Below are positions 1 through 64,000 of a DNA stretch of 64,000 bases, piece by piece (within the stretch, counting starts at the first letter, position 1; every line of letters starts with the position of its first letter). The notes under the pieces were generated by a model that saw only the letters and a program-made list of their open reading frames with translations, had not been told where the DNA came from and ran no database searches. This stretch comes from a virus (Duplodnaviria > Caudoviricetes). The DNA is taken from positions 1 through 64,000 of the IMG/VR virus record IMGVR_UViG_3300027845_000169. The stretch is one strand, 5' to 3'. The translations under genes and the position numbers were made by a program.

Positions 1-1130
1 GAGGCTCAGCTGCAGCCCGAGGTTGTAGCGGAAGTCATGTGGGGGAAGGTTTCCTTGTCCCGATGGGTGATGGCTTCTGCGGAGAGTGAGAAAGCAAGTT
101 TTGGGGGAAGGCCCTCTCCTCTTGAGGTTCTTCTGTGTAAAACTTTACACAAAGAGGACCTCTCAAATGTTTCGTCCCAAGATTTGGGCTAAACTTTGGG
201 TGACCGTCCAGGGTGGGGCGCAATTAATGTCACCGGTGACACTTGCGCCCGGGTAATTGTGCGCTACCTCCAATAATTATTCCAAAACTTTGTTAAAGTT
301 GAATGCTGCTTTCCGTCTTCTGGTCCTGTGGGTCCTATGTTTGTAACAAACTTTGTGTTGTTCCGAAACCGGTTGGATGGGTGTTGGATGGGTGCTGCAA
401 GTCACTTCCAATTATCTTCCAAAAGTAAAAGTTTGGGACGAAACTGGATACCACAACTACTTCAGCCAGCGCAACCCCGGGAGCACAGAAGAGAGTTGGC
501 CATTTGAAAAGAAGTTTCCGAGCAAAAACGATGGACTGCGAGCCTGTGTAAAGTTAGGAGTGTCTGACTTCTGGTTACACCTGGGAGTGCACCCTGGCAG
601 CAGCAGTTTTTTTCGTCCCGGAATACAAAACTTTGGGAGGAGGTGATGGCGTAGTTGTCCCGGTCCCCGGGTGGCGGAAAAGTTGCTGTGCTGCAACTAC
701 ACCAATGCGCCCCATGGCGTAACTCCTACAATGCGCTTCCTAACTTTTGGGTTTTTCAAAATGGGAATAAGAGGTTCCTACGAAACCTCCGAGAACTACG
801 GCGACACAGTTTGTAGTTAAGGCTCCTAACTTTCGCCGGTGTGGGTATCTTGAATACTTAAAGACAGCCTTTGTGGGTATCCGTTTGGCCAAAGTTGAAT
901 ATAATTGAGCATAATTGACTACAATTGACTAAAGTGAGCCAATATATTTTTTGGATACCCTTTCGGACACTTTTGGGGCTTGAATCGCCGCTATGGTATC
1001 CGAATTAGATAATAGGGTTGCCTCATCTTCCCCCAAATACGACACTCGGAGTATTTGGACCAGGTGGGAAGTGAACCTGCCTAAATTGCAGGTGTGGCCA
1101 ACCCGTTATTAAGGTGGGATGGATGATATT
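1..1130. other. Non-coding, repeat-rich region (possible genome terminus or replication origin)
   Basis: No credible gene over ~1.1 kb in an otherwise gene-dense sequence; recurring AACTTT and GGTATC/GATACC words, short direct repeats and a palindrome. Confidence 0.5.
216..250. repeat. Inverted repeat / palindrome
   Basis: GGGCGCAA (216-223) pairs with TTGCGCCC (243-250), enclosing perfect 14-bp palindrome TGTCACCGGTGACA (228-241). Confidence 0.8.
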
Positions 1131-1136
1131 AAGTAG
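1129..1136 (+). promoter_or_regulatory. TATA-like promoter TTAAGTAG
   Basis: 29 nt before ATG 1158; same motif and spacing recur before dozens of genes. Confidence 0.75.
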
Positions 1137-1157
1137 CAAGACCTATGAAAAGAGAGT

Positions 1158-2120
1158 ATGCACCCTATTAAGGACCCAAGATTGTGGGCTTTAGGTGGTG
1201 TTGGCCTACTCATTTACCTTCAAACAGAACACGGTTTGTTTGGTGGAGGCTCTTTCTATGGCAAGGCAGAACATGAAGAAGATGAAGATATTTCATCCTG
1301 TTCGTGGTGTAGTGACGACATCGTATCCGAAAAAGATGAGAGATACATTAGAGGAGAATTAATTTGTGAGGAGTGCGAAAGTGCTTGGCATGAACAACCT
1401 GCTGATGGAGGCTTTGGGGCTGAAGGCGAAGATATGTGGAAAGCACCAACTTTCCGAGAAGAAGTTAATGAAATTGCTTGGGGTAACATGACGGACCGTG
1501 AACCTTTTGAAGATGAAGAAACTCTTGAGAAACTTCATGAGTATGCTATCAAATCTTTTGGATTTGAAGAGTTGAGGGTTGTATTACTGAAAGAAGGTAA
1601 CATAAGTCCAGCAGTTCAAGACATACTGGAAGAGGAAGCCTATGAAGCAGAAAGCCACGCTTTGATGGCAGACATGACTGGAATTATGCCACCGTCTGCT
1701 CTATGGAATGAGGAAGATGATGAGGCAGATTTGGATTCATCAAACTATTTCGCCGAAACGATTATAGGTGATGACTTCCACGCTGAATACATGGCAGACA
1801 GTAAGAGTGGCGGGTCATCCAGCCGATTTATGAAACCAAGCGAGGTCATTGACCTATTCAAGAAAGCAAATGGCACACTTGTTAGTGTAACATTTGTCAA
1901 GCGCACCAATGGCGAAGTCCGTAAGATGCTCGCTCGCACCTCCGTTAAGAAGGGTGTCAAGGGTGTCGGACTCAAGTTCAGTCCAAAGAACAAGAACCTT
2001 ATGGGAGTTTATGACTTCCAAAAAGTCCGTGAGGGTGCTGACCCTTGGAAATGCTACCGTTTCGTTCCTGTTGATGCAGTTCTCTCCATGCGAGTTCGTG
2101 GTAAGACCTACACCGCATGA
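1158..2120 (+). CDS. Membrane-anchored mosaic protein (N-terminal TM helix, CxxC module, acidic modules, C-terminal SH3/WYL-like domain)
   Basis: LWALGGVGLLIYL hydrophobic start; CSWC/CEEC; C-terminal TFVKRTNGEVRKM...VYDFQK...YRFVPVD resembles small phage SH3-barrel proteins; FGAE/YEAE/FHAE delimiters. Confidence 0.7.
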   Translation: MHPIKDPRLWALGGVGLLIYLQTEHGLFGGGSFYGKAEHEEDEDISSCSWCSDDIVSEKDERYIRGELICEECESAWHEQPADGGFGAEGEDMWKAPTFREEVNEIAWGNMTDREPFEDEETLEKLHEYAIKSFGFEELRVVLLKEGNISPAVQDILEEEAYEAESHALMADMTGIMPPSALWNEEDDEADLDSSNYFAETIIGDDFHAEYMADSKSGGSSSRFMKPSEVIDLFKKANGTLVSVTFVKRTNGEVRKMLARTSVKKGVKGVGLKFSPKNKNLMGVYDFQKVREGADPWKCYRFVPVDAVLSMRVRGKTYTA

Positions 2121-2153
2121 AGTTTCAAGTAGGAGATTGCTCAATCATCTATT

Positions 2154-2639
2154 ATGAATGAGGCAATGGTCGCCGAGGCATTGATGAATCTTAATGGCTT
2201 ACGAGCCAAGATAACAGTTCCTAATATGCTTCGCACAATGAGTTTATCTTCAAGAGGGCCTCATGCAACATCGGCTAAGGCTATCGTTAAGGAGTGGGCT
2301 GACAATGGTTGGCTCAATGGTGATGAGAAGTTAGGTTTCAAACCAACTAAAGAAGGTTTGGCTATCATTAGAAAGAAAGTGGTGGAAGAACCTTGGCTGG
2401 CAGAAGCCGAAGAATTGATTGATAAACTTGGAACTCCTAATTTACCGGAAATCAAATGGCGTGAAGAATTGAAACATCATAGTGAATGGTTCAAAGTTGC
2501 TCGTTGGCCTTTCCTCAAAGATTCAAGATTTTACTTGCGTGGTATCAACAATAAGGGAGAAGATAAACCACATTCACCACCCGAAGATGGATGGGTTGAA
2601 GGTGAAATCCCCTTAGATTGGATTCCATTAGGTGAGTAA
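2154..2639 (+). CDS. Hypothetical protein
   Basis: 161-aa ORF, co-oriented with neighbours. Confidence 0.6.
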   Translation: MNEAMVAEALMNLNGLRAKITVPNMLRTMSLSSRGPHATSAKAIVKEWADNGWLNGDEKLGFKPTKEGLAIIRKKVVEEPWLAEAEELIDKLGTPNLPEIKWREELKHHSEWFKVARWPFLKDSRFYLRGINNKGEDKPHSPPEDGWVEGEIPLDWIPLGE

Positions 2640-2641
2640 GT

Positions 2642-2974
2642 TTGCCTTACAAGGATAGGTCCAAAAGACTTGCTTATGCTAAGGCATACAACAAGAAACA
2701 TTATGAATCCAATCCCGAATACCACAAAGCCAAGGCTAAAAGGTCAAGGCAGACTGTGAAAGATTGGTTCAAAGATTTGAAGTCAAAACTGTCGTGCAAA
2801 GTTTGTGGTGAAGATGACCCCGTGGTATTAGACTTCCACCATCGTGATGAAACAACCAAAGAGTTCAGCATTTCCGAAGGACTGCGAAGGTATTCTCGGC
2901 AAAGAATGTTGGATGAAATAGACAAGTGTGATGTGATGTGTGCTAATTGTCACCGCCGTCATCATCATGGATAG
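2642..2974 (+). CDS. HNH endonuclease
   Basis: CKVC...LDFHH...CANCHRRHH zinc-binding HNH signature. Confidence 0.85.
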   Translation: MPYKDRSKRLAYAKAYNKKHYESNPEYHKAKAKRSRQTVKDWFKDLKSKLSCKVCGEDDPVVLDFHHRDETTKEFSISEGLRRYSRQRMLDEIDKCDVMCANCHRRHHHG

Positions 2975-3006
2975 GCTTTAAGTAGCGGAACTGACCATAG
3001 AATACT

Positions 3007-3135
3007 ATGCTCTCATTCTCACAACTTTTTGCTGATATTGAAATGGAGCAAGAAGCCAAAATTATAACTCTTTTTGGTGTTGCTACTATGCTGGGTGGTA
3101 TGGCTCTTATGGCAGTAAGTCATTATGGGAAGTGA
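3007..3135 (+). CDS. Small membrane protein (42 aa, not in ORF track)
   Basis: MLSFSQLFADIEMEQEAKIITLFGVATMLGGMALMAVSHYGK; TTAAGTAG at 2978, exactly 29 nt upstream. Confidence 0.6.
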   Translation: MLSFSQLFADIEMEQEAKIITLFGVATMLGGMALMAVSHYGK

Positions 3136-3352
3136 AATTATGCGTATGAATAATTATCCGGACGGGACTCCGATACCCGAAGCCCTACCTCAAGCCTACA
3201 AAGAAGGAAACTTAGCCCGCAATTGTGGTAACTGCTCCTTCGTCATGTTCTTAGACAATAACTACTATTGTGGTAAGTTTTCCGGCAATCCCGAAGTTCG
3301 TGCTAACTGGGTTTGTGCTGCTTGGAAACCTGCTATGCAACCTAAATCATAA
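3125..3352 (+). CDS. Small HiPIP-like four-cysteine protein
   Basis: CGNCSF...YCGKF...NWVCAAW resembles the high-potential iron-sulfur protein Cys pattern. Confidence 0.5.
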   Translation: MGSEIMRMNNYPDGTPIPEALPQAYKEGNLARNCGNCSFVMFLDNNYYCGKFSGNPEVRANWVCAAWKPAMQPKS

Positions 3353-3390
3353 GCCAAGGTTTATCTATGATACCGCACCCATAGGTCGGT

Positions 3391-4329
3391 ATGGAACATA
3401 AATGGTATGGCGACCATTCTGTTCAAACTGCTATATGGGCTATGGCTCGTAATCATGAAACTAAGTTTCAAATAGTGCATCGTGAAGGTGAAGTATTCGG
3501 CATTCGCCGCAGAAGAATGTGGGGAAGTGATGCCATAAAAACTGAATTGCAGACTTTATCTGCAAATCAAAGACCAATTGGAATCTTCATCAGCACTAAT
3601 GCTATCAATTGGAAAGTTATTCCACCGGATTTACTACCTCCTTCGTTGAGAAAGAAGGGAACAAGTGGTTACGATAACACCGCATTGAAAGGTTACAAGA
3701 AAACTTGGGACGGCTTATTGACTCCGGCAGCCTTGGAAGCCGTTGAAATGGATTTCATGGAAGTTTGGGACAATGGAAAGATTATGGTTTTTGACTTTGA
3801 CGATGAAGATAATCCGATGGCTGCCTTCAAAGCCGCACGACTGACACAAGATTATTTGGAAAAGGAACATCAAGTCAAAGGGGTGATGGTATTTAGTGGG
3901 AACAAAGGTTTTCACATTTGGGTTGCACCTACGGATGCTGAAAGTTTGGCAGGTTGTGTGCTCCAAGATTTCCGAACACAAGGGGACCCTTTGAAACAAC
4001 AAGGCCAACTTTACGCAAACTTTGTGAAACAAACAGTTTTGGCTGCCACGGGTAACTCTTTGCCAAATTATGATTTGTCGCCTAACTATCGTCAAGGTAT
4101 TGTTAGGTGTCCGTATTCCATTCACGAGAAGTCCGGACAAATTGTATGGCCACTTTCTCCAACTGAAGTTTTGGAATTACAAAAGTTTGAGGACAAAGTT
4201 CTGGACCCCGAAGGAGTTGCCCGGGTGCTCCACAGTTGGGACACTCCAAACTTTGTGGATTCTAAGAAAGGTTTGAGTTACTTTCCGCCTTGCACGAGTG
4301 TGCACTCAAGAAATATGTGGCGACTTTAG
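3391..4329 (+). CDS. priS: Archaeo-eukaryotic primase, catalytic small subunit-like
   Basis: VFDFD (motif I), FSGNKGFH (motif II), RCPYSIHEKSG. Confidence 0.8.
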   Translation: MEHKWYGDHSVQTAIWAMARNHETKFQIVHREGEVFGIRRRRMWGSDAIKTELQTLSANQRPIGIFISTNAINWKVIPPDLLPPSLRKKGTSGYDNTALKGYKKTWDGLLTPAALEAVEMDFMEVWDNGKIMVFDFDDEDNPMAAFKAARLTQDYLEKEHQVKGVMVFSGNKGFHIWVAPTDAESLAGCVLQDFRTQGDPLKQQGQLYANFVKQTVLAATGNSLPNYDLSPNYRQGIVRCPYSIHEKSGQIVWPLSPTEVLELQKFEDKVLDPEGVARVLHSWDTPNFVDSKKGLSYFPPCTSVHSRNMWRL

Positions 4330-5051
4330 TTCTTCTTCTTGCCAGTTAGAATAAGGACTGCACCTAATCCAATTATTCCAATTAACATCGGGCTAATTCC
4401 TACGGGCGGTGGTGTTGAACCTTGAATGGCAGCGTTTGGGTCACCCGAAGTAGTAGTCGTAGTAGTGCTTCCATCTTGTGGTAGCCCATAATCAATTTCC
4501 TCTTGCTCCTTTTCCGGAACATAAAGTTTGTATTCAATACAACCGGAAGGTTTAGCACAATTTCCGGAGGCTTTACCTACACAGGCTTCAATAGTATAGT
4601 TACCTGCACGGTCAAAAAGATATTCTTTGTAATTTTCATTAGGGCAATCTCCCTCACCTTCAACTCCCGAAATATCATTGTTGTGAATAACTTTAGTTTG
4701 GCCATCGGTGGACCTCCATGTTACTTTGACAGTTCCCTTATGTTTAGCAGTTTCGTCATAATGATAACCTGTCCCTGCTCCGCTGGTATCCTTTCCTCGG
4801 AATGATACAATCGCTGATGACTCAAATGGTATTTGTTCTTCGGGCGTTCCACGAATACCAATTTTCATACGGTGTCGTGTTCCACAATTATTGTAAGGGT
4901 CCTTTTGATACCATCCATCATTATTAGGGTCCGTTTCTGTCATCCATGTTACATCATCGTAATTCCACGGACATTCGGCATGAAAAGTTTGGGACTCGGA
5001 AGCATAGACATAGGAATATGGACCATTAGATACAAAGTAGTTGAAACTCAT
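4326..5051 (-). CDS. Cys-containing beta-rich protein with C-terminal membrane anchor
   Basis: Thr/Pro linker followed by TM helix and KKKN; similar to 62469-63329. Confidence 0.65.
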   Translation of the reverse strand: MSFNYFVSNGPYSYVYASESQTFHAECPWNYDDVTWMTETDPNNDGWYQKDPYNNCGTRHRMKIGIRGTPEEQIPFESSAIVSFRGKDTSGAGTGYHYDETAKHKGTVKVTWRSTDGQTKVIHNNDISGVEGEGDCPNENYKEYLFDRAGNYTIEACVGKASGNCAKPSGCIEYKLYVPEKEQEEIDYGLPQDGSTTTTTTSGDPNAAIQGSTPPPVGISPMLIGIIGLGAVLILTGKKKN

Positions 5052-6109
5052 TATTGTTCTCCTCCTAATATGAAGTAGGCACCGAATAACATTACCATGA
5101 CTAATATAATTTGATTATTAGGGTTACTGGAAGACTGGGCTAAACCTCGGGTAGTATAAGATTGAACCGAAGGTTTTGAAGAGGCGACCTCACCTGCATT
5201 AGTTAATGCTGGGCTTGCTCGGACAATCGGGGCTAACTTATCACCCATTGCTTGAACAACATCTATGGTATAAGTGTGATTGAAACCACCCGGAACTGGG
5301 AAACGGCAATCATATTTATTAGTGTCAATGAATCCATAAGCGTCTTGTTTGATGCGGTGATACATCCACGCTATTTCTGCTGCCAATATCGCCCAACCTG
5401 CGGCGGCGGCTGCGGCACAACCTACACCCATAGTAAATGGTGCAGTCCCACACCCAACGAAAAACATTGCAGCAACAAGGGCTAAATCAACAATCAGCGG
5501 AAGTATATCTTCCATGTAAAACTCTAAGGCTTTCTCAAAGTCGCTTCTTTCGGCTGATGCAGAATATCCATAATGGCAATCAAGGTATAATGGACCCGGT
5601 GGCCAATCATCTTCAATATAGAACTCGGTTTCTAACATTCCATTAGAGTCCGTTTCAAGAGTCCGACTGCGAACATTTACCATCATAGAAGCCGGTGAAA
5701 GAAGGGGTAAAAGTTCCTCCACCAAGGCATCTGTGTTTTTAATTAGTCTGTCTTGCTCCTCCGGAGTTTTGGTATCCAAAAGTTTTCGCATTTCATTCAT
5801 CATGTAACCCATGTTGAGTGCGGTGAGAGAAACAGTTACTCTATCGGACTTGGCTTTGCTATCATCTCCCAAAGTTTTGACTTTGATGAATACTTTATCA
5901 CCATTGCCGACTTGAGGATAAACGAACTCGGTAGTCCCTTCGGAAGTGGTAATCTTATCCAAAGTTCTCGGCATTCCTTCGTTACTGCGAACGATAACTT
6001 CCGATTTGAAGCCAGTATTACAATCGTAATCTTCTTCATACCATATTTGGTCGGGACTTTTGCCGCTTTGCATCCAATTAACCAAAGAATCACTCTCCGC
6101 TATCTTCAC
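5051..6109 (-). CDS. Membrane protein
   Basis: Long central hydrophobic hairpin and C-terminal TM helix. Confidence 0.65.
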   Translation of the reverse strand: MKIAESDSLVNWMQSGKSPDQIWYEEDYDCNTGFKSEVIVRSNEGMPRTLDKITTSEGTTEFVYPQVGNGDKVFIKVKTLGDDSKAKSDRVTVSLTALNMGYMMNEMRKLLDTKTPEEQDRLIKNTDALVEELLPLLSPASMMVNVRSRTLETDSNGMLETEFYIEDDWPPGPLYLDCHYGYSASAERSDFEKALEFYMEDILPLIVDLALVAAMFFVGCGTAPFTMGVGCAAAAAAGWAILAAEIAWMYHRIKQDAYGFIDTNKYDCRFPVPGGFNHTYTIDVVQAMGDKLAPIVRASPALTNAGEVASSKPSVQSYTTRGLAQSSSNPNNQIILVMVMLFGAYFILGGEQ

Positions 6110-6758
6110 CGGAGTCGTCTTTGGTTACTGAATCTTTAACCTTTTTACCTGCAATCGCTGGGATAACGGCGGCGGCTACTAAGAATATAACGAAACCAAC
6201 TGCGAGAGAAGACACTCCCGGATTATCACCCATCCAGCCCAGCGTTCCATTGACTGTATCAGCACCGGCTTCACCTAAAACATCTCCAAGTGCATTTACG
6301 GCTCCTCCGCCGAATCGGAAGAAAGCCCAACCTATACCTACGAGAGCACCATATTGACCTGCTCTTTTAGCAAACCATTTTCCACTCTTTGTCATCATGG
6401 TTGTGTAATACTGTTTTCTAATTTGATTCCTTGCTATTTTCCTTGCTAAATCCGGCCCAATAGCCCCTGCACTTTCTTTCACAATTTGTTCTGCAACTGT
6501 TCTTGTCAGTCCTTCTCGGGCTGCTTTCCCCATCCCTTCGGTAAGACCTTCCTTGACTAACTGTTGGGCCATTTCTTTTCCTACTTTTTCGGCTGCTTCC
6601 TGTTTGACTTGTTTTTGAAGTGCCTCTTTACCTACTAATGCAAGAGGATTAGCATTGAAAATCTGTTTATTGTAGTTCACACTACTTGCACCCAAGACCA
6701 GCGGAATGACTACATTCCCAGTCGTATGGTGTTGAAAAGGATTATGAACAGCACTCAT
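6090..6758 (-). CDS. Membrane protein
   Basis: Two hydrophobic segments; TTAAATAG on - strand at 6780-6787 is 29 nt from ATG 6758. Confidence 0.65.
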   Translation of the reverse strand: MSAVHNPFQHHTTGNVVIPLVLGASSVNYNKQIFNANPLALVGKEALQKQVKQEAAEKVGKEMAQQLVKEGLTEGMGKAAREGLTRTVAEQIVKESAGAIGPDLARKIARNQIRKQYYTTMMTKSGKWFAKRAGQYGALVGIGWAFFRFGGGAVNALGDVLGEAGADTVNGTLGWMGDNPGVSSLAVGFVIFLVAAAVIPAIAGKKVKDSVTKDDSGEDSGE

Positions 6759-6834
6759 AGGCATAAGTTGTCTGTCCCACTATTTAATGCCTCACACCGG
6801 AACTTTTACATAGTGAAAACTCCTAAGAGCGTTC

Positions 6835-7002
6835 ATGAGTGATAAAGCAGATGAGAAAACCTACATCCAGCGTGTGGGTATTTGTCGCCGATGCCCTCAT
6901 GCTAAATCCAAAATGTTAGGTTCCCATTGTGAGTTGTGCGGGTGTAATATCCGTTTGAAGGCTCGTGTGAAGGGCGAACAATGTCCTATCAACAAGTGGT
7001 GA
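6835..7002 (+). CDS. Small Cys-rich zinc-binding protein (DUF6171-like; not in ORF track)
   Basis: MSDKADEKTYIQRVGICRRCPHAKSKMLGSHCELCGCNIRLKARVKGEQCPINKW: CxxC...CxxCGC...CPxxKW. Confidence 0.65.
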   Translation: MSDKADEKTYIQRVGICRRCPHAKSKMLGSHCELCGCNIRLKARVKGEQCPINKW

Positions 7003-7033
7003 AATTAAATAGTCGTAAGGCTAATTGATTATC

Positions 7034-8350
7034 ATGCCTGTCCGTCAAGTAGGAAAAAATTGTTACCAATGGGGTAATCAAAAGAAGTATTGCGGACCAA
7101 ATGCTAAGAAAAAAGCCATTCTTCAAGGTATTGCTATTGAAAATACTGGATGGAAGGAAGCGGAGAATTGGGGACGGGTAAAATCTCATCAACCTGTTCG
7201 TGATGCAACCCGAGGTTGCTACCCGTGTCCCGATTGTGGAAATCCGATGAGGGAAACTAATTCCGGAAGTTTTGGTTATTATTGTGCTTGTTACAAGTGT
7301 GGGGCAAATTATATTACCAAACCTTTGAAAGCAGAAGAAGAAAGGTGTTGTAAAGAATGCAATGTTGCTACGGGCCTAACTACTATTCAAACTGGAACTT
7401 ACTGTTACGAGTGCTTACCAATAAACTTAGGTGCCGAAGACGACTACACGAAAACTTATGGTGAGCAGCAAGGAACTATTCGCCGGAAACTTAAGAATAA
7501 AATTATGAAACAAGCAATCATGGGAACTAAGGCCGGTCAATGGTCCGCTCGCAAGTCCCAAGAACTCAAACGGCAGTATGAAGCAGCCTGTGAAAAGAAA
7601 AGTTTGGCTCCCTACAAAGGCAAGAAGACAAGTGCTCAAAAAGATTTGACCTCATGGACCAAACAAGATTGGACTACTAAGAGTGGAAAACCTTCCAGTA
7701 AAACAGGTGAAAGGTATTTACCTAAGAAGGCGATTAAGTCCCTCACCGACAAAGAATACAAGAAAACCAGTTCAAAGAAAAGAAAGGATAGTAAGAAAGG
7801 CAAACAATTCAGCAAACAACCCAGCGGAATTGCTAAGAAGGTAGCACAATACCGTGCCGAAATAGAATCCAAACCTTATCGTGTAGTTATCTCTCGTTCC
7901 ACCAACGATGCTAAGAAATTAATGGCTGTCTTTTATGATGGAGAGGATAAGAAAGTTAAGACTACACATTTTGGAGCAAGAGGGTCCAGCGACTATACGA
8001 AACATGGAGATAAGGAAAGAATGGAAAGATACCTTGAGCGACATGGTGGAGGATTTGAAACAAGCACCAAAGAAAATTGGAAAGACCCCATGACTGCGGG
8101 TGCACTCTCCCGATGGATTCTTTGGAATAAACCCGACCTTGGCCGAAGTTTCAATGACTATTTGCGCCGCTTCAATCTCAAAGGTGAGTTAAAAGTTTCT
8201 AAGTCTGCTGAAACTGGAATTGAAAAGTTTGGAGCAACTACGAAAGAGGACTTTCTTTCTGTAACCCAAGGGGTTACAGAAAGAAAACTACATTGGGTTC
8301 CAATCTTTTGTGGTATGGGATTGGCCTTCTTGACTTTCCGTAACCGTTAA
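7034..8350 (+). CDS. Mosaic multidomain protein (Zn ribbons, DUF5872-like and DUF5754-like domains, C-terminal TM helix)
   Basis: GQWSARKSQ...WTKQDW...GERYLPKKA and HFGARGSSDYTKH...RYLERH...LSRWILW resemble small viral domain families; TTAAATAG at 7005, 29 nt before ATG 7034. Confidence 0.7.
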   Translation: MPVRQVGKNCYQWGNQKKYCGPNAKKKAILQGIAIENTGWKEAENWGRVKSHQPVRDATRGCYPCPDCGNPMRETNSGSFGYYCACYKCGANYITKPLKAEEERCCKECNVATGLTTIQTGTYCYECLPINLGAEDDYTKTYGEQQGTIRRKLKNKIMKQAIMGTKAGQWSARKSQELKRQYEAACEKKSLAPYKGKKTSAQKDLTSWTKQDWTTKSGKPSSKTGERYLPKKAIKSLTDKEYKKTSSKKRKDSKKGKQFSKQPSGIAKKVAQYRAEIESKPYRVVISRSTNDAKKLMAVFYDGEDKKVKTTHFGARGSSDYTKHGDKERMERYLERHGGGFETSTKENWKDPMTAGALSRWILWNKPDLGRSFNDYLRRFNLKGELKVSKSAETGIEKFGATTKEDFLSVTQGVTERKLHWVPIFCGMGLAFLTFRNR

Positions 8351-8375
8351 GTGGGTGCTTCCCTTATAGAATAAT

Positions 8376-8984
8376 ATGATGGCTACTGTAAAGGATGTTC
8401 CCGAGGGTAAGGGTATGAGCGGTCATGAGTTATATGAGTTACCGGATGACCCTTCTGCTTACGAGAGAAGAATGGGAAACAATACAACTTATGTGCCCCT
8501 AACTGTATTCTGTCCTTCATGTAGTGATATTGTTCAGTATGACCGCCGTATCAATGCTGTGGTTCCAAAATGGACTGTCATGGAGTCGGACTATGTATTC
8601 AATATCATATATGACGAAGATGAAACGGGGACCTTTGCTCGTTGCGGTGCTTGTAATCACGACCTCCGAAGTGAGGTAAAAGGATTGGCTTCTAAGACAC
8701 AACCCAAACAACGAAAGCGAAAGAAGGAGCGAACTTTGTTAGCCCCGGCTGAATTGTTAGACGGTGGTATCTATCACAATGGTTATTTTGCTTGTTCCAT
8801 AAGTGAGTTCAAGCGAGTGGCCAAAAAAGGACACGAAGTTAAGAGTGGTATATCACCAGCCGTGGAGTTTGGTGGCACTACTTATGTAATATCTCTTTCA
8901 AAGTTTATCACATTTTGGAAAGAAATGGAAATTGAAAATGAAACTATGGTAGGAATCCCACGCATATATTGGAAGGAAGTGTGA
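8376..8984 (+). CDS. Hypothetical Zn-ribbon protein
   Basis: CPSC...CGAC; TTAAGTGG 29 nt upstream. Confidence 0.65.
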   Translation: MMATVKDVPEGKGMSGHELYELPDDPSAYERRMGNNTTYVPLTVFCPSCSDIVQYDRRINAVVPKWTVMESDYVFNIIYDEDETGTFARCGACNHDLRSEVKGLASKTQPKQRKRKKERTLLAPAELLDGGIYHNGYFACSISEFKRVAKKGHEVKSGISPAVEFGGTTYVISLSKFITFWKEMEIENETMVGIPRIYWKEV

Positions 8985-9021
8985 GAAGGCATTAAATAGG
9001 TGAAAAGACGAAGGTAATAAT

Positions 9022-9708
9022 ATGAAAGATGGTGACGAGTTTGACAGACTTCACGATGAATACCTTGCTTTCCTTGATGAAGGAGCAGGTGATTACCTAC
9101 AAGAACACGCCGAAATTATGCAAGACTCCTTGGGTTTGGATTCAGCAGATACGGTCCCAGTCGTTGGGATTAATCCATTAACTGCGGAACCTTATATTAT
9201 GACCCTCGCAATGGTTGGCTACAAAGAAATTAATGGTGAAATGTATCAATGCAGTCTTGCATGGTATCCATTTCCAAAACTTCCGGTTGAAGTAATGCGT
9301 CTTTTGCATAAGAAAGAAAATACTCTTATGGCTGATGACGGAGATGATGAAGACATCGTGGCCGAATTACTCCGAAGAAGATTGGCTATTGTAGCACTTA
9401 TTGAAGATACAGACGATGCCGATGCTGTCGGTTGGAAACAAGTTTTGAAAGAAGTTCAAACAGGCCAGCGGAATACTAATTTTGAAGATGCTATGGGTGC
9501 AGATGAAATCATGGACGACTTTGGTGAACAACTAACAGGAATGTTAGGTGATTTACTTTCCGGTAGTATGGATGATATGACTTTCGGAGATTTAGTCCGT
9601 ATGATTGCTGACGCTCAAGAGTTTGACAAGCGGGTTGAACCTGTGGTTGCTAAGGCTGATGAAGACTTCACCGAATGGGATGACACTTTCGTTTCCGATT
9701 GGGAGTGA
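9022..9708 (+). CDS. Acidic hypothetical protein
   Basis: 228-aa ORF with TTAAATAGGTG promoter at 8992. Confidence 0.65.
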   Translation: MKDGDEFDRLHDEYLAFLDEGAGDYLQEHAEIMQDSLGLDSADTVPVVGINPLTAEPYIMTLAMVGYKEINGEMYQCSLAWYPFPKLPVEVMRLLHKKENTLMADDGDDEDIVAELLRRRLAIVALIEDTDDADAVGWKQVLKEVQTGQRNTNFEDAMGADEIMDDFGEQLTGMLGDLLSGSMDDMTFGDLVRMIADAQEFDKRVEPVVAKADEDFTEWDDTFVSDWE

Positions 9709-9742
9709 AAGTATAAATAGGTGAAATAACCCTGTTTAGCAC

Positions 9743-9991
9743 ATGGCGGGAACCGATAAGAGAGGCATGGCAATTGCTATGGATGGAAGAGTGGTAAGAC
9801 ACTCCGAAGCACGATGGACTGTAATTGGCGATACAAAACCAAGAAAGCACTACACCGTATTAAACTTCAATCCAAAAATGAAATGCGATTGCCCGAATCA
9901 TCAACGCTTCAAACATGACTGTAAGCACATTAAGGCTGTGAAAGTCATGTTAGCACAAGAACAATTCGGTTTAGACTTTAGAATGGAGTGA
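9743..9991 (+). CDS. SWIM zinc-finger protein
   Basis: CDCP...CKHIKAV (CxC-xn-CxH). Confidence 0.8.
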   Translation: MAGTDKRGMAIAMDGRVVRHSEARWTVIGDTKPRKHYTVLNFNPKMKCDCPNHQRFKHDCKHIKAVKVMLAQEQFGLDFRME

Positions 9992-10281
9992 ATAAAATGG
10001 TAGGAAGTAGCAGACAAAAATGGATTGACAGTATTCTTGGAATGATGGCGGCTGAAAAGCGTGGTTTTGGGGTTGATGAACTAAGACAGAAACTATTAGG
10101 TCGTTTGCGTAATGCACCATCGGCACGACAAATCACAAGTAATCTCAAAATTGACAAGCGATTCCAAACTCTTGGTAAAACCATGACTGGTAGCCTAATG
10201 CGTAATCGTTCACATGAAGTGTATGTATTCGGTATGACTGATAATCAATATGAGCATGAACATCCGTTCCGACAAAAGTGA
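9988..10281 (+). CDS. Small basic protein, possible winged-helix
   Basis: 97 aa; PSARQITSNLKIDKRF resembles archaeal wHTH proteins. Confidence 0.5.
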   Translation: MNKMVGSSRQKWIDSILGMMAAEKRGFGVDELRQKLLGRLRNAPSARQITSNLKIDKRFQTLGKTMTGSLMRNRSHEVYVFGMTDNQYEHEHPFRQK

Positions 10282-10327
10282 TTCCTAAGTCGTAAAGTTT
10301 ATTAACTACGGTATCTGTGGTATTAAT

Positions 10328-10777
10328 ATGGCGAAGCGTAAATCAAAGAAGACGGCTGAAAAGACAGACCCACTTACTACTCCTGTTCATTGGAAAACAG
10401 GAGATATTATCAAGAAGAGTGCTATCGTAAAATTGTTTCCAAAAGACATTATCGTTCAACCACAATGGGGTGGTCGTGAAGGGCAACTTAAGAATCTCCT
10501 AACTGATAAGGAATACAAAGTTAGGCTTGCCCGAGTTAATAAGGATAAAACATGGCGTTCCTATTCTTTATGTTCCGAAACTATGTCCTTTGGATTCTCC
10601 GAAGGGACTCTTGAGGAGTTTCATAGATTCGTCAAGCCACTTGTCCGATTTGCAGACATACCTAAAGGCGAGAAAGGTAAAGTCAAAAAGACAGAAGACG
10701 AAAACCCAAAGCCTAAGAAAACTAAGAAAACCAAATCTAAAGGTAAAAACACTTCAAGACCCAAGAAGACTACTTAA
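10328..10777 (+). CDS. Lys-rich hypothetical protein
   Basis: 149-aa ORF with basic termini. Confidence 0.6.
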   Translation: MAKRKSKKTAEKTDPLTTPVHWKTGDIIKKSAIVKLFPKDIIVQPQWGGREGQLKNLLTDKEYKVRLARVNKDKTWRSYSLCSETMSFGFSEGTLEEFHRFVKPLVRFADIPKGEKGKVKKTEDENPKPKKTKKTKSKGKNTSRPKKTT

Positions 10778-10791
10778 AGGAGTGCTAACGC

Positions 10792-10802
10792 TTAAATAGG
10801 TG
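10792..10802 (+). promoter_or_regulatory. Promoter TTAAATAGGTG (replication/early class)
   Basis: 30 nt before tfb ATG 10822; near-identical at 8992, 9713, 12453, 15987, 18488, 33040. Confidence 0.7.
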
Positions 10803-10821
10803 AAAGGAAGAAGGTGTGATT

Positions 10822-11787
10822 ATGAGTGATGAGGAAACAACCCCACAAAGACCCGATGTGGCACAATGCGAAGAATGCGGTAGCAAAGATGTTAAAGATG
10901 ATGAAAATGGATTTCCATGCTGCCAACAATGTGGATTAATGCAATCCAGTCTTTCTATTGACTACGGTAAAGACAATCGTGTGTTCTCCGATGGCTCCGG
11001 CATGGAGAGTGAGCGTTGGGGAATGCCAAAGACAGATTTGATTCACGATGGTGGACTATCCACCGACATTTCATGGCAAAACAAAGATTACTCCGGTAAT
11101 CCACTTGCTAAAGGAATGGCTTCTAAGATTCACAGGCTACGCCGACAACACCAAAGAACCCGTATTAAGGATGCAACCGAGCGAAACCTTGTAGTAGCCT
11201 TAGCGGAATTACAAAGATTGGCTGGCCAAATGGGACTGCCACAAACTATCAAAGAGTCTGCGGCTCGTCATTACAAAAATGCAGTAAAGATGAAGTTAGT
11301 GCGTGGGCGTTCAATTGAAGGAGTCGTAGCGGCTTCGCTTTATCTTTCATGCAGAATGGCTGATGCTCCAAGAACATTGGATGAGGTCGGACATTATTCA
11401 AGAACAGGTCGTAAGGAAATTGGCCGCACCTACCGTGCTATCGTCAAAGCCCTCAAGATTAAAGTTCCACCGGCTGAACCACATGGCTATGTTCCTCGGT
11501 TCTGCACTTCATTGAATCTTCCAACACCCGTTCAAGTCCGAGCATTGCGACTTGTGCATGAGAATGAGAAATCAAATGGGATGGCAGGTCGTGGCCCTAC
11601 TGGGATTGCGGCGGCGGCAGTTTATCTTGCAGCCATGTTAAAAGGACACAACCGCACTCAAAGAGAAGTGGCCGTAGCCGCAGGTGTAACCGAGGTAACT
11701 ATCCGCAACCGTTTCAAAGAAATGTGTGCAGACTTTGGATTCAACCCATCCAACCCTCAAGAAGACGACTTGAAGAAAGATGAGTAG
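10822..11787 (+). CDS. tfb: Archaeal transcription initiation factor IIB (TFB)
   Basis: N-terminal Zn ribbon CEEC/CQQC, HDGGLSTDI, ERNL, RGRSIEGVVAASLY, PRTLDEV, GRGPTGIAAAAVY, TQREVA..AGVTEVTIRNR. Confidence 0.95.
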   Translation: MSDEETTPQRPDVAQCEECGSKDVKDDENGFPCCQQCGLMQSSLSIDYGKDNRVFSDGSGMESERWGMPKTDLIHDGGLSTDISWQNKDYSGNPLAKGMASKIHRLRRQHQRTRIKDATERNLVVALAELQRLAGQMGLPQTIKESAARHYKNAVKMKLVRGRSIEGVVAASLYLSCRMADAPRTLDEVGHYSRTGRKEIGRTYRAIVKALKIKVPPAEPHGYVPRFCTSLNLPTPVQVRALRLVHENEKSNGMAGRGPTGIAAAAVYLAAMLKGHNRTQREVAVAAGVTEVTIRNRFKEMCADFGFNPSNPQEDDLKKDE

Positions 11788-11818
11788 TTTTAAGTGGGTC
11801 CCTGCATCATCTTGACGC

Positions 11819-12424
11819 ATGGATATTGGTTATTTTGTCGTTTTACTCGGCATAGCCTTGATGCTTCCTCTTTTGTATTACCTATCAAATATCATTGCTC
11901 AATGGGTTAATGATGGCGAAGTCGTTGTGGAACCTACAATAGAGATTCCGGACTTACAACCAATTATTGATAGTCTGCACGAAAGTGTGGCTAACTTACA
12001 TACGGACCTTGAATCTTGGCGTTACATAGCCAATGAGCGTGAAGAACGGGCCAATAGTTTGGAAGCAGATAAGGTAGGCTTAGAAATGACAATAGAAACT
12101 TTGAGGGGAGAAGTTTTGCATCAAAAGGGAAGGGCTGCTTCGGCACATACTACCCGAGGCCAACTTCTTGAGAAATGGACTCCCTTCGTGTCAGCGGAAG
12201 GTATAGAAGAACATTGGCGTGTGGAAGATTGGCAATTCCTCGGAGCACCTATTGACTATGTAGTATTTGATTGGCGACAAGACAAAGTGGAAAACTTAAC
12301 GAGTGGGAAGATTGTCTTACTTGATGTGAAGAGTGGGAAAAGTCAATTGACTTCCAAACAAAGAAGAATCCGTGATTTAATCAAAGCAGGGCGTGTTGAA
12401 TGGCGAGAGATTCGCTTAGATTAG
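11819..12424 (+). CDS. Holliday junction resolvase-like PD-(D/E)XK endonuclease with N-terminal TM helix and coiled coil
   Basis: FLGAPIDYVVF...DVKSGKSQLTSKQRRIRDLIKAGRVEW, typical of the Endonuc_Holl family. Confidence 0.8.
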   Translation: MDIGYFVVLLGIALMLPLLYYLSNIIAQWVNDGEVVVEPTIEIPDLQPIIDSLHESVANLHTDLESWRYIANEREERANSLEADKVGLEMTIETLRGEVLHQKGRAASAHTTRGQLLEKWTPFVSAEGIEEHWRVEDWQFLGAPIDYVVFDWRQDKVENLTSGKIVLLDVKSGKSQLTSKQRRIRDLIKAGRVEWREIRLD

Positions 12425-12482
12425 AACTCAAAAGATTCAAGACCCTCAAAGGTTAAATAGGTGAAAGGAGTGTGGATATATT

Positions 12483-12920
12483 ATGACGGGCGTAATATCA
12501 GTCAATATCAATGCGAATGATGGCTTTCAAGCCAATAGATGGACGAAGAATGGTGAGCGTGGACTTGCCGACAGGGTGTATGTTGATACTCCCGAAGGAA
12601 CGAAAGTAGGCTACTACGATTTGGTGAAAGGCCGATGGATGATGGATAAATCCAATACATCCGTAGGTATGGGAATCTTGTCGGATTCAACAGGGGCTAA
12701 GATTAGTCTTGAGATTGTTGGAAAGGATGATGTTCACATCGGAATGAAGACAGTTTTGATGCCGCATGAAGGCCCTATCTTCGGACAGGGAACTAACTTG
12801 GCCAAAGATTGGCTCGTAGCAAATGGTGAAGCAAACGATATGTCTATTGCCGAGTTCCTTGATGCTTGTATGGCTGGCGGAGAAGCATGGCTAACAATGC
12901 ACCGCCAAAAGTATAATTGA
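12483..12920 (+). CDS. Hypothetical protein
   Basis: 145 aa; TTAAATAGGTG 30 nt upstream. Confidence 0.65.
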   Translation: MTGVISVNINANDGFQANRWTKNGERGLADRVYVDTPEGTKVGYYDLVKGRWMMDKSNTSVGMGILSDSTGAKISLEIVGKDDVHIGMKTVLMPHEGPIFGQGTNLAKDWLVANGEANDMSIAEFLDACMAGGEAWLTMHRQKYN

Positions 12921-12930
12921 GCGTGATTAC

Positions 12931-13281
12931 ATGAGTGCTAATAAGATTGTGGAAGTAGGTTTGTGCGGTCCCGGCCGACACCCTATTACTAATCAAGATG
13001 GCGAATCCATTGATGCCTTCATTTTTGAAGGTCAAGTGGCCAATCCATTAGACTTTCTATCACACATTAAGCGTTCCACAGAATATCTTCAAGCAGTTAA
13101 AACTGATGCTACCGATGCTTTAGTCCTCTATGTGACTGGGCTAACTCCGGTGCTAACTTCCTTCCTTCAAGTTTGGGAATGGACTCAAGAAGTGGTGCGT
13201 GAACAGGGCAACAACCCTCCGCAATTGATTTTGATGCACTATGATAGGGATTCGGAATCGTATGTCCCTCAACACTTTTAG
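12931..13281 (+). CDS. Hypothetical protein (Rossmann/CARF-like motif)
   Basis: LYVTGLTPVL...LMHYDRDSESY. Confidence 0.55.
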   Translation: MSANKIVEVGLCGPGRHPITNQDGESIDAFIFEGQVANPLDFLSHIKRSTEYLQAVKTDATDALVLYVTGLTPVLTSFLQVWEWTQEVVREQGNNPPQLILMHYDRDSESYVPQHF

Positions 13282-13286
13282 GTGAT

Positions 13287-13454
13287 ATGATGCAGTATCG
13301 GATTGATATTGGAAGTGGAAATCTCCTTGTGTTTGAGGATGATGGCGATAAGCACTTGAAAGTTTTAGTCGTTGATTCTAAAGACCAAAAGACTGGTATG
13401 TATCTTGGCCGATGCTTGCGTTCCGATGTGAAGCGTTTAGGCCGAGGAATGTAA
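13287..13454 (+). CDS. Small hypothetical protein (55 aa, not in ORF track)
   Basis: AGGTGA ribosome-binding-like site before ATG; fills the gap between flanking genes. Confidence 0.5.
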   Translation: MMQYRIDIGSGNLLVFEDDGDKHLKVLVVDSKDQKTGMYLGRCLRSDVKRLGRGM

Positions 13455-13497
13455 TTTATACACAATGCTTAAATACCCCACATACTGTGGAGTAGTC

Positions 13498-13767
13498 ATG
13501 AGCCGCCGAGGAATTGTATTTAGCACCCGACTTGAGAACGACATTGACTTGTATATGCAAGAACAGCGTGAGCCGATAGACCCAAGAACGGTCATCAGTA
13601 ATCTTTACACCCGCCGAGTGTGGGGCAAACTTGCTCGCACACCAAAGCGACTCGCTTACTATTTCAAGAGGTCGGGACACTATGTTCAAATCGGTGCTTC
13701 ACGCCCGTTCAATTACATTTGGTCGGATAACTACGATAGTAGGACTCATGGCCCTCGTCATAATTAG
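13498..13767 (+). CDS. Small basic hypothetical protein
   Basis: TTAAATAC at 13469 is 29 nt before ATG 13498. Confidence 0.55.
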   Translation: MSRRGIVFSTRLENDIDLYMQEQREPIDPRTVISNLYTRRVWGKLARTPKRLAYYFKRSGHYVQIGASRPFNYIWSDNYDSRTHGPRHN

Positions 13768-14222
13768 AATATATCATCTTCGTGAGCAATTGCTTCGGCT
13801 TCTTCTTGGGGTTTATCTCCAATGAATCCAAAGGTCATGCTGGGCTTTAGATTTTCTGCTTTACAATAATCCTCAATAAGTGATGAGGTTCCGGTTACGG
13901 ATTCTTCCATCTTCTTGAGGCTACCACGCCAAACTAATTCATATTGAGTATAGACTCCCTCTTTGAATTGTAAAGAACGGCGTTGTATATGCAAATCACG
14001 ACCTGCGGCAAATAACTTCATTTGCTCAAAGAGTGGGTGTGATTCGGGAGCGACATGGCGTTCTCCGAATGTGAATCTCATCATATATCCTACTGGTTGG
14101 ACTTCTTTTGGTTGTTGTGAGTAATACTCAATAGCCTCTCCTAAATCCATAACTTGTGGTTCGTCTGCACAATTGCATTCGTTCTCTTCGCAACACTCGG
14201 GGTCATCATTTGTAATACTCAT
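13764..14222 (-). CDS. Hypothetical protein, paralog of 14320-14703
   Basis: VGYMMRFTF...ELVWRG versus GGYLMRYTF...DFVWEG. Confidence 0.65.
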   Translation of the reverse strand: MSITNDDPECCEENECNCADEPQVMDLGEAIEYYSQQPKEVQPVGYMMRFTFGERHVAPESHPLFEQMKLFAAGRDLHIQRRSLQFKEGVYTQYELVWRGSLKKMEESVTGTSSLIEDYCKAENLKPSMTFGFIGDKPQEEAEAIAHEDDIF

Positions 14223-14319
14223 TCTTTACACCAACAATTATCTGCACAGACACCTTCTGTGTGAGTGCCGTAATCTATGACACCACCAAGGATGTGTGTT
14301 CTGTTTTCATCCTTTTTAC

Positions 14320-14703
14320 TCATTCTTCTTCACCAACTTCTTCCATTGTGAACTCGGGTGGGAGGAAAACAAGGTGAGATAGCATAGCCTTCTCTCCAAT
14401 AACTTCCACAATCTTTTCCCTCATTGGAAATAATGAATCTTCAAAAGTTGTGAGGGGTCCTTCCCACACAAAGTCCAGTTGAGGGACCATTACCATACCA
14501 TCGTTCAAAACTCTTTGTTCAAAGTAAAAGTTTGCTGACTCCGAACTTTTCTTCAGTTCAGTTACCAGTTCGTTTTCGGGCGACAACATTGTTTGGTCCA
14601 AAAATGTGTATCGCATCAAGTAGCCTCCAACTTCTTGACCGGATTTGATACCAGCCTTGATAACTTCTCTCAAATCTTTTTGTTCAGCCTCGGTTCCTAA
14701 CAT
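14320..14703 (-). CDS. Hypothetical protein, paralog of 13764-14222
   Basis: Shared motifs as above. Confidence 0.65.
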   Translation of the reverse strand: MLGTEAEQKDLREVIKAGIKSGQEVGGYLMRYTFLDQTMLSPENELVTELKKSSESANFYFEQRVLNDGMVMVPQLDFVWEGPLTTFEDSLFPMREKIVEVIGEKAMLSHLVFLPPEFTMEEVGEEE

Positions 14704-15254
14704 TACATCCGACCTCCCATTCCAGCAACATATTGTTCTAAATCAAATCCTTCCCATTTCTTAGTGATGTCTAACATTACTTTCAATTCCGCTGCAAGGC
14801 TTTCCGTAGGGACACGCTGCTCTTTCACAATCTTTTCTTGATTGGGGATGTGATAGGTAGTAACTTGAGTATAGTATTTGTTTTGAAGTAGGCTGGATAA
14901 AACCATTCTTGCCATATCTGCATTTCTTTGACTATCCAAAGTAACCTTAACTTTTTCTTCATTAGAAGTGGTAACAAGGTCTGCGTAATGTCTTTGAACT
15001 AATTTCATGTAAGTGTCCGGTTCAGTTTCCAAAAGTTGGGTCAATCTTGCTGGGTCGCTGCCAGCCAACCTTTCTAACTCTTCAAAGAAGTTACCAACTA
15101 CTCCTAATGACAATCGCAATGGTTCTGCCATAATGTTGAATAATACAAAGTATAAGTCATCTTTGTCTTGTCCGTCTTTCATGTGAACATCCGCATGAAC
15201 ATTCACTACCATATCCTTAGTCATTGTCAATTTTACTTTACCAATCTTTTTCAT
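14703..15254 (-). CDS. Hypothetical protein
   Basis: GGAGGT before ATG 15254; operon-like overlaps. Confidence 0.6.
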   Translation of the reverse strand: MKKIGKVKLTMTKDMVVNVHADVHMKDGQDKDDLYFVLFNIMAEPLRLSLGVVGNFFEELERLAGSDPARLTQLLETEPDTYMKLVQRHYADLVTTSNEEKVKVTLDSQRNADMARMVLSSLLQNKYYTQVTTYHIPNQEKIVKEQRVPTESLAAELKVMLDITKKWEGFDLEQYVAGMGGRM

Positions 15255-15487
15255 ATAGGGACCTCCGTTTTTTGGCAAGCGGCACAAGTGTATGCAAAAC
15301 CGCCCTCCGAAATATCAAAGTTTGTGGCACATATCCGACACTTACGATAACGCCATCTCAATAAATAAACTTGATTTTGGCCTTTCGCATCCGAAAAGTT
15401 GATTGCATCTTCATTCTCAATTAGAAGACTACCGCCCTTGACGGAGAGAGTATGTCCCTCTTTTTCGGCCCAATCAGTAAGTGACAC
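15251..15487 (-). CDS. Small Zn-ribbon protein
   Basis: CRIC...CAAC; TTAAGTAG on - strand (15509-15516), 29 nt before GTG. Confidence 0.6.
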   Translation of the reverse strand: MSLTDWAEKEGHTLSVKGGSLLIENEDAINFSDAKGQNQVYLLRWRYRKCRICATNFDISEGGFAYTCAACQKTEVPI

Positions 15488-15562
15488 GCCTTTACAGGCG
15501 ATTAGTTACTACTTAATGGTTCACAGGTATTCATTAAATAGTCGTAACTTCATTATATGAAC

Positions 15563-15979
15563 ATGAGAAAGAGAGGCACTAAGGTATGGGGTGGGAAGAC
15601 CACAGTTAATGATTGGATGATGCGTTATATTGGATTACCAATTGTTTGGGGTTGGCTGGTTGCGGCTTTAGGAATTGTAGCAATGGGTGTTTATGACCCA
15701 ACTGCCGTTATGCCAATGTTAGAAGGTTACATTGCCCTTCTTGCCATTGTTGGAACCTTAGCAACACTAATCGTAACTTCTATGCTGGAACTTTGGAAAT
15801 CCGAACAGACACAAGAAATCTCAACGATGGAAGATAGAATCGCTCATCGTCACCGAATGGAAGAAATGGAAATGGCTCACGCACACCGGTTAGCGGAAAT
15901 AGAAGCAACCGGTAAATATGTTGTCCCAATTAAGAAGAATACCTTGGAAGAAGATTTGAAAATCACCAAGAAAGAATAG
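15563..15979 (+). CDS. Two-TM membrane protein
   Basis: Two hydrophobic helices; TTAAATAG at 15534, 29 nt upstream. Confidence 0.65.
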   Translation: MRKRGTKVWGGKTTVNDWMMRYIGLPIVWGWLVAALGIVAMGVYDPTAVMPMLEGYIALLAIVGTLATLIVTSMLELWKSEQTQEISTMEDRIAHRHRMEEMEMAHAHRLAEIEATGKYVVPIKKNTLEEDLKITKKE

Positions 15980-16016
15980 GGAACGGTTAAATAGGTGGGT
16001 AACAAGTAGCCCTACT

Positions 16017-17084
16017 ATGAGCGCCAATCCGGGCAAGAATGCGATATATGGTTTGAGAAATAGAAGTTATAGGGTATCTCGTGGTGGCTTTCGCCCTACA
16101 AGTGCTTCCTGTATCATCAAAGATGAATACGGTTATGACAAACAAATTGGAAAATGTCATAGAGCAGAATGGTTCCGATTGAATGGAGTCAAGGCAACTA
16201 ATCCTCCTACTGATAGGTCGCATGGCATCTTCGCAACAGGAAATGGAATGGAAGATTACTTCCAAGAAGTATGGAAGAATCAAGGACTTCTCCTTGACGG
16301 CAATGTGCTTAACTATGGCCCCGTTGGACCTGACCCAAGAATCATTATTTCCGGAGAATCGGATATTATCGTTTGGGACCACGAATTAGATGCAGATGGT
16401 AAAGTTACGAAGATTCATCGTGATAGGGCTATCGGTATTGAAATGAAAACTTGCCGAGGTTATTTTGCTAAGAAAGCAGTATTTGGTATTGGTAATAAAA
16501 TGTATGTGCATGGGGCACCTAAGTATGAACACATTATGCAGACGGCTATGTATCTAATGATGCGTGAAAAGCACGAAAAGCATTACAATGTAAAGATGGA
16601 TTACTACATCATATTCTATTTCGCTGTTGATACCGGAGAATATACTCAATTCAAAATCAGCCTATCTAATGGCTACGATGGAGATGTTATCGTGGAAACA
16701 ATGGACGGTAAAACCATTGAACCGGATATTGCATATCAATTAATTGCAGGTAAAACTCTCAACGCTTGGGAAGGCTTGAATACGGATAACATTCTTAAGA
16801 GATATTCCGAATTAGCCGACAAACTTGAGGAACCTAATCCTCCGCCTCGTGATTATCAGTTGCGATACGATGAACCAACCGTCAAGCAGAAATTGGAAAC
16901 CAATGATTTATCAAAGACCAAATATAATGAATGGCTCAAGAAGCCTCTCGCCGAAGTGGGCGATTGGCAATGCTCTTACTGTGATTTCAAATCACATTGC
17001 TACCCTGTGAGCATCTTTTCCGAAGATGTTGAAAAGGGGATACTAACTGTGGATGAAGCCATAAGAGAATTAGGTTACGAATGA
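16017..17084 (+). CDS. Cas4-like PD-(D/E)XK nuclease
   Basis: SGESD...IEMKT...QTAMY and C-terminal CSYCDFKSHC plus an N-terminal Cys (Fe-S cluster pattern). Confidence 0.75.
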   Translation: MSANPGKNAIYGLRNRSYRVSRGGFRPTSASCIIKDEYGYDKQIGKCHRAEWFRLNGVKATNPPTDRSHGIFATGNGMEDYFQEVWKNQGLLLDGNVLNYGPVGPDPRIIISGESDIIVWDHELDADGKVTKIHRDRAIGIEMKTCRGYFAKKAVFGIGNKMYVHGAPKYEHIMQTAMYLMMREKHEKHYNVKMDYYIIFYFAVDTGEYTQFKISLSNGYDGDVIVETMDGKTIEPDIAYQLIAGKTLNAWEGLNTDNILKRYSELADKLEEPNPPPRDYQLRYDEPTVKQKLETNDLSKTKYNEWLKKPLAEVGDWQCSYCDFKSHCYPVSIFSEDVEKGILTVDEAIRELGYE

Positions 17085-17092
17085 TTCTTGGA

Positions 17093-17641
17093 TTAAGCCT
17101 CTAAGAAAGAAGGCACTACATCCCAATTACCAAAAGTAATAACACCTGCACCCGCAGGGGTGGTAACTGTTTGTTTTTGAGGTTTAGTAGGTGCCATTGT
17201 TGGAACCGGAGTTGAAAATGGCATTGCAGTTGCTTTTGGAGGTTGGACTCCAATTGTAAATCCAGGGGATATTTGTAGTCCGGCACTCGTGTTGCCCTTA
17301 TCATCAAGAATGGTAAGACCCTTGGCGGAATTATCGCATGGCATAATGATTGGCATTCCGGGCATCTCTTGACGAATTGTTCCCTGCCCTCTTGCAGTCG
17401 TTTCATCAAAAACAATAATTGGGTCGGCCGAAGTTGCTGCAAGGTAACCTGCATCTTTTAGAACAGTTAATCCATTGGGAAAGAATACTCCATAATTTTG
17501 AGAACCTCCTAATACGAAATAGAAACCAGTATTTGCTGGGAATCTCGTATCTTTAGTAAGTTCCACCAATTCACAAGGATTGGCACTCTTCATAGCACCT
17601 TGGGCCACCGTCTGCCAAAACTTATAGTTGGTCGCACTCAT
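17093..17641 (-). CDS. Hypothetical protein
   Basis: TTAAGTAG on - strand (17663-17670), 29 nt before ATG 17641. Confidence 0.6.
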   Translation of the reverse strand: MSATNYKFWQTVAQGAMKSANPCELVELTKDTRFPANTGFYFVLGGSQNYGVFFPNGLTVLKDAGYLAATSADPIIVFDETTARGQGTIRQEMPGMPIIMPCDNSAKGLTILDDKGNTSAGLQISPGFTIGVQPPKATAMPFSTPVPTMAPTKPQKQTVTTPAGAGVITFGNWDVVPSFLEA

Positions 17642-17666
17642 ACTATTCACTTATCTATCTCGCTAC

Positions 17667-18434
17667 TTAAAGACTGGCAGCCTTGACTACAATAATTGCG
17701 GTATCATCGGTTTTACCACCCTTATGTTCATAACCTGCTTCCCGGGAAGTTCTCTCAAATGGAGTCGGCTCCAAACTTTCTCCTTTTTCAGTAGCCGCAA
17801 TTACTAATGTTTCTGCAATGTCGGAGGCCGTAGCGTTACCCATACTATTGATAATGTTCATAATTTCATCATCAAACAAGTTGTCAAACAACCCATCTGT
17901 TCCAAGAACGAGCATATCTTCCCCTTCTAAATTGATTACAAACCTTTCCCCATCTTTTGGTTCTTGAGCATATATCACACCACCAGCCATCTTTCCTAAA
18001 CAAAATGGTCTGTTAAACTCAATCTCTTGTTCGGTAGGTTGATGTGTCATGTTACCATCAGTAACTACAAAGAACGATGAATCACCAAGATATATCATTT
18101 CAACTTTATATCCCCAACTTGTAGGTTTCAAGACCCCTATGATTGCAGTTGCGGCTCCTATATGGTCGGTCCGGTCAAATGACTCTTGGAGAATAGTGAG
18201 TGGATTATCTTCATCTTCATTGAAAACTTGTTCAGCGTGATACATTAAATCTGCTGCAAAGGGTCCAGCGGAAACGCCTCTTTTAGAGAGCCAAGAACCT
18301 ACACCATCGGAAACTCCTACCATGTAAGTTGAATCTAAAGAACGGTAGGAAACTACAAAAGCGTCCTCTCCACCAAAAATGGCCTTTTCCGGATGAGGGA
18401 TATAGGCGTAGCCAATATCAAGTGGGAAGGTCAT
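17667..18434 (-). CDS. PP2C-family protein phosphatase (PTC7-like)
   Basis: GGEDAF, GVSDGVGSW, LGDS, LGTDGLFDNL, GGKTDD motifs. Confidence 0.9.
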   Translation of the reverse strand: MTFPLDIGYAYIPHPEKAIFGGEDAFVVSYRSLDSTYMVGVSDGVGSWLSKRGVSAGPFAADLMYHAEQVFNEDEDNPLTILQESFDRTDHIGAATAIIGVLKPTSWGYKVEMIYLGDSSFFVVTDGNMTHQPTEQEIEFNRPFCLGKMAGGVIYAQEPKDGERFVINLEGEDMLVLGTDGLFDNLFDDEIMNIINSMGNATASDIAETLVIAATEKGESLEPTPFERTSREAGYEHKGGKTDDTAIIVVKAASL

Positions 18435-18516
18435 AGTTCCTCATTCACACGCCGACTATTTCAAAGGTTCTTCTCCACCCCATTGGGTTAAATAGGTGGT
18501 GTCGGTATGCAATACT

Positions 18517-20727
18517 ATGCTTGTGACGGCAGAAGTTAGTGGTAATACATACCCTTTTCGCCACATTCTCCAAAAGAGATTTGGACTTAAATGGAAGCGT
18601 AATCATGGAGTATTCTCTAAGCGAATGGAAAACTCCGGCAACAACCTTAGACGGCTGGCCGAATACTGTAATGAGTTCCGATTAACCCTACGAGTTAATG
18701 GAGCGGTAGCCGGTGGAGTGAGGGGAGAAGGTAGTAAGAATGGCGGGGCCATTGACGACTTTGACCTGTTCGTATTAGACATTGAAGGCAAGGAATCTCC
18801 CATTCCCGGAAAGTTAGGTGGGATGCCACCCGCTCCGGGTCCTTCGGAAGACGACCTAAAGTTTGCCGAGATAGCAGTTTGTCCCGATACTGTTCCCAGT
18901 TTTGATGTAACGCCTTGGTTTGAGGGAACTCGCTTCCCCGAGCCGAGGGATGAACAGGCTCAACTTCTCCCCTTAATAACGGAAGCACTACATGAGGGTT
19001 ATGAAAACATTATTGTGGAATGTCCTACTGGCAGCGGAAAGTCTGCCCTTGCCATGATGATTCCCAAGATGTTGGATAGTGATGCGTATATCAGCACTCA
19101 TTTGAAAGGGCTACAAGCACAGTATATGAGAGAAATGCCGTTCATGCGGAGCGTCATGGGACGGGCTAACTATACCTGCAATCTCCATGTTCCAGCAGGG
19201 TTAAGAAATGTTGAAGCGGCTGATACTGCGTTAGCACTACATGAAGACGGCCTTGAAGATACATCCATTACACCACCCAAGGCTAATCTTGCACCGTGCA
19301 GAACTTGTGGCCCTAAGTTTAAGTGTTCTTACAAACCACCTGCCAAAGAGGGTCGTTACGATTGGAAAGCAGACCCCGATAAGATGTGCGATTACTTCGC
19401 CGCACTAACCAATGCTCAACGAAGTCGCTTCTTTATTTCTAATAACTATTACCTTATGGGATTGGGTCAAGCGGGTGAGGCTATGTTGCCTACTCGGGAT
19501 TTATTGATTTGTGATGAAGCACATCATCTTCCCGATGCACTTACCAGTTTCTATGCAATGGATATTTCCATCCGTCATTTAGAAAGATTAATTGGCTTTC
19601 CTACCTTTGATGATACTACTAAGGCTGATGACAATAGTGTGGCTCGTCAAAGAACTCGTGCCTTGGAACCTTGGAGTCCTTCAACTAAAGATGCTTGGGG
19701 TTTTCCAAAAGTTCCATCCATCAAACCTAAAACTGAAAATCGTATTCGTGATATTGGGTCAAAAGTTTGGTTGGCTTACTTGGGGAAACTAAGACAGAAG
19801 ATTGCGGCCCGTATTGAAGCAGAAGAATACGAGGAAAAAGACCTATCGTTTGCTTACAATTATGTTCAAACTTTGTTGCATCTTGAAGTTTCTTTGGAAA
19901 ACAATCATGATAATTGGGTGTGGACTAAAGATGATGAAGACGACCCTATGTTTGTATCTTTCAAACCAATAGAAATTGGAGAGGATGCTGAATCTATGTT
20001 GTTGCGTTTAGGCCGTCAGCGAATCTTTATGTCGGCTACTATTCCTTCACCGGAAGTTTTCATGCGTGAATTAGGAATGAATAAAGAGAAAACTTTGTTC
20101 CTCAAAGTGGATTATTCATCCTTCCCTACTGGCAACCGTCCTATCATAACTACAATTAAGGGAGGTAAGATGAGTTACGGTGGGCGGAACGATGATGCGT
20201 TCACGGAAACTGCAAACGCCATTCTTCAAATTATGGACTTGCACGACCACGAAAAGGGAATTATACTTCCATATACTAACGAAATTGAAGAAAAGTTGTA
20301 TGATGAAATCAAAAGATTGGACCCCGATGCACACGATAGACTGATGACTCACACCAAAGAGGCTACGGATAGGGAAGAAGTCTTAGCCGAGTTTGAAATC
20401 TGTCCGGACCCTGCGGTATTATTATCCACTTATGTCAATCAAGGATACGATGGCAAACATTGTGGTTTCGCTATCATTGTCAAGATACCATTCCCACCCT
20501 TGGGTGATGTGAGGACTGTCAAAAAGATGGAAAGAGATGAAGATTGGTATAAGGCTGAAACAGCAGGTTCCTTAATTCAAATGTGTGGTAGGGTAGTCCG
20601 AAGTGTGGACGATACTGGGATTACTTACATAGTGGACCCGAGTTTTGACTTTCACTACAATAAGGGAATCAATAATCAACCTCTCAAGAACTATATGCCT
20701 TCCTATATTGACGAAGCCATAATGTGA
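18517..20727 (+). CDS. SF2 DNA helicase, XPD/Rad3/DinG family
   Basis: Q motif PRDEQ, CPTGSGKS, Cys cluster, DEAHH, MSAT, KIPFP, QMCGRVVRS. Confidence 0.9.
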   Translation: MLVTAEVSGNTYPFRHILQKRFGLKWKRNHGVFSKRMENSGNNLRRLAEYCNEFRLTLRVNGAVAGGVRGEGSKNGGAIDDFDLFVLDIEGKESPIPGKLGGMPPAPGPSEDDLKFAEIAVCPDTVPSFDVTPWFEGTRFPEPRDEQAQLLPLITEALHEGYENIIVECPTGSGKSALAMMIPKMLDSDAYISTHLKGLQAQYMREMPFMRSVMGRANYTCNLHVPAGLRNVEAADTALALHEDGLEDTSITPPKANLAPCRTCGPKFKCSYKPPAKEGRYDWKADPDKMCDYFAALTNAQRSRFFISNNYYLMGLGQAGEAMLPTRDLLICDEAHHLPDALTSFYAMDISIRHLERLIGFPTFDDTTKADDNSVARQRTRALEPWSPSTKDAWGFPKVPSIKPKTENRIRDIGSKVWLAYLGKLRQKIAARIEAEEYEEKDLSFAYNYVQTLLHLEVSLENNHDNWVWTKDDEDDPMFVSFKPIEIGEDAESMLLRLGRQRIFMSATIPSPEVFMRELGMNKEKTLFLKVDYSSFPTGNRPIITTIKGGKMSYGGRNDDAFTETANAILQIMDLHDHEKGIILPYTNEIEEKLYDEIKRLDPDAHDRLMTHTKEATDREEVLAEFEICPDPAVLLSTYVNQGYDGKHCGFAIIVKIPFPPLGDVRTVKKMERDEDWYKAETAGSLIQMCGRVVRSVDDTGITYIVDPSFDFHYNKGINNQPLKNYMPSYIDEAIM

Positions 20728-20760
20728 AGGTTCAAATAGGAGAAGGCAACTGGTGATAGT

Positions 20761-21330
20761 ATGGACCGAATCGCAATCTGTGGAGTTATGGCTTCCGGTA
20801 AAACATATCTTGCAGACGCACTCCATGAAGAGTTGGGTTATACGAAGTTTTCCTTGGCTACGGGAGTGAAAGACCTCGGACGAGATGTATTCTTGATGGA
20901 GGGGAAAGACCGAAAACTTCTCCAACAAATTGGGATGAAGATGCGACAAATTAATGCTGATGTATGGATTAATTTATTGATGCGAAAAGTCGTAACTGCA
21001 CAGAACGACCTCAAGGCTATGTTTGGCTCTCATTTAGATATGAGAGTAGTAGTGGATGATTGCCGTTTTGTAAATGAAGTAAGAGCCTTCAAAGAAGCGG
21101 GCTATACCCTAATTAGGATTCATATTGATGATGACCTTCAAATTAAAAGGCTCAAGAAAACCTATGGAAATAAAGCCGACCAACATATCAATAATCGGAA
21201 AGACGATAGCGAAGCCGAAATGGGATATATGAATGATGACTTGTTTGATTTAGTCGTTAATGCCTCCGATGAGCAAAGAGTAGTGGAGCAAGTATTAAAC
21301 TTTATCCGAACTAAGAATCCCAACGCTTAA
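20761..21330 (+). CDS. Deoxynucleoside monophosphate kinase-like P-loop protein
   Basis: GVMASGKT, RKLLQQIG, VVDDCRFVNE. Confidence 0.8.
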   Translation: MDRIAICGVMASGKTYLADALHEELGYTKFSLATGVKDLGRDVFLMEGKDRKLLQQIGMKMRQINADVWINLLMRKVVTAQNDLKAMFGSHLDMRVVVDDCRFVNEVRAFKEAGYTLIRIHIDDDLQIKRLKKTYGNKADQHINNRKDDSEAEMGYMNDDLFDLVVNASDEQRVVEQVLNFIRTKNPNA

Positions 21331-21356
21331 ATAGCAGTTAGGTCCTATATTCTAAC

Positions 21357-23480
21357 ATGGTTGAAGAAATCCAACTACTTAATCCTGATAATGGCCAAAT
21401 TAAGGCTGTCAAATACACAAAAGGTATGCAATTTGTTGCCCCTTGGATTCCAATACAAATAAGACAATTAAAAGGTTCAAAAGATAATGAAAAGGAACCT
21501 GTTAATGGAACTCTTTCGGGTGTTTCAAGATACTTAACTAATTTTTGGCCTAATCTTTACAACGATTACGATGCACTTTCCGAAAGGATGAATGTTATGG
21601 GTAGTCCAACAGAAATCACTATGTTTATGGCTGAATTAAGTTTGTTCTCAAACTTTGCTATCAGTTTTGTTAGCCCGAGTGAAGTTATCGTCAGTTATGA
21701 TACTAAAGCGGGAGTCGGTCAAGGCCCATATTCCACAACAGGAGTCCGTGAGATTGCTAAGGAAGATTTAATCCGTCAAGAAAAGGGACAAGGAAGTTCC
21801 GGCCTCCAAGGTTCCGGTGGCGGCGGCGGTAGTAGTCAAAGCCAAGGTCAAGGTCAAGGAGAAGGCGAAGGCGGAGGTCAAGGAGAAGGTGAAGGTTCCG
21901 GCGAAGGCGGAAGCGGAGAAGGCGGTCAAGGTGAAGGCTCCGGAGAGGGAGGTCAAGGCGAAGGTGAAGGACCGAGTTCCGGACAAACCCCTGCTGAAAG
22001 AGCGAGAGAAAAAGGCCGAGAAGCCGCAAAATTACAATCACAAGGTCAAGGTCAAGGTCAAGGAGGCCAAGGACAGGGACAAGGACAAGGTAGCGGAAGT
22101 GGCTCCGGAAGCGGTAGCGGTTCCGGTAGTGGTTCGGGTTCCGGTTCGGGAAGTGGAAGTGGAAGTGGAAGTGGAAGTGGAAGTGGAAGTGGTTCCGGTA
22201 GTGGGAGCGGTTCGGGCGAAGGTTCGGGCGAAGGCTCCGGTGAAGGTTCCGGAGAAGGTAGCGGTGAAGGTTCCGGTGAAGGTGAAGGTCAAGGAGAGGG
22301 ACAAGGCGAAGGCGGAGAAGGTGAAGGCGGTTCCGGTCAAGAAGGCGATTGCCAAGAATGCGCCGATGCCGCAGAAGCCGCCAAAGATTCAATTCAAGAT
22401 GGAGATTCCCCACAAGAGGCAATGGAAAAGGCTCAAGCAGCCGTGGACGCTGCCAAAGATGCAGGGGCAGCCGCCGATGCTAATAACGCTGGCGACCAAG
22501 AACAACTTGAAAGAGCCAAAGAAGCCGCTCAAGAAGCAATTGATAAGGCAGAAGCAATTAATCAAGAAGCACAAAAGAATGCCTCAAGTGAAGAAGAAGT
22601 TAGCCAAACCGAGTCTAACCAACAGGAAATTGAACAAATGCGAGAGGATGTGGACGGAATTGACGCATCTCAATCACCATTAGACAGACAAAGGGAAAAA
22701 GTTAGTGACTTAGCCGACCAAGCAGAACAAGCAGCCAGTAACATTCCCAAATCCCAGACTCAAGAAGAGGTAACCGAAAATAGAAAGGAAGCCGTGGATA
22801 AAGCAGTTGAATGTTATGAAAATGCTGATGTGGCCGACCCACCTCAAGCAGAAGATGTGGACCGTGCTAAGACTGCGGCCCAAGAAGCAGTTAGTATGGA
22901 CCCAAACATTAGTCCCGAAGAATTAGAAGAAATTACAGAACAATTGGACGCTATTCCATCACAAGAAGATGCACTACGAGAAGCCTTTGAAGAATCCGGA
23001 CTTCCCGAGGACTTGTTTGAAGAGTTCAAGGCTGGCTGGGATGATTTCATGGAAGGCTTGCGTAATCAACAAGATGGTGGAAATCTAAAAGTTAGGCCCA
23101 TTGACAAAGAGGACGGAAGAAAGACCGATGTAAGCCAATGGCTGAATCGTGGCGACTCAACAGCCTCTTATTATGTGGATGTGGGAACTGGAAAGATTGA
23201 ATTATTAGACAAAGCACCTCCTTATGGTAGTGATTTAGTTATGGTTGCACCATACAATACTGGTGATAAGGACCGTCAAGGCCAACCTTTGGTAGTTCCA
23301 ACAGTCATTCAAGGTGTAGGTGAGTGGTGGTATCAAACCGGAAACCGTAAAGAAGACCTCGTTTATGAGGATGGTAGCACACTTCGTATCAAAAATGGCA
23401 GTTTTTGGATGGATAATCCGGATGCAATGCGGTTCTTTGAAGTTGAGAAAGACGGTGATGACCTCATAGTGCGCTATTGA
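21357..23480 (+). CDS. Large protein with Gly/Ser/Glu/Gln low-complexity linker and acidic helical region
   Basis: 707-aa ORF; (GS)n, GEGS and GQG repeats; promoter at 21327. Confidence 0.75.
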   Translation: MVEEIQLLNPDNGQIKAVKYTKGMQFVAPWIPIQIRQLKGSKDNEKEPVNGTLSGVSRYLTNFWPNLYNDYDALSERMNVMGSPTEITMFMAELSLFSNFAISFVSPSEVIVSYDTKAGVGQGPYSTTGVREIAKEDLIRQEKGQGSSGLQGSGGGGGSSQSQGQGQGEGEGGGQGEGEGSGEGGSGEGGQGEGSGEGGQGEGEGPSSGQTPAERAREKGREAAKLQSQGQGQGQGGQGQGQGQGSGSGSGSGSGSGSGSGSGSGSGSGSGSGSGSGSGSGSGSGSGEGSGEGSGEGSGEGSGEGSGEGEGQGEGQGEGGEGEGGSGQEGDCQECADAAEAAKDSIQDGDSPQEAMEKAQAAVDAAKDAGAAADANNAGDQEQLERAKEAAQEAIDKAEAINQEAQKNASSEEEVSQTESNQQEIEQMREDVDGIDASQSPLDRQREKVSDLADQAEQAASNIPKSQTQEEVTENRKEAVDKAVECYENADVADPPQAEDVDRAKTAAQEAVSMDPNISPEELEEITEQLDAIPSQEDALREAFEESGLPEDLFEEFKAGWDDFMEGLRNQQDGGNLKVRPIDKEDGRKTDVSQWLNRGDSTASYYVDVGTGKIELLDKAPPYGSDLVMVAPYNTGDKDRQGQPLVVPTVIQGVGEWWYQTGNRKEDLVYEDGSTLRIKNGSFWMDNPDAMRFFEVEKDGDDLIVRY
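22149..22190 (+). repeat. Perfect tandem repeat (GGAAGT)x7 encoding Gly-Ser
   Basis: Read directly from sequence. Confidence 0.9.
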
Positions 23481-23517
23481 GGTAAGCATTAAGTAGTGGT
23501 TTCGTTAAATGTATGCT

Positions 23518-23778
23518 ATGCTACGGTGTTATGCTTGCGGTGGATTTCCTACCGAAGATGGAGATACTGAAAAGTTTGCTCACGCCGATTGGTGCGAGAA
23601 ACAAGATTGTCCCAATTGTAAGCAAGTATTTCGTGGTTATATCGGGGCGCAGAACTGTCCGTTTTGCTTAGACCCGAAAGGTAAAAAGCGATACGAGAAC
23701 GATGCAGGGGCTTTCGTGCCGTTATTAAACAGTAAAGGAAAGTCCAATTTGGACCAAGAAACAGGATTGGTGGCATGA
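23518..23778 (+). CDS. Small Cys-rich zinc-finger protein
   Basis: CYAC, HxxxC, CPNC, CPFC; TTAAGTAG at 23489, 29 nt upstream. Confidence 0.6.
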   Translation: MLRCYACGGFPTEDGDTEKFAHADWCEKQDCPNCKQVFRGYIGAQNCPFCLDPKGKKRYENDAGAFVPLLNSKGKSNLDQETGLVA

Positions 23779-24809
23779 TGAACCCTAATAAATACGCAAA
23801 GTGGCAATTAGAATGGGCTAAGTTCACCGATGATTCAGTTAAGAGAATCAAAGAATACTCGGACGATACTCACCTTGAGCGTGAATGGATGTGTTACATC
23901 TATGAACAAGACTATGGAATTATGGTTGCTGGTAAGTCAATGCCACATCTATACCGTGATGACAGCGGAAAGGAGCAAACATTCCGTAGCAAAGAAAGAG
24001 CAGAAGAATATATGGTGGGGCACGGAATTACCGGAGCCGTTACACCAGTTTATCAAATGGGGAATGTTTCATACGGTGATGAATCCCGCATTGAAGTTAA
24101 TCCGGAATCAAAATCAACCCAAGACAACGCAGTTCGTGGACTCAAAAAAGAAAATAAAAGATGGACTATCCACGGACACCCACTCAAAGACGGCAAGATT
24201 TACACAGGTCGTCAATACTTCTCATCCACAGATATTTTGGATGAATATGTGAATACAAGAGATACTAACTCACCAGTCGTTCAATTCGTAGTATTCCCAC
24301 ACGAACAAGTTGATACAAATACAGGTCGCAAAGTTTTGCACAACAGATGCAGGGTTCTTATATTCCCCGATAGTGCAACAATTCAAAAGGCTATGAAAGA
24401 AGCGTCACCAAATACGGACCCTATGGCAATCAGCCGTGAAAACGGATTCAATAAAAACCAAGCCGATGGAAGTTTGGCAAACGAAATTGGGGCTGACTGG
24501 TTCCAATTCCAAGAAGCCTTGGGTAAAATGGGTTATATGGGGATAGTTGATATTGAAGGAAAGAAAGCCGGTGGTAAGGGAGCAGAAGGCGGTTCCACAC
24601 ATCTTGATACTGAACAAAATGAGGGTATGGGAGAATCATTTGGAGCAGAAGGACAGACAGCACTATTAATGGATGCTTTGAAAGTTGGGGCTTTAGCAGT
24701 TTTCGCTTTCGTGGCGACATCCAAACTTATGGGACACATAAAAGCCTCCGAGAGCAATGTTATAGATAACATGAATGCGGAGGAGGGTCCACATTGGTGG
24801 CATCAGTAA
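23775..24809 (+). CDS. Membrane-anchored protein with JAB/MPN-like metal motif
   Basis: ERE...IHGHP...FSSTD; C-terminal TM helix preceded by FGAE. Confidence 0.55.
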   Translation: MMNPNKYAKWQLEWAKFTDDSVKRIKEYSDDTHLEREWMCYIYEQDYGIMVAGKSMPHLYRDDSGKEQTFRSKERAEEYMVGHGITGAVTPVYQMGNVSYGDESRIEVNPESKSTQDNAVRGLKKENKRWTIHGHPLKDGKIYTGRQYFSSTDILDEYVNTRDTNSPVVQFVVFPHEQVDTNTGRKVLHNRCRVLIFPDSATIQKAMKEASPNTDPMAISRENGFNKNQADGSLANEIGADWFQFQEALGKMGYMGIVDIEGKKAGGKGAEGGSTHLDTEQNEGMGESFGAEGQTALLMDALKVGALAVFAFVATSKLMGHIKASESNVIDNMNAEEGPHWWHQ

Positions 24810-25795
24810 ATCTTATACAACCACGGGTGCGTGAAGGCACATCCGTCATGGGTATTGTAGGGAACTTAGACGAAGCCACAATTTATTGTGTGAAAGATGG
24901 GACTTACGAATGGGACGAGATAGCCTTTGAAGCAGATACCATCGGTCCGTATATTGGTAAGGGAATCGGCGGTATGGTTTTCCGATTGAAAGATGAAGAG
25001 GACCAATTCATTAACAAAGTTTTGAAAATAGTAAAACTTTTGCCAAGTGATATGACATTCGTGGAGTATGCAGAACAGCAGCCTATCGGATTACACCAAA
25101 AGGCTTGGGAATCTTTAGTCGGTTCCAAAGTTTTGGCTATGAATCAGTTTCAAGCAGACTTGATGACTACCTTGGCAGCCATTAACAAGGGTATTTACCC
25201 ACAAAGTTCCAAGACCCCTAAAGTTCCAAAGGCGTTACCTATTGTGTATTCATGTGCTCAAGGTGAAATGAATGAAGCCTTTAGAGAGAAAGTGTTTGAA
25301 GCCGAAAGGAATCATCCTTTTGATAAACAGTCGTTCCAACTTTTCCAAGATAACTTCCCCGTAGGAACACACATTGCTTACTGGATAATGGAATACATAC
25401 CTTGCACGGAAGAATCCGACCCTCCCTTCTGTGGTTTTGCCCCGTCAGCGGAAAATAGACCCAAGACAGCCCCCGAACTGGCAGCAGACCCAAGATTCCG
25501 AAAAGAACAGAAAGGTTATCAAGATGTTAGCAAGTTCCTATATGATATGGGCTGGGTCGTAAGAGATACAATTAATCCGGGAAACTTTGGATACCGTAAA
25601 GATGGGAGCGTAGTATTCTTTGATTTGTTCGTTATTCCGTGGCCTCCAAGTCGTATGGATGGTGAATTGAGGCAGATGGCACACTCGCTCATAGGCAAAC
25701 AAGACATTATAGATTACCGAAACAGTATCAAAAACGGCCATTATTTCAATAGACGCTCTCAATCGGGTGGATATAGTGCTGAAAACAGCCGTTAG
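24794..25795 (+). CDS. Protein kinase-like protein
   Basis: IGKGIGGMVF (Gly loop), VLKI, IMEYI, DTINPGNFG, VFFD. Confidence 0.7.
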   Translation: MVASVNLIQPRVREGTSVMGIVGNLDEATIYCVKDGTYEWDEIAFEADTIGPYIGKGIGGMVFRLKDEEDQFINKVLKIVKLLPSDMTFVEYAEQQPIGLHQKAWESLVGSKVLAMNQFQADLMTTLAAINKGIYPQSSKTPKVPKALPIVYSCAQGEMNEAFREKVFEAERNHPFDKQSFQLFQDNFPVGTHIAYWIMEYIPCTEESDPPFCGFAPSAENRPKTAPELAADPRFRKEQKGYQDVSKFLYDMGWVVRDTINPGNFGYRKDGSVVFFDLFVIPWPPSRMDGELRQMAHSLIGKQDIIDYRNSIKNGHYFNRRSQSGGYSAENSR

Positions 25796-25884
25796 GGTAT
25801 CCATTATTTATGAAGTGCGATAGTTTAAGTAGGTTATCACCACCATGAGATATTACCCCGCAATGAGGCGGACTAATAAACGAG

Positions 25885-26337
25885 ATGATTAAGATGGCAA
25901 AAAACGATATAGAAAACTTTTTAGCAGAACTAAGTGAACAGAATGAGGCAAGGGCAGCCGACAGTAAGCCTACCTTCGTTGAGCGTGATACGCTTAAGGC
26001 GGAGTTTGATGTGCTTTACAAAGGCTACATTATGGAAGGCTTTACACCCGGTATTGAAGGCAACTACGGTATTAACACCGCAGTCCGTTGCATCAACCCC
26101 GAAGATGGACGAAGAATGACTCTTTGGCTATCCGGTTACACTTGTGAACACTTTGAAAGCGTAGTAAATGCGGTTCAAAACGATGGCAAGACTTTCCCAA
26201 TGACTATGGATTTCCTACTTCATAAGAAAGAATCTTCCGGTGGACGCACATACAACCGCTTCTCCGCACTTGTGCGTGAGTGTGGTGACGATGTTACCAT
26301 CCCAGCGGTTCCAGAAGACCAACTACAAGACAACTGA
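25885..26337 (+). CDS. Hypothetical protein, possible ssDNA-binding protein
   Basis: Beta-rich 150 aa with acidic tail and GRTYNRF, next to the helicase; function inferred. Confidence 0.5.
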   Translation: MIKMAKNDIENFLAELSEQNEARAADSKPTFVERDTLKAEFDVLYKGYIMEGFTPGIEGNYGINTAVRCINPEDGRRMTLWLSGYTCEHFESVVNAVQNDGKTFPMTMDFLLHKKESSGGRTYNRFSALVRECGDDVTIPAVPEDQLQDN

Positions 26338-26613
26338 TTAGGTTTCATTACCTAAACTGACACACTCCCGCTTCGGTGGGTGAGGACTAAGAGGCTTGAG
26401 CGAAAGCAATGACAGTTTCCCTCCCCGCCGGAGAGGTTGATACGATTCCTAACGGGTTCATCTCGTTGGGGTTCGCCTCCGGCCTTCCGGGGGCGTGGTG
26501 ACATTTAATGTTAGCGTAGTGATTCTTCCGTCCTATCACTTCTAAGTGGACTTAAACTAAGCCCACCTTTTGATTTATGCTATCAGTTACTACGCCGCCG
26601 GTTGTGCCACCGG
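26338..26613 (+). ncRNA. Candidate structured non-coding RNA
   Basis: Nested stems with G-U pairs (GGCGTGGTGAC 26492 / GTTACTACGCC 26586), C(UUCG)G and GC(GAAA)GC tetraloops. Confidence 0.45.
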
Positions 26614-26654
26614 ATTAAGTGATGTTAAGTAAGTAATGGTGATATGGTGTTGAT

Positions 26655-28346
26655 ATGGTCGCAGACATTCCGAAGGATATAACTACCTTCGCCCAAGATT
26701 GTGTTAGCGGCAAGCACACCAACAGACCCTATACTGACCGAAGCGTTTCTATTGAAGGTGCATACTATTCCCAAGTTACGGGTGAGTATGTTACTGGAAC
26801 AGGCATTTGTCTAAAGTTAGAAAGTGGACCACTTACAAAGAAAGAAGCCCGCAAGGTGGGACTAAAGTTTGCCATTTCCGATGGTAACTTCCAAGTCAAT
26901 TGTATGGCTCATAATGGAGCCACAGTTACATTACCGGCGAGTAAATCTTCGGAAGAGATGACACACATTCTTAAGACCGTTACTGATTCAATTCGTAATG
27001 GAAACAAAGTCGCATTTAGTGGTGCATTCATCACTCATAATCGTGACCTTGTATTCGTCATTGATAGTATAGCACCGTTGAAAAATATGCAACATAGTCA
27101 AATGACTGATGTGCAACTTGACGAGTTCCTTGCACTTTGTAAGGCTAACAAAACTAACCCACTTGAGTTAATGATGAGGGATGATACCCTTTGGTCGGAG
27201 TTATTCGCCCGTGATTATCTCAAGAAGGCTATCCTTCTTTATTGTCTATCGCCCCTGCGTAAGCAAGACATGATGCACATTGGTATTGTATCATCAGTCG
27301 GCGAAGGGAAAGACCACTTGATTGAAAGAGTCATTGAACCTTTAGTTCCAGTAGGTGTAGCATCCAGCGGAAAACTATGCACAATCCCCGGATTGTTTGG
27401 AGCCATGAGTGGTGAAGACATCAACTCCATTGAGTTAGGTTTGATACCTAAACACAACAATGAAAGATTAGCAGTTTCCGAGTTTCAAACTTGGGATGAT
27501 GAAGTATTCGGAGAATTGATGAATACGATGGCTAATGGATATTTCACCATGCAGAAGGGACAGGTTGATACCCGCCGTGATGCCAAAGCGAATATGTTAT
27601 TCCTTGGAAATCCCCCGCACTATTGGGATGAAGAAGCCGGACACGAAGGTAAAGATATGCTTCAAGCGTTCGGACAATACACAACCCAAATCATGAGTCG
27701 CTTAACACTCATCTTTACTCAAATGTCTTTGGCCGGAGATGATGCCAAGGATAAGATTAGAGAGAACATCATGAGGACGATGGATGGCCAGTTCTCTAAT
27801 GGAGGTTCGGAAGAAGCGGCCAAACTTTGGAGAGCATTCTTCCGTGAGTATTTGAGAAAAGTTAGCGACAGTAACCCTACAATCGGAAAGTTAGCCGGAA
27901 TCATTAACAGCACTTATGACGAAATTGAGGAAAGGCCACAATTCAAATCTGCCTTCTTACTTCGTAGTAACAATGATTACAGAAAATACCAAGAGTTCAC
28001 GAACCTAATCAAAGGTTTCGCCAAACTTTCCGGTTCTAAGAAAATAACTGTAAAACATTTGATGCTGGCAAGACAAATCTTTGAAGAAAGTCTAATCACA
28101 CTTATTGATGAGTTCCCAACTACTGCTATGAACATGGGAGTGGACTATGAATTACTCACCTGCCTTGAGTTAGCAAAAACTTCGGGACGAATGTTTGATA
28201 ATGCCAGTCAATTGAAACGGGCTGGCGACATGACACAACAACAATTAGACACGCTGGTTCATGTAGGAGCCATTGCCGAAATGTCCGGTGGAGAGTATCT
28301 CATAAATGAGGATTTTGATATGAATGGTTTGGAGGAATCACCATGA
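26655..28346 (+). CDS. mcm: Divergent MCM-like AAA+ helicase
   Basis: HIGIVSSVGEGKD (Walker A-like), TIPGLFG, IELGLIP, LAVSEF (Walker B-like), LFLGNP, IMSRL. Confidence 0.65.
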   Translation: MVADIPKDITTFAQDCVSGKHTNRPYTDRSVSIEGAYYSQVTGEYVTGTGICLKLESGPLTKKEARKVGLKFAISDGNFQVNCMAHNGATVTLPASKSSEEMTHILKTVTDSIRNGNKVAFSGAFITHNRDLVFVIDSIAPLKNMQHSQMTDVQLDEFLALCKANKTNPLELMMRDDTLWSELFARDYLKKAILLYCLSPLRKQDMMHIGIVSSVGEGKDHLIERVIEPLVPVGVASSGKLCTIPGLFGAMSGEDINSIELGLIPKHNNERLAVSEFQTWDDEVFGELMNTMANGYFTMQKGQVDTRRDAKANMLFLGNPPHYWDEEAGHEGKDMLQAFGQYTTQIMSRLTLIFTQMSLAGDDAKDKIRENIMRTMDGQFSNGGSEEAAKLWRAFFREYLRKVSDSNPTIGKLAGIINSTYDEIEERPQFKSAFLLRSNNDYRKYQEFTNLIKGFAKLSGSKKITVKHLMLARQIFEESLITLIDEFPTTAMNMGVDYELLTCLELAKTSGRMFDNASQLKRAGDMTQQQLDTLVHVGAIAEMSGGEYLINEDFDMNGLEESP

Positions 28347-28666
28347 AGGATTTGACTTGGTATTACTTGAGGGAATCTTATTACCCACAATTCAAAGAGG
28401 GTGTAACCAAGATGCCTTGGGATGAAAGGTTCTCGGTGCTTAGGGAATTATATGATGCTAAAGAAGAATTACCTTGGGAAATAAGAACGGAGGACCCAGT
28501 AGCGGATATGATGAATTGGGTCGCCAAGAAAGGAGATGAAGCATACTTCACATTCTTTTGCCACGGTATCAATGTCAATAATGATGGGTCGTTCAAACTA
28601 CACCGGAATATCAGTTTATCCTTGGGAAGAAACGGCCTAACTAATACTGATGACCCAAATGTATAA
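28343..28666 (+). CDS. Hypothetical protein
   Basis: 107 aa; GGAGG before an overlapping start. Confidence 0.6.
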   Translation: MKDLTWYYLRESYYPQFKEGVTKMPWDERFSVLRELYDAKEELPWEIRTEDPVADMMNWVAKKGDEAYFTFFCHGINVNNDGSFKLHRNISLSLGRNGLTNTDDPNV

Positions 28667-28691
28667 ATACATGAGTCCCATATCATGAAAC

Positions 28692-29324
28692 ATGGCGTGG
28701 GAATTACTCGTTGATGATGAAAGAGAAATTGGAGTATTTACTTGTAATACAGCAGATGTGGCCTTCGGTCCACTTGTGAGTATGCACGGTAAAGATGTGA
28801 TGGGATTTTACAATTGGTGGAACGATGTTATCGGGAAATATAACGACCCACGCACTATGAATGACACGGACTTGCACAATGCAGTTTTCCGATGGTATGG
28901 AGTCCAATACGAAATAAAGTTTGAAATGGTTGTGGGAGATAAAGTTTTTGAAGGGGAATACTATCCCTTGGACTATGTATCTATGAAGGGCCTATATGAT
29001 GAGTCGGATGAGTTTTACGAAGAATGGGACTTAGATGATTGGACTAATGTGATGGAGTCGGTTTTCAAAAACCGTGAATGTGATATGGAAGGAGATGGAG
29101 GCCAAATGTCGGGCTACCTTCACACAAAAATAACATTGAATGAAGACGAAGAGTATATTCGTAATCCGGACACTAACGGACCGATGTGGAGAATCGTTGG
29201 AATCAAGAATGGTTGGAAACGCTCAAGTTGGGGTGGGTCCGAAACATGGCAATGGTTCAACAAAGATGGCGAAAGTGTAGGTCAAGGTAGCAAGGCTCCT
29301 TGGGATGAAGAGAACAAAGACTAA
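28692..29324 (+). CDS. Hypothetical protein
   Basis: 210 aa; ATAAATAC 29 nt upstream. Confidence 0.6.
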   Translation: MAWELLVDDEREIGVFTCNTADVAFGPLVSMHGKDVMGFYNWWNDVIGKYNDPRTMNDTDLHNAVFRWYGVQYEIKFEMVVGDKVFEGEYYPLDYVSMKGLYDESDEFYEEWDLDDWTNVMESVFKNRECDMEGDGGQMSGYLHTKITLNEDEEYIRNPDTNGPMWRIVGIKNGWKRSSWGGSETWQWFNKDGESVGQGSKAPWDEENKD

Positions 29325-29349
29325 ATAGTAGTCCCTCTTCGGATGAATC

Positions 29350-29760
29350 ATGTTGTTCACAAATTACCGACACGCAGCCGGTTGCATTGTTCGTGATGCC
29401 GATACTCAAATGATATTATTACTTCGCCGTTCAATTAATGAAACTTCGTTTCACGGAATGTGGGAACTTCCCGGCGGTAAATTAGAAGAAGATGAATTGC
29501 CCGAAGAAACTGCTCTCAATGAAACTACCGAAGAAACCGGACTCGGTATCTATCAAAAATTAGTTAAAACTGACCTTAAATTAGATTACCATATAGACCA
29601 CGACATGAAAAAGATTTACTATGGATTCCTCGTTGAAACCAAAAACCCAACTGTGGAGTTATCCGATGAACACGATGGCTTCATGTGGATTACTGTTGAA
29701 GGTGCTCTAAGTATTGAACCACTTAGTCATCATGCACATTTCTTGCTTTCGCAATTGTGA
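29350..29760 (+). CDS. NUDIX hydrolase
   Basis: WELPGGKLEEDELPEETALNETTEETGL Nudix box; LSDEH. Confidence 0.9.
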   Translation: MLFTNYRHAAGCIVRDADTQMILLLRRSINETSFHGMWELPGGKLEEDELPEETALNETTEETGLGIYQKLVKTDLKLDYHIDHDMKKIYYGFLVETKNPTVELSDEHDGFMWITVEGALSIEPLSHHAHFLLSQL

Positions 29761-29771
29761 AAATTAAAAGA

Positions 29772-29843
29772 TGCTGGGTGTCGGGTTCAAGACCCGACTG
29801 ACTCCCACTTCTCCCCTCAGTTCGGTTAGGAGCCTTTCCCAGC
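29772..29843 (-). ncRNA. Candidate 72-nt tRNA-sized structured RNA with its own promoter
   Basis: GAACCATTAAGTAT promoter (- strand; TATA at 29865-29872) predicts a start at 29843, the first base of terminal stem GCTGGG/CCCAGC-A; two internal stems; followed by TCTTTTAATTT. Confidence 0.55.
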
Positions 29844-29919
29844 AAGGGAGAATAGTGTTTCCTTATACTTAATGGTTCCGTTCCACAGTATTAAGTAGGA
29901 AGTCACTCAATATGAGAAC

Positions 29920-30906
29920 ATGGCTATGACTCCGGAGATGGAAAGGCGAGCCATGCTTGCCGTTGATAGGATGCTCACACTCAACGAGGGATTATATTCA
30001 GCCGCTCGTAATGTGGGGACGACTCGTGCAACCGTTTTGAAATGGTTGGCCTTGAAGAACATTGGATACCGAAAGGTAGCCTATGGTCGCTACAAAATTG
30101 AGCCTCCGATGGAAGCCCGTGTCCGCCAATTTTTGAGTGGAATGGCACAAGGTCGTTCGGCTACTGCGGCCGCAAAAAGGGCTGGAACAACTCTTAGAGC
30201 CATGCAAAAACAAACTCTTAATGACGGAACTGGTAAGCAAGTGCCAATCATTGGAAAGGTTGGTAATCGTTGGGAGTCTAACTTTGTCCCTCTTTACGAC
30301 CACAGCATGGTTGTCTATGGAAAGTTAGTAGGTTTAGAAGAAAGTTTGCAGGGACGACCCGGACAAACGGCTGGACCAAAAGCCCAAAGAAACCAAAAGA
30401 AAGCGGACGAAGATTATGCCGACATTTGGTGGCAATTTGATTTGAATAACTTTGTGAGTTCTTTGAGTGCTGCTGGTGCCGCTGCGTTTTGGAAGCCAGC
30501 CTTGGTAACTTACTTACGCCAAACTTTGGAGGCTCCCTCTATTACTAATGCTAATGTGGCCAAGACTTTTGTGAAGAATGCAAAAGTTACGGCTCATGCG
30601 TTATCTAACGGCAGAATTGATGGAGCGGGGAAACTTGGGGAATTGACGGTGTTAGAAGATATGATGGAAAGATACGATTTGCGTTTAGATAAAACCATCA
30701 ACACAGGTGTGGACGACAACCGTGCGTCCGTGACAAACATTCCCGACTTCGTAGCCAAGACTGACCCCAAAGTAACGAGTCAGCGGAATACGGACGGCTA
30801 CTTCCAAGTATTCTTTTTGAGAAAGGGTGGCTTAGAAGTTTATCCACCAGCCCCCGGATTAAAATTAGTGTTCAATTACAGCGTAGCAGACGAGCGTATT
30901 GCTTAG
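29920..30906 (+). CDS. Hypothetical protein with two N-terminal HTH-like repeats
   Basis: LYSAARNVGTTRATV and ATAAAKRAGTTLRAM; TTAAGTAG 29 nt upstream. Confidence 0.65.
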   Translation: MAMTPEMERRAMLAVDRMLTLNEGLYSAARNVGTTRATVLKWLALKNIGYRKVAYGRYKIEPPMEARVRQFLSGMAQGRSATAAAKRAGTTLRAMQKQTLNDGTGKQVPIIGKVGNRWESNFVPLYDHSMVVYGKLVGLEESLQGRPGQTAGPKAQRNQKKADEDYADIWWQFDLNNFVSSLSAAGAAAFWKPALVTYLRQTLEAPSITNANVAKTFVKNAKVTAHALSNGRIDGAGKLGELTVLEDMMERYDLRLDKTINTGVDDNRASVTNIPDFVAKTDPKVTSQRNTDGYFQVFFLRKGGLEVYPPAPGLKLVFNYSVADERIA

Positions 30907-30959
30907 ACTCCTAACTTTGGTGTAATCTTTTAAGTAGGAAGTAACCGACTTCAAACACT

Positions 30960-31472
30960 ATGTCCGACCTTCCAAGTGATAGTCCTAACAAAATGAAGCC
31001 CGCAGCCTTGCTTACTGGTGCATTAGCCGGTATGTCTTTAGTGCTAACCCAAACTGATATGTCCGAGTATTCCCTTTACACCGCCGTGGGTGCTGGATTT
31101 ACTTTCATTACTTATCTTTACCTACGCAACAAAGCAAAGATTATTGCCGTAGTTGATGAGGGAATTGAAGATTTGACAGGTATTGACCTCTCCGCAGAAG
31201 ATGTGGAAAAGTTAGTGGACCAAGCAGCAGACTCCGTAGGAGATATTGCTTCCGATGCTCTCGCCGCCGCCGAAGAAGGTAAAGATGTTGCCGATGCTAT
31301 CAAAGACGCAGTTGAAGATGAGATTCACGAAGAAATCGGAATTGAAATTGAACTTGACGAACTTACAGTAAAAGGTTTGAAGAACGAACTCAAACAATTA
31401 GGACTTTCCACTAAAGGTAGGAAGGCTGAATTAGTCGCTCGTCTAACCGAGGCAATGTCAAAAGGTGAATGA
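30960..31472 (+). CDS. Membrane-anchored SAP-domain protein
   Basis: Two N-terminal TM helices; C-terminal LTVKGLKNELKQLGLSTKGRKAELVARL SAP motif. Confidence 0.8.
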   Translation: MSDLPSDSPNKMKPAALLTGALAGMSLVLTQTDMSEYSLYTAVGAGFTFITYLYLRNKAKIIAVVDEGIEDLTGIDLSAEDVEKLVDQAADSVGDIASDALAAAEEGKDVADAIKDAVEDEIHEEIGIEIELDELTVKGLKNELKQLGLSTKGRKAELVARLTEAMSKGE

Positions 31473-31474
31473 AC

Positions 31475-31633
31475 ATGGATTGGAAAAAGATTGGACTTTA
31501 CTCAAGCCTTACTTCCATTGTGTCCTCTATCGGCATTTATGCTATGCACGATGAGAACTTAGGTATCTTTGTAGGATTATGGGCTTCTGCTCTTTTGCTA
31601 CTGACAGACCGCATGGCTGAATCTAATGAATGA
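31475..31633 (+). CDS. Small two-TM membrane protein (not in ORF track)
   Basis: MDWKKIGLYSSLTSIVSSIGIYAMHDENLGIFVGLWASALLLL; AGGTGA upstream. Confidence 0.55.
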   Translation: MDWKKIGLYSSLTSIVSSIGIYAMHDENLGIFVGLWASALLLLTDRMAESNE

Positions 31634-31856
31634 AGATAATCGCAAAGCGGTTTGGAAAGCAATTCAAACTACTGGTGATTTGTTAGTCGGCAGACTGCCC
31701 GAATCTTCAAGACATCCTAATGGCCGTAATCCATACGCTCATGTCGCCTTGTGCGTCAAGAATAAGTTTGGTTGTAGTTACAAAGATATTCCCGATGAGG
31801 ATATTATGGATGTTATAGAATACCTTGAATGGCTAACTACGAAATCAGTTTCTTGA
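31626..31856 (+). CDS. Small hypothetical protein
   Basis: 76 aa; HPNGRNPYAHV...SYKDIPDE. Confidence 0.6.
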   Translation: MNEDNRKAVWKAIQTTGDLLVGRLPESSRHPNGRNPYAHVALCVKNKFGCSYKDIPDEDIMDVIEYLEWLTTKSVS

Positions 31857-33002
31857 TTTCTTTTCTTGGTCTGCTTTGATAACTGACTTCAAAAGTGCTT
31901 CCCACTCATCCGCTTTATTCTCAAGAGTTTGTTCACCAGCCCATGCTTTTCCGGCTTCCCTGTAAGGGAGGGTTAATTCGGGATTATCCATGTAAGTTTC
32001 CAAGGTGCGGGCAACTACACTAATGTAATCGTTGTGTTCCATATCAACGCCCTCGGCTCCACGCTTTGGAATGAGGACTCCTCTATCACCGATGGTGTGA
32101 GGCATAGAACCAAGTTCCGATGCAATAATAAAACAACCTGCTCTTTGGGCTTCCAAAGCACAAATGCAATAAGTTTCCACGAAGTCGGTAGGATATAGAA
32201 GGATGTCGCACTCCGCCCAAGCCTTCTCAATTTCCTCATCACTAACATATCCAAATAATTCAATGTCGTGTGGGGACTCTTCCACAAGTTGTCTTAGGGA
32301 TGGAGTTTTCCAATCAAAGAATCGGAAAGTGCGGCCCGGATAAGGAGCATTGTCATCATCTTCATACTCGGCTTGATGGCCATAGATGTGAAATGAAATC
32401 TTACCGTGCTTCTCGGGGTCTATTTTGTTGATGACTTCTAAAGCAGAACAAAGACCTCTATTCCAACCGGAAATCCAAACCATACGATTCTTGACTTTCT
32501 CAATTCCGCTGGTGTCAAGTTTAGGGGCATCTAAGCCATGACCTATTTCGTTGAAGTGGTGGTGTGGTATATTGTAATGTTGCATCATTCCATAAGTGTG
32601 GGATGGAGTGAGTGTGACGGTCTTAGAACAAAGTCCACCTTCCACCAAGTTGGCGTAAGTCTGCCTACCATCCTCATAAAAGACAGTATTCTCATAGCCT
32701 GTGAGTGGTCTTACATCATGTTGCCAAAATACAGTAGGGACTTGCTTACATTCTTCATAAAGCCAATAGTTAAGGTATCGCTGAACAATAACTACATCAA
32801 AATCAAGAGCGTTCATAGTTGGCAAAGGTCTTGACCTCCAACAGAAGATTTCAACATGGTGACCTCGCTTAACGAGTTCAACGGCCATTTGTGCTAATGA
32901 CCTCTCACTTCCCCATCCACCGCCGGGAAGTTCCCAATCTTCAGTAACTACTGTGTGTGCATCAAAGACAGGGGAATAACCAGTCCAATAAGCGATACGC
33001 AT
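31845..33002 (-). CDS. Glycosyltransferase, GT-B fold (GT4-like)
   Basis: GGGWGSE, DILLYPT..ETYCICALEAQRAG (Ex7E). Confidence 0.85.
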   Translation of the reverse strand: MRIAYWTGYSPVFDAHTVVTEDWELPGGGWGSERSLAQMAVELVKRGHHVEIFCWRSRPLPTMNALDFDVVIVQRYLNYWLYEECKQVPTVFWQHDVRPLTGYENTVFYEDGRQTYANLVEGGLCSKTVTLTPSHTYGMMQHYNIPHHHFNEIGHGLDAPKLDTSGIEKVKNRMVWISGWNRGLCSALEVINKIDPEKHGKISFHIYGHQAEYEDDDNAPYPGRTFRFFDWKTPSLRQLVEESPHDIELFGYVSDEEIEKAWAECDILLYPTDFVETYCICALEAQRAGCFIIASELGSMPHTIGDRGVLIPKRGAEGVDMEHNDYISVVARTLETYMDNPELTLPYREAGKAWAGEQTLENKADEWEALLKSVIKADQEKKSRN

Positions 33003-33069
33003 AATAGCCCATACGGTAATTTCCTACTTAATGGTTCTTTGAAATAGGTGTTTGCACCTATGCCTAATC

Positions 33070-36000
33070 ATGAGCCGTGCTGTTAAGCAACCTCAAGTTG
33101 TGGACTATGAACCCTACTATGAGATGCTTCAAAAAGATACAGACGAGGTTTATGATATTGCTAACCGGTGCAGAAGTCAAGGCTATGACCCCGAATTGAA
33201 AGTTGAGATACCTCAAGCCAATGACTTGGCAGACCGCACACAAAAACTTTTGAACTTCTTACACCCAAGAAACACGGCAGCACAAATCCGTGAATTGACG
33301 GAACTGCACGAAGGAAATAGAGAGTTAGTGGCTTTGGACCTCGCCAAGATTGTTTGTGCCGAAACTTTCCTATATGCTAAGACTTCTAAATGTCAAGTTT
33401 GTGATGGTAAAGGAACTATCAAAAAAGGATATAGAACGAGGGACTGCCACGCTTGTGAAGGTAGTGGATTGAAATTAGATTACACTAAAGATTTGATAAC
33501 TAATACTTGGGAAGAAACTTTGGAGGCAATGGAAAACTTTGCAGACATCAAGAAAACAACCAAGACAAGAATGGCACTTTGTATCTATCATGGAATCTGT
33601 GCAGGGTTAGCAGTCTTGACCGAAGGAATCCTTGTGGCTCCACTTGAAGGTGTAGTTTCATGTAGGATTATAGACAATGCCAGCGGAAGCCGAAGTCTTG
33701 CGATTAACTTTGCTGGACCAATTCGTTCTGCTGGTGGAACAGGTCAAGCGTTATCAGTTTTGATTGGAGATATTCTTCGCCGACAATTCGGATTGGAACC
33801 TCCGGAAATGACTTTTGAAGAAATTGAAAGATACAAAGAAGAAGTTATGAAATATGGTCGTGGTCTGCAATACCGTCCATCTAATCCTCAAATTGAAGTT
33901 CTATGTAATAACTGTCCGGTCTATCTTGATGGAGAGGGTGTGGGTGAAGAAGTAAGCGGACAAAGAGATTTGCCGAGAGTCCCCACGAATAAATGTCGTG
34001 AAGGTGCCCTATTGGTATTATGTGAAGGCATGGTATTGAAGGCTCCAAAGATTCTCAAATATACAGACGCACTTGGGTTTTCCGAGTGGGAATGGTTGAG
34101 AGAGTTCGCACCTAACAAAGAAGAAGAAGATGATGGGCCTAAGACCTTACAACCTATCAATAAGTATCTCGCAGACATGGTAGCGGGGCGACCAATCTTT
34201 TCACAACCAATGCAAGTAGGCGGGTTCCGACTTAGGTATGGTCGTTCCCGATTAGCAGGGTTGGCAACTACGGCAGTCCACCCATCCACTATGAAAGTTG
34301 TGGCAGGGTTTTTCATTACAGGAACTCAACTGAAATATGAACGGCCCGGAAAAGGAACGGTGGTAACTCCTTGCGATAGTATAGAAGGCCCCTATGTTCA
34401 ATTCACAGATGGGTCGGGTAAAAGGATTAGAGAACCTTCGGAATTACCGGACGGGTTACCAACTGACCCTTATTGGCCGATAGAAAAGATTTGGGATATT
34501 GGAGAATTACTCGTTCCAGTCGGTGAGTTTTTGGAAAATAATCATACTCTTGCCCCCTCACCTTATGTAAGAGAATGGCACGAACAAGTTATAGAACAGC
34601 ATACTGCGTCCTATCCTACCTCATTTATAGAAAGTTTGGAACAATCCGAGCAGTTGGGAATACCGATTGCCCCGGAATACATTGCTTACTATAATGAAGT
34701 GAGCATAGAAGATATAGAACGCTTGGCTGCGGACACAAAAGTTGATGTTCATACTCAATCTATAACTGTTGCTAAAGATTCAAGACCCACGATTTATGCG
34801 TTAGGAATTGATATAGATAAGGATGGGAAAATAGAAGGCGATAAGGGCGTGTTTTGGGGCTGGGTAGTATCACAGACCTCAAATAGTAAGGCAACGCCAC
34901 AGGACGGCTTAGAATGGGTAAATATGAGGCTTCCAGAAGGAGTTGAGGCTCTTTCAGCCGTTACACTCCGAATTGGAGCAAGAATGGGTAAGCCGGAAGG
35001 TTCTAAGCCAAGAGAAATGAAACCTGCTATTCATGGACTTTTCCCAGTTGGTTTTAAGGTGGGGACAAAAAGATTAATGCGAGATGCCGCCGCCAAGAAA
35101 GTTAAGATTGAAGTTGGCCTAAGACTGGATGAAGAAACTGGCGAACATACTTGGCAAAGGTTCCTCAAAAATCCCGATGGAAGTTTCCGTAAAACTAAGT
35201 TTGTGGAATTACAACAACAAAATGTTGGGTTCAATGATTTGTGGGAACAATCCCTCAAAGATGCAGACTTATTGGGGACTCCCGAAGTTAAGGGAGTCAA
35301 GGGAATGACGAGTGTGGAAAAGACTCCGGAATCAATGTTGAAAGGGGTTTTGCGTTACAAAAATGGAGTATCAGTATTCCGTGATGGGACACTACGATGG
35401 GACATGGTTGATATTACCATGACTCATTTCCGTCCGGCAGAAATCGGCATGACAATAAAGCAAGCACATAAGTTAGGATATACTTACGATGTTTTCGGGG
35501 ACCCCTTGACAGATGAAAACCAAACTTGTGAATTGAGGGTGCAAGATGTAGTATTGCCAACTAACTGTGCGGACAATCTTGTAAAGGCTACTAAGTTTTT
35601 AGACGATTTGTTAATTAGACAATATGGAGAAAAGGCTTACTATAATGTGGATAGTCCACAAGATTTAATAGGACACTTGGGTATGGGTATCGCACCTCAC
35701 ACAAGTGGGGCTATCGTTTGTCGTATCATCGGATTCAGTAATATAAAGGGACACTACGGACATCCATTTTTCCATGCGGCGAAACGCCGTAATTGTGATG
35801 GAGATATTGACGCATTTATGCTATTGCTTGATGGAGTTCTAAACTTTAGTAGGGCTTTCCTCGCAGGGCATAGGGGCGGTCAAATGGATGCACCATTGAT
35901 TCTCACTATGCGTATCAATCCAAGTGAAATTGACAAAGAGGCTCTCAATGTTGATACTTCTATGCAATATCCAATTACATTTTATGAAGGGACACAATCA

Positions 36001-36612
36001 TACCCCGATGCTAAAGATGCGCTCAAGTTAGGTGTTGAAACTGTTGAAACGAGATTGGGTAGTCCAGCGGAACTTAGCGGTTTTGGTTTCACACACGACA
36101 CAGAAGATTGTGGGGCCGGGCCTATTATCAATCCATATACAGAATTAGAATCCATGCGTCAAAAGACAATGGCTCAATTCGCTCTTGGAGATTTACTTCA
36201 TGCCGTTGATAATAAACAACAGGCTTCCAAACTTATTGACCGACATTTGATTAGAGATATGAGAGGTAACCTTCGGGCATTCGGACAACAAAAAGTTAGG
36301 TGTCCTAAATGTGGAGCGAAATATAGACGACCACCTATCACGGGTAAATGCAGAACTTTGTTATCGGAAAAATCGTCCGAAGAGTCGGTGACCGGAGAAC
36401 ACGAAGTTGTTTATTGTGATGGCCAAATTATTCTTACGGTGTCAAAAGGTTCTGTTAAGAAGTATGACTCATTGATGAATGACCTTGTGGATAAATATGG
36501 ATGCGATAATTACATTCAACAATTGTATTACCATGTGAGTGATTGGGTATCTCAAACATTTGACGATAACGACATGACCGAGCAAACTAAGTTAGATTTA
36601 GATTTCCTTTGA
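33070..36612 (+). CDS. polC: DNA polymerase D large subunit (DP2)
   Basis: LAVLTEGILVAPLEG, FAGPIRSAGGT, GGFRLRYGRSR, IGARMGKPE, VKGVKG, APHTS, HPFFHAAKRRNCDGDID, RGGQMDAPL, GNLRAF, CPKCGAKYRRPP; TGAAATAGGTG 30 nt before ATG 33070. Confidence 0.95.
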   Translation: MSRAVKQPQVVDYEPYYEMLQKDTDEVYDIANRCRSQGYDPELKVEIPQANDLADRTQKLLNFLHPRNTAAQIRELTELHEGNRELVALDLAKIVCAETFLYAKTSKCQVCDGKGTIKKGYRTRDCHACEGSGLKLDYTKDLITNTWEETLEAMENFADIKKTTKTRMALCIYHGICAGLAVLTEGILVAPLEGVVSCRIIDNASGSRSLAINFAGPIRSAGGTGQALSVLIGDILRRQFGLEPPEMTFEEIERYKEEVMKYGRGLQYRPSNPQIEVLCNNCPVYLDGEGVGEEVSGQRDLPRVPTNKCREGALLVLCEGMVLKAPKILKYTDALGFSEWEWLREFAPNKEEEDDGPKTLQPINKYLADMVAGRPIFSQPMQVGGFRLRYGRSRLAGLATTAVHPSTMKVVAGFFITGTQLKYERPGKGTVVTPCDSIEGPYVQFTDGSGKRIREPSELPDGLPTDPYWPIEKIWDIGELLVPVGEFLENNHTLAPSPYVREWHEQVIEQHTASYPTSFIESLEQSEQLGIPIAPEYIAYYNEVSIEDIERLAADTKVDVHTQSITVAKDSRPTIYALGIDIDKDGKIEGDKGVFWGWVVSQTSNSKATPQDGLEWVNMRLPEGVEALSAVTLRIGARMGKPEGSKPREMKPAIHGLFPVGFKVGTKRLMRDAAAKKVKIEVGLRLDEETGEHTWQRFLKNPDGSFRKTKFVELQQQNVGFNDLWEQSLKDADLLGTPEVKGVKGMTSVEKTPESMLKGVLRYKNGVSVFRDGTLRWDMVDITMTHFRPAEIGMTIKQAHKLGYTYDVFGDPLTDENQTCELRVQDVVLPTNCADNLVKATKFLDDLLIRQYGEKAYYNVDSPQDLIGHLGMGIAPHTSGAIVCRIIGFSNIKGHYGHPFFHAAKRRNCDGDIDAFMLLLDGVLNFSRAFLAGHRGGQMDAPLILTMRINPSEIDKEALNVDTSMQYPITFYEGTQSYPDAKDALKLGVETVETRLGSPAELSGFGFTHDTEDCGAGPIINPYTELESMRQKTMAQFALGDLLHAVDNKQQASKLIDRHLIRDMRGNLRAFGQQKVRCPKCGAKYRRPPITGKCRTLLSEKSSEESVTGEHEVVYCDGQIILTVSKGSVKKYDSLMNDLVDKYGCDNYIQQLYYHVSDWVSQTFDDNDMTEQTKLDLDFL

Positions 36613-36621
36613 GGGGAGAAG

Positions 36622-36843
36622 TTAGCCATACATAGAGTAGTCTTCCTTAGTCGGAGGCTTCTCTTCTTTAGCGTTTAATCTGCTTCCCAAGGTAACTTCT
36701 AACAAAGACTTCAAAACTTGTTTGATTTCTGCCAACTCATTACTAATCTCATCCACCGATTCATGGACTTCATCAACTTTATGTCCTAAGCGAGTCACCG
36801 TCATTCTTTTCGGTGTGACAACTGTCATATCGTCCTCGGGCAT
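36622..36843 (-). CDS. Small coiled-coil protein
   Basis: Heptad pattern; TTAAATGG 29 nt before ATG 36843. Confidence 0.55.
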   Translation of the reverse strand: MPEDDMTVVTPKRMTVTRLGHKVDEVHESVDEISNELAEIKQVLKSLLEVTLGSRLNAKEEKPPTKEDYSMYG

Positions 36844-36899
36844 GATGTTCATTTGTCATTACTACCATTTAATAGTTAGCCTGTTTGCTTGTTTATAAG

Positions 36900-37985
36900 T
36901 CACTCAAACCAAGGCAGATTCGCCCTTAATCTTTGCTTCTCCCCTTCTGGGACATCATGCCTTTCCAGCAAACTTTTAGTAATTTCTAAGGCTCTCTCCA
37001 TATTTTCAATTTCATAATATGCCATTGCTGCGGAATCATCAACCATCCAATTATATTGTGGTTGCATGAACAACCCCATGGTATTCCACTCTTCAACTTG
37101 TTCGTATAACTCAAGTGCCCTCCGTAACAGTTTCCAATTCCCCAAAGTTTTACCATGCAACAAAAGTTTGAAGTAAGCATCTGGTCGCTGCGTAACACTT
37201 TCAATAGCCTTGAATAAATAATCTGCATCTTTCGTCATTTCCCAAATGGCTAACCAAGATTCATAGATTTCTTCATCCCAGCCACCCATACAGGTTCGCA
37301 TTTTGTAATAACGAATTGCATCAGCCCAGTAAGGTTCCCCTGCGTCTTTGCACGATTGTGCTAAATAGAATGTATATCGTTGAAGTAAGAAAGGGTCCTT
37401 TTCCTCATTCATGGCAGCAAGCAGGGTGCTTCTATCATTCACATAAAGTTGTGCTCCTTTCGCTCGGCCTCCGCCATCGTAATGATGGTTGATACTGATT
37501 GTATTCAAGACCCCTCCTGTTTGCTCTTGACCGTCACCAGTATAGCCGATAAACTCGTGGACGACTGAACGCCAGCGATAGGAAGTTTGAGAATTGATAA
37601 GCCAAGGGAGCCAATGAGTCATGGAACCTCCCACTACTGCCAGCATATAAGAATCTATATCGGTGGAAAGTTTGGAAGTCCATTTCTCATCGGTGACTTC
37701 CAAAGTATGGTCCGCATCAAGGTAAATGTAAAAATCACAAGCGGACGAGTCGGCTTGGTCCAAACATTGATTGCGAGCATCAGCAAATCCATTCCAAGGT
37801 GAGTCAAAAACTTTGCCAACGGTATTGCCTTCAAAATAGTCCAAAACTTTCTGCTTTGTGTTGTCGGTGGTCTTTTCATCCACACCAATACAAAAGTAGT
37901 CAAGATAGGGTGCAATAGTGTCTAAGCACCGCTCAATGTTGGCCTCTTCATTATAAAGAGTCATCAATAGTCCTATCTTAACCAT
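36900..37985 (-). CDS. GT2 glycosyltransferase with TPR-like C-terminus
   Basis: YNEEANIERCL, GFADARN, YLDAD, VVHE, FYLAQS. Confidence 0.85.
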   Translation of the reverse strand: MVKIGLLMTLYNEEANIERCLDTIAPYLDYFCIGVDEKTTDNTKQKVLDYFEGNTVGKVFDSPWNGFADARNQCLDQADSSACDFYIYLDADHTLEVTDEKWTSKLSTDIDSYMLAVVGGSMTHWLPWLINSQTSYRWRSVVHEFIGYTGDGQEQTGGVLNTISINHHYDGGGRAKGAQLYVNDRSTLLAAMNEEKDPFLLQRYTFYLAQSCKDAGEPYWADAIRYYKMRTCMGGWDEEIYESWLAIWEMTKDADYLFKAIESVTQRPDAYFKLLLHGKTLGNWKLLRRALELYEQVEEWNTMGLFMQPQYNWMVDDSAAMAYYEIENMERALEITKSLLERHDVPEGEKQRLRANLPWFE

Positions 37986-38026
37986 AGGAATTGATAATCA
38001 TTGGACTTACTTAATGGTTCTTAGTA

Positions 38027-43933
<5,907 letters not shown>

Positions 43934-43973
43934 AGGAATCCTTTATTCGTGCTGCTACTTAATAGTTTAAGTA

Positions 43974-44912
43974 TCAAGCAGTTTGCACGGTTTGTTGCCT
44001 TCCGGTGTCTTGGGTGTAATCTCTTTGTTCAGTCCAACCGCAAAAACACGCCTCAATAGTTCCTGTGGTAATAGATACACCGGGATTTGTTGCGTTAATA
44101 ACACGGAAAACTATCTGTTCGGTAACTACGATTGGCATATCATAGTGCCATTGGTCGGCTTTGGGTGTAATGGCGGACCATTGAAAGTTATTCCATTCTT
44201 GATATAGGCCACCATCAACCCATATTTGATAGAAAATACCAGCATTTGAAAGTGCTTCTGTATGGCCAAAAGAGGCGATATGGTAGTAATCTCCACGATT
44301 ACCTGCACTTATTGTTCTGCCCGTAGCAGCCGAGGTGGAAGTTGAAGTAACTGTATTACTACCAATAATACCGCCGGAGTTGGCTTTATTATTATTAGCC
44401 GCAGTAGGTGGAGCAGTCGCAGTTCCAGTAACCGAGCGAACATTTGGAGGTGGTGCTCGTCCAGTAAATGTAGTAGGAGTTGGTGAAAATTGACCGTTAG
44501 AAGCAATATCAGTCCAAGAATTAGAGCCTTGAATATCTGCTACATTCAAAACTACGGCATCAAGATATTGACCGGTAGCAAGATTGTATGAGGCACCGGT
44601 GGAGAAATCATACTTAGAGCGAAGAGTTACATTCGCTGAATTATATTTTGGAACTAAATGCCACGGATAATTGGAATAATTTACGCCGACTGAACGCTCA
44701 AGGAACTCAACTGCGGGTCTAACATCCCTTTTATATGTAGCAGGGTCAATTCCCGGCCTAAGAACTTGAGTTTGTTGTGTAGTAGTGGTGCTCACCGAAG
44801 AAATCGGTGGTGGGTAGGCATCAACCCCGTCTGCCGCTTGGGAATAGCCCGATTGTAGGGCTTTCTTACGATATGGACGCTTCAAATCACGAATGTTCTC
44901 GTTACCGCTCAT
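43974..44912 (-). CDS. Putative virion structural protein (beta-rich, Thr/Ser linker)
   Basis: In structural cluster; promoter 29 nt before ATG 44912. Confidence 0.6.
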   Translation of the reverse strand: MSGNENIRDLKRPYRKKALQSGYSQAADGVDAYPPPISSVSTTTTQQTQVLRPGIDPATYKRDVRPAVEFLERSVGVNYSNYPWHLVPKYNSANVTLRSKYDFSTGASYNLATGQYLDAVVLNVADIQGSNSWTDIASNGQFSPTPTTFTGRAPPPNVRSVTGTATAPPTAANNNKANSGGIIGSNTVTSTSTSAATGRTISAGNRGDYYHIASFGHTEALSNAGIFYQIWVDGGLYQEWNNFQWSAITPKADQWHYDMPIVVTEQIVFRVINATNPGVSITTGTIEACFCGWTEQRDYTQDTGRQQTVQTA

Positions 44913-44954
44913 AGTATTCACTTACCCTTCCCGCTACTTAAAGGATAACATTAC

Positions 44955-45800
44955 TCACCCAATATAGTCTTGCCGTGCCTTCTCCATATCCAAATATGCT
45001 TTGGAAACTGCAAGGTATTTTTGCCAAGTTTCAGTTTCAAGACCCTGTTGCTTCACTAATTGACGGCGAAACCACTCGGCATTATCCACATTTACAGGGA
45101 TTCCAAGTTTCAAAAGTTCTTCAGCGATTAAGGCATCACTTCCGCTAAAGAGCCAATACTGAACGAACACTTGAGCCAATTGAGGGCCTTCAAAACGCTG
45201 ACCGCCGGAAATAAAACCTTCTTTGGGGGCGATTCTTACATTAGTTGGAGCAGCCCCACCTCCCGGTGTATAGGTAGCCAAATTAGTCATGTAATTTTTA
45301 ATATCATTCATCATAGTATATCGCACATCCCATGTAACGAAAGGTTCAATATAAATGGGTGGATTGAGCATATAGTGAGAAGGTCTAATCCCTTCAGTTT
45401 CGGGGAACGGAGCCGCATTTCCGGATATTCCAATAGATGATACATTCTGTGGGTCTTGATAATATCCCGTAGTATCAACCCATATATTGACGAAACCATT
45501 AGGAATCCAACGAATAAGGACCACTTGACCGGTTGAAGTGATGTCCCAAGACACATTGTTACCCTCCGCCATCATAATTCCGGGAGTGCTACCGAAACGG
45601 TCAATAACTACGAAACTTCCATCTCGCACCATGTTAGATTCAGTTACATTGTTCCCATAACCACCTGTAAAGATAGAGAATGTTTCCCCTGCATCGGGTA
45701 ATAAATCATCCACAAACGGTGTTTGAGGGTTAAAAACGGTTTGACTATCATTCCATTCCACATAGAGTTGCCAATCATAAACTTGTTTAGTGATAGCCAT
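44955..45800 (-). CDS. Putative capsid-family protein (paralog 4)
   Basis: KQVYDW, SIFTGGYGNN, FVVID, PPIYIEP..TWDV, SGSDALIAEELLKLG shared with 58280-59574. Confidence 0.6.
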   Translation of the reverse strand: MAITKQVYDWQLYVEWNDSQTVFNPQTPFVDDLLPDAGETFSIFTGGYGNNVTESNMVRDGSFVVIDRFGSTPGIMMAEGNNVSWDITSTGQVVLIRWIPNGFVNIWVDTTGYYQDPQNVSSIGISGNAAPFPETEGIRPSHYMLNPPIYIEPFVTWDVRYTMMNDIKNYMTNLATYTPGGGAAPTNVRIAPKEGFISGGQRFEGPQLAQVFVQYWLFSGSDALIAEELLKLGIPVNVDNAEWFRRQLVKQQGLETETWQKYLAVSKAYLDMEKARQDYIG

Positions 45801-45864
45801 TATATCATCCTCCAAAGTAATTTCAAAAAGTTAGGGATGAGGGACTTACCCGCTTCAGCAATCA

Positions 45865-46644
45865 TTAATCCACTCTCCTTGGTCCAGTTGGCATACGAGC
45901 CATCTTCTCTTGGAAAACTTCGTGGCGAATTAACATTCGGCGGTAACCGTTGATGTTGGTTACTGTAATTGGAAATCCATTTTTAAGTAATTTCATAGCA
46001 ATAGCCGCATCTGCTCCATCTAACAATAAGTATTTGACATAGCAATAAGAAACTTGTGCGTCATTATAAATGGTATTGTCTTGGTCTTCCTTTGGATTGG
46101 TATAAATGATGTCCCAAACTTGGCCGGGAAGAATATAAACAGGCGTTGGTAATCCATTCTTAAATGCTTCAAAAGTATAGATTGGTTGAACTTCTTGTAA
46201 TTCTTTGGGAGCGTCTGTAACTGCTTGTAAGTTATGGTCGGGGAACGGAACTGCTGCACTCGGCAAACCTTTTGAGGGGCGACCATCCGGAGTTTGGAAG
46301 TAATAAGTTTCATTCACTCGGATTTGAATAAATGCGTCTTGATTAGGTGATTCACCAATTCTTGCTGATTGACCGTCCCATCCGCTGATACTGTCTATAA
46401 CTATAAATTGTGCGGCACGAAGGGATGCGGGAATATCAAGATTATTTCCACGGCCGCCTGTGAATATACTCATCCCATCTTTAGGTAATCGGACAGAAAA
46501 GATTGGATTATTGAAGGCACCGGCTGACGCTCCAAAGTTCGGAGGTGTTAAAACGGGGTGACCTTGTGTGGAAGTAAAACCAGCATCATATTGTTGCTCG
46601 GTAATTAAATTGCGCCACTCATAGGCTTGACGGCGGATACCCAT
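45865..46644 (-). CDS. Putative capsid-family protein (paralog 3)
   Basis: RQAYEW, SIFTGGRGNN, QIRVNETYYF, VYILPGQVWD, KYLLLDGADA. Confidence 0.6.
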   Translation of the reverse strand: MGIRRQAYEWRNLITEQQYDAGFTSTQGHPVLTPPNFGASAGAFNNPIFSVRLPKDGMSIFTGGRGNNLDIPASLRAAQFIVIDSISGWDGQSARIGESPNQDAFIQIRVNETYYFQTPDGRPSKGLPSAAVPFPDHNLQAVTDAPKELQEVQPIYTFEAFKNGLPTPVYILPGQVWDIIYTNPKEDQDNTIYNDAQVSYCYVKYLLLDGADAAIAMKLLKNGFPITVTNINGYRRMLIRHEVFQEKMARMPTGPRRVD

Positions 46645-46684
46645 ACCATACAGTTAGTGATACCGCTACTTAAGGGTTCACGCT

Positions 46685-47131
46685 TTAACGGCAAGCAACT
46701 TTTTGAATTGCCAACTCACCAATTAAGGTAATTTTGACTTTTCGTGTTTGACCAGCCGTAACTTCTGCATTGTTAGTTACAGTTATTTGAAGTGGTTGTT
46801 GGAAAAGACAAAGAATCGGGCATGAGAATGCAAGAACTTGTCCTCCGTTAGCAAGGTTAGTTTGTAACCATGAAATATCAAATGAATTGGAAGGAACATA
46901 GTTTGGTCCGACACCAATTGCTAAGTTGAAGTCAATTAAACTTGTCGCTGATGCGCCAGTTGCGTCATCAAGGATTTGGACTGCTACTGCATAGAGTCTA
47001 ACTTCTTCGTTGTTTGCTTGATTAGTGAAGATAGAAACTACATTGGATGTGTTAGCCGAAATCGCACCTAAAGTTGCATCAAAAGTGTGAGAGGTAGTGT
47101 AAATCTCCGGTTGTGGGTCTTGGTTTGCCAT
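46685..47131 (-). CDS. Small beta-rich protein (possible penton/minor capsid)
   Basis: Alternating hydrophobic strands, LQITVTN...VKITLIG; position in structural cluster. Confidence 0.5.
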   Translation of the reverse strand: MANQDPQPEIYTTSHTFDATLGAISANTSNVVSIFTNQANNEEVRLYAVAVQILDDATGASATSLIDFNLAIGVGPNYVPSNSFDISWLQTNLANGGQVLAFSCPILCLFQQPLQITVTNNAEVTAGQTRKVKITLIGELAIQKVACR

Positions 47132-47187
47132 TCTCGTTCACCTGTTATGCCTACTACTTCTCCGTCTTGCTACTTAAAGTATTCCCT

Positions 47188-47502
47188 TCATTCAAGGGGG
47201 AATGAAGACTCCCACTTATTATCCATTTTTGTGGCCTTTCTGCGGCGCAGCCACACAAATACCAAAAACAAAAAGAGGCCATCCAATAGAAACGCCCAAG
47301 GCCCTAAAGCCTCAAGGTCACTAAGCATGGCTTCCGAGAGAATGATAGGGTGAAGGGTGTTTTCCCGCACAACCATAGCCGTAAGCCATGTCGCACTCAT
47401 GAATAACACTAAGAGGACAGCAGCCCATTTATTGTGCCATTTTAGGGACATACCACTACTATTGACATTCTTGATATTTAATGGAATCGCCCTATTGCTC
47501 AT
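47188..47502 (-). CDS. Small membrane protein
   Basis: Two hydrophobic helices. Confidence 0.6.
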   Translation of the reverse strand: MSNRAIPLNIKNVNSSGMSLKWHNKWAAVLLVLFMSATWLTAMVVRENTLHPIILSEAMLSDLEALGPWAFLLDGLFLFLVFVWLRRRKATKMDNKWESSFPLE

Positions 47503-47990
47503 TCGTGTCTTACACTACCGAATAAGTCATCTTCGGTGTATTCCGCTGGCGGTGCTTCCACTTTGGGTTCGGGAGGAACTATCTCTTGTCCTTTGACTTC
47601 AATGTATTGTCTAAACAATCCATAAAGTTTAGGAGCCATGTCTTCCATTTCCTCTTCCAAGGAGTTACCCCTCTTTTCGGCTTCGTGTATGACATAAGTT
47701 TGCATCATACTAATTGTTTTGACGGCTCGGTAAAAATCGGGTGTGAAAACGGTCCGATAAGTTTTGGAAATAGAGTCTGCGGAGCGTTGGGCTAAGATAG
47801 CAAGAATTACTGCCGCTAAGTTAGTGGAGGCTATAAATCCTAACAATTGCCAATTACGCCATTCAGTAGGGCTTAGGGTAAGAGCAATAATTTGAATGAT
47901 GGCCCAAACACCTACGGCTAATCCAATCATTTGACGAGCCGTTACAAACTCACCCATAACTAAGGCGGACATTTCATCTTCTTTCGTCAT
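47499..47990 (-). CDS. Membrane protein
   Basis: Two N-terminal TM helices. Confidence 0.6.
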   Translation of the reverse strand: MTKEDEMSALVMGEFVTARQMIGLAVGVWAIIQIIALTLSPTEWRNWQLLGFIASTNLAAVILAILAQRSADSISKTYRTVFTPDFYRAVKTISMMQTYVIHEAEKRGNSLEEEMEDMAPKLYGLFRQYIEVKGQEIVPPEPKVEAPPAEYTEDDLFGSVRHE

Positions 47991-48475
47991 ACTGCCACCC
48001 CTATGATTAAATACTCTTCGCCTTCAACCTCATGATTTCCGGTGATTCGGTAACCATATTCTTTTAACATTTGTCCCACCTTCTTCTCCCATCTTCGTCC
48101 TTTATCTAATAGAAAAATGGTATCTCGGAATATCCCTTGATTGGCTAACATGATGAAATCCTCAATATGATACAAAGTCATGGTGTGTCTGCCTACTTGA
48201 AACTTCTCAAAGTCATAGTCAATAGTATTCTCTTCTAACTGCCGAGTAAAGAAGTCATCACCCATTTGCTGACGGATGGCAACTGATACATCGTCACCAG
48301 CCCTCAAAGTTTCACTAAATATCAACCATTCTCTTTCAATAATAGAATCCCAGCGTTGTTTTTGAGAATCATATTCGGCACCTAAAGTTTGCCTTCTTGA
48401 AGCCCAATACTGCTCACGCCTTGCAGCAAGATAATCGCTCCAAAGGATTTCTTTATTCATCTCGCTATCGCTCAC
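47987..48475 (-). CDS. Hypothetical protein
   Basis: TCAAGTAG 29 nt before GTG start. Confidence 0.6.
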   Translation of the reverse strand: MSDSEMNKEILWSDYLAARREQYWASRRQTLGAEYDSQKQRWDSIIEREWLIFSETLRAGDDVSVAIRQQMGDDFFTRQLEENTIDYDFEKFQVGRHTMTLYHIEDFIMLANQGIFRDTIFLLDKGRRWEKKVGQMLKEYGYRITGNHEVEGEEYLIIGVAV

Positions 48476-48512
48476 TCTAAAGGATAGCAGGTGCGACTAC
48501 TTGAAAGTTCAC

Positions 48513-48761
48513 TTACAGGGCTGATTTTGCGCCCATTTGCCTTTCTGCGGCTTCAACTAAAAACCCACTTACAATACTGGCCGTAAGAACGACAGCAGCC
48601 ATGATAGCCAACTCTTTAGCATCGGGCAAAGTTTTGAAAGCATCCATAAAAGTTTGGCGAGTAGCCTTACTTTCTGCCATTGAGTAATGGATAATGGATT
48701 CAGTCATAAAGACGGCAAACACAATTCCAGTAACGACTATCTGTTTATATTGCAGTTTCAT
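48513..48761 (-). CDS. Small membrane protein
   Basis: Two TM helices. Confidence 0.6.
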   Translation of the reverse strand: MKLQYKQIVVTGIVFAVFMTESIIHYSMAESKATRQTFMDAFKTLPDAKELAIMAAVVLTASIVSGFLVEAAERQMGAKSAL

Positions 48762-49060
48762 ACGCCACCATTCTCCATTTTCAGCAAACCTTCATAAAAA
48801 GCAATCCCTACAATAACTACGGGAATACCCATTAATATCCTATCGGTGGCGGAAAATGCGTCTTTAGGCCAGCCATGACGAGCGTATGTCCTCATTACAT
48901 TAACCATCATAGAACCAAAGAATGCAGCAGAACCAACGGCTGGAATTAGAACTCCAACCCAAGCATCACGGGCTGCTTCTTCTTGAGCGGTATTATCAGC
49001 AGCAAACTTTTGCTTGATGACTTTCTGCTCATCTTTCGTATGTGTGGTTTTCTTAGCCAA
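48758..49060 (-). CDS. Small membrane protein
   Basis: Two TM helices. Confidence 0.6.
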   Translation of the reverse strand: MAKKTTHTKDEQKVIKQKFAADNTAQEEAARDAWVGVLIPAVGSAAFFGSMMVNVMRTYARHGWPKDAFSATDRILMGIPVVIVGIAFYEGLLKMENGGV

Positions 49061-49064
49061 GGTA

Positions 49065-49502
49065 TCACCCTTTTATCTTTTCATAAATAGATGCGACTCC
49101 AATGAATGCAAAAGAAGCCATAATAACTGGAACTGCAATGTCGCCCAATGTGTTATAACTGTCTGTAACCATATCAGCGTGTCCCATTGTTCCATATTGG
49201 GGTGCCTCACCCTCTTCGCCTTCTTCATGTTCGGCTTGATACTGGGGTGGTAACTCATTTTTAGGCACAACTGCGGTAACTTGGTCCGGCTCTTGTGCTT
49301 CACGGCATCCATAAACATTCCATAGCGGATTACAAACTCTTTCTTCACCAATGCGGCGAGCGGTTGAACCCGGCATTGAATAGAATAAATAATACCAATC
49401 TTGAGGGTCTGCTCCACTTGAAGGTAAGATTTGATTCGGAGCAAAATTATTTGTTCCGCTAATCGGAGCAATAGTATCGTAACCTAACCAATTTGTTCCC
49501 AT
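49065..49502 (-). CDS. C-terminally anchored membrane protein
   Basis: C-terminal TM helix; YQAE motif. Confidence 0.6.
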   Translation of the reverse strand: MGTNWLGYDTIAPISGTNNFAPNQILPSSGADPQDWYYLFYSMPGSTARRIGEERVCNPLWNVYGCREAQEPDQVTAVVPKNELPPQYQAEHEEGEEGEAPQYGTMGHADMVTDSYNTLGDIAVPVIMASFAFIGVASIYEKIKG

Positions 49503-49506
49503 CTAA

Positions 49507-49962
49507 TCAACCAAACCTTTTCATGATAAATGCGCCAGCCATTGCGGAAACACCCACAGTAGCGACTACGGTGCCGAGAACTTTAGCATATTGCATAGAT
49601 TCAAGACCCTGACTTCTCCCCTTAGTTTGAGAAGATGAAGAAGATGATGACGAACTTGGACCTCCATTGACGAAGGCTGAACCGGAAACATCTTGAGTTC
49701 CGGAACCTGCGGCACCGGGAGCCACATAGGGAAGACCTGCTTCTCCATAAGGTTGGTAGGCTTGGCCATCTTGATTAAGTGTAGTTAGCGTTGGCACCCA
49801 TGCTATCCATGAAGCGGATGATTGGGCTTTGGAGATAGGTTGGCCGTCCGAAGTATAGCCAATAATCTCTTGTTTGGCTCCGGATGCAGTATTTACATAA
49901 CATCGGCGATTGTATAAATCTCCGGGGTCGCAAGTAATGTTGTAACCGGGTGGTGTTGCCAT
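49507..49962 (-). CDS. C-terminally anchored membrane protein with Ser-rich linker
   Basis: Poly-Ser then TM helix; TTAAGTAG 29 nt upstream. Confidence 0.6.
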   Translation of the reverse strand: MATPPGYNITCDPGDLYNRRCYVNTASGAKQEIIGYTSDGQPISKAQSSASWIAWVPTLTTLNQDGQAYQPYGEAGLPYVAPGAAGSGTQDVSGSAFVNGGPSSSSSSSSSQTKGRSQGLESMQYAKVLGTVVATVGVSAMAGAFIMKRFG

Positions 49963-50007
49963 ACCTAACTTTTGTCAATGCGACTACTTAATGGCTATGC
50001 GTGTATC

Positions 50008-50235
50008 TTACATAGAATGGCCAGCAGAAGGCGATATGATGTCCCCTATATCTTTATGCTTCCAGTATAAAATACCCATTCCCATAATGAATGGGAAGAC
50101 AATGTTCATGAATTGACGGTCCGGAAAGATGTAAGCATCTTCAAACTCTTGAATAGATGAAAAGATACTGGCGGCTGCAATAACAAACAGGACACCCGTT
50201 AGAGTATCTTTGGTTTGACTACTAACCATTTGCAT
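50008..50235 (-). CDS. Small membrane protein
   Basis: Two TM helices. Confidence 0.55.
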   Translation of the reverse strand: MQMVSSQTKDTLTGVLFVIAAASIFSSIQEFEDAYIFPDRQFMNIVFPFIMGMGILYWKHKDIGDIISPSAGHSM

Positions 50236-50242
50236 TCCCCGC

Positions 50243-51958
50243 TCACTCGTCACCGAGTTGGCGGAAAAGGTCGGAAATCTTGTCGCTATACTTGTATGCT
50301 GCAATCAATCCTACTACTAATCCTACACCGGCTGCCATACTGATACCGCTACCGTCTGCCTCAAAAGAGTCGGAAGGTCCAGCAGGTGGACCACCTTCGC
50401 CGGATGGGGCTTCAGTTAGTGGGTCGTAATCTAATGGGGATGGGCCGTCTTCGGCTTCATATTCATCATGTCCGCCGCAACTTGCTTCAAAACATTCTGC
50501 ACAATACAAATCTTCGGCATTACTAATGAACTCCGCTGAAAAAGCACCTGCGTCTGCATCTGCTTCGGACCAGCCAAAGTTTGCATCGGGTCCACCTTCA
50601 CCAGATGGAGATGCAGTTAGTGGGTCATAATCTAATGGATGTGATTCCATAGGGGCTGAACTTTCTTCTGCTCCGAACTCAAGGTCATAGCCCTTGCGTG
50701 TTTTCTTGGAAAGTTTCTTCTCAATTTCCCTAATTGCTCCGGATTCGGAACTCATTGCAGGGCCATACCAAGTGCGAGCACCGTAGCCAATTCTTCCATA
50801 AGCGTTAGCGGGCATAAACATACCGTTGTCTAACTTTAGAACTGTGAATAAATGATATTTGTTAGTGGAAACTCCTTCTTTCATAGTGTAGTATTTAGGG
50901 CCGAAAGCAATAAAGTTACCACGAGCAAGAGTGTAAGGTGTTCCGTTGATAAGTGCGGCCATGCCCTTGTTCACATCTCCGGGTCCGGATTGATAAACAG
51001 CCATTGCCTCAAAGTGGTCCGATGGTGCGGATTCATCCAAATGAGGTCCCGGTGTTTCGCTTAGTGGGTCATAATCATGTGCGGTTGCATCTTCAGCGTG
51101 AAGTGGTGTATAGTTAGCGTCAGCAGTTTGGCTACCGATAACATGACCGGAACCTGCTGGGAAAGTTGAAGGGTCAGCCACAACTGGCTCACCTTCTTCG
51201 GCGTAGTATTGTGTAACGCCGTGTCCGAGTGGAGCCTCAACGACTACACTTTCAACACCGTCAAAGTCTTCTAAGGAGGCGAGGTCGCCACCAAATGCTT
51301 CTGCGGAAAAAGAGGCTGCTGGTCCGCCGTCATCCATTGGAGTTTCAGCAGTTGGGTCATAGGCCATAGGCTCGGAGCCTTGTGGAGAGTCTGCGGTTGC
51401 ACTAACTGATGATTGCTCAACAACGGAGGGAGCGATTGTTTCACCGCTTTCCTCGGTGTAAGCGTTATCAACTTCGGGTTGTTCAACATCTGCTTGTTCT
51501 TCAATATCGGTTACTTCGGTTGGAGTTTCAACTCCGTCACCTTCGGCACCCATCTTAGCGAGTTTGGCCATCTTTTTCTTACCGTATTTCTTCATACCGA
51601 TAACTGCGGCAGTAGCGTCACCAATCTTTTCTGCTTCTTCCGGTGACTTACCCTTTTTCTCGTATTCTTCGGCAATATCGTCCGAAAGGTTATCAAATCT
51701 TTTTCCGGAACCAAGTTTTGGTTCTGCATCAAGAACGATGGTGTTATTTTTGGTTGCTGCGGTTACTCCGGCAGACTTCATAGAATCGTGAACGGCCTTG
51801 CTACACATAGATGTGCAATTGTATTTCTTGCCACTATCCATGTAGTGACCCTTAATTTGATATTTGCTCCCTTTGCTGGTAACCATGTGGGTTACTCCAT
51901 CAACGGTTGCATCAACCTTTCTCTTAAGTCCAACGCAATACATATTGTGTGTTGCCAT
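50243..51958 (-). CDS. Mosaic acidic protein with WGR-like domain, YDP repeats and C-terminal TM anchor
   Basis: NKYH...AYGRIG...KKTRKGY (WGR-like); four YDP[LT] repeats; many xAE delimiters. Confidence 0.7.
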   Translation of the reverse strand: MATHNMYCVGLKRKVDATVDGVTHMVTSKGSKYQIKGHYMDSGKKYNCTSMCSKAVHDSMKSAGVTAATKNNTIVLDAEPKLGSGKRFDNLSDDIAEEYEKKGKSPEEAEKIGDATAAVIGMKKYGKKKMAKLAKMGAEGDGVETPTEVTDIEEQADVEQPEVDNAYTEESGETIAPSVVEQSSVSATADSPQGSEPMAYDPTAETPMDDGGPAASFSAEAFGGDLASLEDFDGVESVVVEAPLGHGVTQYYAEEGEPVVADPSTFPAGSGHVIGSQTADANYTPLHAEDATAHDYDPLSETPGPHLDESAPSDHFEAMAVYQSGPGDVNKGMAALINGTPYTLARGNFIAFGPKYYTMKEGVSTNKYHLFTVLKLDNGMFMPANAYGRIGYGARTWYGPAMSSESGAIREIEKKLSKKTRKGYDLEFGAEESSAPMESHPLDYDPLTASPSGEGGPDANFGWSEADADAGAFSAEFISNAEDLYCAECFEASCGGHDEYEAEDGPSPLDYDPLTEAPSGEGGPPAGPSDSFEADGSGISMAAGVGLVVGLIAAYKYSDKISDLFRQLGDE

Positions 51959-52006
51959 GACTTCTATTTGGACCTTCCACTACTTAATGGTTGCCAACCT
52001 ACCTTA

Positions 52007-52612
52007 TTAGAATGGTGAGGATGGGGTCTTGTTATTTCGGCGATAAAAGACAGGTTGTTGTCCTATTGCAGCACCGTAAGCATTTGAAGTGGAACCGAAT
52101 CCTCCGAAATCAACAGGTCCGGGAGTTGCAGTATGAAGTTTCCAATCGGAAGTATCTCCAAGTAAATCAAATTGTTGTCTTGGTTTCGCAGCCGCAGCAG
52201 CCTGTTGTTTGGCTTGCACGGCTTCCGCTTCCTTAACTTCCATTTCTTCTTCCATTTCTTGAACAAAGTTTTCGGCTTCGGAAACTAAGGATTCGTATTT
52301 ACCGATTTCATCTTGGGCCTTAACACCACGAGATACACGGCCAAGGCCAAACGATAATGGAATCCAACCAAAAGCAACACTTACAAACTTTCCATAATCA
52401 GTTCCCGATTCATCGGGTTGAAAGATTTTGCCTTCGTATTTGATACGGTCTAACATACGGACGGCTAAGACACCACCGCCAACTAATAAGGCTGCAAGTG
52501 TAATGTTGTTGCCTGTGGTTTCAGCAGCCAATGGTGAAGGCAAAGCCTCGGCTTCTGCATCTTCTTCACCTGCAAGAACTCTATTTCGCAGTTCTGTAAA
52601 ATCAACTAACAT
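52007..52612 (-). CDS. Membrane protein with coiled coil
   Basis: Two hydrophobic segments and an Ala/Glu-rich helix. Confidence 0.6.
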   Translation of the reverse strand: MLVDFTELRNRVLAGEEDAEAEALPSPLAAETTGNNITLAALLVGGGVLAVRMLDRIKYEGKIFQPDESGTDYGKFVSVAFGWIPLSFGLGRVSRGVKAQDEIGKYESLVSEAENFVQEMEEEMEVKEAEAVQAKQQAAAAAKPRQQFDLLGDTSDWKLHTATPGPVDFGGFGSTSNAYGAAIGQQPVFYRRNNKTPSSPF

Positions 52613-52631
52613 TTATCTTTCACTCCGTATC

Positions 52632-52994
52632 TCAATTAAGCCCAACTGTTCTTCCGTTAAAGTTTTGGCCAAAGGATACGACAGTTGCACGATTTACATA
52701 CGCTGCCATTGCTGGATTGTTCACATTACCGTTCATACCCGTAGCATCACTAACTCCATAGTTAGTCATGTTTTGACCTACTGCTTGTCCTCCCAACAAT
52801 TGAACATCCGTCATCACTTGTGATACGGACCCTTCATTTCTTTTTATGGCAGAAGTTGGCGGAGCATCAGTCGCTATGAAGTCAGCACGATACTCGGCAG
52901 ACTTAGAAGCCATGAATGAATCTAACCAACCAAGTTTCCAAGCGGCAACGCCGACTACTACGCCGACAACAACGGAACTAAGTGCAATCTTCAT
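52632..52994 (-). CDS. N-terminally anchored small protein
   Basis: N-terminal TM helix followed by KSAE and YRAD; promoter 29 nt upstream. Confidence 0.6.
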   Translation of the reverse strand: MKIALSSVVVGVVVGVAAWKLGWLDSFMASKSAEYRADFIATDAPPTSAIKRNEGSVSQVMTDVQLLGGQAVGQNMTNYGVSDATGMNGNVNNPAMAAYVNRATVVSFGQNFNGRTVGLN

Positions 52995-52999
52995 ATCGT

Positions 53000-53146
53000 T
53001 TAGTTACCTGTGCGACTACTTAAAACCACGCCCGCAAGCCCAGATAAGGCAGCCGCCGCAACTACAAGAGAAACGGAAAACAAGAAGGCACCACCGGCCA
53101 ACTTAAATCCAGTTTTTACAGGTTGTTCTATTACTATTTTAGTCAT
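53000..53146 (-). CDS. Small membrane protein (48 aa, not in ORF track)
   Basis: MTKIVIEQPVKTGFKLAGGAFLFSVSLVVAAAALSGLAGVVLSSRTGN; GGAGTGA upstream. Confidence 0.5.
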   Translation of the reverse strand: MTKIVIEQPVKTGFKLAGGAFLFSVSLVVAAAALSGLAGVVLSSRTGN

Positions 53147-53151
53147 TTATA

Positions 53152-55215
53152 TCACTCCTTTTTATCATCAATCATTTGAGCGGAAATATATCCAATCGCT
53201 AATCCACCTATCAAACCAAGTGGCTTGGCCCAGCGAGGAACTTGGTCTTCAGCCTCCATGTCCTCGTCCTTGGGTTTATCATAGGTCATCCTGTTTTCTC
53301 TCATCCATTGGCCTTCGCACCCATCTCCACAGAATGCGTAATCCCCTTCATCACCCCACTTATTGTATATGGTGATTTCTTCCATTCCCTGCGGGTAATC
53401 ATTACTTCCTATACCACAGTTTTGGCAATGGAGTTCTCCCTCATCTTCGGCACCGAAAGAACCACTAACTTCAATCTCAACATCTTTTCCATCTTCATCA
53501 GTAGTATAGTGTGTATGGCTTATCCATGAATCAGTATTACCATCGTTAAAAGCATCTTCCATAACTCCTTTCATTTCTTCATTTACATAACCATCGTCAA
53601 TCAAGTCGTCATGCTCATGTGGATGAGGTTCAGTTTCCCAATGGTAATCTTTAACAACTTTCTTGGTAATTACTATTTCATCAGTTCCTTCAGCACCATA
53701 AGTAATACAAGGGTCTTTTCCACACCCACAATTCTTTTTACCTTCAGCACCATACTTTTTCATGTGGCTGGCTTGTTCTTGTTTAGCCCAATCCATGAAA
53801 GACAAAGTTTGGTGTTCGGCACCATAGGCTTCTTTTGGAGTCACAAATGTTCCATCTTTTTTATAATGGTCTAAGCCATCCATAGGGTAATCATATTTCA
53901 AAACGGAAAGGGCATCTAAATACTCCATATCTCCCATCTCATGGGTTTCTTCCCATCCTTCAATGTAGTCTGCTACTGCTTTTGTTTGTGCTTCTTCGGA
54001 TAATTCTTTGAAAGAGTATATTTTTATCTCACCTTCTGCATCCATGTTATTCCGTCCAATAACTTCCAATATGTATTCCCATTCTTCCGTCATTGCATCG
54101 TCATGATTTACATTGATAGTAGCACATTCTTTGACTTTCTTTAGCACTTCTCGTAAATGCTTGACTTCTGCTTCCGAACTTTCGCCTTCTGCACTCTTCT
54201 TCTTGAAACAGCCACAATCAGCGTCAAAGTATTCGGAATCGTAAAGAGCCATTTCCGCTCGCAAGGTATCGGACATTAGCCCACTACCTTCACAGTATGA
54301 ACAATCTTCATCACCTTCGGCACCCATTCCATCACAAGAGAAACAAGGTTCATCATAGCCTTCTGCTTCCATCATATCGTCTAACCATTCATCACTTTCA
54401 CATAGAGGACAAGCCAAAACGAAATCATATCCGCCTCCACCACTTCCGTCTGCGTCAATGAATATCAAATCTTCGTAAGTTCCATCCCATGCACAATCAA
54501 GACAAGAGATTTCATCCTCTAATTCATCATCCATAGCGGCTACCATTTCAGCCTTTTTAATATCAGTTGGATGTTTGAAAGAATGTTTGGGCTTACAATA
54601 GTCAGCAGCAGTCTTTCGGGGACCTCTTGGCTTAGTGGACTTTTTGTATTCAAAAGTTTGGGGAATATGACCTGCTAATTCATTCTTGTCGGAGTCAAAC
54701 TTAGGGCAACGAATACCATGATTCTTATAGGGTATAACTTTGAAATCGCCGTCATCACCTACTGCCTCTAACTCTCCAATGACTCCACTACAAAGAACTG
54801 GGTCCCCATTATCTCGGTGAACGAGGTAAGAGCCAATAACGCTGGCCTTGGTAGGGTCATCAACTTTAGGAGTAACGATAAAACGGTGAGTTTCTCCACG
54901 GTTCTTAACCATCATGTGCATTCCGGGTTGAGATGCAGCATCCCAAACAGTCCGAGCAATAAAGAATGGAGATTTATTATCATAGAAACGGCAATAACTT
55001 CCTTCCTTACGCTTGCCAATATAATTCTGCTTATCATTATAATGCTTGGCTGGATAGTGAGCCTCTAACTTAAACTTACCATTAGAAAGTCGGCGATTAA
55101 TACTAATCTTTTCCGGAAGTGCCTTGAAGTCAATAGGTGTTCCAAAGACTTGAGTTATACCCTTTGGATTAACGACTCCTTTGACCTTTGGACGACTTTG
55201 TTTCTTTGTGGCCAT
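53152..55215 (-). CDS. Mosaic polyprotein-like protein with Cys modules and C-terminal TM anchor
   Basis: Basic N-terminal domain then ~10 short modules (CLDC/CPLC, CFSC/CSYC, CGC, CQNC) separated by xAE; TTAAATAG 29 nt upstream. Confidence 0.7.
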   Translation of the reverse strand: MATKKQSRPKVKGVVNPKGITQVFGTPIDFKALPEKISINRRLSNGKFKLEAHYPAKHYNDKQNYIGKRKEGSYCRFYDNKSPFFIARTVWDAASQPGMHMMVKNRGETHRFIVTPKVDDPTKASVIGSYLVHRDNGDPVLCSGVIGELEAVGDDGDFKVIPYKNHGIRCPKFDSDKNELAGHIPQTFEYKKSTKPRGPRKTAADYCKPKHSFKHPTDIKKAEMVAAMDDELEDEISCLDCAWDGTYEDLIFIDADGSGGGGYDFVLACPLCESDEWLDDMMEAEGYDEPCFSCDGMGAEGDEDCSYCEGSGLMSDTLRAEMALYDSEYFDADCGCFKKKSAEGESSEAEVKHLREVLKKVKECATINVNHDDAMTEEWEYILEVIGRNNMDAEGEIKIYSFKELSEEAQTKAVADYIEGWEETHEMGDMEYLDALSVLKYDYPMDGLDHYKKDGTFVTPKEAYGAEHQTLSFMDWAKQEQASHMKKYGAEGKKNCGCGKDPCITYGAEGTDEIVITKKVVKDYHWETEPHPHEHDDLIDDGYVNEEMKGVMEDAFNDGNTDSWISHTHYTTDEDGKDVEIEVSGSFGAEDEGELHCQNCGIGSNDYPQGMEEITIYNKWGDEGDYAFCGDGCEGQWMRENRMTYDKPKDEDMEAEDQVPRWAKPLGLIGGLAIGYISAQMIDDKKE

Positions 55216-55249
55216 GTGCTTTATTGCACTCGCCTACTATTTAATGACT

Positions 55250-55660
55250 TCATTCAAACCGTGCAATCTGTCGGTGGATAGCATCAAGAGGAACTCCATG
55301 CGTATTTCGGTCTGCATAGACCTGTGCATCCCTTAATGAAGGCTTCAAGACCACATAGACAACTTGATAACCGGCCGCTTCTGCACTCCTTACATAGCCT
55401 TCATATTCCCATTCTTGGGTGTTGGTATTATCACAAATTACCACATCATGCTTCCCTAACGAATCACGAAAGGCCGTGTAATTCTTTTGGTGGTTATCAC
55501 CAAGCAGGGATGGGTCAAATTGATAATTTCCGTTGCTATCATAGAAGTAGGAATCGGTGGAGTGAATAATGCCATTGGCTCCCGCCAATTGCTGTGCGAG
55601 TGTGGACTTGCCACTTCCGGAAACTCCACGCATAATATAGACTGTCTTGTAGTTGCTCAT
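55250..55660 (-). CDS. P-loop kinase (AAA_33 / polynucleotide-kinase-like)
   Basis: MRGVSGSGKST, HSTD, ICDNTN, RNTHGVP. Confidence 0.85.
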   Translation of the reverse strand: MSNYKTVYIMRGVSGSGKSTLAQQLAGANGIIHSTDSYFYDSNGNYQFDPSLLGDNHQKNYTAFRDSLGKHDVVICDNTNTQEWEYEGYVRSAEAAGYQVVYVVLKPSLRDAQVYADRNTHGVPLDAIHRQIARFE

Positions 55661-55699
55661 GATTGAGGGGAGAAGAACCTCTCTAATAAACCTTGCGGT

Positions 55700-57100
55700 T
55701 CATCCGAATGAAGCATCGTGTGATACTGCCACCACATCATCTTCGTCATCCTCAAACATTAAGTCACGCTTGGCCAAGTCTTTCTTAGCACGGTCACGGT
55801 GGGCCAACATAAGTTTGGTTGCCGACTCTAAATGTTTTTGCGATACTTTGGCCTTTTTTGCATCATATTGAGAATCTTCTAAGGCCATCACAAACGCATT
55901 CCTAACTATTTCTTCTATGTAGGCTCCCGACAATCCTTTAGTTTGTTTGACGATAGATTTCATATCAACGATTCCTTTCACAGTTAATGACTTGAGGTAT
56001 TTCTCAAAGATTCTTCCACGAAGTTTCTCATCGGGATAACCTAATTCCATGCGAGCGTCAAATCTTCCGGGTCTGTCTGTCAAAGCCCAATCAAGTTTGT
56101 CAGCATGATTAGTAGTAGCAAGGGTAACTACACCGGAGTTAGACTCCACTCCGGAGAGTGCGTTGAGGAACTCACCCAATAGTGGATGGTCGCCATCGTA
56201 ACGACTTACTCCACCGAGAGTATCTAAGTCCTCAAAGATTAGGAGGGTTGGGGCTAACTTTTGAGCCAGTTTGTAAGCATCTCCAATATCTCCGACATCT
56301 TCAATACTTTCACGAGTCACTACCATTGTAGTAACATCAACATCATTCATCAAAACATTGCAGGTCAAAGTTTTCCCAGTTCCCGGCGGTCCAGTAATCA
56401 AAACTCCTCTTGATAGTTTGAGGGAATGACCTTTGAATACATCCATGTTGTTCAAGAAGTCCACTACATTCCGCTGCAAGGTCTGTCGGTGTTCCTTAGA
56501 GATAACTACATCATCCCAACCATTTTCGGGAGATTCAGTAATGAACTTGTAATTGGAATAAAACTTCTCCCCTTTGAGGAGGCAATTATCATAAAAGTAA
56601 GCCATAAAGTTTTGCCAAAGATTCTTACCAACCTTACATTTATGGTCAAACATTATGCGTAAATCAAGGTTCAGTCCATCGTATGGAAGGAATTGAATGG
56701 CTACGGCAGCATCGGAGGTTTTGTGCTTAAGATGTGCAATAAGTTTGAGTGGGATTTTATACACAGTCCCTTTCAAATTGAAATCGTGATAGATAGGACT
56801 AACAGAAGAATTACCGTGTCCGTAATTGACTACATCACAAACTTCATAGTTTTCTCTAATATATCGCCAAAAGCATTCCATAGTAACGGCGAACTCTTTT
56901 TCACTAACTTCTTGAACTTTAGTTTCAATCAATTCACCATCAATCCAAGCCTTAGCATCTGCGTCTGCCTTGTCTATATGAGGGAGTGTATTCCTCAATG
57001 TTTCAAGACCCATTAGGAAATCTGTCATTGGTTCTGTATCAAGGCTAACATCTCCCATCGGAGTGTTCATTACGAGTGTCGGGGGCATTGGTTGGCTCAT
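55700..57100 (-). CDS. AAA+ ATPase (classic clade, CDC48/FtsH/PAN-like)
   Basis: GVLITGPPGTGKT, LIFEDLD, ATTNH, DRPGRFD, GLSGA; promoter 29 nt before ATG 57100. Confidence 0.9.
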   Translation of the reverse strand: MSQPMPPTLVMNTPMGDVSLDTEPMTDFLMGLETLRNTLPHIDKADADAKAWIDGELIETKVQEVSEKEFAVTMECFWRYIRENYEVCDVVNYGHGNSSVSPIYHDFNLKGTVYKIPLKLIAHLKHKTSDAAVAIQFLPYDGLNLDLRIMFDHKCKVGKNLWQNFMAYFYDNCLLKGEKFYSNYKFITESPENGWDDVVISKEHRQTLQRNVVDFLNNMDVFKGHSLKLSRGVLITGPPGTGKTLTCNVLMNDVDVTTMVVTRESIEDVGDIGDAYKLAQKLAPTLLIFEDLDTLGGVSRYDGDHPLLGEFLNALSGVESNSGVVTLATTNHADKLDWALTDRPGRFDARMELGYPDEKLRGRIFEKYLKSLTVKGIVDMKSIVKQTKGLSGAYIEEIVRNAFVMALEDSQYDAKKAKVSQKHLESATKLMLAHRDRAKKDLAKRDLMFEDDEDDVVAVSHDASFG

Positions 57101-57125
57101 GTTCTTGAACTTGGCAAACACCTAC

Positions 57126-58148
57126 TTAATGGGGTGCAAACCAAGGCTTAGAAATGTCGGAGTCTAAATCATCAAGCCCAGTAAGGACTTGTGGGCGATT
57201 AACACCACCTGTGACGGCGACTAACCAATCGGCATACCCTTCTTTCAATTCCATATTAGAGTGTTCAATAAGAAACTCTTCGGAAGGTCTTGGATGGCGG
57301 GCCATACAAATGTCACCTGCCTCCTTAAACTTAGCCCATATACCGCCTTCGGCATACTTAGCGGCCGTCTGTGGGCCAGCGTTAGTTGTGTTGTCTTCAT
57401 GGAGTCTATGATAGCCACCTACGGCATCACATTGCACGACAACACCTAATGGAGAGAAAGGGGTAAGGCTATCCTTAGAATCGCCATGCTGAACAATAAC
57501 TCTCATCCAGCAATCGGTATCTTCCACAATAGCCAAACGGTCATCAAATCCGCTAATGGCTTCTAACCTATCTCGGCGAACGACAACTTGTGAAGTAATG
57601 GGTGGCATTCCCATTAATCGGAAATATGTATGAGTCGGTTGGATTCTCCACGCCTCGGGATAATAACCAATAGTGGTTTCCCAAGAAGTAACCTCACCGC
57701 CTTTCAAACTTTCCATTGGAATGTGTGTATCTGCGGCAGTATAAATTACCAAAGGGTCGGATAACTCATCGTCACCCCATGTAGGCGTGTCTTTAGCATC
57801 CAAAACTTCTTGAATGAAAGCAAGATGGTCGGCATACCAATAATCATCAGCGTCCAAAAAGGCAACCCAAGGTGCATCACCATGAGCGATACCTTGATTT
57901 CTTGCCCCGCCTACACCTTCAACATCGGAACCTTGTTTCAAATAAACGAATCTCGGGTCCAAATTAACATAGTGCATACAGACATTAGTAATCCCATCTG
58001 CTAATTCATCTTCGGCTGGTGTGCCATCAACAATGATGACTCGCCAATCTTGAATCTTTTGAGCGATTACGCTATCTAAACATTCAGTTATCCATTTAGG
58101 TTTAACTTTGTAAATAGGAATTATGACATCGTATGTAACGGAACTCAT
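57126..58148 (-). CDS. GT2 glycosyltransferase
   Basis: VIIPIY, IIVDG, GVGGARNQG, AFLDADD, EDTDCW. Confidence 0.9.
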   Translation of the reverse strand: MSSVTYDVIIPIYKVKPKWITECLDSVIAQKIQDWRVIIVDGTPAEDELADGITNVCMHYVNLDPRFVYLKQGSDVEGVGGARNQGIAHGDAPWVAFLDADDYWYADHLAFIQEVLDAKDTPTWGDDELSDPLVIYTAADTHIPMESLKGGEVTSWETTIGYYPEAWRIQPTHTYFRLMGMPPITSQVVVRRDRLEAISGFDDRLAIVEDTDCWMRVIVQHGDSKDSLTPFSPLGVVVQCDAVGGYHRLHEDNTTNAGPQTAAKYAEGGIWAKFKEAGDICMARHPRPSEEFLIEHSNMELKEGYADWLVAVTGGVNRPQVLTGLDDLDSDISKPWFAPH

Positions 58149-58183
58149 GCTCCATTACTATGTCGTCTTCCTACTTAACTGTT

Positions 58184-58254
58184 GCTCCCAAGGGGAGCCA
58201 ATCGGGAGCCAGCCTTTCGGCTATGTGGTTCCTTCATGGCCCCCAAAGGGGTCA
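58184..58254 (-). terminator. Three tandem hairpins downstream of the putative capsid operon
   Basis: GCTCCC/GGGAGC, GGAGCCAGCC-TTTC-GGCT..TGGTTCC and TGGCCCC/GGGGTCA. Confidence 0.45.
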
Positions 58255-58279
58255 AGTAGTCGGTGGTTCTATCTTACAC

Positions 58280-58918
58280 TTACTGTGCAGATAGTAGGCT
58301 TCTCTTATACCAATCCACATTTCCAGGGTTGATGCTTATTCCCATCTCTAACAGTTTGTTAGCGATAAGAGCGTCCGGCCCGTCATATAGAGTGTATTTA
58401 GTAAAGCATCTTAGGCTTCCGCTAACACATTGAGTTGCTGCTGTTGGCAATCCTGTGTTGTTATACCATGTAACCAATACATCCCAAACTTGTCCCGGTA
58501 GGACATAAACATCTGGGTATAGGTTGAACGAAGGTTGGAAGTTCACAGACCTTGGGTAAGGACTTGCTGAACCTGGGATACCATCGTTTGGCACATTGTC
58601 TGGGTCAAGGAAATAATCAGTTGTGTTGATTCTCACTTGAACGAAAGCACGAGGGCCTCCCATTCCGCTTCCAGCAGTTCCCACGGTTAGACCACGGTAT
58701 GTGCCGGATGTTCCGGATGAAAGGAATGCTGTTGGAGTAACTGCAATATCTTCAATAACAACGAACTCGGTAGCAGAAGTTTCTGCTGGCTTTGTGATGT
58801 TGTTACCTAATCCACCAACGAAGATGGAGATTTGCTGTCCGACATTGGATGCAATATCCACTACTGCTGATGAGTAGTTAGTTGCGTCCCATTCATAGAC
58901 TTGGCTTCGCATTGACAT
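58280..58918 (-). CDS. Putative major capsid protein (paralog 2)
   Basis: Highly similar to the adjacent gene (MSMRSQVYEW, GNNITKPAET, FVVIEDIA, RINTTDYF, YPDVYVLPGQ, KYTLYDGPDALIANKLLE); beta-rich; capsid role inferred. Confidence 0.55.
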   Translation of the reverse strand: MSMRSQVYEWDATNYSSAVVDIASNVGQQISIFVGGLGNNITKPAETSATEFVVIEDIAVTPTAFLSSGTSGTYRGLTVGTAGSGMGGPRAFVQVRINTTDYFLDPDNVPNDGIPGSASPYPRSVNFQPSFNLYPDVYVLPGQVWDVLVTWYNNTGLPTAATQCVSGSLRCFTKYTLYDGPDALIANKLLEMGISINPGNVDWYKRSLLSAQ

Positions 58919-59574
58919 TAAGCACCAACTCCTTGTGCAGCAGCCATAGCAGCCGCAGATGCAGCAGCCTGTTGCTGTTCAATAAGTGAACGCTTATACC
59001 AATCAACATTGTTTGGGTTGATTGTGACACCAAGTTCCAAAAGTTTGTTAGCAATAAGAGCGTCCGGTCCATCGTAAAGTGTGTATTTAACGAATGCTGC
59101 GACAACATCTGTTGATGTTGATGCTCCGCCACCTACACCATCACGAGTGGTGTAAAGAATCTGCCATGTTTGGCCCGGTAGGACATATACATCTGGGTAT
59201 AGGTCAAAGGACTTTAGCAAATTGTCGGTTCCGCTTGCAGTTGAAGCACTACCACGAGGGTAGGGGCTTGCAAGTCCCGGGATTCCCAACATATTTGTTA
59301 CATCGGGGTTTTGGAAGTAGTCAGTCGTATTAATACGAATCTGGACATTTCCATTTGCTTGTGCGGAACACGCAATGTCTTCAATTACAACGAACTGTGT
59401 CGCTGTTGTTTCGGCTGGCTTGGTAATGTTATTTCCATATCCACCAATAAACAAATCTAACTCACGGTTTGCGGGCAATTCCACAGGCAAGTCGGATGTG
59501 GTTCGGCGAAGTGTGGAAGTCTTACCCGTAGGCGCTAAATTGGCCCACTCATATACTTGGCTTCTCATACTCAT
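58918..59574 (-). CDS. Putative major capsid protein (paralog 1)
   Basis: As above; preceded by promoter at 59630-59637 and a 5' leader hairpin. Confidence 0.55.
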   Translation of the reverse strand: MSMRSQVYEWANLAPTGKTSTLRRTTSDLPVELPANRELDLFIGGYGNNITKPAETTATQFVVIEDIACSAQANGNVQIRINTTDYFQNPDVTNMLGIPGLASPYPRGSASTASGTDNLLKSFDLYPDVYVLPGQTWQILYTTRDGVGGGASTSTDVVAAFVKYTLYDGPDALIANKLLELGVTINPNNVDWYKRSLIEQQQAAASAAAMAAAQGVGA

Positions 59575-59629
59575 TTTATATCATATCCTGTCGTGGCTTG
59601 CACGACTGTTTATTAATATCTTTTTTTGA

Positions 59630-59637
59630 CTACTTAA
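59630..59637 (-). promoter_or_regulatory. Promoter TTAAGTAG (structural/late class)
   Basis: CTACTTAA on + strand, upstream of the putative capsid operon. Confidence 0.65.
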
Positions 59638-59767
59638 AGGGTTCGGTTTAGAAAGGAAACCATTTATGATTTGAAATCCCTACTTTATATTACACGCACA
59701 CACGAGGGGTGCGATTTTGCTAAGGCTTACGCAGGGACCTTCAAAAAGTTAAGTCTTCTAAACGAAC

Positions 59768-59983
59768 TTACTTGCGGATAGCACAAATGCCAGCCACAGT
59801 TAGGAAAGTTCCGAGAACCCATTGAACTCCAATGTCCTTACCCATAAAGGTTAGAACTGGTAGGTCAAGCATTCCGAGGACAGGTTGGTTAGCAGACATC
59901 ATCATGTGAAGTCCACCTACAACAGTTGCTACTGCAACGAGCGTTCCTTGTGCGTTCATCCAATTACAAAGTTTATCAAACAT
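59768..59983 (-). CDS. Small two-TM membrane protein
   Basis: Hydrophobic; GGTGA upstream. Confidence 0.6.
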   Translation of the reverse strand: MFDKLCNWMNAQGTLVAVATVVGGLHMMMSANQPVLGMLDLPVLTFMGKDIGVQWVLGTFLTVAGICAIRK

Positions 59984-60002
59984 TCTTAATCACCATTTAT
60001 AT

Positions 60003-60248
60003 TTAAGCAGAAGCCGCCTTACGAATCCCGAGCGGGTCAAATCGGCGACCAGCCAAGATAGCGACTCCCATTAGTAGGGTTAGCGCACCTGCGAATTGCA
60101 TTATGCTGAATCCAACATAAGGTAGGGGTTTAGTGAATGAATCCATTGTAGCACCAACGGCAACTGCAAGACCAACTATTGTTAGACCTGCACCTACAAC
60201 TCGGCGACTCACGATTACATCTTTAACTTCTTCTATTACTTTTACCAT
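60003..60248 (-). CDS. Small two-TM membrane protein
   Basis: VGAGLTIVG...DPLG; similar to 60266-60520. Confidence 0.6.
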   Translation of the reverse strand: MVKVIEEVKDVIVSRRVVGAGLTIVGLAVAVGATMDSFTKPLPYVGFSIMQFAGALTLLMGVAILAGRRFDPLGIRKAASA

Positions 60249-60265
60249 ATTATTCAACTCCTTAT

Positions 60266-60520
60266 TCAAACTTCCTCGGATACTCCAAGTGGGTCTATTT
60301 CTTTACCAATAAGTTTCTTGGAAAGAACAGCAACACCAATGGATAGTGGGATTATAGAGAGGACACGACCAACTGTTAGCCATGATTGACCGAACAAAGT
60401 CTTTTCCATCATATCGGAAAGTCCGCCACCTACAAAGTGAACAGCACCGACAAGAACGAGAGCACCACCAACGGTCCAATCGTTAATCAACATTCCTTGA
60501 ACTTTACTTACCATATCCAT
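60266..60520 (-). CDS. Small two-TM membrane protein
   Basis: VGGALVLVG...DPLG; GGAGGT upstream. Confidence 0.6.
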   Translation of the reverse strand: MDMVSKVQGMLINDWTVGGALVLVGAVHFVGGGLSDMMEKTLFGQSWLTVGRVLSIIPLSIGVAVLSKKLIGKEIDPLGVSEEV

Positions 60521-60521
60521 T

Positions 60522-61505
60522 TTAGAAACCTCCTTCTGCACCGAAGTCAAAACTTACACCGTGACCGGAGCCACCAGCGGAAGGGTATGACGCTGAAAGA
60601 ACGAATGGGTTTTCGGACTCGGCAAAGCCTGTGCTTCCCGGTCTAATGTATGCTCCCCAAATATCTTCTTGGCCACCAACATATTCTTTCTTGGTTACAG
60701 GAGCGTCCGCACTAATTGTTGGGACATCTTCTGCATACCAAACTGGTGGTTGGTAAGAAGGTGTGACTGGTGTGATTGATGCAACAAATGGGTTGGACCT
60801 TTTATCCATTGTTCCCATTGCGAGTGCATCAGTAGCAGCCGTGAAATCGTTAATTCCTAAGTCGCTTGGTGCTTGGAATCCTGTGCTCATGCTTTCTGCT
60901 CCAAAGTTTTGAGTGATTGTTCCAGCCATTGTGGAACCTTCAACTACTGAATCAAGTGGAACACGCTCTTGAGGTGCGTATCTGTCAGCCATCTGTTGTG
61001 TTGCATATACGAATGATTGGTCGTCTTCAACCAATTCTCCGGTTTCTGCCATAGGGCGAGTATCGTATGTTGCACCGACTTGACCGAGAACTCGGCCATT
61101 TCCGTCAGGTTGTAAGATGAACTCACTACCAAATGATGAACTTCCGCTTCTTAGCCATCCGCCAAGTTGCTTAAATCCGGGAACATTAAAGTAACCCAAA
61201 AGGTGAGCAAGTCCAACACCAGCAGTTAGGGAACCAAAAGTAGTTCCAAAGGCTCGTGTGCTTGCATCCTTAGTTGCGGCCCAGCCTACTATGGCTGCTC
61301 CACCTACAAGGAGGGTTCCGGTGCGTAGGATATTTCCAGCAGCACCAATTCGGTCAAAGGGCATCATTGTGAAGATACCACCAGCGATTGCAGCCGCAGC
61401 GACACCAGCAACACCATAATAAAGGGTCTTGCTTTGTAGTGTATCAACTCCGGATTCAACAAGGTCGGTGATACCGTCTGTCGTCTTGCTTACAAGGTCG
61501 GTCAT
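60522..61505 (-). CDS. Membrane protein with xAE-delimited C-terminal region
   Basis: Three N-terminal TM helices; FGSE, FGAE, WYAE, FGAE. Confidence 0.65.
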   Translation of the reverse strand: MTDLVSKTTDGITDLVESGVDTLQSKTLYYGVAGVAAAAIAGGIFTMMPFDRIGAAGNILRTGTLLVGGAAIVGWAATKDASTRAFGTTFGSLTAGVGLAHLLGYFNVPGFKQLGGWLRSGSSSFGSEFILQPDGNGRVLGQVGATYDTRPMAETGELVEDDQSFVYATQQMADRYAPQERVPLDSVVEGSTMAGTITQNFGAESMSTGFQAPSDLGINDFTAATDALAMGTMDKRSNPFVASITPVTPSYQPPVWYAEDVPTISADAPVTKKEYVGGQEDIWGAYIRPGSTGFAESENPFVLSASYPSAGGSGHGVSFDFGAEGGF

Positions 61506-61531
61506 ATTATCCATTACTCCTTCGCCGCTAC

Positions 61532-62431
61532 TTAAAGACTCCTACCGTTGCTATAAAGCGAAGCCGAGCGTGGAACTCGGACTCCTTGCGTTATGTGTGA
61601 GTTGGGCTTATTACCCAACGCATCTCTCACGGTTCCCATTTGGGAACGGGTCAATGGTGCGGGAATATGTGATGGGCCTCCAAAGCCTCCTACTTGGTGG
61701 CGAACGCCTTGTGCGTGTATAGTAACATTAGTTGAGTTAAAAGATTGAGCGGACATCGGTTGCGACCCATTTGCGGTCTTAGCCAATGCAGGGGTCAAAG
61801 TAAGTTCTGCTCCAAAAGGTGTCATTACGCTTTCGGCGTATGAAACATCCGGAGATGTAACCATTTGACCTGCTGCTTGATTAGCAGTTTGAGGTGTAGT
61901 GAAATCGGGATTAGAGGTAGCACGGTTGGCGTGTTGAATAACAAGATTGCTGATTTGTCTTTTGAATCCAGCAGTAAAGTCATTTCTGTTTTCAATAACT
62001 CCTAAGAATCGGTTAAGTGAATAAGTCCCTTGTCTTTGGATATTGACTGTTTTGACAGTTTCAGTATCTCCGGAATCCCCTCCAAAGAATCCCATAAACT
62101 TTTGTCCCATTGTTTTAGGAACTTCTTCCACACGGTAAAGGGTCCAAACTTGTCCCGCAGGGTTAAACTCTAATTCATAACCTGCACCAATGTTTTGAGA
62201 AAGAGGTCCCATTGATTCTGCTTGGCTAACTTTACGAGTTGAAGTTGCACGAGATAACGGGTTGTTAGTCATCGTCCCTAACTTTGTTCCTAAGATTGCT
62301 TCTGCACCTTTGGCACTTGAAGAATAGGAAGTTAGTTGATAACGACCACCATGATTATCCATTACACCGTGCATAGCATTTTCCATAGGGCCACGCTTGA
62401 GGGTGTTTTGAATCGCTATATCCAAGTTCAT
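61532..62431 (-). CDS. Hypothetical (putative virion) protein
   Basis: Promoter 29 nt before ATG 62431; KGAE, SYAE, FGAE. Confidence 0.6.
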   Translation of the reverse strand: MNLDIAIQNTLKRGPMENAMHGVMDNHGGRYQLTSYSSSAKGAEAILGTKLGTMTNNPLSRATSTRKVSQAESMGPLSQNIGAGYELEFNPAGQVWTLYRVEEVPKTMGQKFMGFFGGDSGDTETVKTVNIQRQGTYSLNRFLGVIENRNDFTAGFKRQISNLVIQHANRATSNPDFTTPQTANQAAGQMVTSPDVSYAESVMTPFGAELTLTPALAKTANGSQPMSAQSFNSTNVTIHAQGVRHQVGGFGGPSHIPAPLTRSQMGTVRDALGNKPNSHITQGVRVPRSASLYSNGRSL

Positions 62432-62468
62432 GTTATTCACTACTCCTTCTCGCTACTTAAAGACTCCT

Positions 62469-63329
62469 TCAAAACTGCATAAATGATTGTCGGCTGATTC
62501 GTGGCATGAATATAGGACGGGTGAACTCGGCCTTGTATGTTTCCGCTGCGCTGGCCTCGGCTCCACAATCTTCCGGAACGACTCTAAAGACATCTCCATC
62601 GTATTCAACAGAATGAGATGTGTCGGCATTTCTTTTGTATGTGTAGGTAACCTTTACAGTCCATACCCCACAAGATGATTCATTATTAGGAATACGGAAC
62701 TTTCCATTTAGATTACTCCATGATGTCTTTCCGGGACCTCGGCTTTGACCTCCGGCCACGGTCATAACTCCACTATCGTCTGCATAAGTCTGCCCTTGAG
62801 GGTCAGTCCAAACAACGGTCCATGACAAACCACCATCACCACCACCGGCTCCGCCATCAGCGTAAGGTGGAAGCCAACATTTCTTATCAACATAGCCTTT
62901 TGATGCTCCATATTCACCACAGTTAGCCTTGCTGGTGTTATAGACGGATAAATCTAATTCCCACTCCACTTCTTGATTGACGAAGTATTGTTCTTGATTA
63001 GTTTCAAAATCTTCCATCTTAATTCCTTTAGGCTTATATGCTGCGTTGCTAAACTCCTTTTTCTTTTGGCTGTTAAACCAAACCTTTTTCTCGGCATGAT
63101 GTTCTTCACGATATTTATCGCAATTACAAGGGCCTACATTTGAAGAATCGTCACCATCAGTTGTTTCTGTGGTTGAAGTGTCGTCAGTATTGTCAGTTGT
63201 TGTTGTAGTTGTCGTAGTTGCTGCTGGTGTAGTTGCTGCCGGTAATGTGCTTGCTGAACTTTGGCTGTTCATATACCATATCAGTCCGCCACCTATTGCC
63301 GCTATACCAATTAATTTATTCCGGTCCAT
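62469..63329 (-). CDS. N-terminally anchored Cys-containing beta-rich protein
   Basis: TM helix, poly-Thr linker, HHAE before the globular domain; similar to 4326-5051. Confidence 0.65.
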   Translation of the reverse strand: MDRNKLIGIAAIGGGLIWYMNSQSSASTLPAATTPAATTTTTTTTDNTDDTSTTETTDGDDSSNVGPCNCDKYREEHHAEKKVWFNSQKKKEFSNAAYKPKGIKMEDFETNQEQYFVNQEVEWELDLSVYNTSKANCGEYGASKGYVDKKCWLPPYADGGAGGGDGGLSWTVVWTDPQGQTYADDSGVMTVAGGQSRGPGKTSWSNLNGKFRIPNNESSCGVWTVKVTYTYKRNADTSHSVEYDGDVFRVVPEDCGAEASAAETYKAEFTRPIFMPRISRQSFMQF

Positions 63330-63330
63330 C

Positions 63331-63990
63331 TTAATCACTTCTTTTCATATTTGCTATAATTGGTAATAGGAGAGCCACTCCGGACGCAACCGCAATTGGC
63401 ATCCAGTTAGTTTTCTGCTCGGCTTCCTTTACCATTTGTATAGGAACGGGAGATAGAGATTCAAGAGCCTTGACCTCCATTGATGGTGGAAGGTAATTTA
63501 CAATTTTAGAGGCTGGCACTCGTTGAACGATGTGTCGTGCAGCGGAAGGTGTTTCTCCTTCATAGTGTCGGCGACTCCACAAAGTAGCCGCAATCTTTAC
63601 CTTAGAAATCTCTTCATCAAATCCGGCTGCCTTGAGTGTAGCCCAAATCATCTCCAAAGTATTGGTTCCTTCTTCGTGTCCGTCCTCACCTTTTGGTGGG
63701 AACAACCATGATTGATAATCAGCCAAAGGCATGGCTGCAATATCCACTCGGTCTTCGGCCATTGAAACTTCAAAGTTATAGTCGTTAGGACTCTCCATGT
63801 ATGGTGCTGGGACTGGTTCACTCATTGGACCACCTTCTTCCATAGGGTCAATTCCACTTGGTTCCAGTAGGTGTGGTGCGTCTAAGTTTCCATGTTCACC
63901 TGCATTCGGCAAAGTTTCCACATTATCTTCCGACATAGTAGGTTCTTCAATAACGGGTTCGTCTTCCGGTTCATCTCCGACTTCCGACAT
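63331..63990 (-). CDS. Acidic protein with C-terminal TM anchor (possibly truncated by window edge)
   Basis: Reading frame stays open to the window end; SMAE and KEAE before the TM helix. Confidence 0.6.
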   Translation of the reverse strand: MSEVGDEPEDEPVIEEPTMSEDNVETLPNAGEHGNLDAPHLLEPSGIDPMEEGGPMSEPVPAPYMESPNDYNFEVSMAEDRVDIAAMPLADYQSWLFPPKGEDGHEEGTNTLEMIWATLKAAGFDEEISKVKIAATLWSRRHYEGETPSAARHIVQRVPASKIVNYLPPSMEVKALESLSPVPIQMVKEAEQKTNWMPIAVASGVALLLPIIANMKRSD

Positions 63991-64000
63991 AAGTGCCTTC

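What the first reader, a model, noticed from the sequence alone, without database searches (positions are those of the whole stretch)
33070..36612. Family D DNA polymerase (DP2) in a virus-like genome
Seen: a full-length DP2 with the conserved blocks, flanked by glycosyltransferases and collagen rather than cellular genes, with no DP1 proofreading subunit in this window. The catalytic motif reads RRNCDGDID instead of the usual RRNCDGDED, with the aspartates kept. Known: PolD is the cellular archaeal replicase, and archaeal viruses typically encode PolB or no polymerase. A viral PolD is, to my knowledge, rare.
Basis: partly seen in the sequence, partly recalled or inferred. Interest (0 to 1): 0.82.

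Follow-up and report, generated by a model that had tools for sequence, protein, structure and literature searches.

The report
Marine archaeal virus encoding PolD replicase
A roughly 150-kb virus-like genome from seawater carries intact genes for both halves of DNA polymerase D, the enzyme that copies most archaeal chromosomes, and I found no published report of that enzyme outside cells.

Summary
Window 33070-36612(+) is an intact 1180-aa PolD large subunit (DP2) with all three DP2 Pfam domains. It scores above the TIGR00354 cut-off and keeps the catalytic aspartates.

The contig is a 150,353-bp IMG/VR virus record. It has no tRNA and no Rfam RNA. It is collinear with 160- and 166-kb relatives that have inverted terminal repeats.

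- **Both subunits.** The small proofreading subunit DP1 is not in the window but lies at contig 137873-139207(-).
- **Rest of the replisome.** PCNA, an MCM-like helicase, a PriS-like primase, ligase, TBP and TFB are also encoded. No PolB is.
- **Virus-only clade.** The DP2 belongs to a large clade with a long stem branch. Its marks are DGDID instead of DGDED (16 of 16 viral rows; E in 71 of 74 cellular rows) and a roughly 60-aa zinc-ribbon insertion (15 of 16 against 0 of 74).
- **Origin.** The DP2 and DP1 trees both place it as sister to the same marine planktonic euryarchaeal lineage, probably Marine Group II.
- **Not a chimera.** Contigs from two other studies bridge both gene junctions with at most one mismatch.

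The capsid is not proven: the candidate proteins only fold as jelly-roll-like sandwiches. Eight literature searches found no viral PolD. The scan has already reported this on the 160- and 166-kb relatives.

The parts
33070..36612 (+). PolD large catalytic subunit DP2, 1180 aa. Its partners lie outside the window, in contig coordinates (the window is contig 1-64000): DP1 at 137873-139207(-), TBP at 139210-761(-), PCNA at 119187-119939(-), and the candidate packaging ATPase at 76890-78113(-).
   Evidence: Pfam DP2 N, central and catalytic domains. TIGR00354 scores 990 bits, above its cut-off. PDB 6hms_B at 3.7e-224. Partners: DP1 has PF04042 at 58 bits, PDB DP1 at 4.5e-77, NF003118 at 454 against a 445 cut-off, and a start inferred from orthologues. 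TBP has PF00352 at 8.8e-52. PCNA has PF00705 at 29 bits, above its cut-off. The ATPase hits phrog_2666 at 9.8e-16.
33040..33050 (+). Promoter box TGAAATAGGTG, 30 nt before the DP2 start codon. It is a variant of the genome-wide TTAA[A/G]TAG box.
   Evidence: Sequence read. TTAA[AG]TA lies at -29 or -30 of 61 of 176 ORFs. The role as an archaeal TATA-like element is inferred.
33024..33031 (-). TTAAGTAG box of the divergent glycosyltransferase gene, 29 nt before its ATG at 33002
33346..33585 (+). Clade-specific insertion of about 60 aa with two CxxC pairs (C108, C111, C126, C129), a zinc-ribbon-like module. It falls within residues 93-172.
   Evidence: 75-87 residues in 15 of 16 viral rows against 14-24 residues in 74 of 74 cellular rows. 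Weak DnaJ_CXXCXGXG hit.
35785..35811 (+). Catalytic loop RRNCDGDID (residues 906-914). D910 and D912 correspond to P. abyssi D956 and D958.
   Evidence: Alignment to 6hms_B. D956 and D958 were shown critical by mutagenesis (PMC4996933, passages). Position 913 is I in 16 of 16 viral rows and E in 71 of 74 cellular rows.
36301..36417 (+). C-terminal zinc-finger cysteines (C1078, C1081, C1094, C1116) of the DP1-binding C-terminal domain
   Evidence: Invariant in 23 of 23 clade members. The role in DP1 binding comes from knowledge of the P. abyssi structures. Binding was not tested here.
36583..36609 (+). C-terminal PIP-like motif QTKLDLDFL
   Evidence: Cellular rows shown end in K/QxxLxDF[LFCMY]. 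Viral rows mostly end in QxxL[FW] or a close variant. PCNA binding is inferred.
31845..33002 (-). GT1/GT4 glycosyltransferase, divergent neighbour of DP2
36900..37985 (-). GT2 glycosyltransferase, first gene of the minus-strand arm
38027..43933 (-). Collagen-repeat protein, 1968 aa, GC 0.56-0.59
   Evidence: Pfam Collagen 2.3e-223. GC profile.
26655..28346 (+). MCM-like helicase
   Evidence: PF00493 at 6.5e-07. 49-51% identical orthologues in G001, G002 and G003.
3391..4329 (+). PriS/PrimPol-like primase (weak)
   Evidence: PF21686 at 6.2e-06 and PF01896 at 6.8e-05, both below the cut-offs. NCBIfam PriS at 9.3e-05.
10822..11787 (+). Transcription factor B (TFB)
   Evidence: PF00382 at 6.4e-44. 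NF001658 scores 353 bits, just below its 384 cut-off.
11819..12424 (+). Holliday-junction-resolvase-like endonuclease
   Evidence: PF10107 at 9.2e-17.
58280..59574 (-). Two tandem paralogues (212 and 218 aa) of a jelly-roll-like family; capsid candidates
   Evidence: 68-78% identical between genomes. 1689 homologues. The fold evidence is inconclusive.
44955..46644 (-). Two more paralogues of the same family (281 and 259 aa)
   Evidence: Alignment A3. AF2 pLDDT 77. Best structural match is the SPV1 capsid protein at Z 7.0, tied with non-viral sandwiches.

Best explanation
The gene encodes the catalytic subunit of a virus-encoded family D DNA polymerase. It is a core gene of a widespread lineage of large (about 150-170 kb) linear dsDNA viruses, or virus-like elements, of marine planktonic archaea, probably Marine Group II.

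**Proposed mechanism.**
- DP2 (two double-psi beta-barrel core; catalytic D910, D912, D914) pairs through its C-terminal zinc-finger domain with the virus's own DP1. DP1 is a Mre11-like 3'-5' proofreading exonuclease encoded about 100 kb away.
- The heterodimer is tethered by a shortened C-terminal PIP-like motif to the virus's own PCNA.
- It extends primers made by the PriS-like primase behind the MCM-like helicase.
- The FEN-like nuclease and ATP-dependent ligase finish the lagging strand. A Holliday-junction-resolvase-like nuclease may resolve replication intermediates of the ITR-bearing linear genome.
- Viral TBP and TFB direct the host RNA polymerase to a T(T/G)AA(A/G)TAG box about 30 nt before start codons, apparently leaderless. 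The DP2 gene carries this box.

**Shown here:** gene integrity, family membership of both subunits, conserved catalytic and metal-binding residues, clade monophyly and signatures, synteny, absence of PolB, and assembly continuity.

**Inferred:** enzyme activity, heterodimer and PCNA binding, promoter function, host, and virion formation.
For: **Family membership.**
- DP2: Pfam, NCBIfam and PDB matches.
- DP1: PF04042, NF003118 above its cut-off, and PDB 4.5e-77 over the OB and phosphoesterase domains. The DIHIGS, GDAVDG, GNHD, HG and GHTH blocks align to the solved protein.
- DP1 orthologues at 63-74% identity occur in 4 of 5 related records.
- PCNA is found in 4 of 4 related virus records (3 above the Pfam cut-off) and PolB in 0 of 4.

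**Virus-like context.**
- IMG/VR virus record. G002 and G003 have inverted terminal repeats.
- 98 of 176 G000 ORFs have collinear homologues in G002 and 101 of 176 in G003. DP2 sits at the same strand-switch point. 75 of 139 G001 ORFs have homologues.
- No tRNA and no Rfam family in 142 kb.
- Packaging-ATPase hit phrog_2666 at 1e-15.
- A family of five paralogous beta-sandwich proteins.

**Clade and origin.**
- Viral DP2 is monophyletic with 100% support: 28 rows in FastTree, 16 rows in IQ-TREE.
- Signatures: I913 in 16 of 16 viral rows against E in 71 of 74 cellular rows. The zinc-ribbon insert is in 15 of 16 against 0 of 74.
- 0 of 151 genomes sampled across the nearest cellular phylum carry a clade member.
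- The DP2 tree (SH-aLRT 99) and the DP1 tree (100/99, site-heterogeneous model) both place the viral clade as sister to the same cellular lineage, G047/G079/G107. That lineage is marine (Tara), labelled 'Euryarchaeota archaeon', and 2 of its 3 genomes carry rhodopsin.

**Own regulation.** The promoter box lies at -29 or -30 of 61 of 176 ORFs, and a variant lies at -30 of DP2. TBP and TFB are encoded.

**Assembly.** 15 DNA runs from 12 studies hold at least 81% of the words of the 7-kb stretch. X10 and X12 contigs bridge both junctions.
Against: - No capsid protein is identified with confidence. The second had pLDDT 77, and its best hit, the SPV1 capsid protein at Z 7.0, is tied with nucleoplasmin, cupin and pilus folds. 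Foldseek against viral models gave 0 matches at E <= 0.001.
- The packaging ATPase matches only weakly outside PHROGs.
- The window's own contig has no terminal repeat, and CheckV rates it 53% complete.
- The DP2 position inside or beside the cellular phylum is not settled. FastTree gave a different neighbour. An AU test does not reject a tree in which all cellular ingroup rows exclude the virus (p 0.359). The sister pairing joins two long branches.
- PCNA, TBP and TFB score below NCBIfam cut-offs.
- The E-to-I change next to the catalytic aspartates has unknown effect.
- The RNA-library contigs do not prove transcription.
- No host link was made through CRISPR spacers, tRNA or integration. 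G001's 'provirus' label showed no host flank.
Confidence: 0.8

Rival explanations
1. The element is a non-viral extrachromosomal element of a marine archaeon (a linear plasmid, mini-chromosome or Borg-like element). It replicates with its own PolD but makes no virion.
For: No capsid protein was identified with confidence. The gene content is very cell-like: TBP, TFB, PCNA, PolX, RNR, Fpg, ERCC4 and a CCA-adding enzyme. Homologues of the conserved 218-aa protein lie on contigs of up to 236 and 322 kb.
Against: IMG/VR classes all four records as viral. There is an FtsK/HerA ATPase with a PHROG packaging hit at 1e-15. A five-member beta-sandwich family has SPV1, STIV, HHIV-2 and P23-77 capsid proteins among its top structural matches. 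ESM Atlas clusters of these proteins are 88-100% 'Viruses'. The long one-strand arm of unknown proteins resembles a structural module.
Confidence: 0.12
2. The contig is a fragment of a cellular archaeal chromosome, or of an ultra-small symbiont, wrongly called viral. In that case DP2 is an ordinary cellular gene.
For: Clade members carry cellular bin labels in public records: Rickettsiales, Woesearchaeota, Bacteroidetes, Thorarchaeota and Euryarchaeota. CheckV completeness is only 53%.
Against: The bin labels contradict each other, as expected from mis-binning. There is no tRNA, rRNA or other Rfam RNA. None of the 70 ORFs scanned with Pfam is a ribosomal protein or an aminoacyl-tRNA synthetase. 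Relatives end in inverted terminal repeats at 160 and 166 kb. 0 of 151 sampled cellular genomes of the nearest phylum hold a clade member.
Confidence: 0.03
3. DP2 was joined to viral DNA by a chimeric assembly.
For: The GC-rich collagen gene next door produces many repeat-related joints in contigs.
Against: X10 and X12 contigs, from two other studies, span 32618-33305, 32620-34388, 35993-37143 and 35943-37694 with at most one mismatch. The exact protein is on 30 contigs from five sources. DP2 has the genome's own promoter box. GC is uniform at 0.41-0.47 outside the collagen gene. DP2 is at the same place in G001, G002 and G003.
Confidence: 0.01
4. The host is a eukaryote, and this is a small relative of giant viruses that captured an archaeal PolD.
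For: It has a SAP domain, collagen repeats, many glycosyltransferases, DUF5754 and DUF5872, and a WGR domain. From memory, these are commoner in eukaryotes and their large viruses.
Against: PolB is absent in 4 of 4 records. TBP, TFB, PCNA, DP1 and DP2 all match archaeal models best. The promoter box lies a fixed 29-30 nt before start codons, which fits archaeal leaderless genes. Both PolD subunits are sister to a marine archaeal lineage. No multisubunit RNA polymerase was found among the 70 ORFs scanned.
Confidence: 0.04

Closest known systems
Cellular archaeal PolD (DP1-DP2, with PCNA), for example Pyrococcus abyssi and Thermococcus kodakarensis (PDB 6HMS, 6T8H, 6KNB)
   Same: Same three DP2 domains, the RRNCDGD catalytic loop with the aspartates, and the C-terminal zinc finger. 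DP1 has an OB fold and all phosphoesterase motifs. A C-terminal PIP-like tail and a PCNA gene are present.
   Different: It is encoded on a virus-like genome. It has DGDID instead of DGDED and a zinc-ribbon insert of about 60 aa after the N-terminal helices. The PIP-like tail is shortened or shifted. DP1 lacks the first ~220 residues of P. abyssi DP1. Identity to solved DP2 is moderate.
PolD of marine planktonic Thermoplasmatota (the unnamed lineage G047/G079/G107, probably Marine Group II / Poseidoniales)
   Same: Closest cellular relatives of both subunits in the trees. DP1 scores 352-360 bits here against 267-325 bits for seven other genomes of the phylum. TFB also scores slightly higher.
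   Different: About 45% identity. The cellular DP2 is 1356-1383 aa, has E in the catalytic loop, lacks the zinc-ribbon insert and ends in the canonical QLSLSDFL. Long stems (0.5-0.7) separate the two groups. The name Marine Group II is my inference from a 'Euryarchaeota archaeon' label, Tara sources and rhodopsin genes.
Magroviruses (Magrovirales), the known viruses of Marine Group II archaea
   Same: Marine archaeal viruses with linear genomes that encode a near-complete archaeal-type replication apparatus (PMC5434244, abstract from search listing; PMC11706807, passages).
   Different: Magroviruses use PolB and have the head-tail structural module. Here PolB is absent, PolD takes its place, and no terminase, portal or HK97 signal appeared among the proteins scanned. 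The genomes are larger at 150-166 kb.
Archaeal and bacterial viruses with single jelly-roll capsid proteins and FtsK/HerA packaging ATPases (SPV1, HHIV-2, P23-77; Varidnaviria-like)
   Same: Tandem small beta-sandwich paralogues plus an FtsK/HerA-type ATPase. SPV1, STIV, HHIV-2, P23-77 and HCIV-1 proteins are among the top structural matches.
   Different: All Z scores are 7.0 or lower and tied with unrelated sandwiches. There is no sequence-level match. The genome is several times larger. Membership is not established.

Membership tests
Family D DNA polymerase, large subunit DP2 | All three DP2 domains (N-terminal, central, catalytic) in one polypeptide | tested here: met
   PF03833 at 1.5e-80, PF24844 at 6.2e-83 and PF24846 at 2.6e-120.
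Family D DNA polymerase, large subunit DP2 | Score above a curated equivalog cut-off | tested here: met
   TIGR00354 scores 990 bits against a 702 cut-off. The narrower models NF003103, NF011302 and NF011303 are below their cut-offs.
Family D DNA polymerase, large subunit DP2 | Catalytic aspartates of the second double-psi beta-barrel (P. abyssi D956, D958) | tested here: met
   D910 and D912 (and D914) align to them and are invariant in the clade. Their role is from PMC4996933 (passages).
Family D DNA polymerase, large subunit DP2 | Glutamate between the second and third aspartate (DGDED), near-universal in cells | tested here: not met
   I913 in 16 of 16 viral rows; E in 71 of 74 cellular rows. 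I found no evidence that this residue is catalytic, so I treat it as a clade marker and not as a disqualifier.
Family D DNA polymerase, large subunit DP2 | C-terminal zinc-finger domain that binds DP1 | tested here: inconclusive
   C1078, C1081, C1094 and C1116 are invariant. Binding was not tested, and no complex prediction was run.
Family D DNA polymerase holoenzyme | A partner DP1 with OB fold and intact Mre11-like phosphoesterase motifs in the same genome | tested here: met
   Contig 137873-139207(-). PF04042 and Metallophos hits. PDB DP1 at 4.5e-77 over residues 62-441. NF003118 scores 454 against a 445 cut-off.
Family D DNA polymerase holoenzyme | DNA polymerase and 3'-5' exonuclease activity | not testable with these tools
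   Needs expression and assay.
Virus (any realm) | A capsid protein | tested here: inconclusive
   A five-member beta-sandwich family. AF2 pLDDT 56.7 and 77. Best Z is 7.0 (a phage cement protein, then the SPV1 capsid protein), tied with non-viral folds. Foldseek BFVD gave 0 matches at E <= 0.001.
Virus (any realm) | A genome-packaging ATPase | tested here: inconclusive
   phrog_2666 'terminase large subunit' at 9.8e-16. Pfam DUF87 at only 0.0045 and HerA structures at 1e-05.
Virus (any realm) | Defined genome ends and no cellular core genes | tested here: met
   ITRs in G002 and G003 (99 bp exact in G003 and about 3.6 kb approximate in G002). No tRNA or Rfam RNA in G000. G000 itself lacks the ends.
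Magrovirales / Caudoviricetes of Marine Group II | Family B DNA polymerase | tested here: not met
   PF00136 found in 0 of 4 records at E <= 1.
Nucleocytoviricota | Family B DNA polymerase hallmark | tested here: not met
   PF00136 found in 0 of 4 records. The NCLDV capsid family was not searched for.

The most novel reading that the evidence does not exclude
This genome belongs to an undescribed, globally distributed lineage of large linear dsDNA viruses of Marine Group II archaea. The lineage has carried its own complete PolD replisome (DP1, DP2, PCNA, MCM, primase) and its own TBP and TFB for a very long time. That would make PolD the fourth replicative polymerase family known in viruses. 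It would also reveal a virus-specific PolD branch, marked by DGDID and a zinc-ribbon insert, that is as old as the host class. Such a branch would bear on how PolD spread among archaea and on models that place PolD-like enzymes at the root of cellular replication.
Probability: 0.6. Interest if true: 0.9.

Novelty: new variant of a known kind. Interest (0 to 1): 0.82.

Why it matters
The papers I could read treat PolD as an enzyme of archaeal cells only.
- A 2024 survey of viral polymerases names only families A, B and C as common in DNA viruses (PMC11348598, passage).

A virus-borne PolD with both subunits would change that picture. It would give a natural, divergent PolD variant for enzymology: the E-to-I change beside the active site, a new zinc module and an altered clamp-binding tail. 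It would also mark out an abundant but unnamed group of ocean viruses. More than 100 protein clusters at 90% identity belong to it, and this strain is held near-identically in 15 DNA runs from 12 studies. Finally, it would add a viral lineage to debates on the origin and exchange of replicative polymerases between viruses and cells.

Tried and rejected
- **Viral contig scan with one protein.** Scanning viral contigs with the single DP2 protein found no relative. The same scan with alignment A1 found three.
- **Genomic context of P0002 and P0003.** The deep branch P0003, which lacks the zinc-ribbon insert, therefore has unknown context.
- **Taxonomic labels.** The genome search gave none for genomes reached through other centres. 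The sister lineage is named only by inference.
- **Wrong rows in the first IQ-TREE run.** Three rows (C_L119, C_L152, C_L166) were the wrong ORFs and formed a spurious long branch. I dropped them, together with 11 near-duplicate rows, before the tree.
- **Intein-bearing representatives.** They were left out of the FastTree run (68 of 148 representatives kept) and partly restored later.
- **Site-heterogeneous DP2 tree.** It never finished, and one call gave no answer. The DP2 topology therefore rests on LG+G4 and FastTree only.
- **First capsid-candidate model.** Too poor to interpret (pLDDT 56.7).
- **Foldseek against viral models.** No match at E <= 0.001.
- **ESM Atlas.** It had no structure for either candidate. 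It offered PRD1 P2/P3 families only at 0.76-0.77, which is lead level.
- **G001 'provirus' label.** It did not yield host flanks.
- **TBP similarity.** It did not discriminate between cellular lineages.
- **Complex prediction.** Not used: DP1-DP2 is a textbook pair, and a pass would add little.
- **RNA run X16.** It holds DP2 contigs, but DNA carry-over cannot be excluded. I do not count it as proof of expression.
- **Literature.** Eight searches and passages of PMC7544198, PMC11348598, PMC13465236, PMC11706807, PMC12680538 and PMC4996933 gave no report of a viral PolD. Subscription journals and supplementary tables were not visible. The gene tables of the Poseidoniales-virus and AVGD papers, and Table S4 of PMC7544198, could list such genes.
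- **First hand-in.** They are now described inside the first part and in the text.

Full report
**1. The observation**

Window 33070-36612(+) is one uninterrupted ORF of 1180 aa.
- It matches all three Pfam DP2 domains at 1.5e-80, 6.2e-83 and 2.6e-120.
- It passes the NCBIfam equivalog TIGR00354 at 990 bits against a 702 cut-off.
- It aligns to solved P. abyssi DP2 at 3.7e-224.
- The catalytic loop reads RRNCDGDID at residues 906-914.
- In the alignment to 6hms_B, D910 and D912 correspond to D956 and D958. Mutagenesis showed those two aspartates to be critical (PMC4996933, passages).
- The window holds no DP1.

**2. What the contig is**

The window is the first 64 kb of a single 150,353-bp contig. 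The contig is an IMG/VR virus record, classed linear, with CheckV completeness 53%.
- It is 91% coding with GC 0.438 and has no terminal repeat of its own.
- It has no tRNA and no Rfam family in the 142 kb searched.
- Among the 70 ORFs I scanned with Pfam, none is a ribosomal protein or an aminoacyl-tRNA synthetase.

An alignment-based scan of IMG/VR found three related records of 123, 160 and 166 kb. IMG/VR classes the last two as having inverted terminal repeats. I confirmed 99 bp exact in G003 and about 3.6 kb approximate in G002.

Of the 176 G000 ORFs, 98 have collinear homologues in G002 and 101 in G003. DP2 always lies where the plus-strand replication arm meets the long minus-strand arm. 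G001 is labelled 'provirus', but it is syntenic throughout and shows no host flank. By position, G000 lacks about 13 kb at the left and about 2 kb at the right relative to G002. It is therefore near-complete, apart from the ends, which I infer are repetitive.

**3. Chimera test**

- The 7-kb stretch across both DP2 junctions is held at 81% of sampled words or more in 15 DNA runs from 12 studies, all marine. Nine of these runs may be the source.
- Contigs of X10 and X12 are not flagged as possible sources and come from two further studies. They span 32618-33305, 32620-34388, 35993-37143 and 35943-37694 with at most one mismatch.
- The exact protein occurs on 30 contigs from five collections, the longest 151,649 bp.
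- DP2 also obeys the genome's own promoter grammar. TTAA[AG]TA lies at -29 or -30 of 61 of 176 ORFs. DP2 has TGAAATAGGTG at -30, back to back with the TTAAGTAG box of the divergent glycosyltransferase.

The assembly is sound here.

**4. The rest of the polymerase and replisome**

*DP1.* The only PF04042 match on the contig is at 138038-138640(-). Comparison with orthologues puts the start at GTG 139207 or TTG 139213, which gives about 444 aa and abuts the upstream gene.
- The protein matches solved DP1 at 4.5e-77 over its OB and phosphoesterase domains. All metal-binding blocks align.
- It passes NF003118 at 454 bits against a 445 cut-off.
- It lacks the first ~220 residues of P. abyssi DP1.
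- Orthologues at 63-74% identity occur in 4 of 5 related records. G001, a fragment, is the one without.

*Other genes.* The gene just upstream of DP1 is a TATA-binding protein at 8.8e-52. The contig also encodes:
- TFB, a Holliday-junction-resolvase-like nuclease, a weak PriS/PrimPol match and a dNMP kinase;
- an MCM-like helicase and an XPD-like helicase;
- an ATP-dependent ligase;
- a divergent PCNA, present in 4 of 4 records;
- an ERCC4 nuclease, a FEN-like 5'-3' exonuclease, Fpg and a nucleoside deoxyribosyltransferase;
- a ribonucleotide reductase, a PolX and a CCA-adding or poly(A) polymerase.

Family B polymerase is absent from all 4 records at E <= 1. PolD is therefore the only replicative polymerase encoded.

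**5. The clade**

*Size and distance from cells.*
- Against 1.84 billion representatives at 50% identity, the query finds itself at 90%, one relative at 51%, and then nothing above 47%.
- In the collection clustered at 90% identity, the best 120 clusters are all 54-90% identical and 1141-1206 aa long. They are unnamed or carry mutually contradictory bin labels.
Two of them, on 'Rickettsiales' and 'Woesearchaeota' bins, are 52-54% identical and belong to the clade. The other 78 are Thermoplasmatota-type DP2 at 37-44%.
- All 151 genomes drawn evenly from the phylum of one of those have a DP2. None exceeds 46% over the near-full-length matches or 51% locally.

*Signatures.* Position 913 is I in 16 of 16 viral rows and E in 71 of 74 cellular rows. 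An insert of about 60 aa with two CxxC pairs is present in 15 of 16 viral rows and in 0 of 74 cellular rows. The exception is the deep branch P0003. The extreme C-terminus is a shortened or shifted PIP-like motif (QxxL[FW], here QTKLDLDFL), where the cellular rows shown have K/QxxLxDF[LFCMY].

**6. Phylogeny**

- FastTree on 111 rows gives a monophyletic viral clade of 28 rows (support 100, stem 0.65) inside the Thermoplasmatota set.
- IQ-TREE LG+G4 on 79 rows, after dropping three wrong ORFs and near-duplicates, again gives monophyly (16 rows, support 100, stem 0.49). It places the clade as sister, with SH-aLRT 99, to a cellular lineage represented by G047, G079 and G107.
- An AU test does not reject a tree in which all cellular ingroup rows form a clade without the virus (p 0.359). 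'Sister to one lineage' against 'sister to the whole group' therefore stays open, and two long branches are involved.
- DP1 gives the same answer independently. In a 16-row tree under LG+C20+F+G4, the five viral DP1 rows (100/100) are sister (100/99) to the same three genomes. Those genomes also give the highest DP1 scores: 352-360 bits against 267-325 for seven others.
- That lineage is marine. It has Tara sources and one 'Euryarchaeota archaeon' label at 80% identity. Genome sizes are 1.8-2.1 Mb, and 2 of the 3 genomes carry rhodopsin against 0 of 2 comparison genomes.

From my own knowledge this fits Marine Group II (Poseidoniales). I could not confirm the name with a tool.

**7. Is it a virus?**

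- The contig encodes an FtsK/HerA-type ATPase that hits a PHROG annotated as a packaging enzyme at 9.8e-16. It matches HerA only weakly elsewhere.
- Five paralogous proteins of 160-280 aa share clear motifs.
- One of them has 1689 homologues and is 73-98% identical across the 120 listed clusters.
- Its first model was poor (pLDDT 56.7).
- A model of a paralogue built from a more diverse alignment reached pLDDT 77 and pTM 0.71. It shows a beta-sandwich followed by helices.
- The best structural match is the SPV1 capsid protein (Z 7.0, rmsd 4.3, 140 residues aligned). STIV, HHIV-2, P23-77 and HCIV-1 proteins are also listed. Nucleoplasmin, cupin and pilus folds are tied, and nothing reaches Z 8.
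- Foldseek against viral models found nothing at E <= 0.001.

I read this as compatible with single jelly-roll capsid proteins but not as proof. I give a non-viral element 0.12.

**8. Known or new**

Eight full-text searches and passages from six papers gave no report of a PolD gene in a virus. Several abstracts call PolD exclusive to Archaea. A 2024 survey lists only families A, B and C as common among DNA viruses. The known Marine Group II viruses use PolB. The library lacks most subscription journals and all supplements, so a listing in a table cannot be excluded.

This scan has already reported the same thing on the 166-kb and 160-kb relatives. My results agree with those notes but were reached from this window's own data.

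**9. Verdict**

The gene is a genuine, probably active PolD catalytic subunit. It is a long-standing core gene of a marine archaeal virus-like lineage, and it comes with its own DP1 and PCNA. As an enzyme it is a member of family D. As a biological setting, and as a sequence variant (DGDID, zinc-ribbon insert, altered tail), it is new.

Noticed in passing
contig 139210-139761(-) and window 10822-11787(+): The element encodes both a TATA-binding protein (8.8e-52) and a TFB (6.4e-44). The TBP gene ends where DP1 begins, so the two may be co-transcribed. I know of no archaeal virus described with both factors (recalled, not searched).
   Followed up: partly
window 1-64000 and the whole contig: TTAA[AG]TA lies exactly 29 or 30 nt before the start codon of 61 of 176 ORFs. 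There are 109 occurrences on both strands against about 73 expected from base composition. This fits archaeal TATA-like boxes and leaderless mRNAs.
   Followed up: partly
window 44955-46644, 58280-59574; contig 103318-103806: Five paralogous jelly-roll-like proteins share the motifs RxQxYEW, FxGGxGN, FVVI, TxYFQxP, YVxPxxxW and DGxDALIA. The 218-aa member is unusually conserved at 73-98% across 120 clusters, far more than DP2 at 54-90%.
   Followed up: partly
window 38027-43933(-): The collagen-repeat gene has GC 0.56-0.59 against about 0.43 elsewhere. Public contigs show several skips and back-joints at 38580-39000, so repeat number probably varies or assembles poorly.
   Followed up: no
window 30960-31472(+), 7034-8350(+), 50243-51958(-): A SAP domain (6.4e-12), DUF5754 plus DUF5872, and a WGR domain. 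From memory, these families are commoner in eukaryotes and their large viruses than in archaeal viruses.
   Followed up: no
window 34001-36000: Cumulative GC skew peaks here (1.53) and falls afterwards. This coincides with the switch from plus-strand to minus-strand genes at the 3' end of DP2.
   Followed up: no
contig 114199-116811(-), 116853-118844(-), 112724-114154(-), 132901-133782(-), 123773-124468(-): A PolX-like polymerase (870 aa), a ribonucleotide reductase (1.7e-108), a CCA-adding or poly(A) polymerase with HD domain, Fpg/Nei glycosylase and an ERCC4 nuclease. This is an unusually rich repair set for a 150-kb element.
   Followed up: no
contig 98250-99425(-): An ArsA/Get3-type ATPase (1.9e-59), conserved at 52-55% in G001, G002 and G003. 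It could point to tail-anchored membrane protein insertion.
   Followed up: no
L094 (G005 contig C37): The 'Woesearchaeota' bin that holds a clade DP1 also holds a second DP1-like gene at 31-35% identity on a very long branch (2.2-2.4). Its nature is unknown.
   Followed up: no
proteins P0003 and P0286: A deeper DP2 branch (51% identical, on contigs up to 85 kb) has DGDID but lacks the zinc-ribbon insert. I could not fetch its genomic context.
   Followed up: no
G047, G079, G107 (cellular genomes): The viral TBP matches these genomes in two pieces that lie in different open frames, about 70-90 nt apart. Their TBP gene may be split, shifted or interrupted.
   Followed up: no

What the first reader, a model, noticed from the sequence alone, without database searches (positions are those of the whole stretch)
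53152..55215. Clearest polyprotein example: ~10 mini-modules strung between xAE sites
Seen: after a basic N-terminal domain the protein reads CLDC..CPLC..MEAE / CFSC..CSYC..LRAE / FDAD / KSAE / SEAE / MDAE / YGAE / YGAE / CGC..YGAE / FGAE / CQNC..MEAE / TM helix. The segments are roughly 10-85 aa, mutually unrelated, and several are self-contained zinc ribbons. Inference: a string of independently acquired peptides released by processing.
Basis: partly seen in the sequence, partly recalled or inferred. Interest (0 to 1): 0.75.

Follow-up and report, generated by a model that had tools for sequence, protein, structure and literature searches.

The report
Shuffling cargo polyprotein of archaeal-type virus
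A 687-residue protein of an uncultivated marine virus is a fixed head and a membrane tail joined by a rapidly swapping string of unrelated mini-proteins, each ending in the same short Ala-Glu tag, which is most likely a cutting site although no cutting has been shown.

Summary
The motif hydrophobic-x-Ala-Glu/Asp occurs 11 times against 2.5 expected, the strongest excess among 146 ORFs of the 150-kb virus record.

Relatives give the main evidence. All 46 share the N-terminal ~340 residues, and 39 share the C-terminal hydrophobic tail. The middle differs by gain, loss and reordering of whole modules. Of 148 clean indels, 53 begin and end exactly at Ala-Glu/Asp, against 0.9 by chance. Of 47 pairs with N-domains at least 97% identical, only 1 has the same module set. 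The same modules also sit in other carrier proteins.

The Ala codon at the junctions varies, so the tag is selected in the protein. The record also encodes PolD and a Get3/TRC40-type tail-anchor ATPase.

I read the protein as a membrane-anchored cargo polyprotein cut after Ala-Glu. Cutting is inferred, and no protease is identified; a conserved HExxH protein is only a candidate. This scan has noted comparable tag-punctuated viral polyproteins with other motifs on other DNA.

The parts
53152..55215 (-). Whole carrier gene, 687 aa plus stop (P0001)
   Evidence: 46 homologs
54547..55215 (-). Residues 1-223: conserved basic, beta-rich N-domain ending in KKAE. H53, D92, C142 and C170 are near-invariant.
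   Evidence: AF2 model has pLDDT 78.4. No fold match.
54361..54546 (-). Residues 224-285: zinc ribbon 1 (CLDC...CPLC), ends in MEAE. Constant in the close clade.
54253..54360 (-). Residues 286-321: DnaJ-type zinc finger (two CxxCxGxG), ends in LRAE. Constant in the close clade.
   Evidence: DnaJ model E 6.2e-5 over 257-317, far below its cut-off; anti-TRAP E 0.0056
54187..54252 (-). Residues 322-343: constant short pieces ending in FDAD and KSAE. This is the last conserved stretch before the variable string.
54034..54186 (-). Residues 344-394: 7-aa spacer (SEAE) plus a 44-aa helical module ending in MDAE. Variable: found in the carrier in 2 of 70 sources.
53815..54033 (-). Residues 395-467: 73-aa module ending in YGAE. 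Variable: 5 of 70 sources.
53743..53814 (-). Residues 468-491: 24-aa module ending in YGAE. Found in 36 of 47 proteins, at different positions in the string.
53689..53742 (-). Residues 492-509: 18-aa Cys-rich module (CGCG..C) ending in YGAE. It also sits in a second, unrelated carrier family.
53446..53688 (-). Residues 510-590: 81-aa module ending in FGAE. Variable: 5 of 70 sources.
53248..53445 (-). Residues 591-656: 66-aa zinc-ribbon module ending in MEAE. Variable: 2 of 70 sources; absent from P0005, whose N-domain is identical.
53155..53247 (-). Residues 657-687: conserved C-terminal hydrophobic tail (665-682) followed by DDKKE; a putative tail anchor.
   Evidence: (39 proteins). A Get3/TRC40 homolog is in the same record.
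55700..57121 (-). Neighbouring Cdc48/p97-like single-AAA ATPase. It lies within 10 kb of the carrier in 66 of 70 sources.
50243..51958 (-). Second tag-punctuated carrier (571 aa) with a WGR domain and a C-terminal TM. The motif occurs 11 times against 2.7 expected.
52632..52994 (-). 120-aa protein with an N-terminal TM followed by KSAE. A conserved neighbour, present in 40 sources.

Best explanation
The gene encodes a membrane-anchored cargo polyprotein. A conserved N-terminal beta-rich domain and a C-terminal tail anchor frame a cassette region. In that region, unrelated mini-proteins (zinc ribbons, an 18-aa Cys-rich peptide, helical modules; in relatives also VWA-like, WGR and metallothionein-like modules) are joined head to tail. 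Each module ends in hydrophobic-x-Ala-Glu/Asp.

My reading of the mechanism has three steps. First, the protein is inserted by its tail anchor into the membrane that the virus uses, plausibly with the virus's own Get3/TRC40 ATPase. Second, an endopeptidase cuts after the Glu/Asp of each tag and frees the modules from the anchor and from each other. Third, because tag and anchor are generic, any small ORF that acquires the tag can be plugged in. This would explain the very fast turnover of cargo between near-identical viruses.

Shown: the architecture, the motif excess, module exchange at the tag, tag selection at protein level, and the presence of Get3 and a Cdc48-like AAA. Inferred: cleavage itself, the protease, virion packaging and the function of the cargo.
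For: Motif excess:
- Target: 11 against 2.5 expected, the top of 146 ORFs.
- 69 related carriers: 432 against 135 expected (related sequences, so not independent).

Boundaries (148 unique clean indels among 46 homologs):
- Both ends lie exactly at A[ED] in 53 (random placement 0.9, maximum 5).
- Both ends lie within 3 residues in 107 (random 6.9).
- At least one end lies within 3 residues in 147.

Reordering and turnover:
- Module order differs between homologs, for example 2-9-10-4 against 4-2-9-10, 13-4 against 4-13, and 16-17 against 17-16. The VWA-like module is N-terminal in some proteins and internal in others.
- Of 47 pairs with N-domains at least 97% identical, 1 has identical module sets. 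The mean Jaccard index is 0.48.

Modules move between genes:
- The 18-aa Cys-rich module gave 12 tblastn hits outside the carrier gene. The six examined lie in a second carrier family, and it also occurs in 5 short unrelated proteins.
- Three modules seen in P0001's homologs (none is in P0001 itself) are in G000 120286-122106.

Fusion point equals gene start:
- Where a VWA-like module is fused upstream, it ends in YAAE directly before the residue that follows Met-Ala in P0001.

Site grammar:
- P4 is Y/F/M/L/V (or K). P3 is G/D/R/E/K.
- P2 was fixed as Ala and P1 restricted to Glu/Asp by the way the contexts were chosen. Within that choice, P1 is Glu in 226 and Asp in 54 of 280 contexts.
- P1' is G/T/D/S/A.
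- Ala at three constant junctions (284, 320, 332) is invariant in 42 sequences, while P1 toggles between E and D.

Protein-level selection:
- All four Ala codons are used at the junctions.
- Microhomology at DNA indel junctions has a median of 2 nt and a maximum of 11 nt.

The grammar is genome-wide and frames real domains:
- A PolX palm+thumb domain (Pfam E 3e-17 and 2.6e-8) lies between RAE/AE and KRAE in a TM-anchored carrier.
- WGR, DUF5754 (E 1.3e-18) and DUF5872 lie in other carriers.
- Tags sit between the TM anchor and the cargo in several proteins.

Tail-anchor logic:
- G000 98250-99443 matches TIGR00345 GET3_arsA_TRC40 with 188 bits, above the cut-off of 135.

Context:
- The gene lies in a block with the AAA ATPase, a glycosyltransferase, beta-rich paralogs and small TM proteins. 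The block is conserved down to relatives with ~27% N-domain identity.
Against: - No cleavage product has been observed, and no proteomic tool was available.
- No protease is identified. Pfam found no peptidase above its cut-off in the 48 G000 ORFs scanned.
- Six-frame searches of the record for Peptidase_C48, Trypsin_2, S78 and S77 found nothing. The record is only 53% complete.
- Motif-like sequences also occur inside folded units, such as MGAE inside the DnaJ-type zinc finger and VAD inside a 73-aa module. Either folding protects them or the tag is not sufficient on its own.
- Some module boundaries in relatives carry AK, AQ or SL instead of AE, so the tag is not obligatory.
- The low-confidence full-length model runs a helix through LRAE|MA.
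- The tail is only moderately hydrophobic (1.45), and the distant clade ends in a WGR-like domain with no anchor.
- Short microhomology from the tag's own codons (up to 11 nt) could contribute to exchange at these points.
Confidence: 0.55

Rival explanations
1. The protein is an uncleaved beads-on-a-string protein. It works as one membrane-anchored multi-module chain, and x-Ala-Glu is a linker or helix-capping motif, or a scar of the way cassettes are recombined, not a protease site.
For: No protease and no products are known. Tag codons give up to 11 nt of microhomology at some DNA junctions, with a mean of 3.8 nt against 0.77 for random placement. The full-length model, though poor, places helices ending at or running through some tags. 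Boundaries with AK, AQ or SL exist.
Against: The tag has a position-specific grammar over at least four positions, including P4 and P1', that resembles protease sites. It also separates TM anchors from cargo and frames autonomous domains such as PolX and WGR in unrelated proteins. The Ala codon is not conserved, and the median microhomology is only 2 nt. Tandem tags such as AE-SFGAE and AEAE have no obvious structural role. Fusion points coincide with gene starts.
Confidence: 0.22
2. The protein is self-processing. The conserved N-domain is itself the endopeptidase, with a His53-Asp92-Cys142 triad in the H-D-C order of small viral chymotrypsin-like proteases, and it cuts its own string in cis or in trans.
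For: H53, D92, C142 and C170 are near-invariant in 28 sequences down to 24% identity. The N-domain is the only universally conserved part. Weak Foldseek rows include viral polyprotein/protease regions and trypsin-like proteins. Cleavage after Glu is typical of that protease class (my own knowledge).
Against: P0088 and P0092 have replaced all four residues together (K, V, A, V) yet keep many AE tags. This fits a metal or disulfide site better than an essential catalytic centre. No fold match was found: Foldseek PDB best E 0.059, BFVD best E 0.075, and VIA-align best Z 3.9 against 48,161 chains, with only generic beta-barrels at the top. The model has ~8 strands, too few for a two-barrel protease.
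Confidence: 0.08
3. The protein is a peptide-precursor (RiPP-like) array. The string is mainly a precursor of small bioactive or metal-binding peptides, and the tags are recognition sequences of a maturation enzyme, as in multi-core cyanobactin or pro-hormone precursors.
For: Several modules are very small and Cys-rich, such as the 18-aa CGCG..C peptide and the 38-40-aa metallothionein-like module in relatives. The small Cys-rich module is the most widely shared between carriers.
Against: Most modules are 44-81 aa or larger, and in other carriers they are bona fide domains: PolX, WGR, VWA-like. I noticed no modification enzyme next to the gene. This is a special case of the cleavage reading, not a separate mechanism.
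Confidence: 0.07

Closest known systems
Prohead-protease substrates of T4 and giant phages (T4 gp21; phiKZ and 201phi2-1; SPN3US gp245, motif A-X-E). PMC5694885, passages read.
   Same: Many head-internal or ejection proteins are cut C-terminal to Glu at a short motif. Extra sites lie inside propeptides. The cargo is diverse behind a generic targeting and cutting signal.
   Different: In those phages Ala, Ser, Gly, Leu or Ile sits at P3 and P2 is free. Here Ala sits at P2 and P4 is hydrophobic. No S77 or S78 protease was found in the record. The carrier is membrane-anchored, and the virus has archaeal-type replication genes. The cargo units are concatenated and shuffled, not separate genes.
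Polyvalent proteins of phages and conjugative elements (Iyer et al. 2017, PMC5512222, passages read)
   Same: Many unrelated modules are combined in one polypeptide of a mobile element. The authors propose that these are delivered together and separated by proteolysis. Module content is highly variable.
   Different: Polyvalent proteins are large and built from enzymatic effector domains, with an embedded zincin-like MPTase. P0001 has no Pfam domain and no embedded peptidase, is built of 7-81-aa modules, carries an explicit repeated junction tag and has a tail anchor. The passages I read concern phages and conjugative elements of bacteria; the word 'archaeal' occurs once in the main text.
Membrane-tethered structural polyproteins of large DNA viruses and retroviruses: ASFV pp220/pp62 (search listing and abstracts only); retroviral Gag and the adenovirus (M/I/L)XGG-X sites (my own knowledge)
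   Same: A polyprotein docked at a viral membrane is cut at a short repeated motif during maturation. The adenovirus sites also have a hydrophobic P4.
   Different: Those polyproteins have fixed, colinear products and a known viral cysteine or aspartic protease with Gly at P1/P2. Here the cargo set changes between near-identical genomes, P1 is acidic and the protease is unknown.
Tail-anchored proteins and the Get3/TRC40/ArsA pathway
   Same: There is a single C-terminal hydrophobic segment about 5 residues from the end. The same virus record has a family member above the curated cut-off.
   Different: The segment is only moderately hydrophobic (1.45). I know of no described virus-encoded Get3 serving a virion cargo system, and I ran no literature search on this point. 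Insertion is untested.

Membership tests
Viral polyprotein (processed) | Several autonomous modules in one ORF | tested here: met
   The modules are mutually unrelated. They occur in other orders and in other genes.
Viral polyprotein (processed) | A conserved short motif at every module boundary | tested here: met
   Both ends are exact in 53 of 148 indels and within 3 residues in 107 of 148; the random values are 0.9 and 6.9. A minority of boundaries have decayed tags (AK, AQ, SL).
Viral polyprotein (processed) | A cognate protease encoded by the virus or host | tested here: inconclusive
   C48, Trypsin_2, S78 and S77 are absent from the 53%-complete record. One candidate has an invariant HExxH motif.
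Viral polyprotein (processed) | Cleavage products observed | not testable with these tools
   No proteomic data were available.
T4/phiKZ-type prohead-protease substrate | Cut after Glu with L/I/S/A/G at P3 | tested here: not met
   P1 is Glu in 226 of 280 contexts and Asp in the rest, within contexts selected as A[ED]. The fixed residue is Ala at P2, and P3 is G/D/R/E/K. The comparison motif comes from PMC5694885.
T4/phiKZ-type prohead-protease substrate | S77/S78-type protease and HK97-type head genes in the genome | tested here: inconclusive
   No S77 or S78 match at E<=1. The record is incomplete, and capsid type was not tested here.
Polyvalent proteins (Iyer et al. 2017) | Array of the family's effector domains with an embedded MPTase | tested here: not met
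   P0001 has 0 Pfam families at E<=0.01. Eight long relatives yield only WGR, in one of them.
Tail-anchored protein | Single TM segment within ~30 residues of the C-terminus and no N-terminal signal | tested here: met
   The hydrophobic stretch at 665-682 of 687 is the protein's maximum (KD 1.45). The N-terminus is basic and polar. Membrane insertion itself is untested.
DnaJ-type zinc finger | Paired CxxCxGxG motifs | tested here: met
   CFSCDGMG and CSYCEGSG are at 291-312. Two NCBIfam models give sub-threshold matches: DnaJ E 6.2e-5 and anti-TRAP E 0.0056. The consensus itself is recalled.

The most novel reading that the evidence does not exclude
The virus group uses a genome-wide 'anchor plus cut-here' grammar. 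Any small protein that acquires hydrophobic-x-Ala-Glu and joins a tail- or signal-anchored carrier is inserted in the viral membrane by a virus-encoded Get3. It is then freed by a dedicated protease with a specificity I found described nowhere, possibly with the adjacent Cdc48-like unfoldase. Together this would be a plug-and-play delivery system for a fast-evolving library of mini-proteins. It would be an archaeal-virus counterpart of Gag or pp220 combined with the T4 internal-protein system.
Probability: 0.3. Interest if true: 0.85.

Novelty: new variant of a known kind. Interest (0 to 1): 0.68.

Why it matters
If the tags are cut, this is a processing code of a large, widespread marine virus lineage with archaeal-type replication genes; my literature searches found no description of it. 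The sites can be read directly from sequence, so dozens of mature products could be predicted and looked for in metaproteomes.

The cassette region changes between viruses whose flanking domain is identical. That marks it as a probable front line of virus-host conflict and a source of many uncharacterised mini-proteins. A viral Get3 homolog beside many tail-anchored proteins would also be an unusual case of a virus bringing its own membrane-targeting factor. Finally, the tag and anchor could serve as a simple design for co-delivering several small proteins.

Tried and rejected
Steps that led nowhere:
- DNA and protein searches of the phage collection found no match.
- The search for related loci in viral contigs found no relative, with either the single protein or alignment A2.
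- Pfam, PHROGs and NCBIfam on P0001 gave only weak or uninformative hits: no Pfam family, one PHROG of unknown function at E 3.7e-4, and sub-threshold DnaJ and anti-TRAP matches.
- The full-length AF2 model had mean pLDDT 38.1, so it is useless for domain independence, and no PAE is returned.
- The N-domain model (pLDDT 78.4) matched nothing convincingly: Foldseek PDB best E 0.059, BFVD best E 0.075, VIA-align wide best Z 3.9. The ESM Atlas gave no usable hit.

Protease hunt:
- The JAMM-like candidate at 23775-24809 got no support from Pfam, PHROGs, NCBIfam or PDB sequence search.
- The N-terminal region of the neighbouring AAA ATPase has no conserved His, Cys or Ser, so I dropped the idea of a fused protease.
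- The HExxH protein at G000 81440-82633 has invariant H-E-x-x-H in 11 of 11 aligned homologs.
- In the Atlas, 22 of its 30 feature hits fall in a 'DUF2201_N putative metallopeptidase' set.
- Pfam gives it sub-threshold hits to Peptidase_M78 in 5 of 11 members and to M13 in 3 of 11.
- A PDB search with the A3 profile found nothing. I keep this protein only as a candidate.

Rejected ideas:
- A DNA-level recombination signal as the sole cause.
- A gene-call or genetic-code artefact: the frame is open in table 11, and homologs are full-length in many assemblies.
- A 2A-like skipping site or an intein: I saw no such motifs in the translation (motifs recalled).
- I labelled one module 'VWA-like' from its DxSGS-type motif (recalled). 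Pfam support is only sub-threshold, on a G000 paralog (VWA_2 E 0.0032), and absent on P0019 and P0027.

Literature: searches for an archaeal-virus polyprotein or maturation system of this kind found nothing pertinent (listings and abstracts only). SSV1 VP1 processing (PMC5748691, passages read) leaves Glu as the new N-terminus and is a different case. Supplementary files were not consulted.

Tools not used: complex prediction, the look-up of sequencing runs and read laying.
Full report
WHAT IS THERE

Window 53152-55215 (-) is a single 687-codon frame, P0001. The window is the first 64 kb of a 150,353-bp IMG/VR virus record that CheckV rates 53% complete.

Cutting after each plausible tag gives this layout:
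- an N-domain (residues 1-223, ending in KKAE);
- two zinc ribbons (224-285 and 286-321);
- two short constant pieces (322-343);
- six variable pieces of 7, 44, 73, 24, 18 and 81 aa, followed by a 66-aa zinc ribbon (344-656);
- a 31-aa tail whose hydrophobic core (665-682) is the most hydrophobic stretch of the protein.

The second zinc ribbon has the paired CxxCxGxG pattern of DnaJ-type fingers. It gets sub-threshold NCBIfam matches to a DnaJ and an anti-TRAP model. The pieces are unrelated to each other.

IS IT MORE THAN CHANCE?

[FYMLIVW]-x-A-[ED] occurs 11 times against 2.54 expected. None of 300 shuffles reached 11, and this is the highest z-score of 146 ORFs of at least 100 aa in the record. 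Fourteen ORFs carry 76 motifs against 18.7 expected. The other 132 ORFs carry 120 against 108.5. The excess is therefore concentrated in a set of carrier proteins.

Several of these carriers have a terminal TM segment separated from the rest by a tag.

THE DECISIVE EVIDENCE: RELATIVES

A word-indexed search found 46 homologs of 398-1145 aa. High identity covers only about half of the query.

An alignment of 42 homologs shows residues 1-340 and the tail conserved. The Ala residues of three constant junctions (284, 320, 332) are invariant, while P1 toggles between Glu and Asp.

Between residue ~340 and the tail the proteins differ by whole modules.
- Among 148 unique indels with well-aligned flanks, both ends fall exactly at A[ED] in 53 (random placement 0.9, maximum 5).
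- Both ends fall within 3 residues in 107 (random 6.9).
- At least one end falls within 3 residues in 147.
- The residual offsets arise mostly because neighbouring tags resemble each other. The true exceptions carry AK, AQ or SL where AE is expected.

Order also changes. Examples are 2-9-10-4 in P0005 against 4-2-9-10 in P0007, 13-4 against 4-13, and 16-17 against 17-16. A VWA-like module is N-terminal in eight proteins and internal in three. Where that module is fused upstream, it ends in YAAE directly before the residue that follows Met-Ala in P0001, so a fusion point equals a gene start.

Turnover is fast. Of 47 pairs with N-domains at least 97% identical, only one pair has the same variable-module set, and the mean Jaccard index is 0.48. 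Pairs with 100% identical N-domains, such as P0001/P0005, P0003/P0006 and P0024/P0026, differ in module content.

These counts come from related sequences. Module families come from single-linkage clustering after cutting at every A[ED], which over-segments. They describe the pattern and are not independent events.

MODULES MOVE BETWEEN GENES

The 18-aa Cys-rich module gave 12 tblastn hits outside the carrier gene. The six I examined lie in a second carrier family, which has a different N-domain and a C-terminal TM and sits about 3-5 kb downstream in the distant clade. The module also occurs in five short, otherwise unrelated proteins.

Three modules of P0001's homologs (none is present in P0001 itself) occur in another tag-rich, N-terminally anchored protein of the same record, G000 120286-122106.

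Other carriers of the record embed recognisable domains between tags:
- PolX palm and thumb in G000 114199-116811;
- WGR in 50243-51958;
- DUF5754 and DUF5872 in 7025-8350.

A WIDER FAMILY

A full HMMER scan of 1.84 billion representatives with the N-domain found 31 proteins, including distant ones (~30% identity) with the same tag-punctuated strings but different cargo.

A metagenome scan returned 69 loci. Across their carriers the motif occurs 432 times against 135 expected.

The neighbourhood is conserved. Counts are out of 70 sources (69 loci plus G000):
- a Cdc48/p97-like AAA ATPase within 10 kb in 66;
- a GT2 glycosyltransferase in 52;
- beta-rich paralogs in 50;
- two small TM proteins in 40 and 35.

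The best PDB sequence match of the AAA ATPase has E 2.7e-47.

PROTEIN SIGNAL OR DNA SIGNAL?

At the 16 A[ED] positions of the gene, all four Ala codons are used. At 26 unique DNA indels among 16 carriers, junction microhomology has a median of 2 nt and a mean of 3.8 nt, against a random mean of 0.77 nt. A subset has 7-11 nt that is simply the tag's coding sequence.

The tag is therefore maintained at the protein level. Its codons may still help illegitimate recombination.

SITE GRAMMAR

From 280 non-identical junction contexts:
- P4 is Y/F/M/L/V (also K).
- P3 is G/D/R/E/K.
- P2 Ala and P1 Glu/Asp were fixed by the selection of contexts. Within it, P1 is Glu in 226 and Asp in 54.
- P1' is G/T/D/S/A.

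Tandem tags such as AE-SFGAE and AEAE are common.

This is not the A-X-E, S/A/G-X-E or L/I-X-E rule of giant-phage and T4 prohead proteases. Those rules fix P3 and leave P2 free (PMC5694885, passages).

CONTEXT OF THE VIRUS

Pfam confirms all three DP2 domains of DNA polymerase D (E down to 2.6e-120) and an MCM-like P-loop. This agrees with earlier notes of this scan that the record is an archaeal-type virus.

New here is G000 98250-99443. It matches TIGR00345 GET3_arsA_TRC40 above its curated cut-off (188 against 135 bits) and Pfam ArsA_ATPase at 2e-59. This is the family of the factor that delivers tail-anchored proteins to membranes. At least 11 ORFs of the record end in a TM segment.

A HerA/FtsK-like P-loop protein with a C-terminal TM is also present, on sub-threshold hits only. 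I did not test the capsid type.

MECHANISM

I propose that the protein is tail-anchored in the membrane the virus uses. It would then be cut after each tag, releasing a variable set of mini-proteins.

Shown: the architecture, the motif excess, module exchange at the tag, protein-level selection, framing of autonomous domains, and the presence of Get3.

Inferred: cleavage, virion location, and any role of the AAA ATPase.

THE PROTEASE IS NOT IDENTIFIED

- Peptidase_C48, Trypsin_2, S78 and S77 are absent from the record.
- The JAMM-like idea for 23775-24809 found no support.
- The N-domain has a near-invariant H53/D92/C142/C170 set. All four residues are replaced together in P0088 and P0092, which still keep tags, and the model matches no protease fold. 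I therefore favour a metal or disulfide site.
- The best candidate is G000 81440-82633, which has an invariant HExxH motif and weak zincin signals. Two of its homologs sit on contigs of the same length as contigs that carry carrier homologs (65,889 and 94,396 bp). That is only a hint of co-occurrence.

AGAINST THE CLEAVAGE READING

- No cleavage products are known.
- Motif-like sequences occur inside folded units (MGAE in the zinc finger).
- A minority of boundaries lack the tag.
- The tail is only moderately hydrophobic, and the distant clade has no anchor.

An uncleaved modular protein therefore remains a serious rival (0.22).

COMPARISON AND NOVELTY

The protein works like three known systems. 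None of their defining features beyond the general logic is met:
- prohead-protease cargo systems;
- polyvalent proteins (PMC5512222, passages);
- membrane-docked polyproteins such as ASFV pp220 (abstracts).

My literature searches found no description of this system. This scan has reported tag-punctuated viral polyproteins with other motifs on other DNA, and the genome-wide tag was noted on this window.

I class the finding as a new variant of a known kind, with interest 0.68.

Noticed in passing
G000 98250-99443 (-), locus L003:14250-15443: The virus encodes a Get3/TRC40/ArsA-family ATPase. TIGR00345 scores 188 bits against a cut-off of 135, and Pfam ArsA_ATPase has E 2e-59. This is the family of the tail-anchored-protein targeting factor, in a genome rich in C-terminally anchored proteins.
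   Followed up: partly
window 55700-57121 (-): A single-domain Cdc48/p97/VAT-like AAA ATPase has a ~190-aa N-terminal region of unknown kind. It lies within 10 kb of the carrier in 66 of 70 sources. The N-region has no conserved His, Cys or Ser.
   Followed up: partly
G000 81440-82633 (-), locus L002:17440-18633: A conserved 397-aa protein has an invariant HExxHxxxHPG motif in 11 of 11 homologs. Its Atlas look-alikes are mostly 'DUF2201_N putative metallopeptidase', and it has sub-threshold Peptidase_M78 and M13 hits. A VWA-like gene lies two genes away.
   Followed up: partly
G000 114199-116811 (-), locus L004:10199-12811: An 870-aa, N-terminally anchored carrier has a PolX palm+thumb domain (Pfam E 3e-17 and 2.6e-8) lying between tags. 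It also has zinc ribbons and a C-terminal acidic tail.
   Followed up: partly
window 38027-43933 (-): A 1968-aa collagen-repeat protein (Pfam Collagen E 2.3e-223) causes the 38-44 kb GC rise to 0.56-0.59, against ~0.43 elsewhere.
   Followed up: no
window 33052-36612 (+) and 26655-28346 (+): The PolD large subunit is present with all three DP2 domains (E down to 2.6e-120), together with an MCM-like P-loop protein.
   Followed up: partly
window 7025-8350 (+): Another tag-punctuated protein contains DUF5754 (E 1.3e-18) and DUF5872 (26.8 bits, just under its cut-off of 27.5). These are Pfam families of unknown function.
   Followed up: partly
G000 91407-92618 (-) and 116853-118847 (-): The record encodes a UDP-glucose/GDP-mannose dehydrogenase fused to a cytidylyltransferase-like domain. 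It also encodes a ribonucleotide reductase large subunit with a B12-type insertion domain.
   Followed up: no
N-domain residues 53, 92, 142, 170 of P0001 (window about 54706-55059): Four near-invariant residues (His, Asp, Cys, Cys) are all replaced together in two relatives, P0088 and P0092. This is the pattern expected for a lost metal or disulfide site.
   Followed up: partly
window 57126-58148 (-), 36900-37985 (-), 31845-33002 (-): Three glycosyltransferase genes (two GT2, one GT1/GT4) lie in or near the virion-gene block. The GT2 gene at 57126-58148, or its paralog in the same cluster, is conserved near the carrier in 52 of 70 sources.
   Followed up: no
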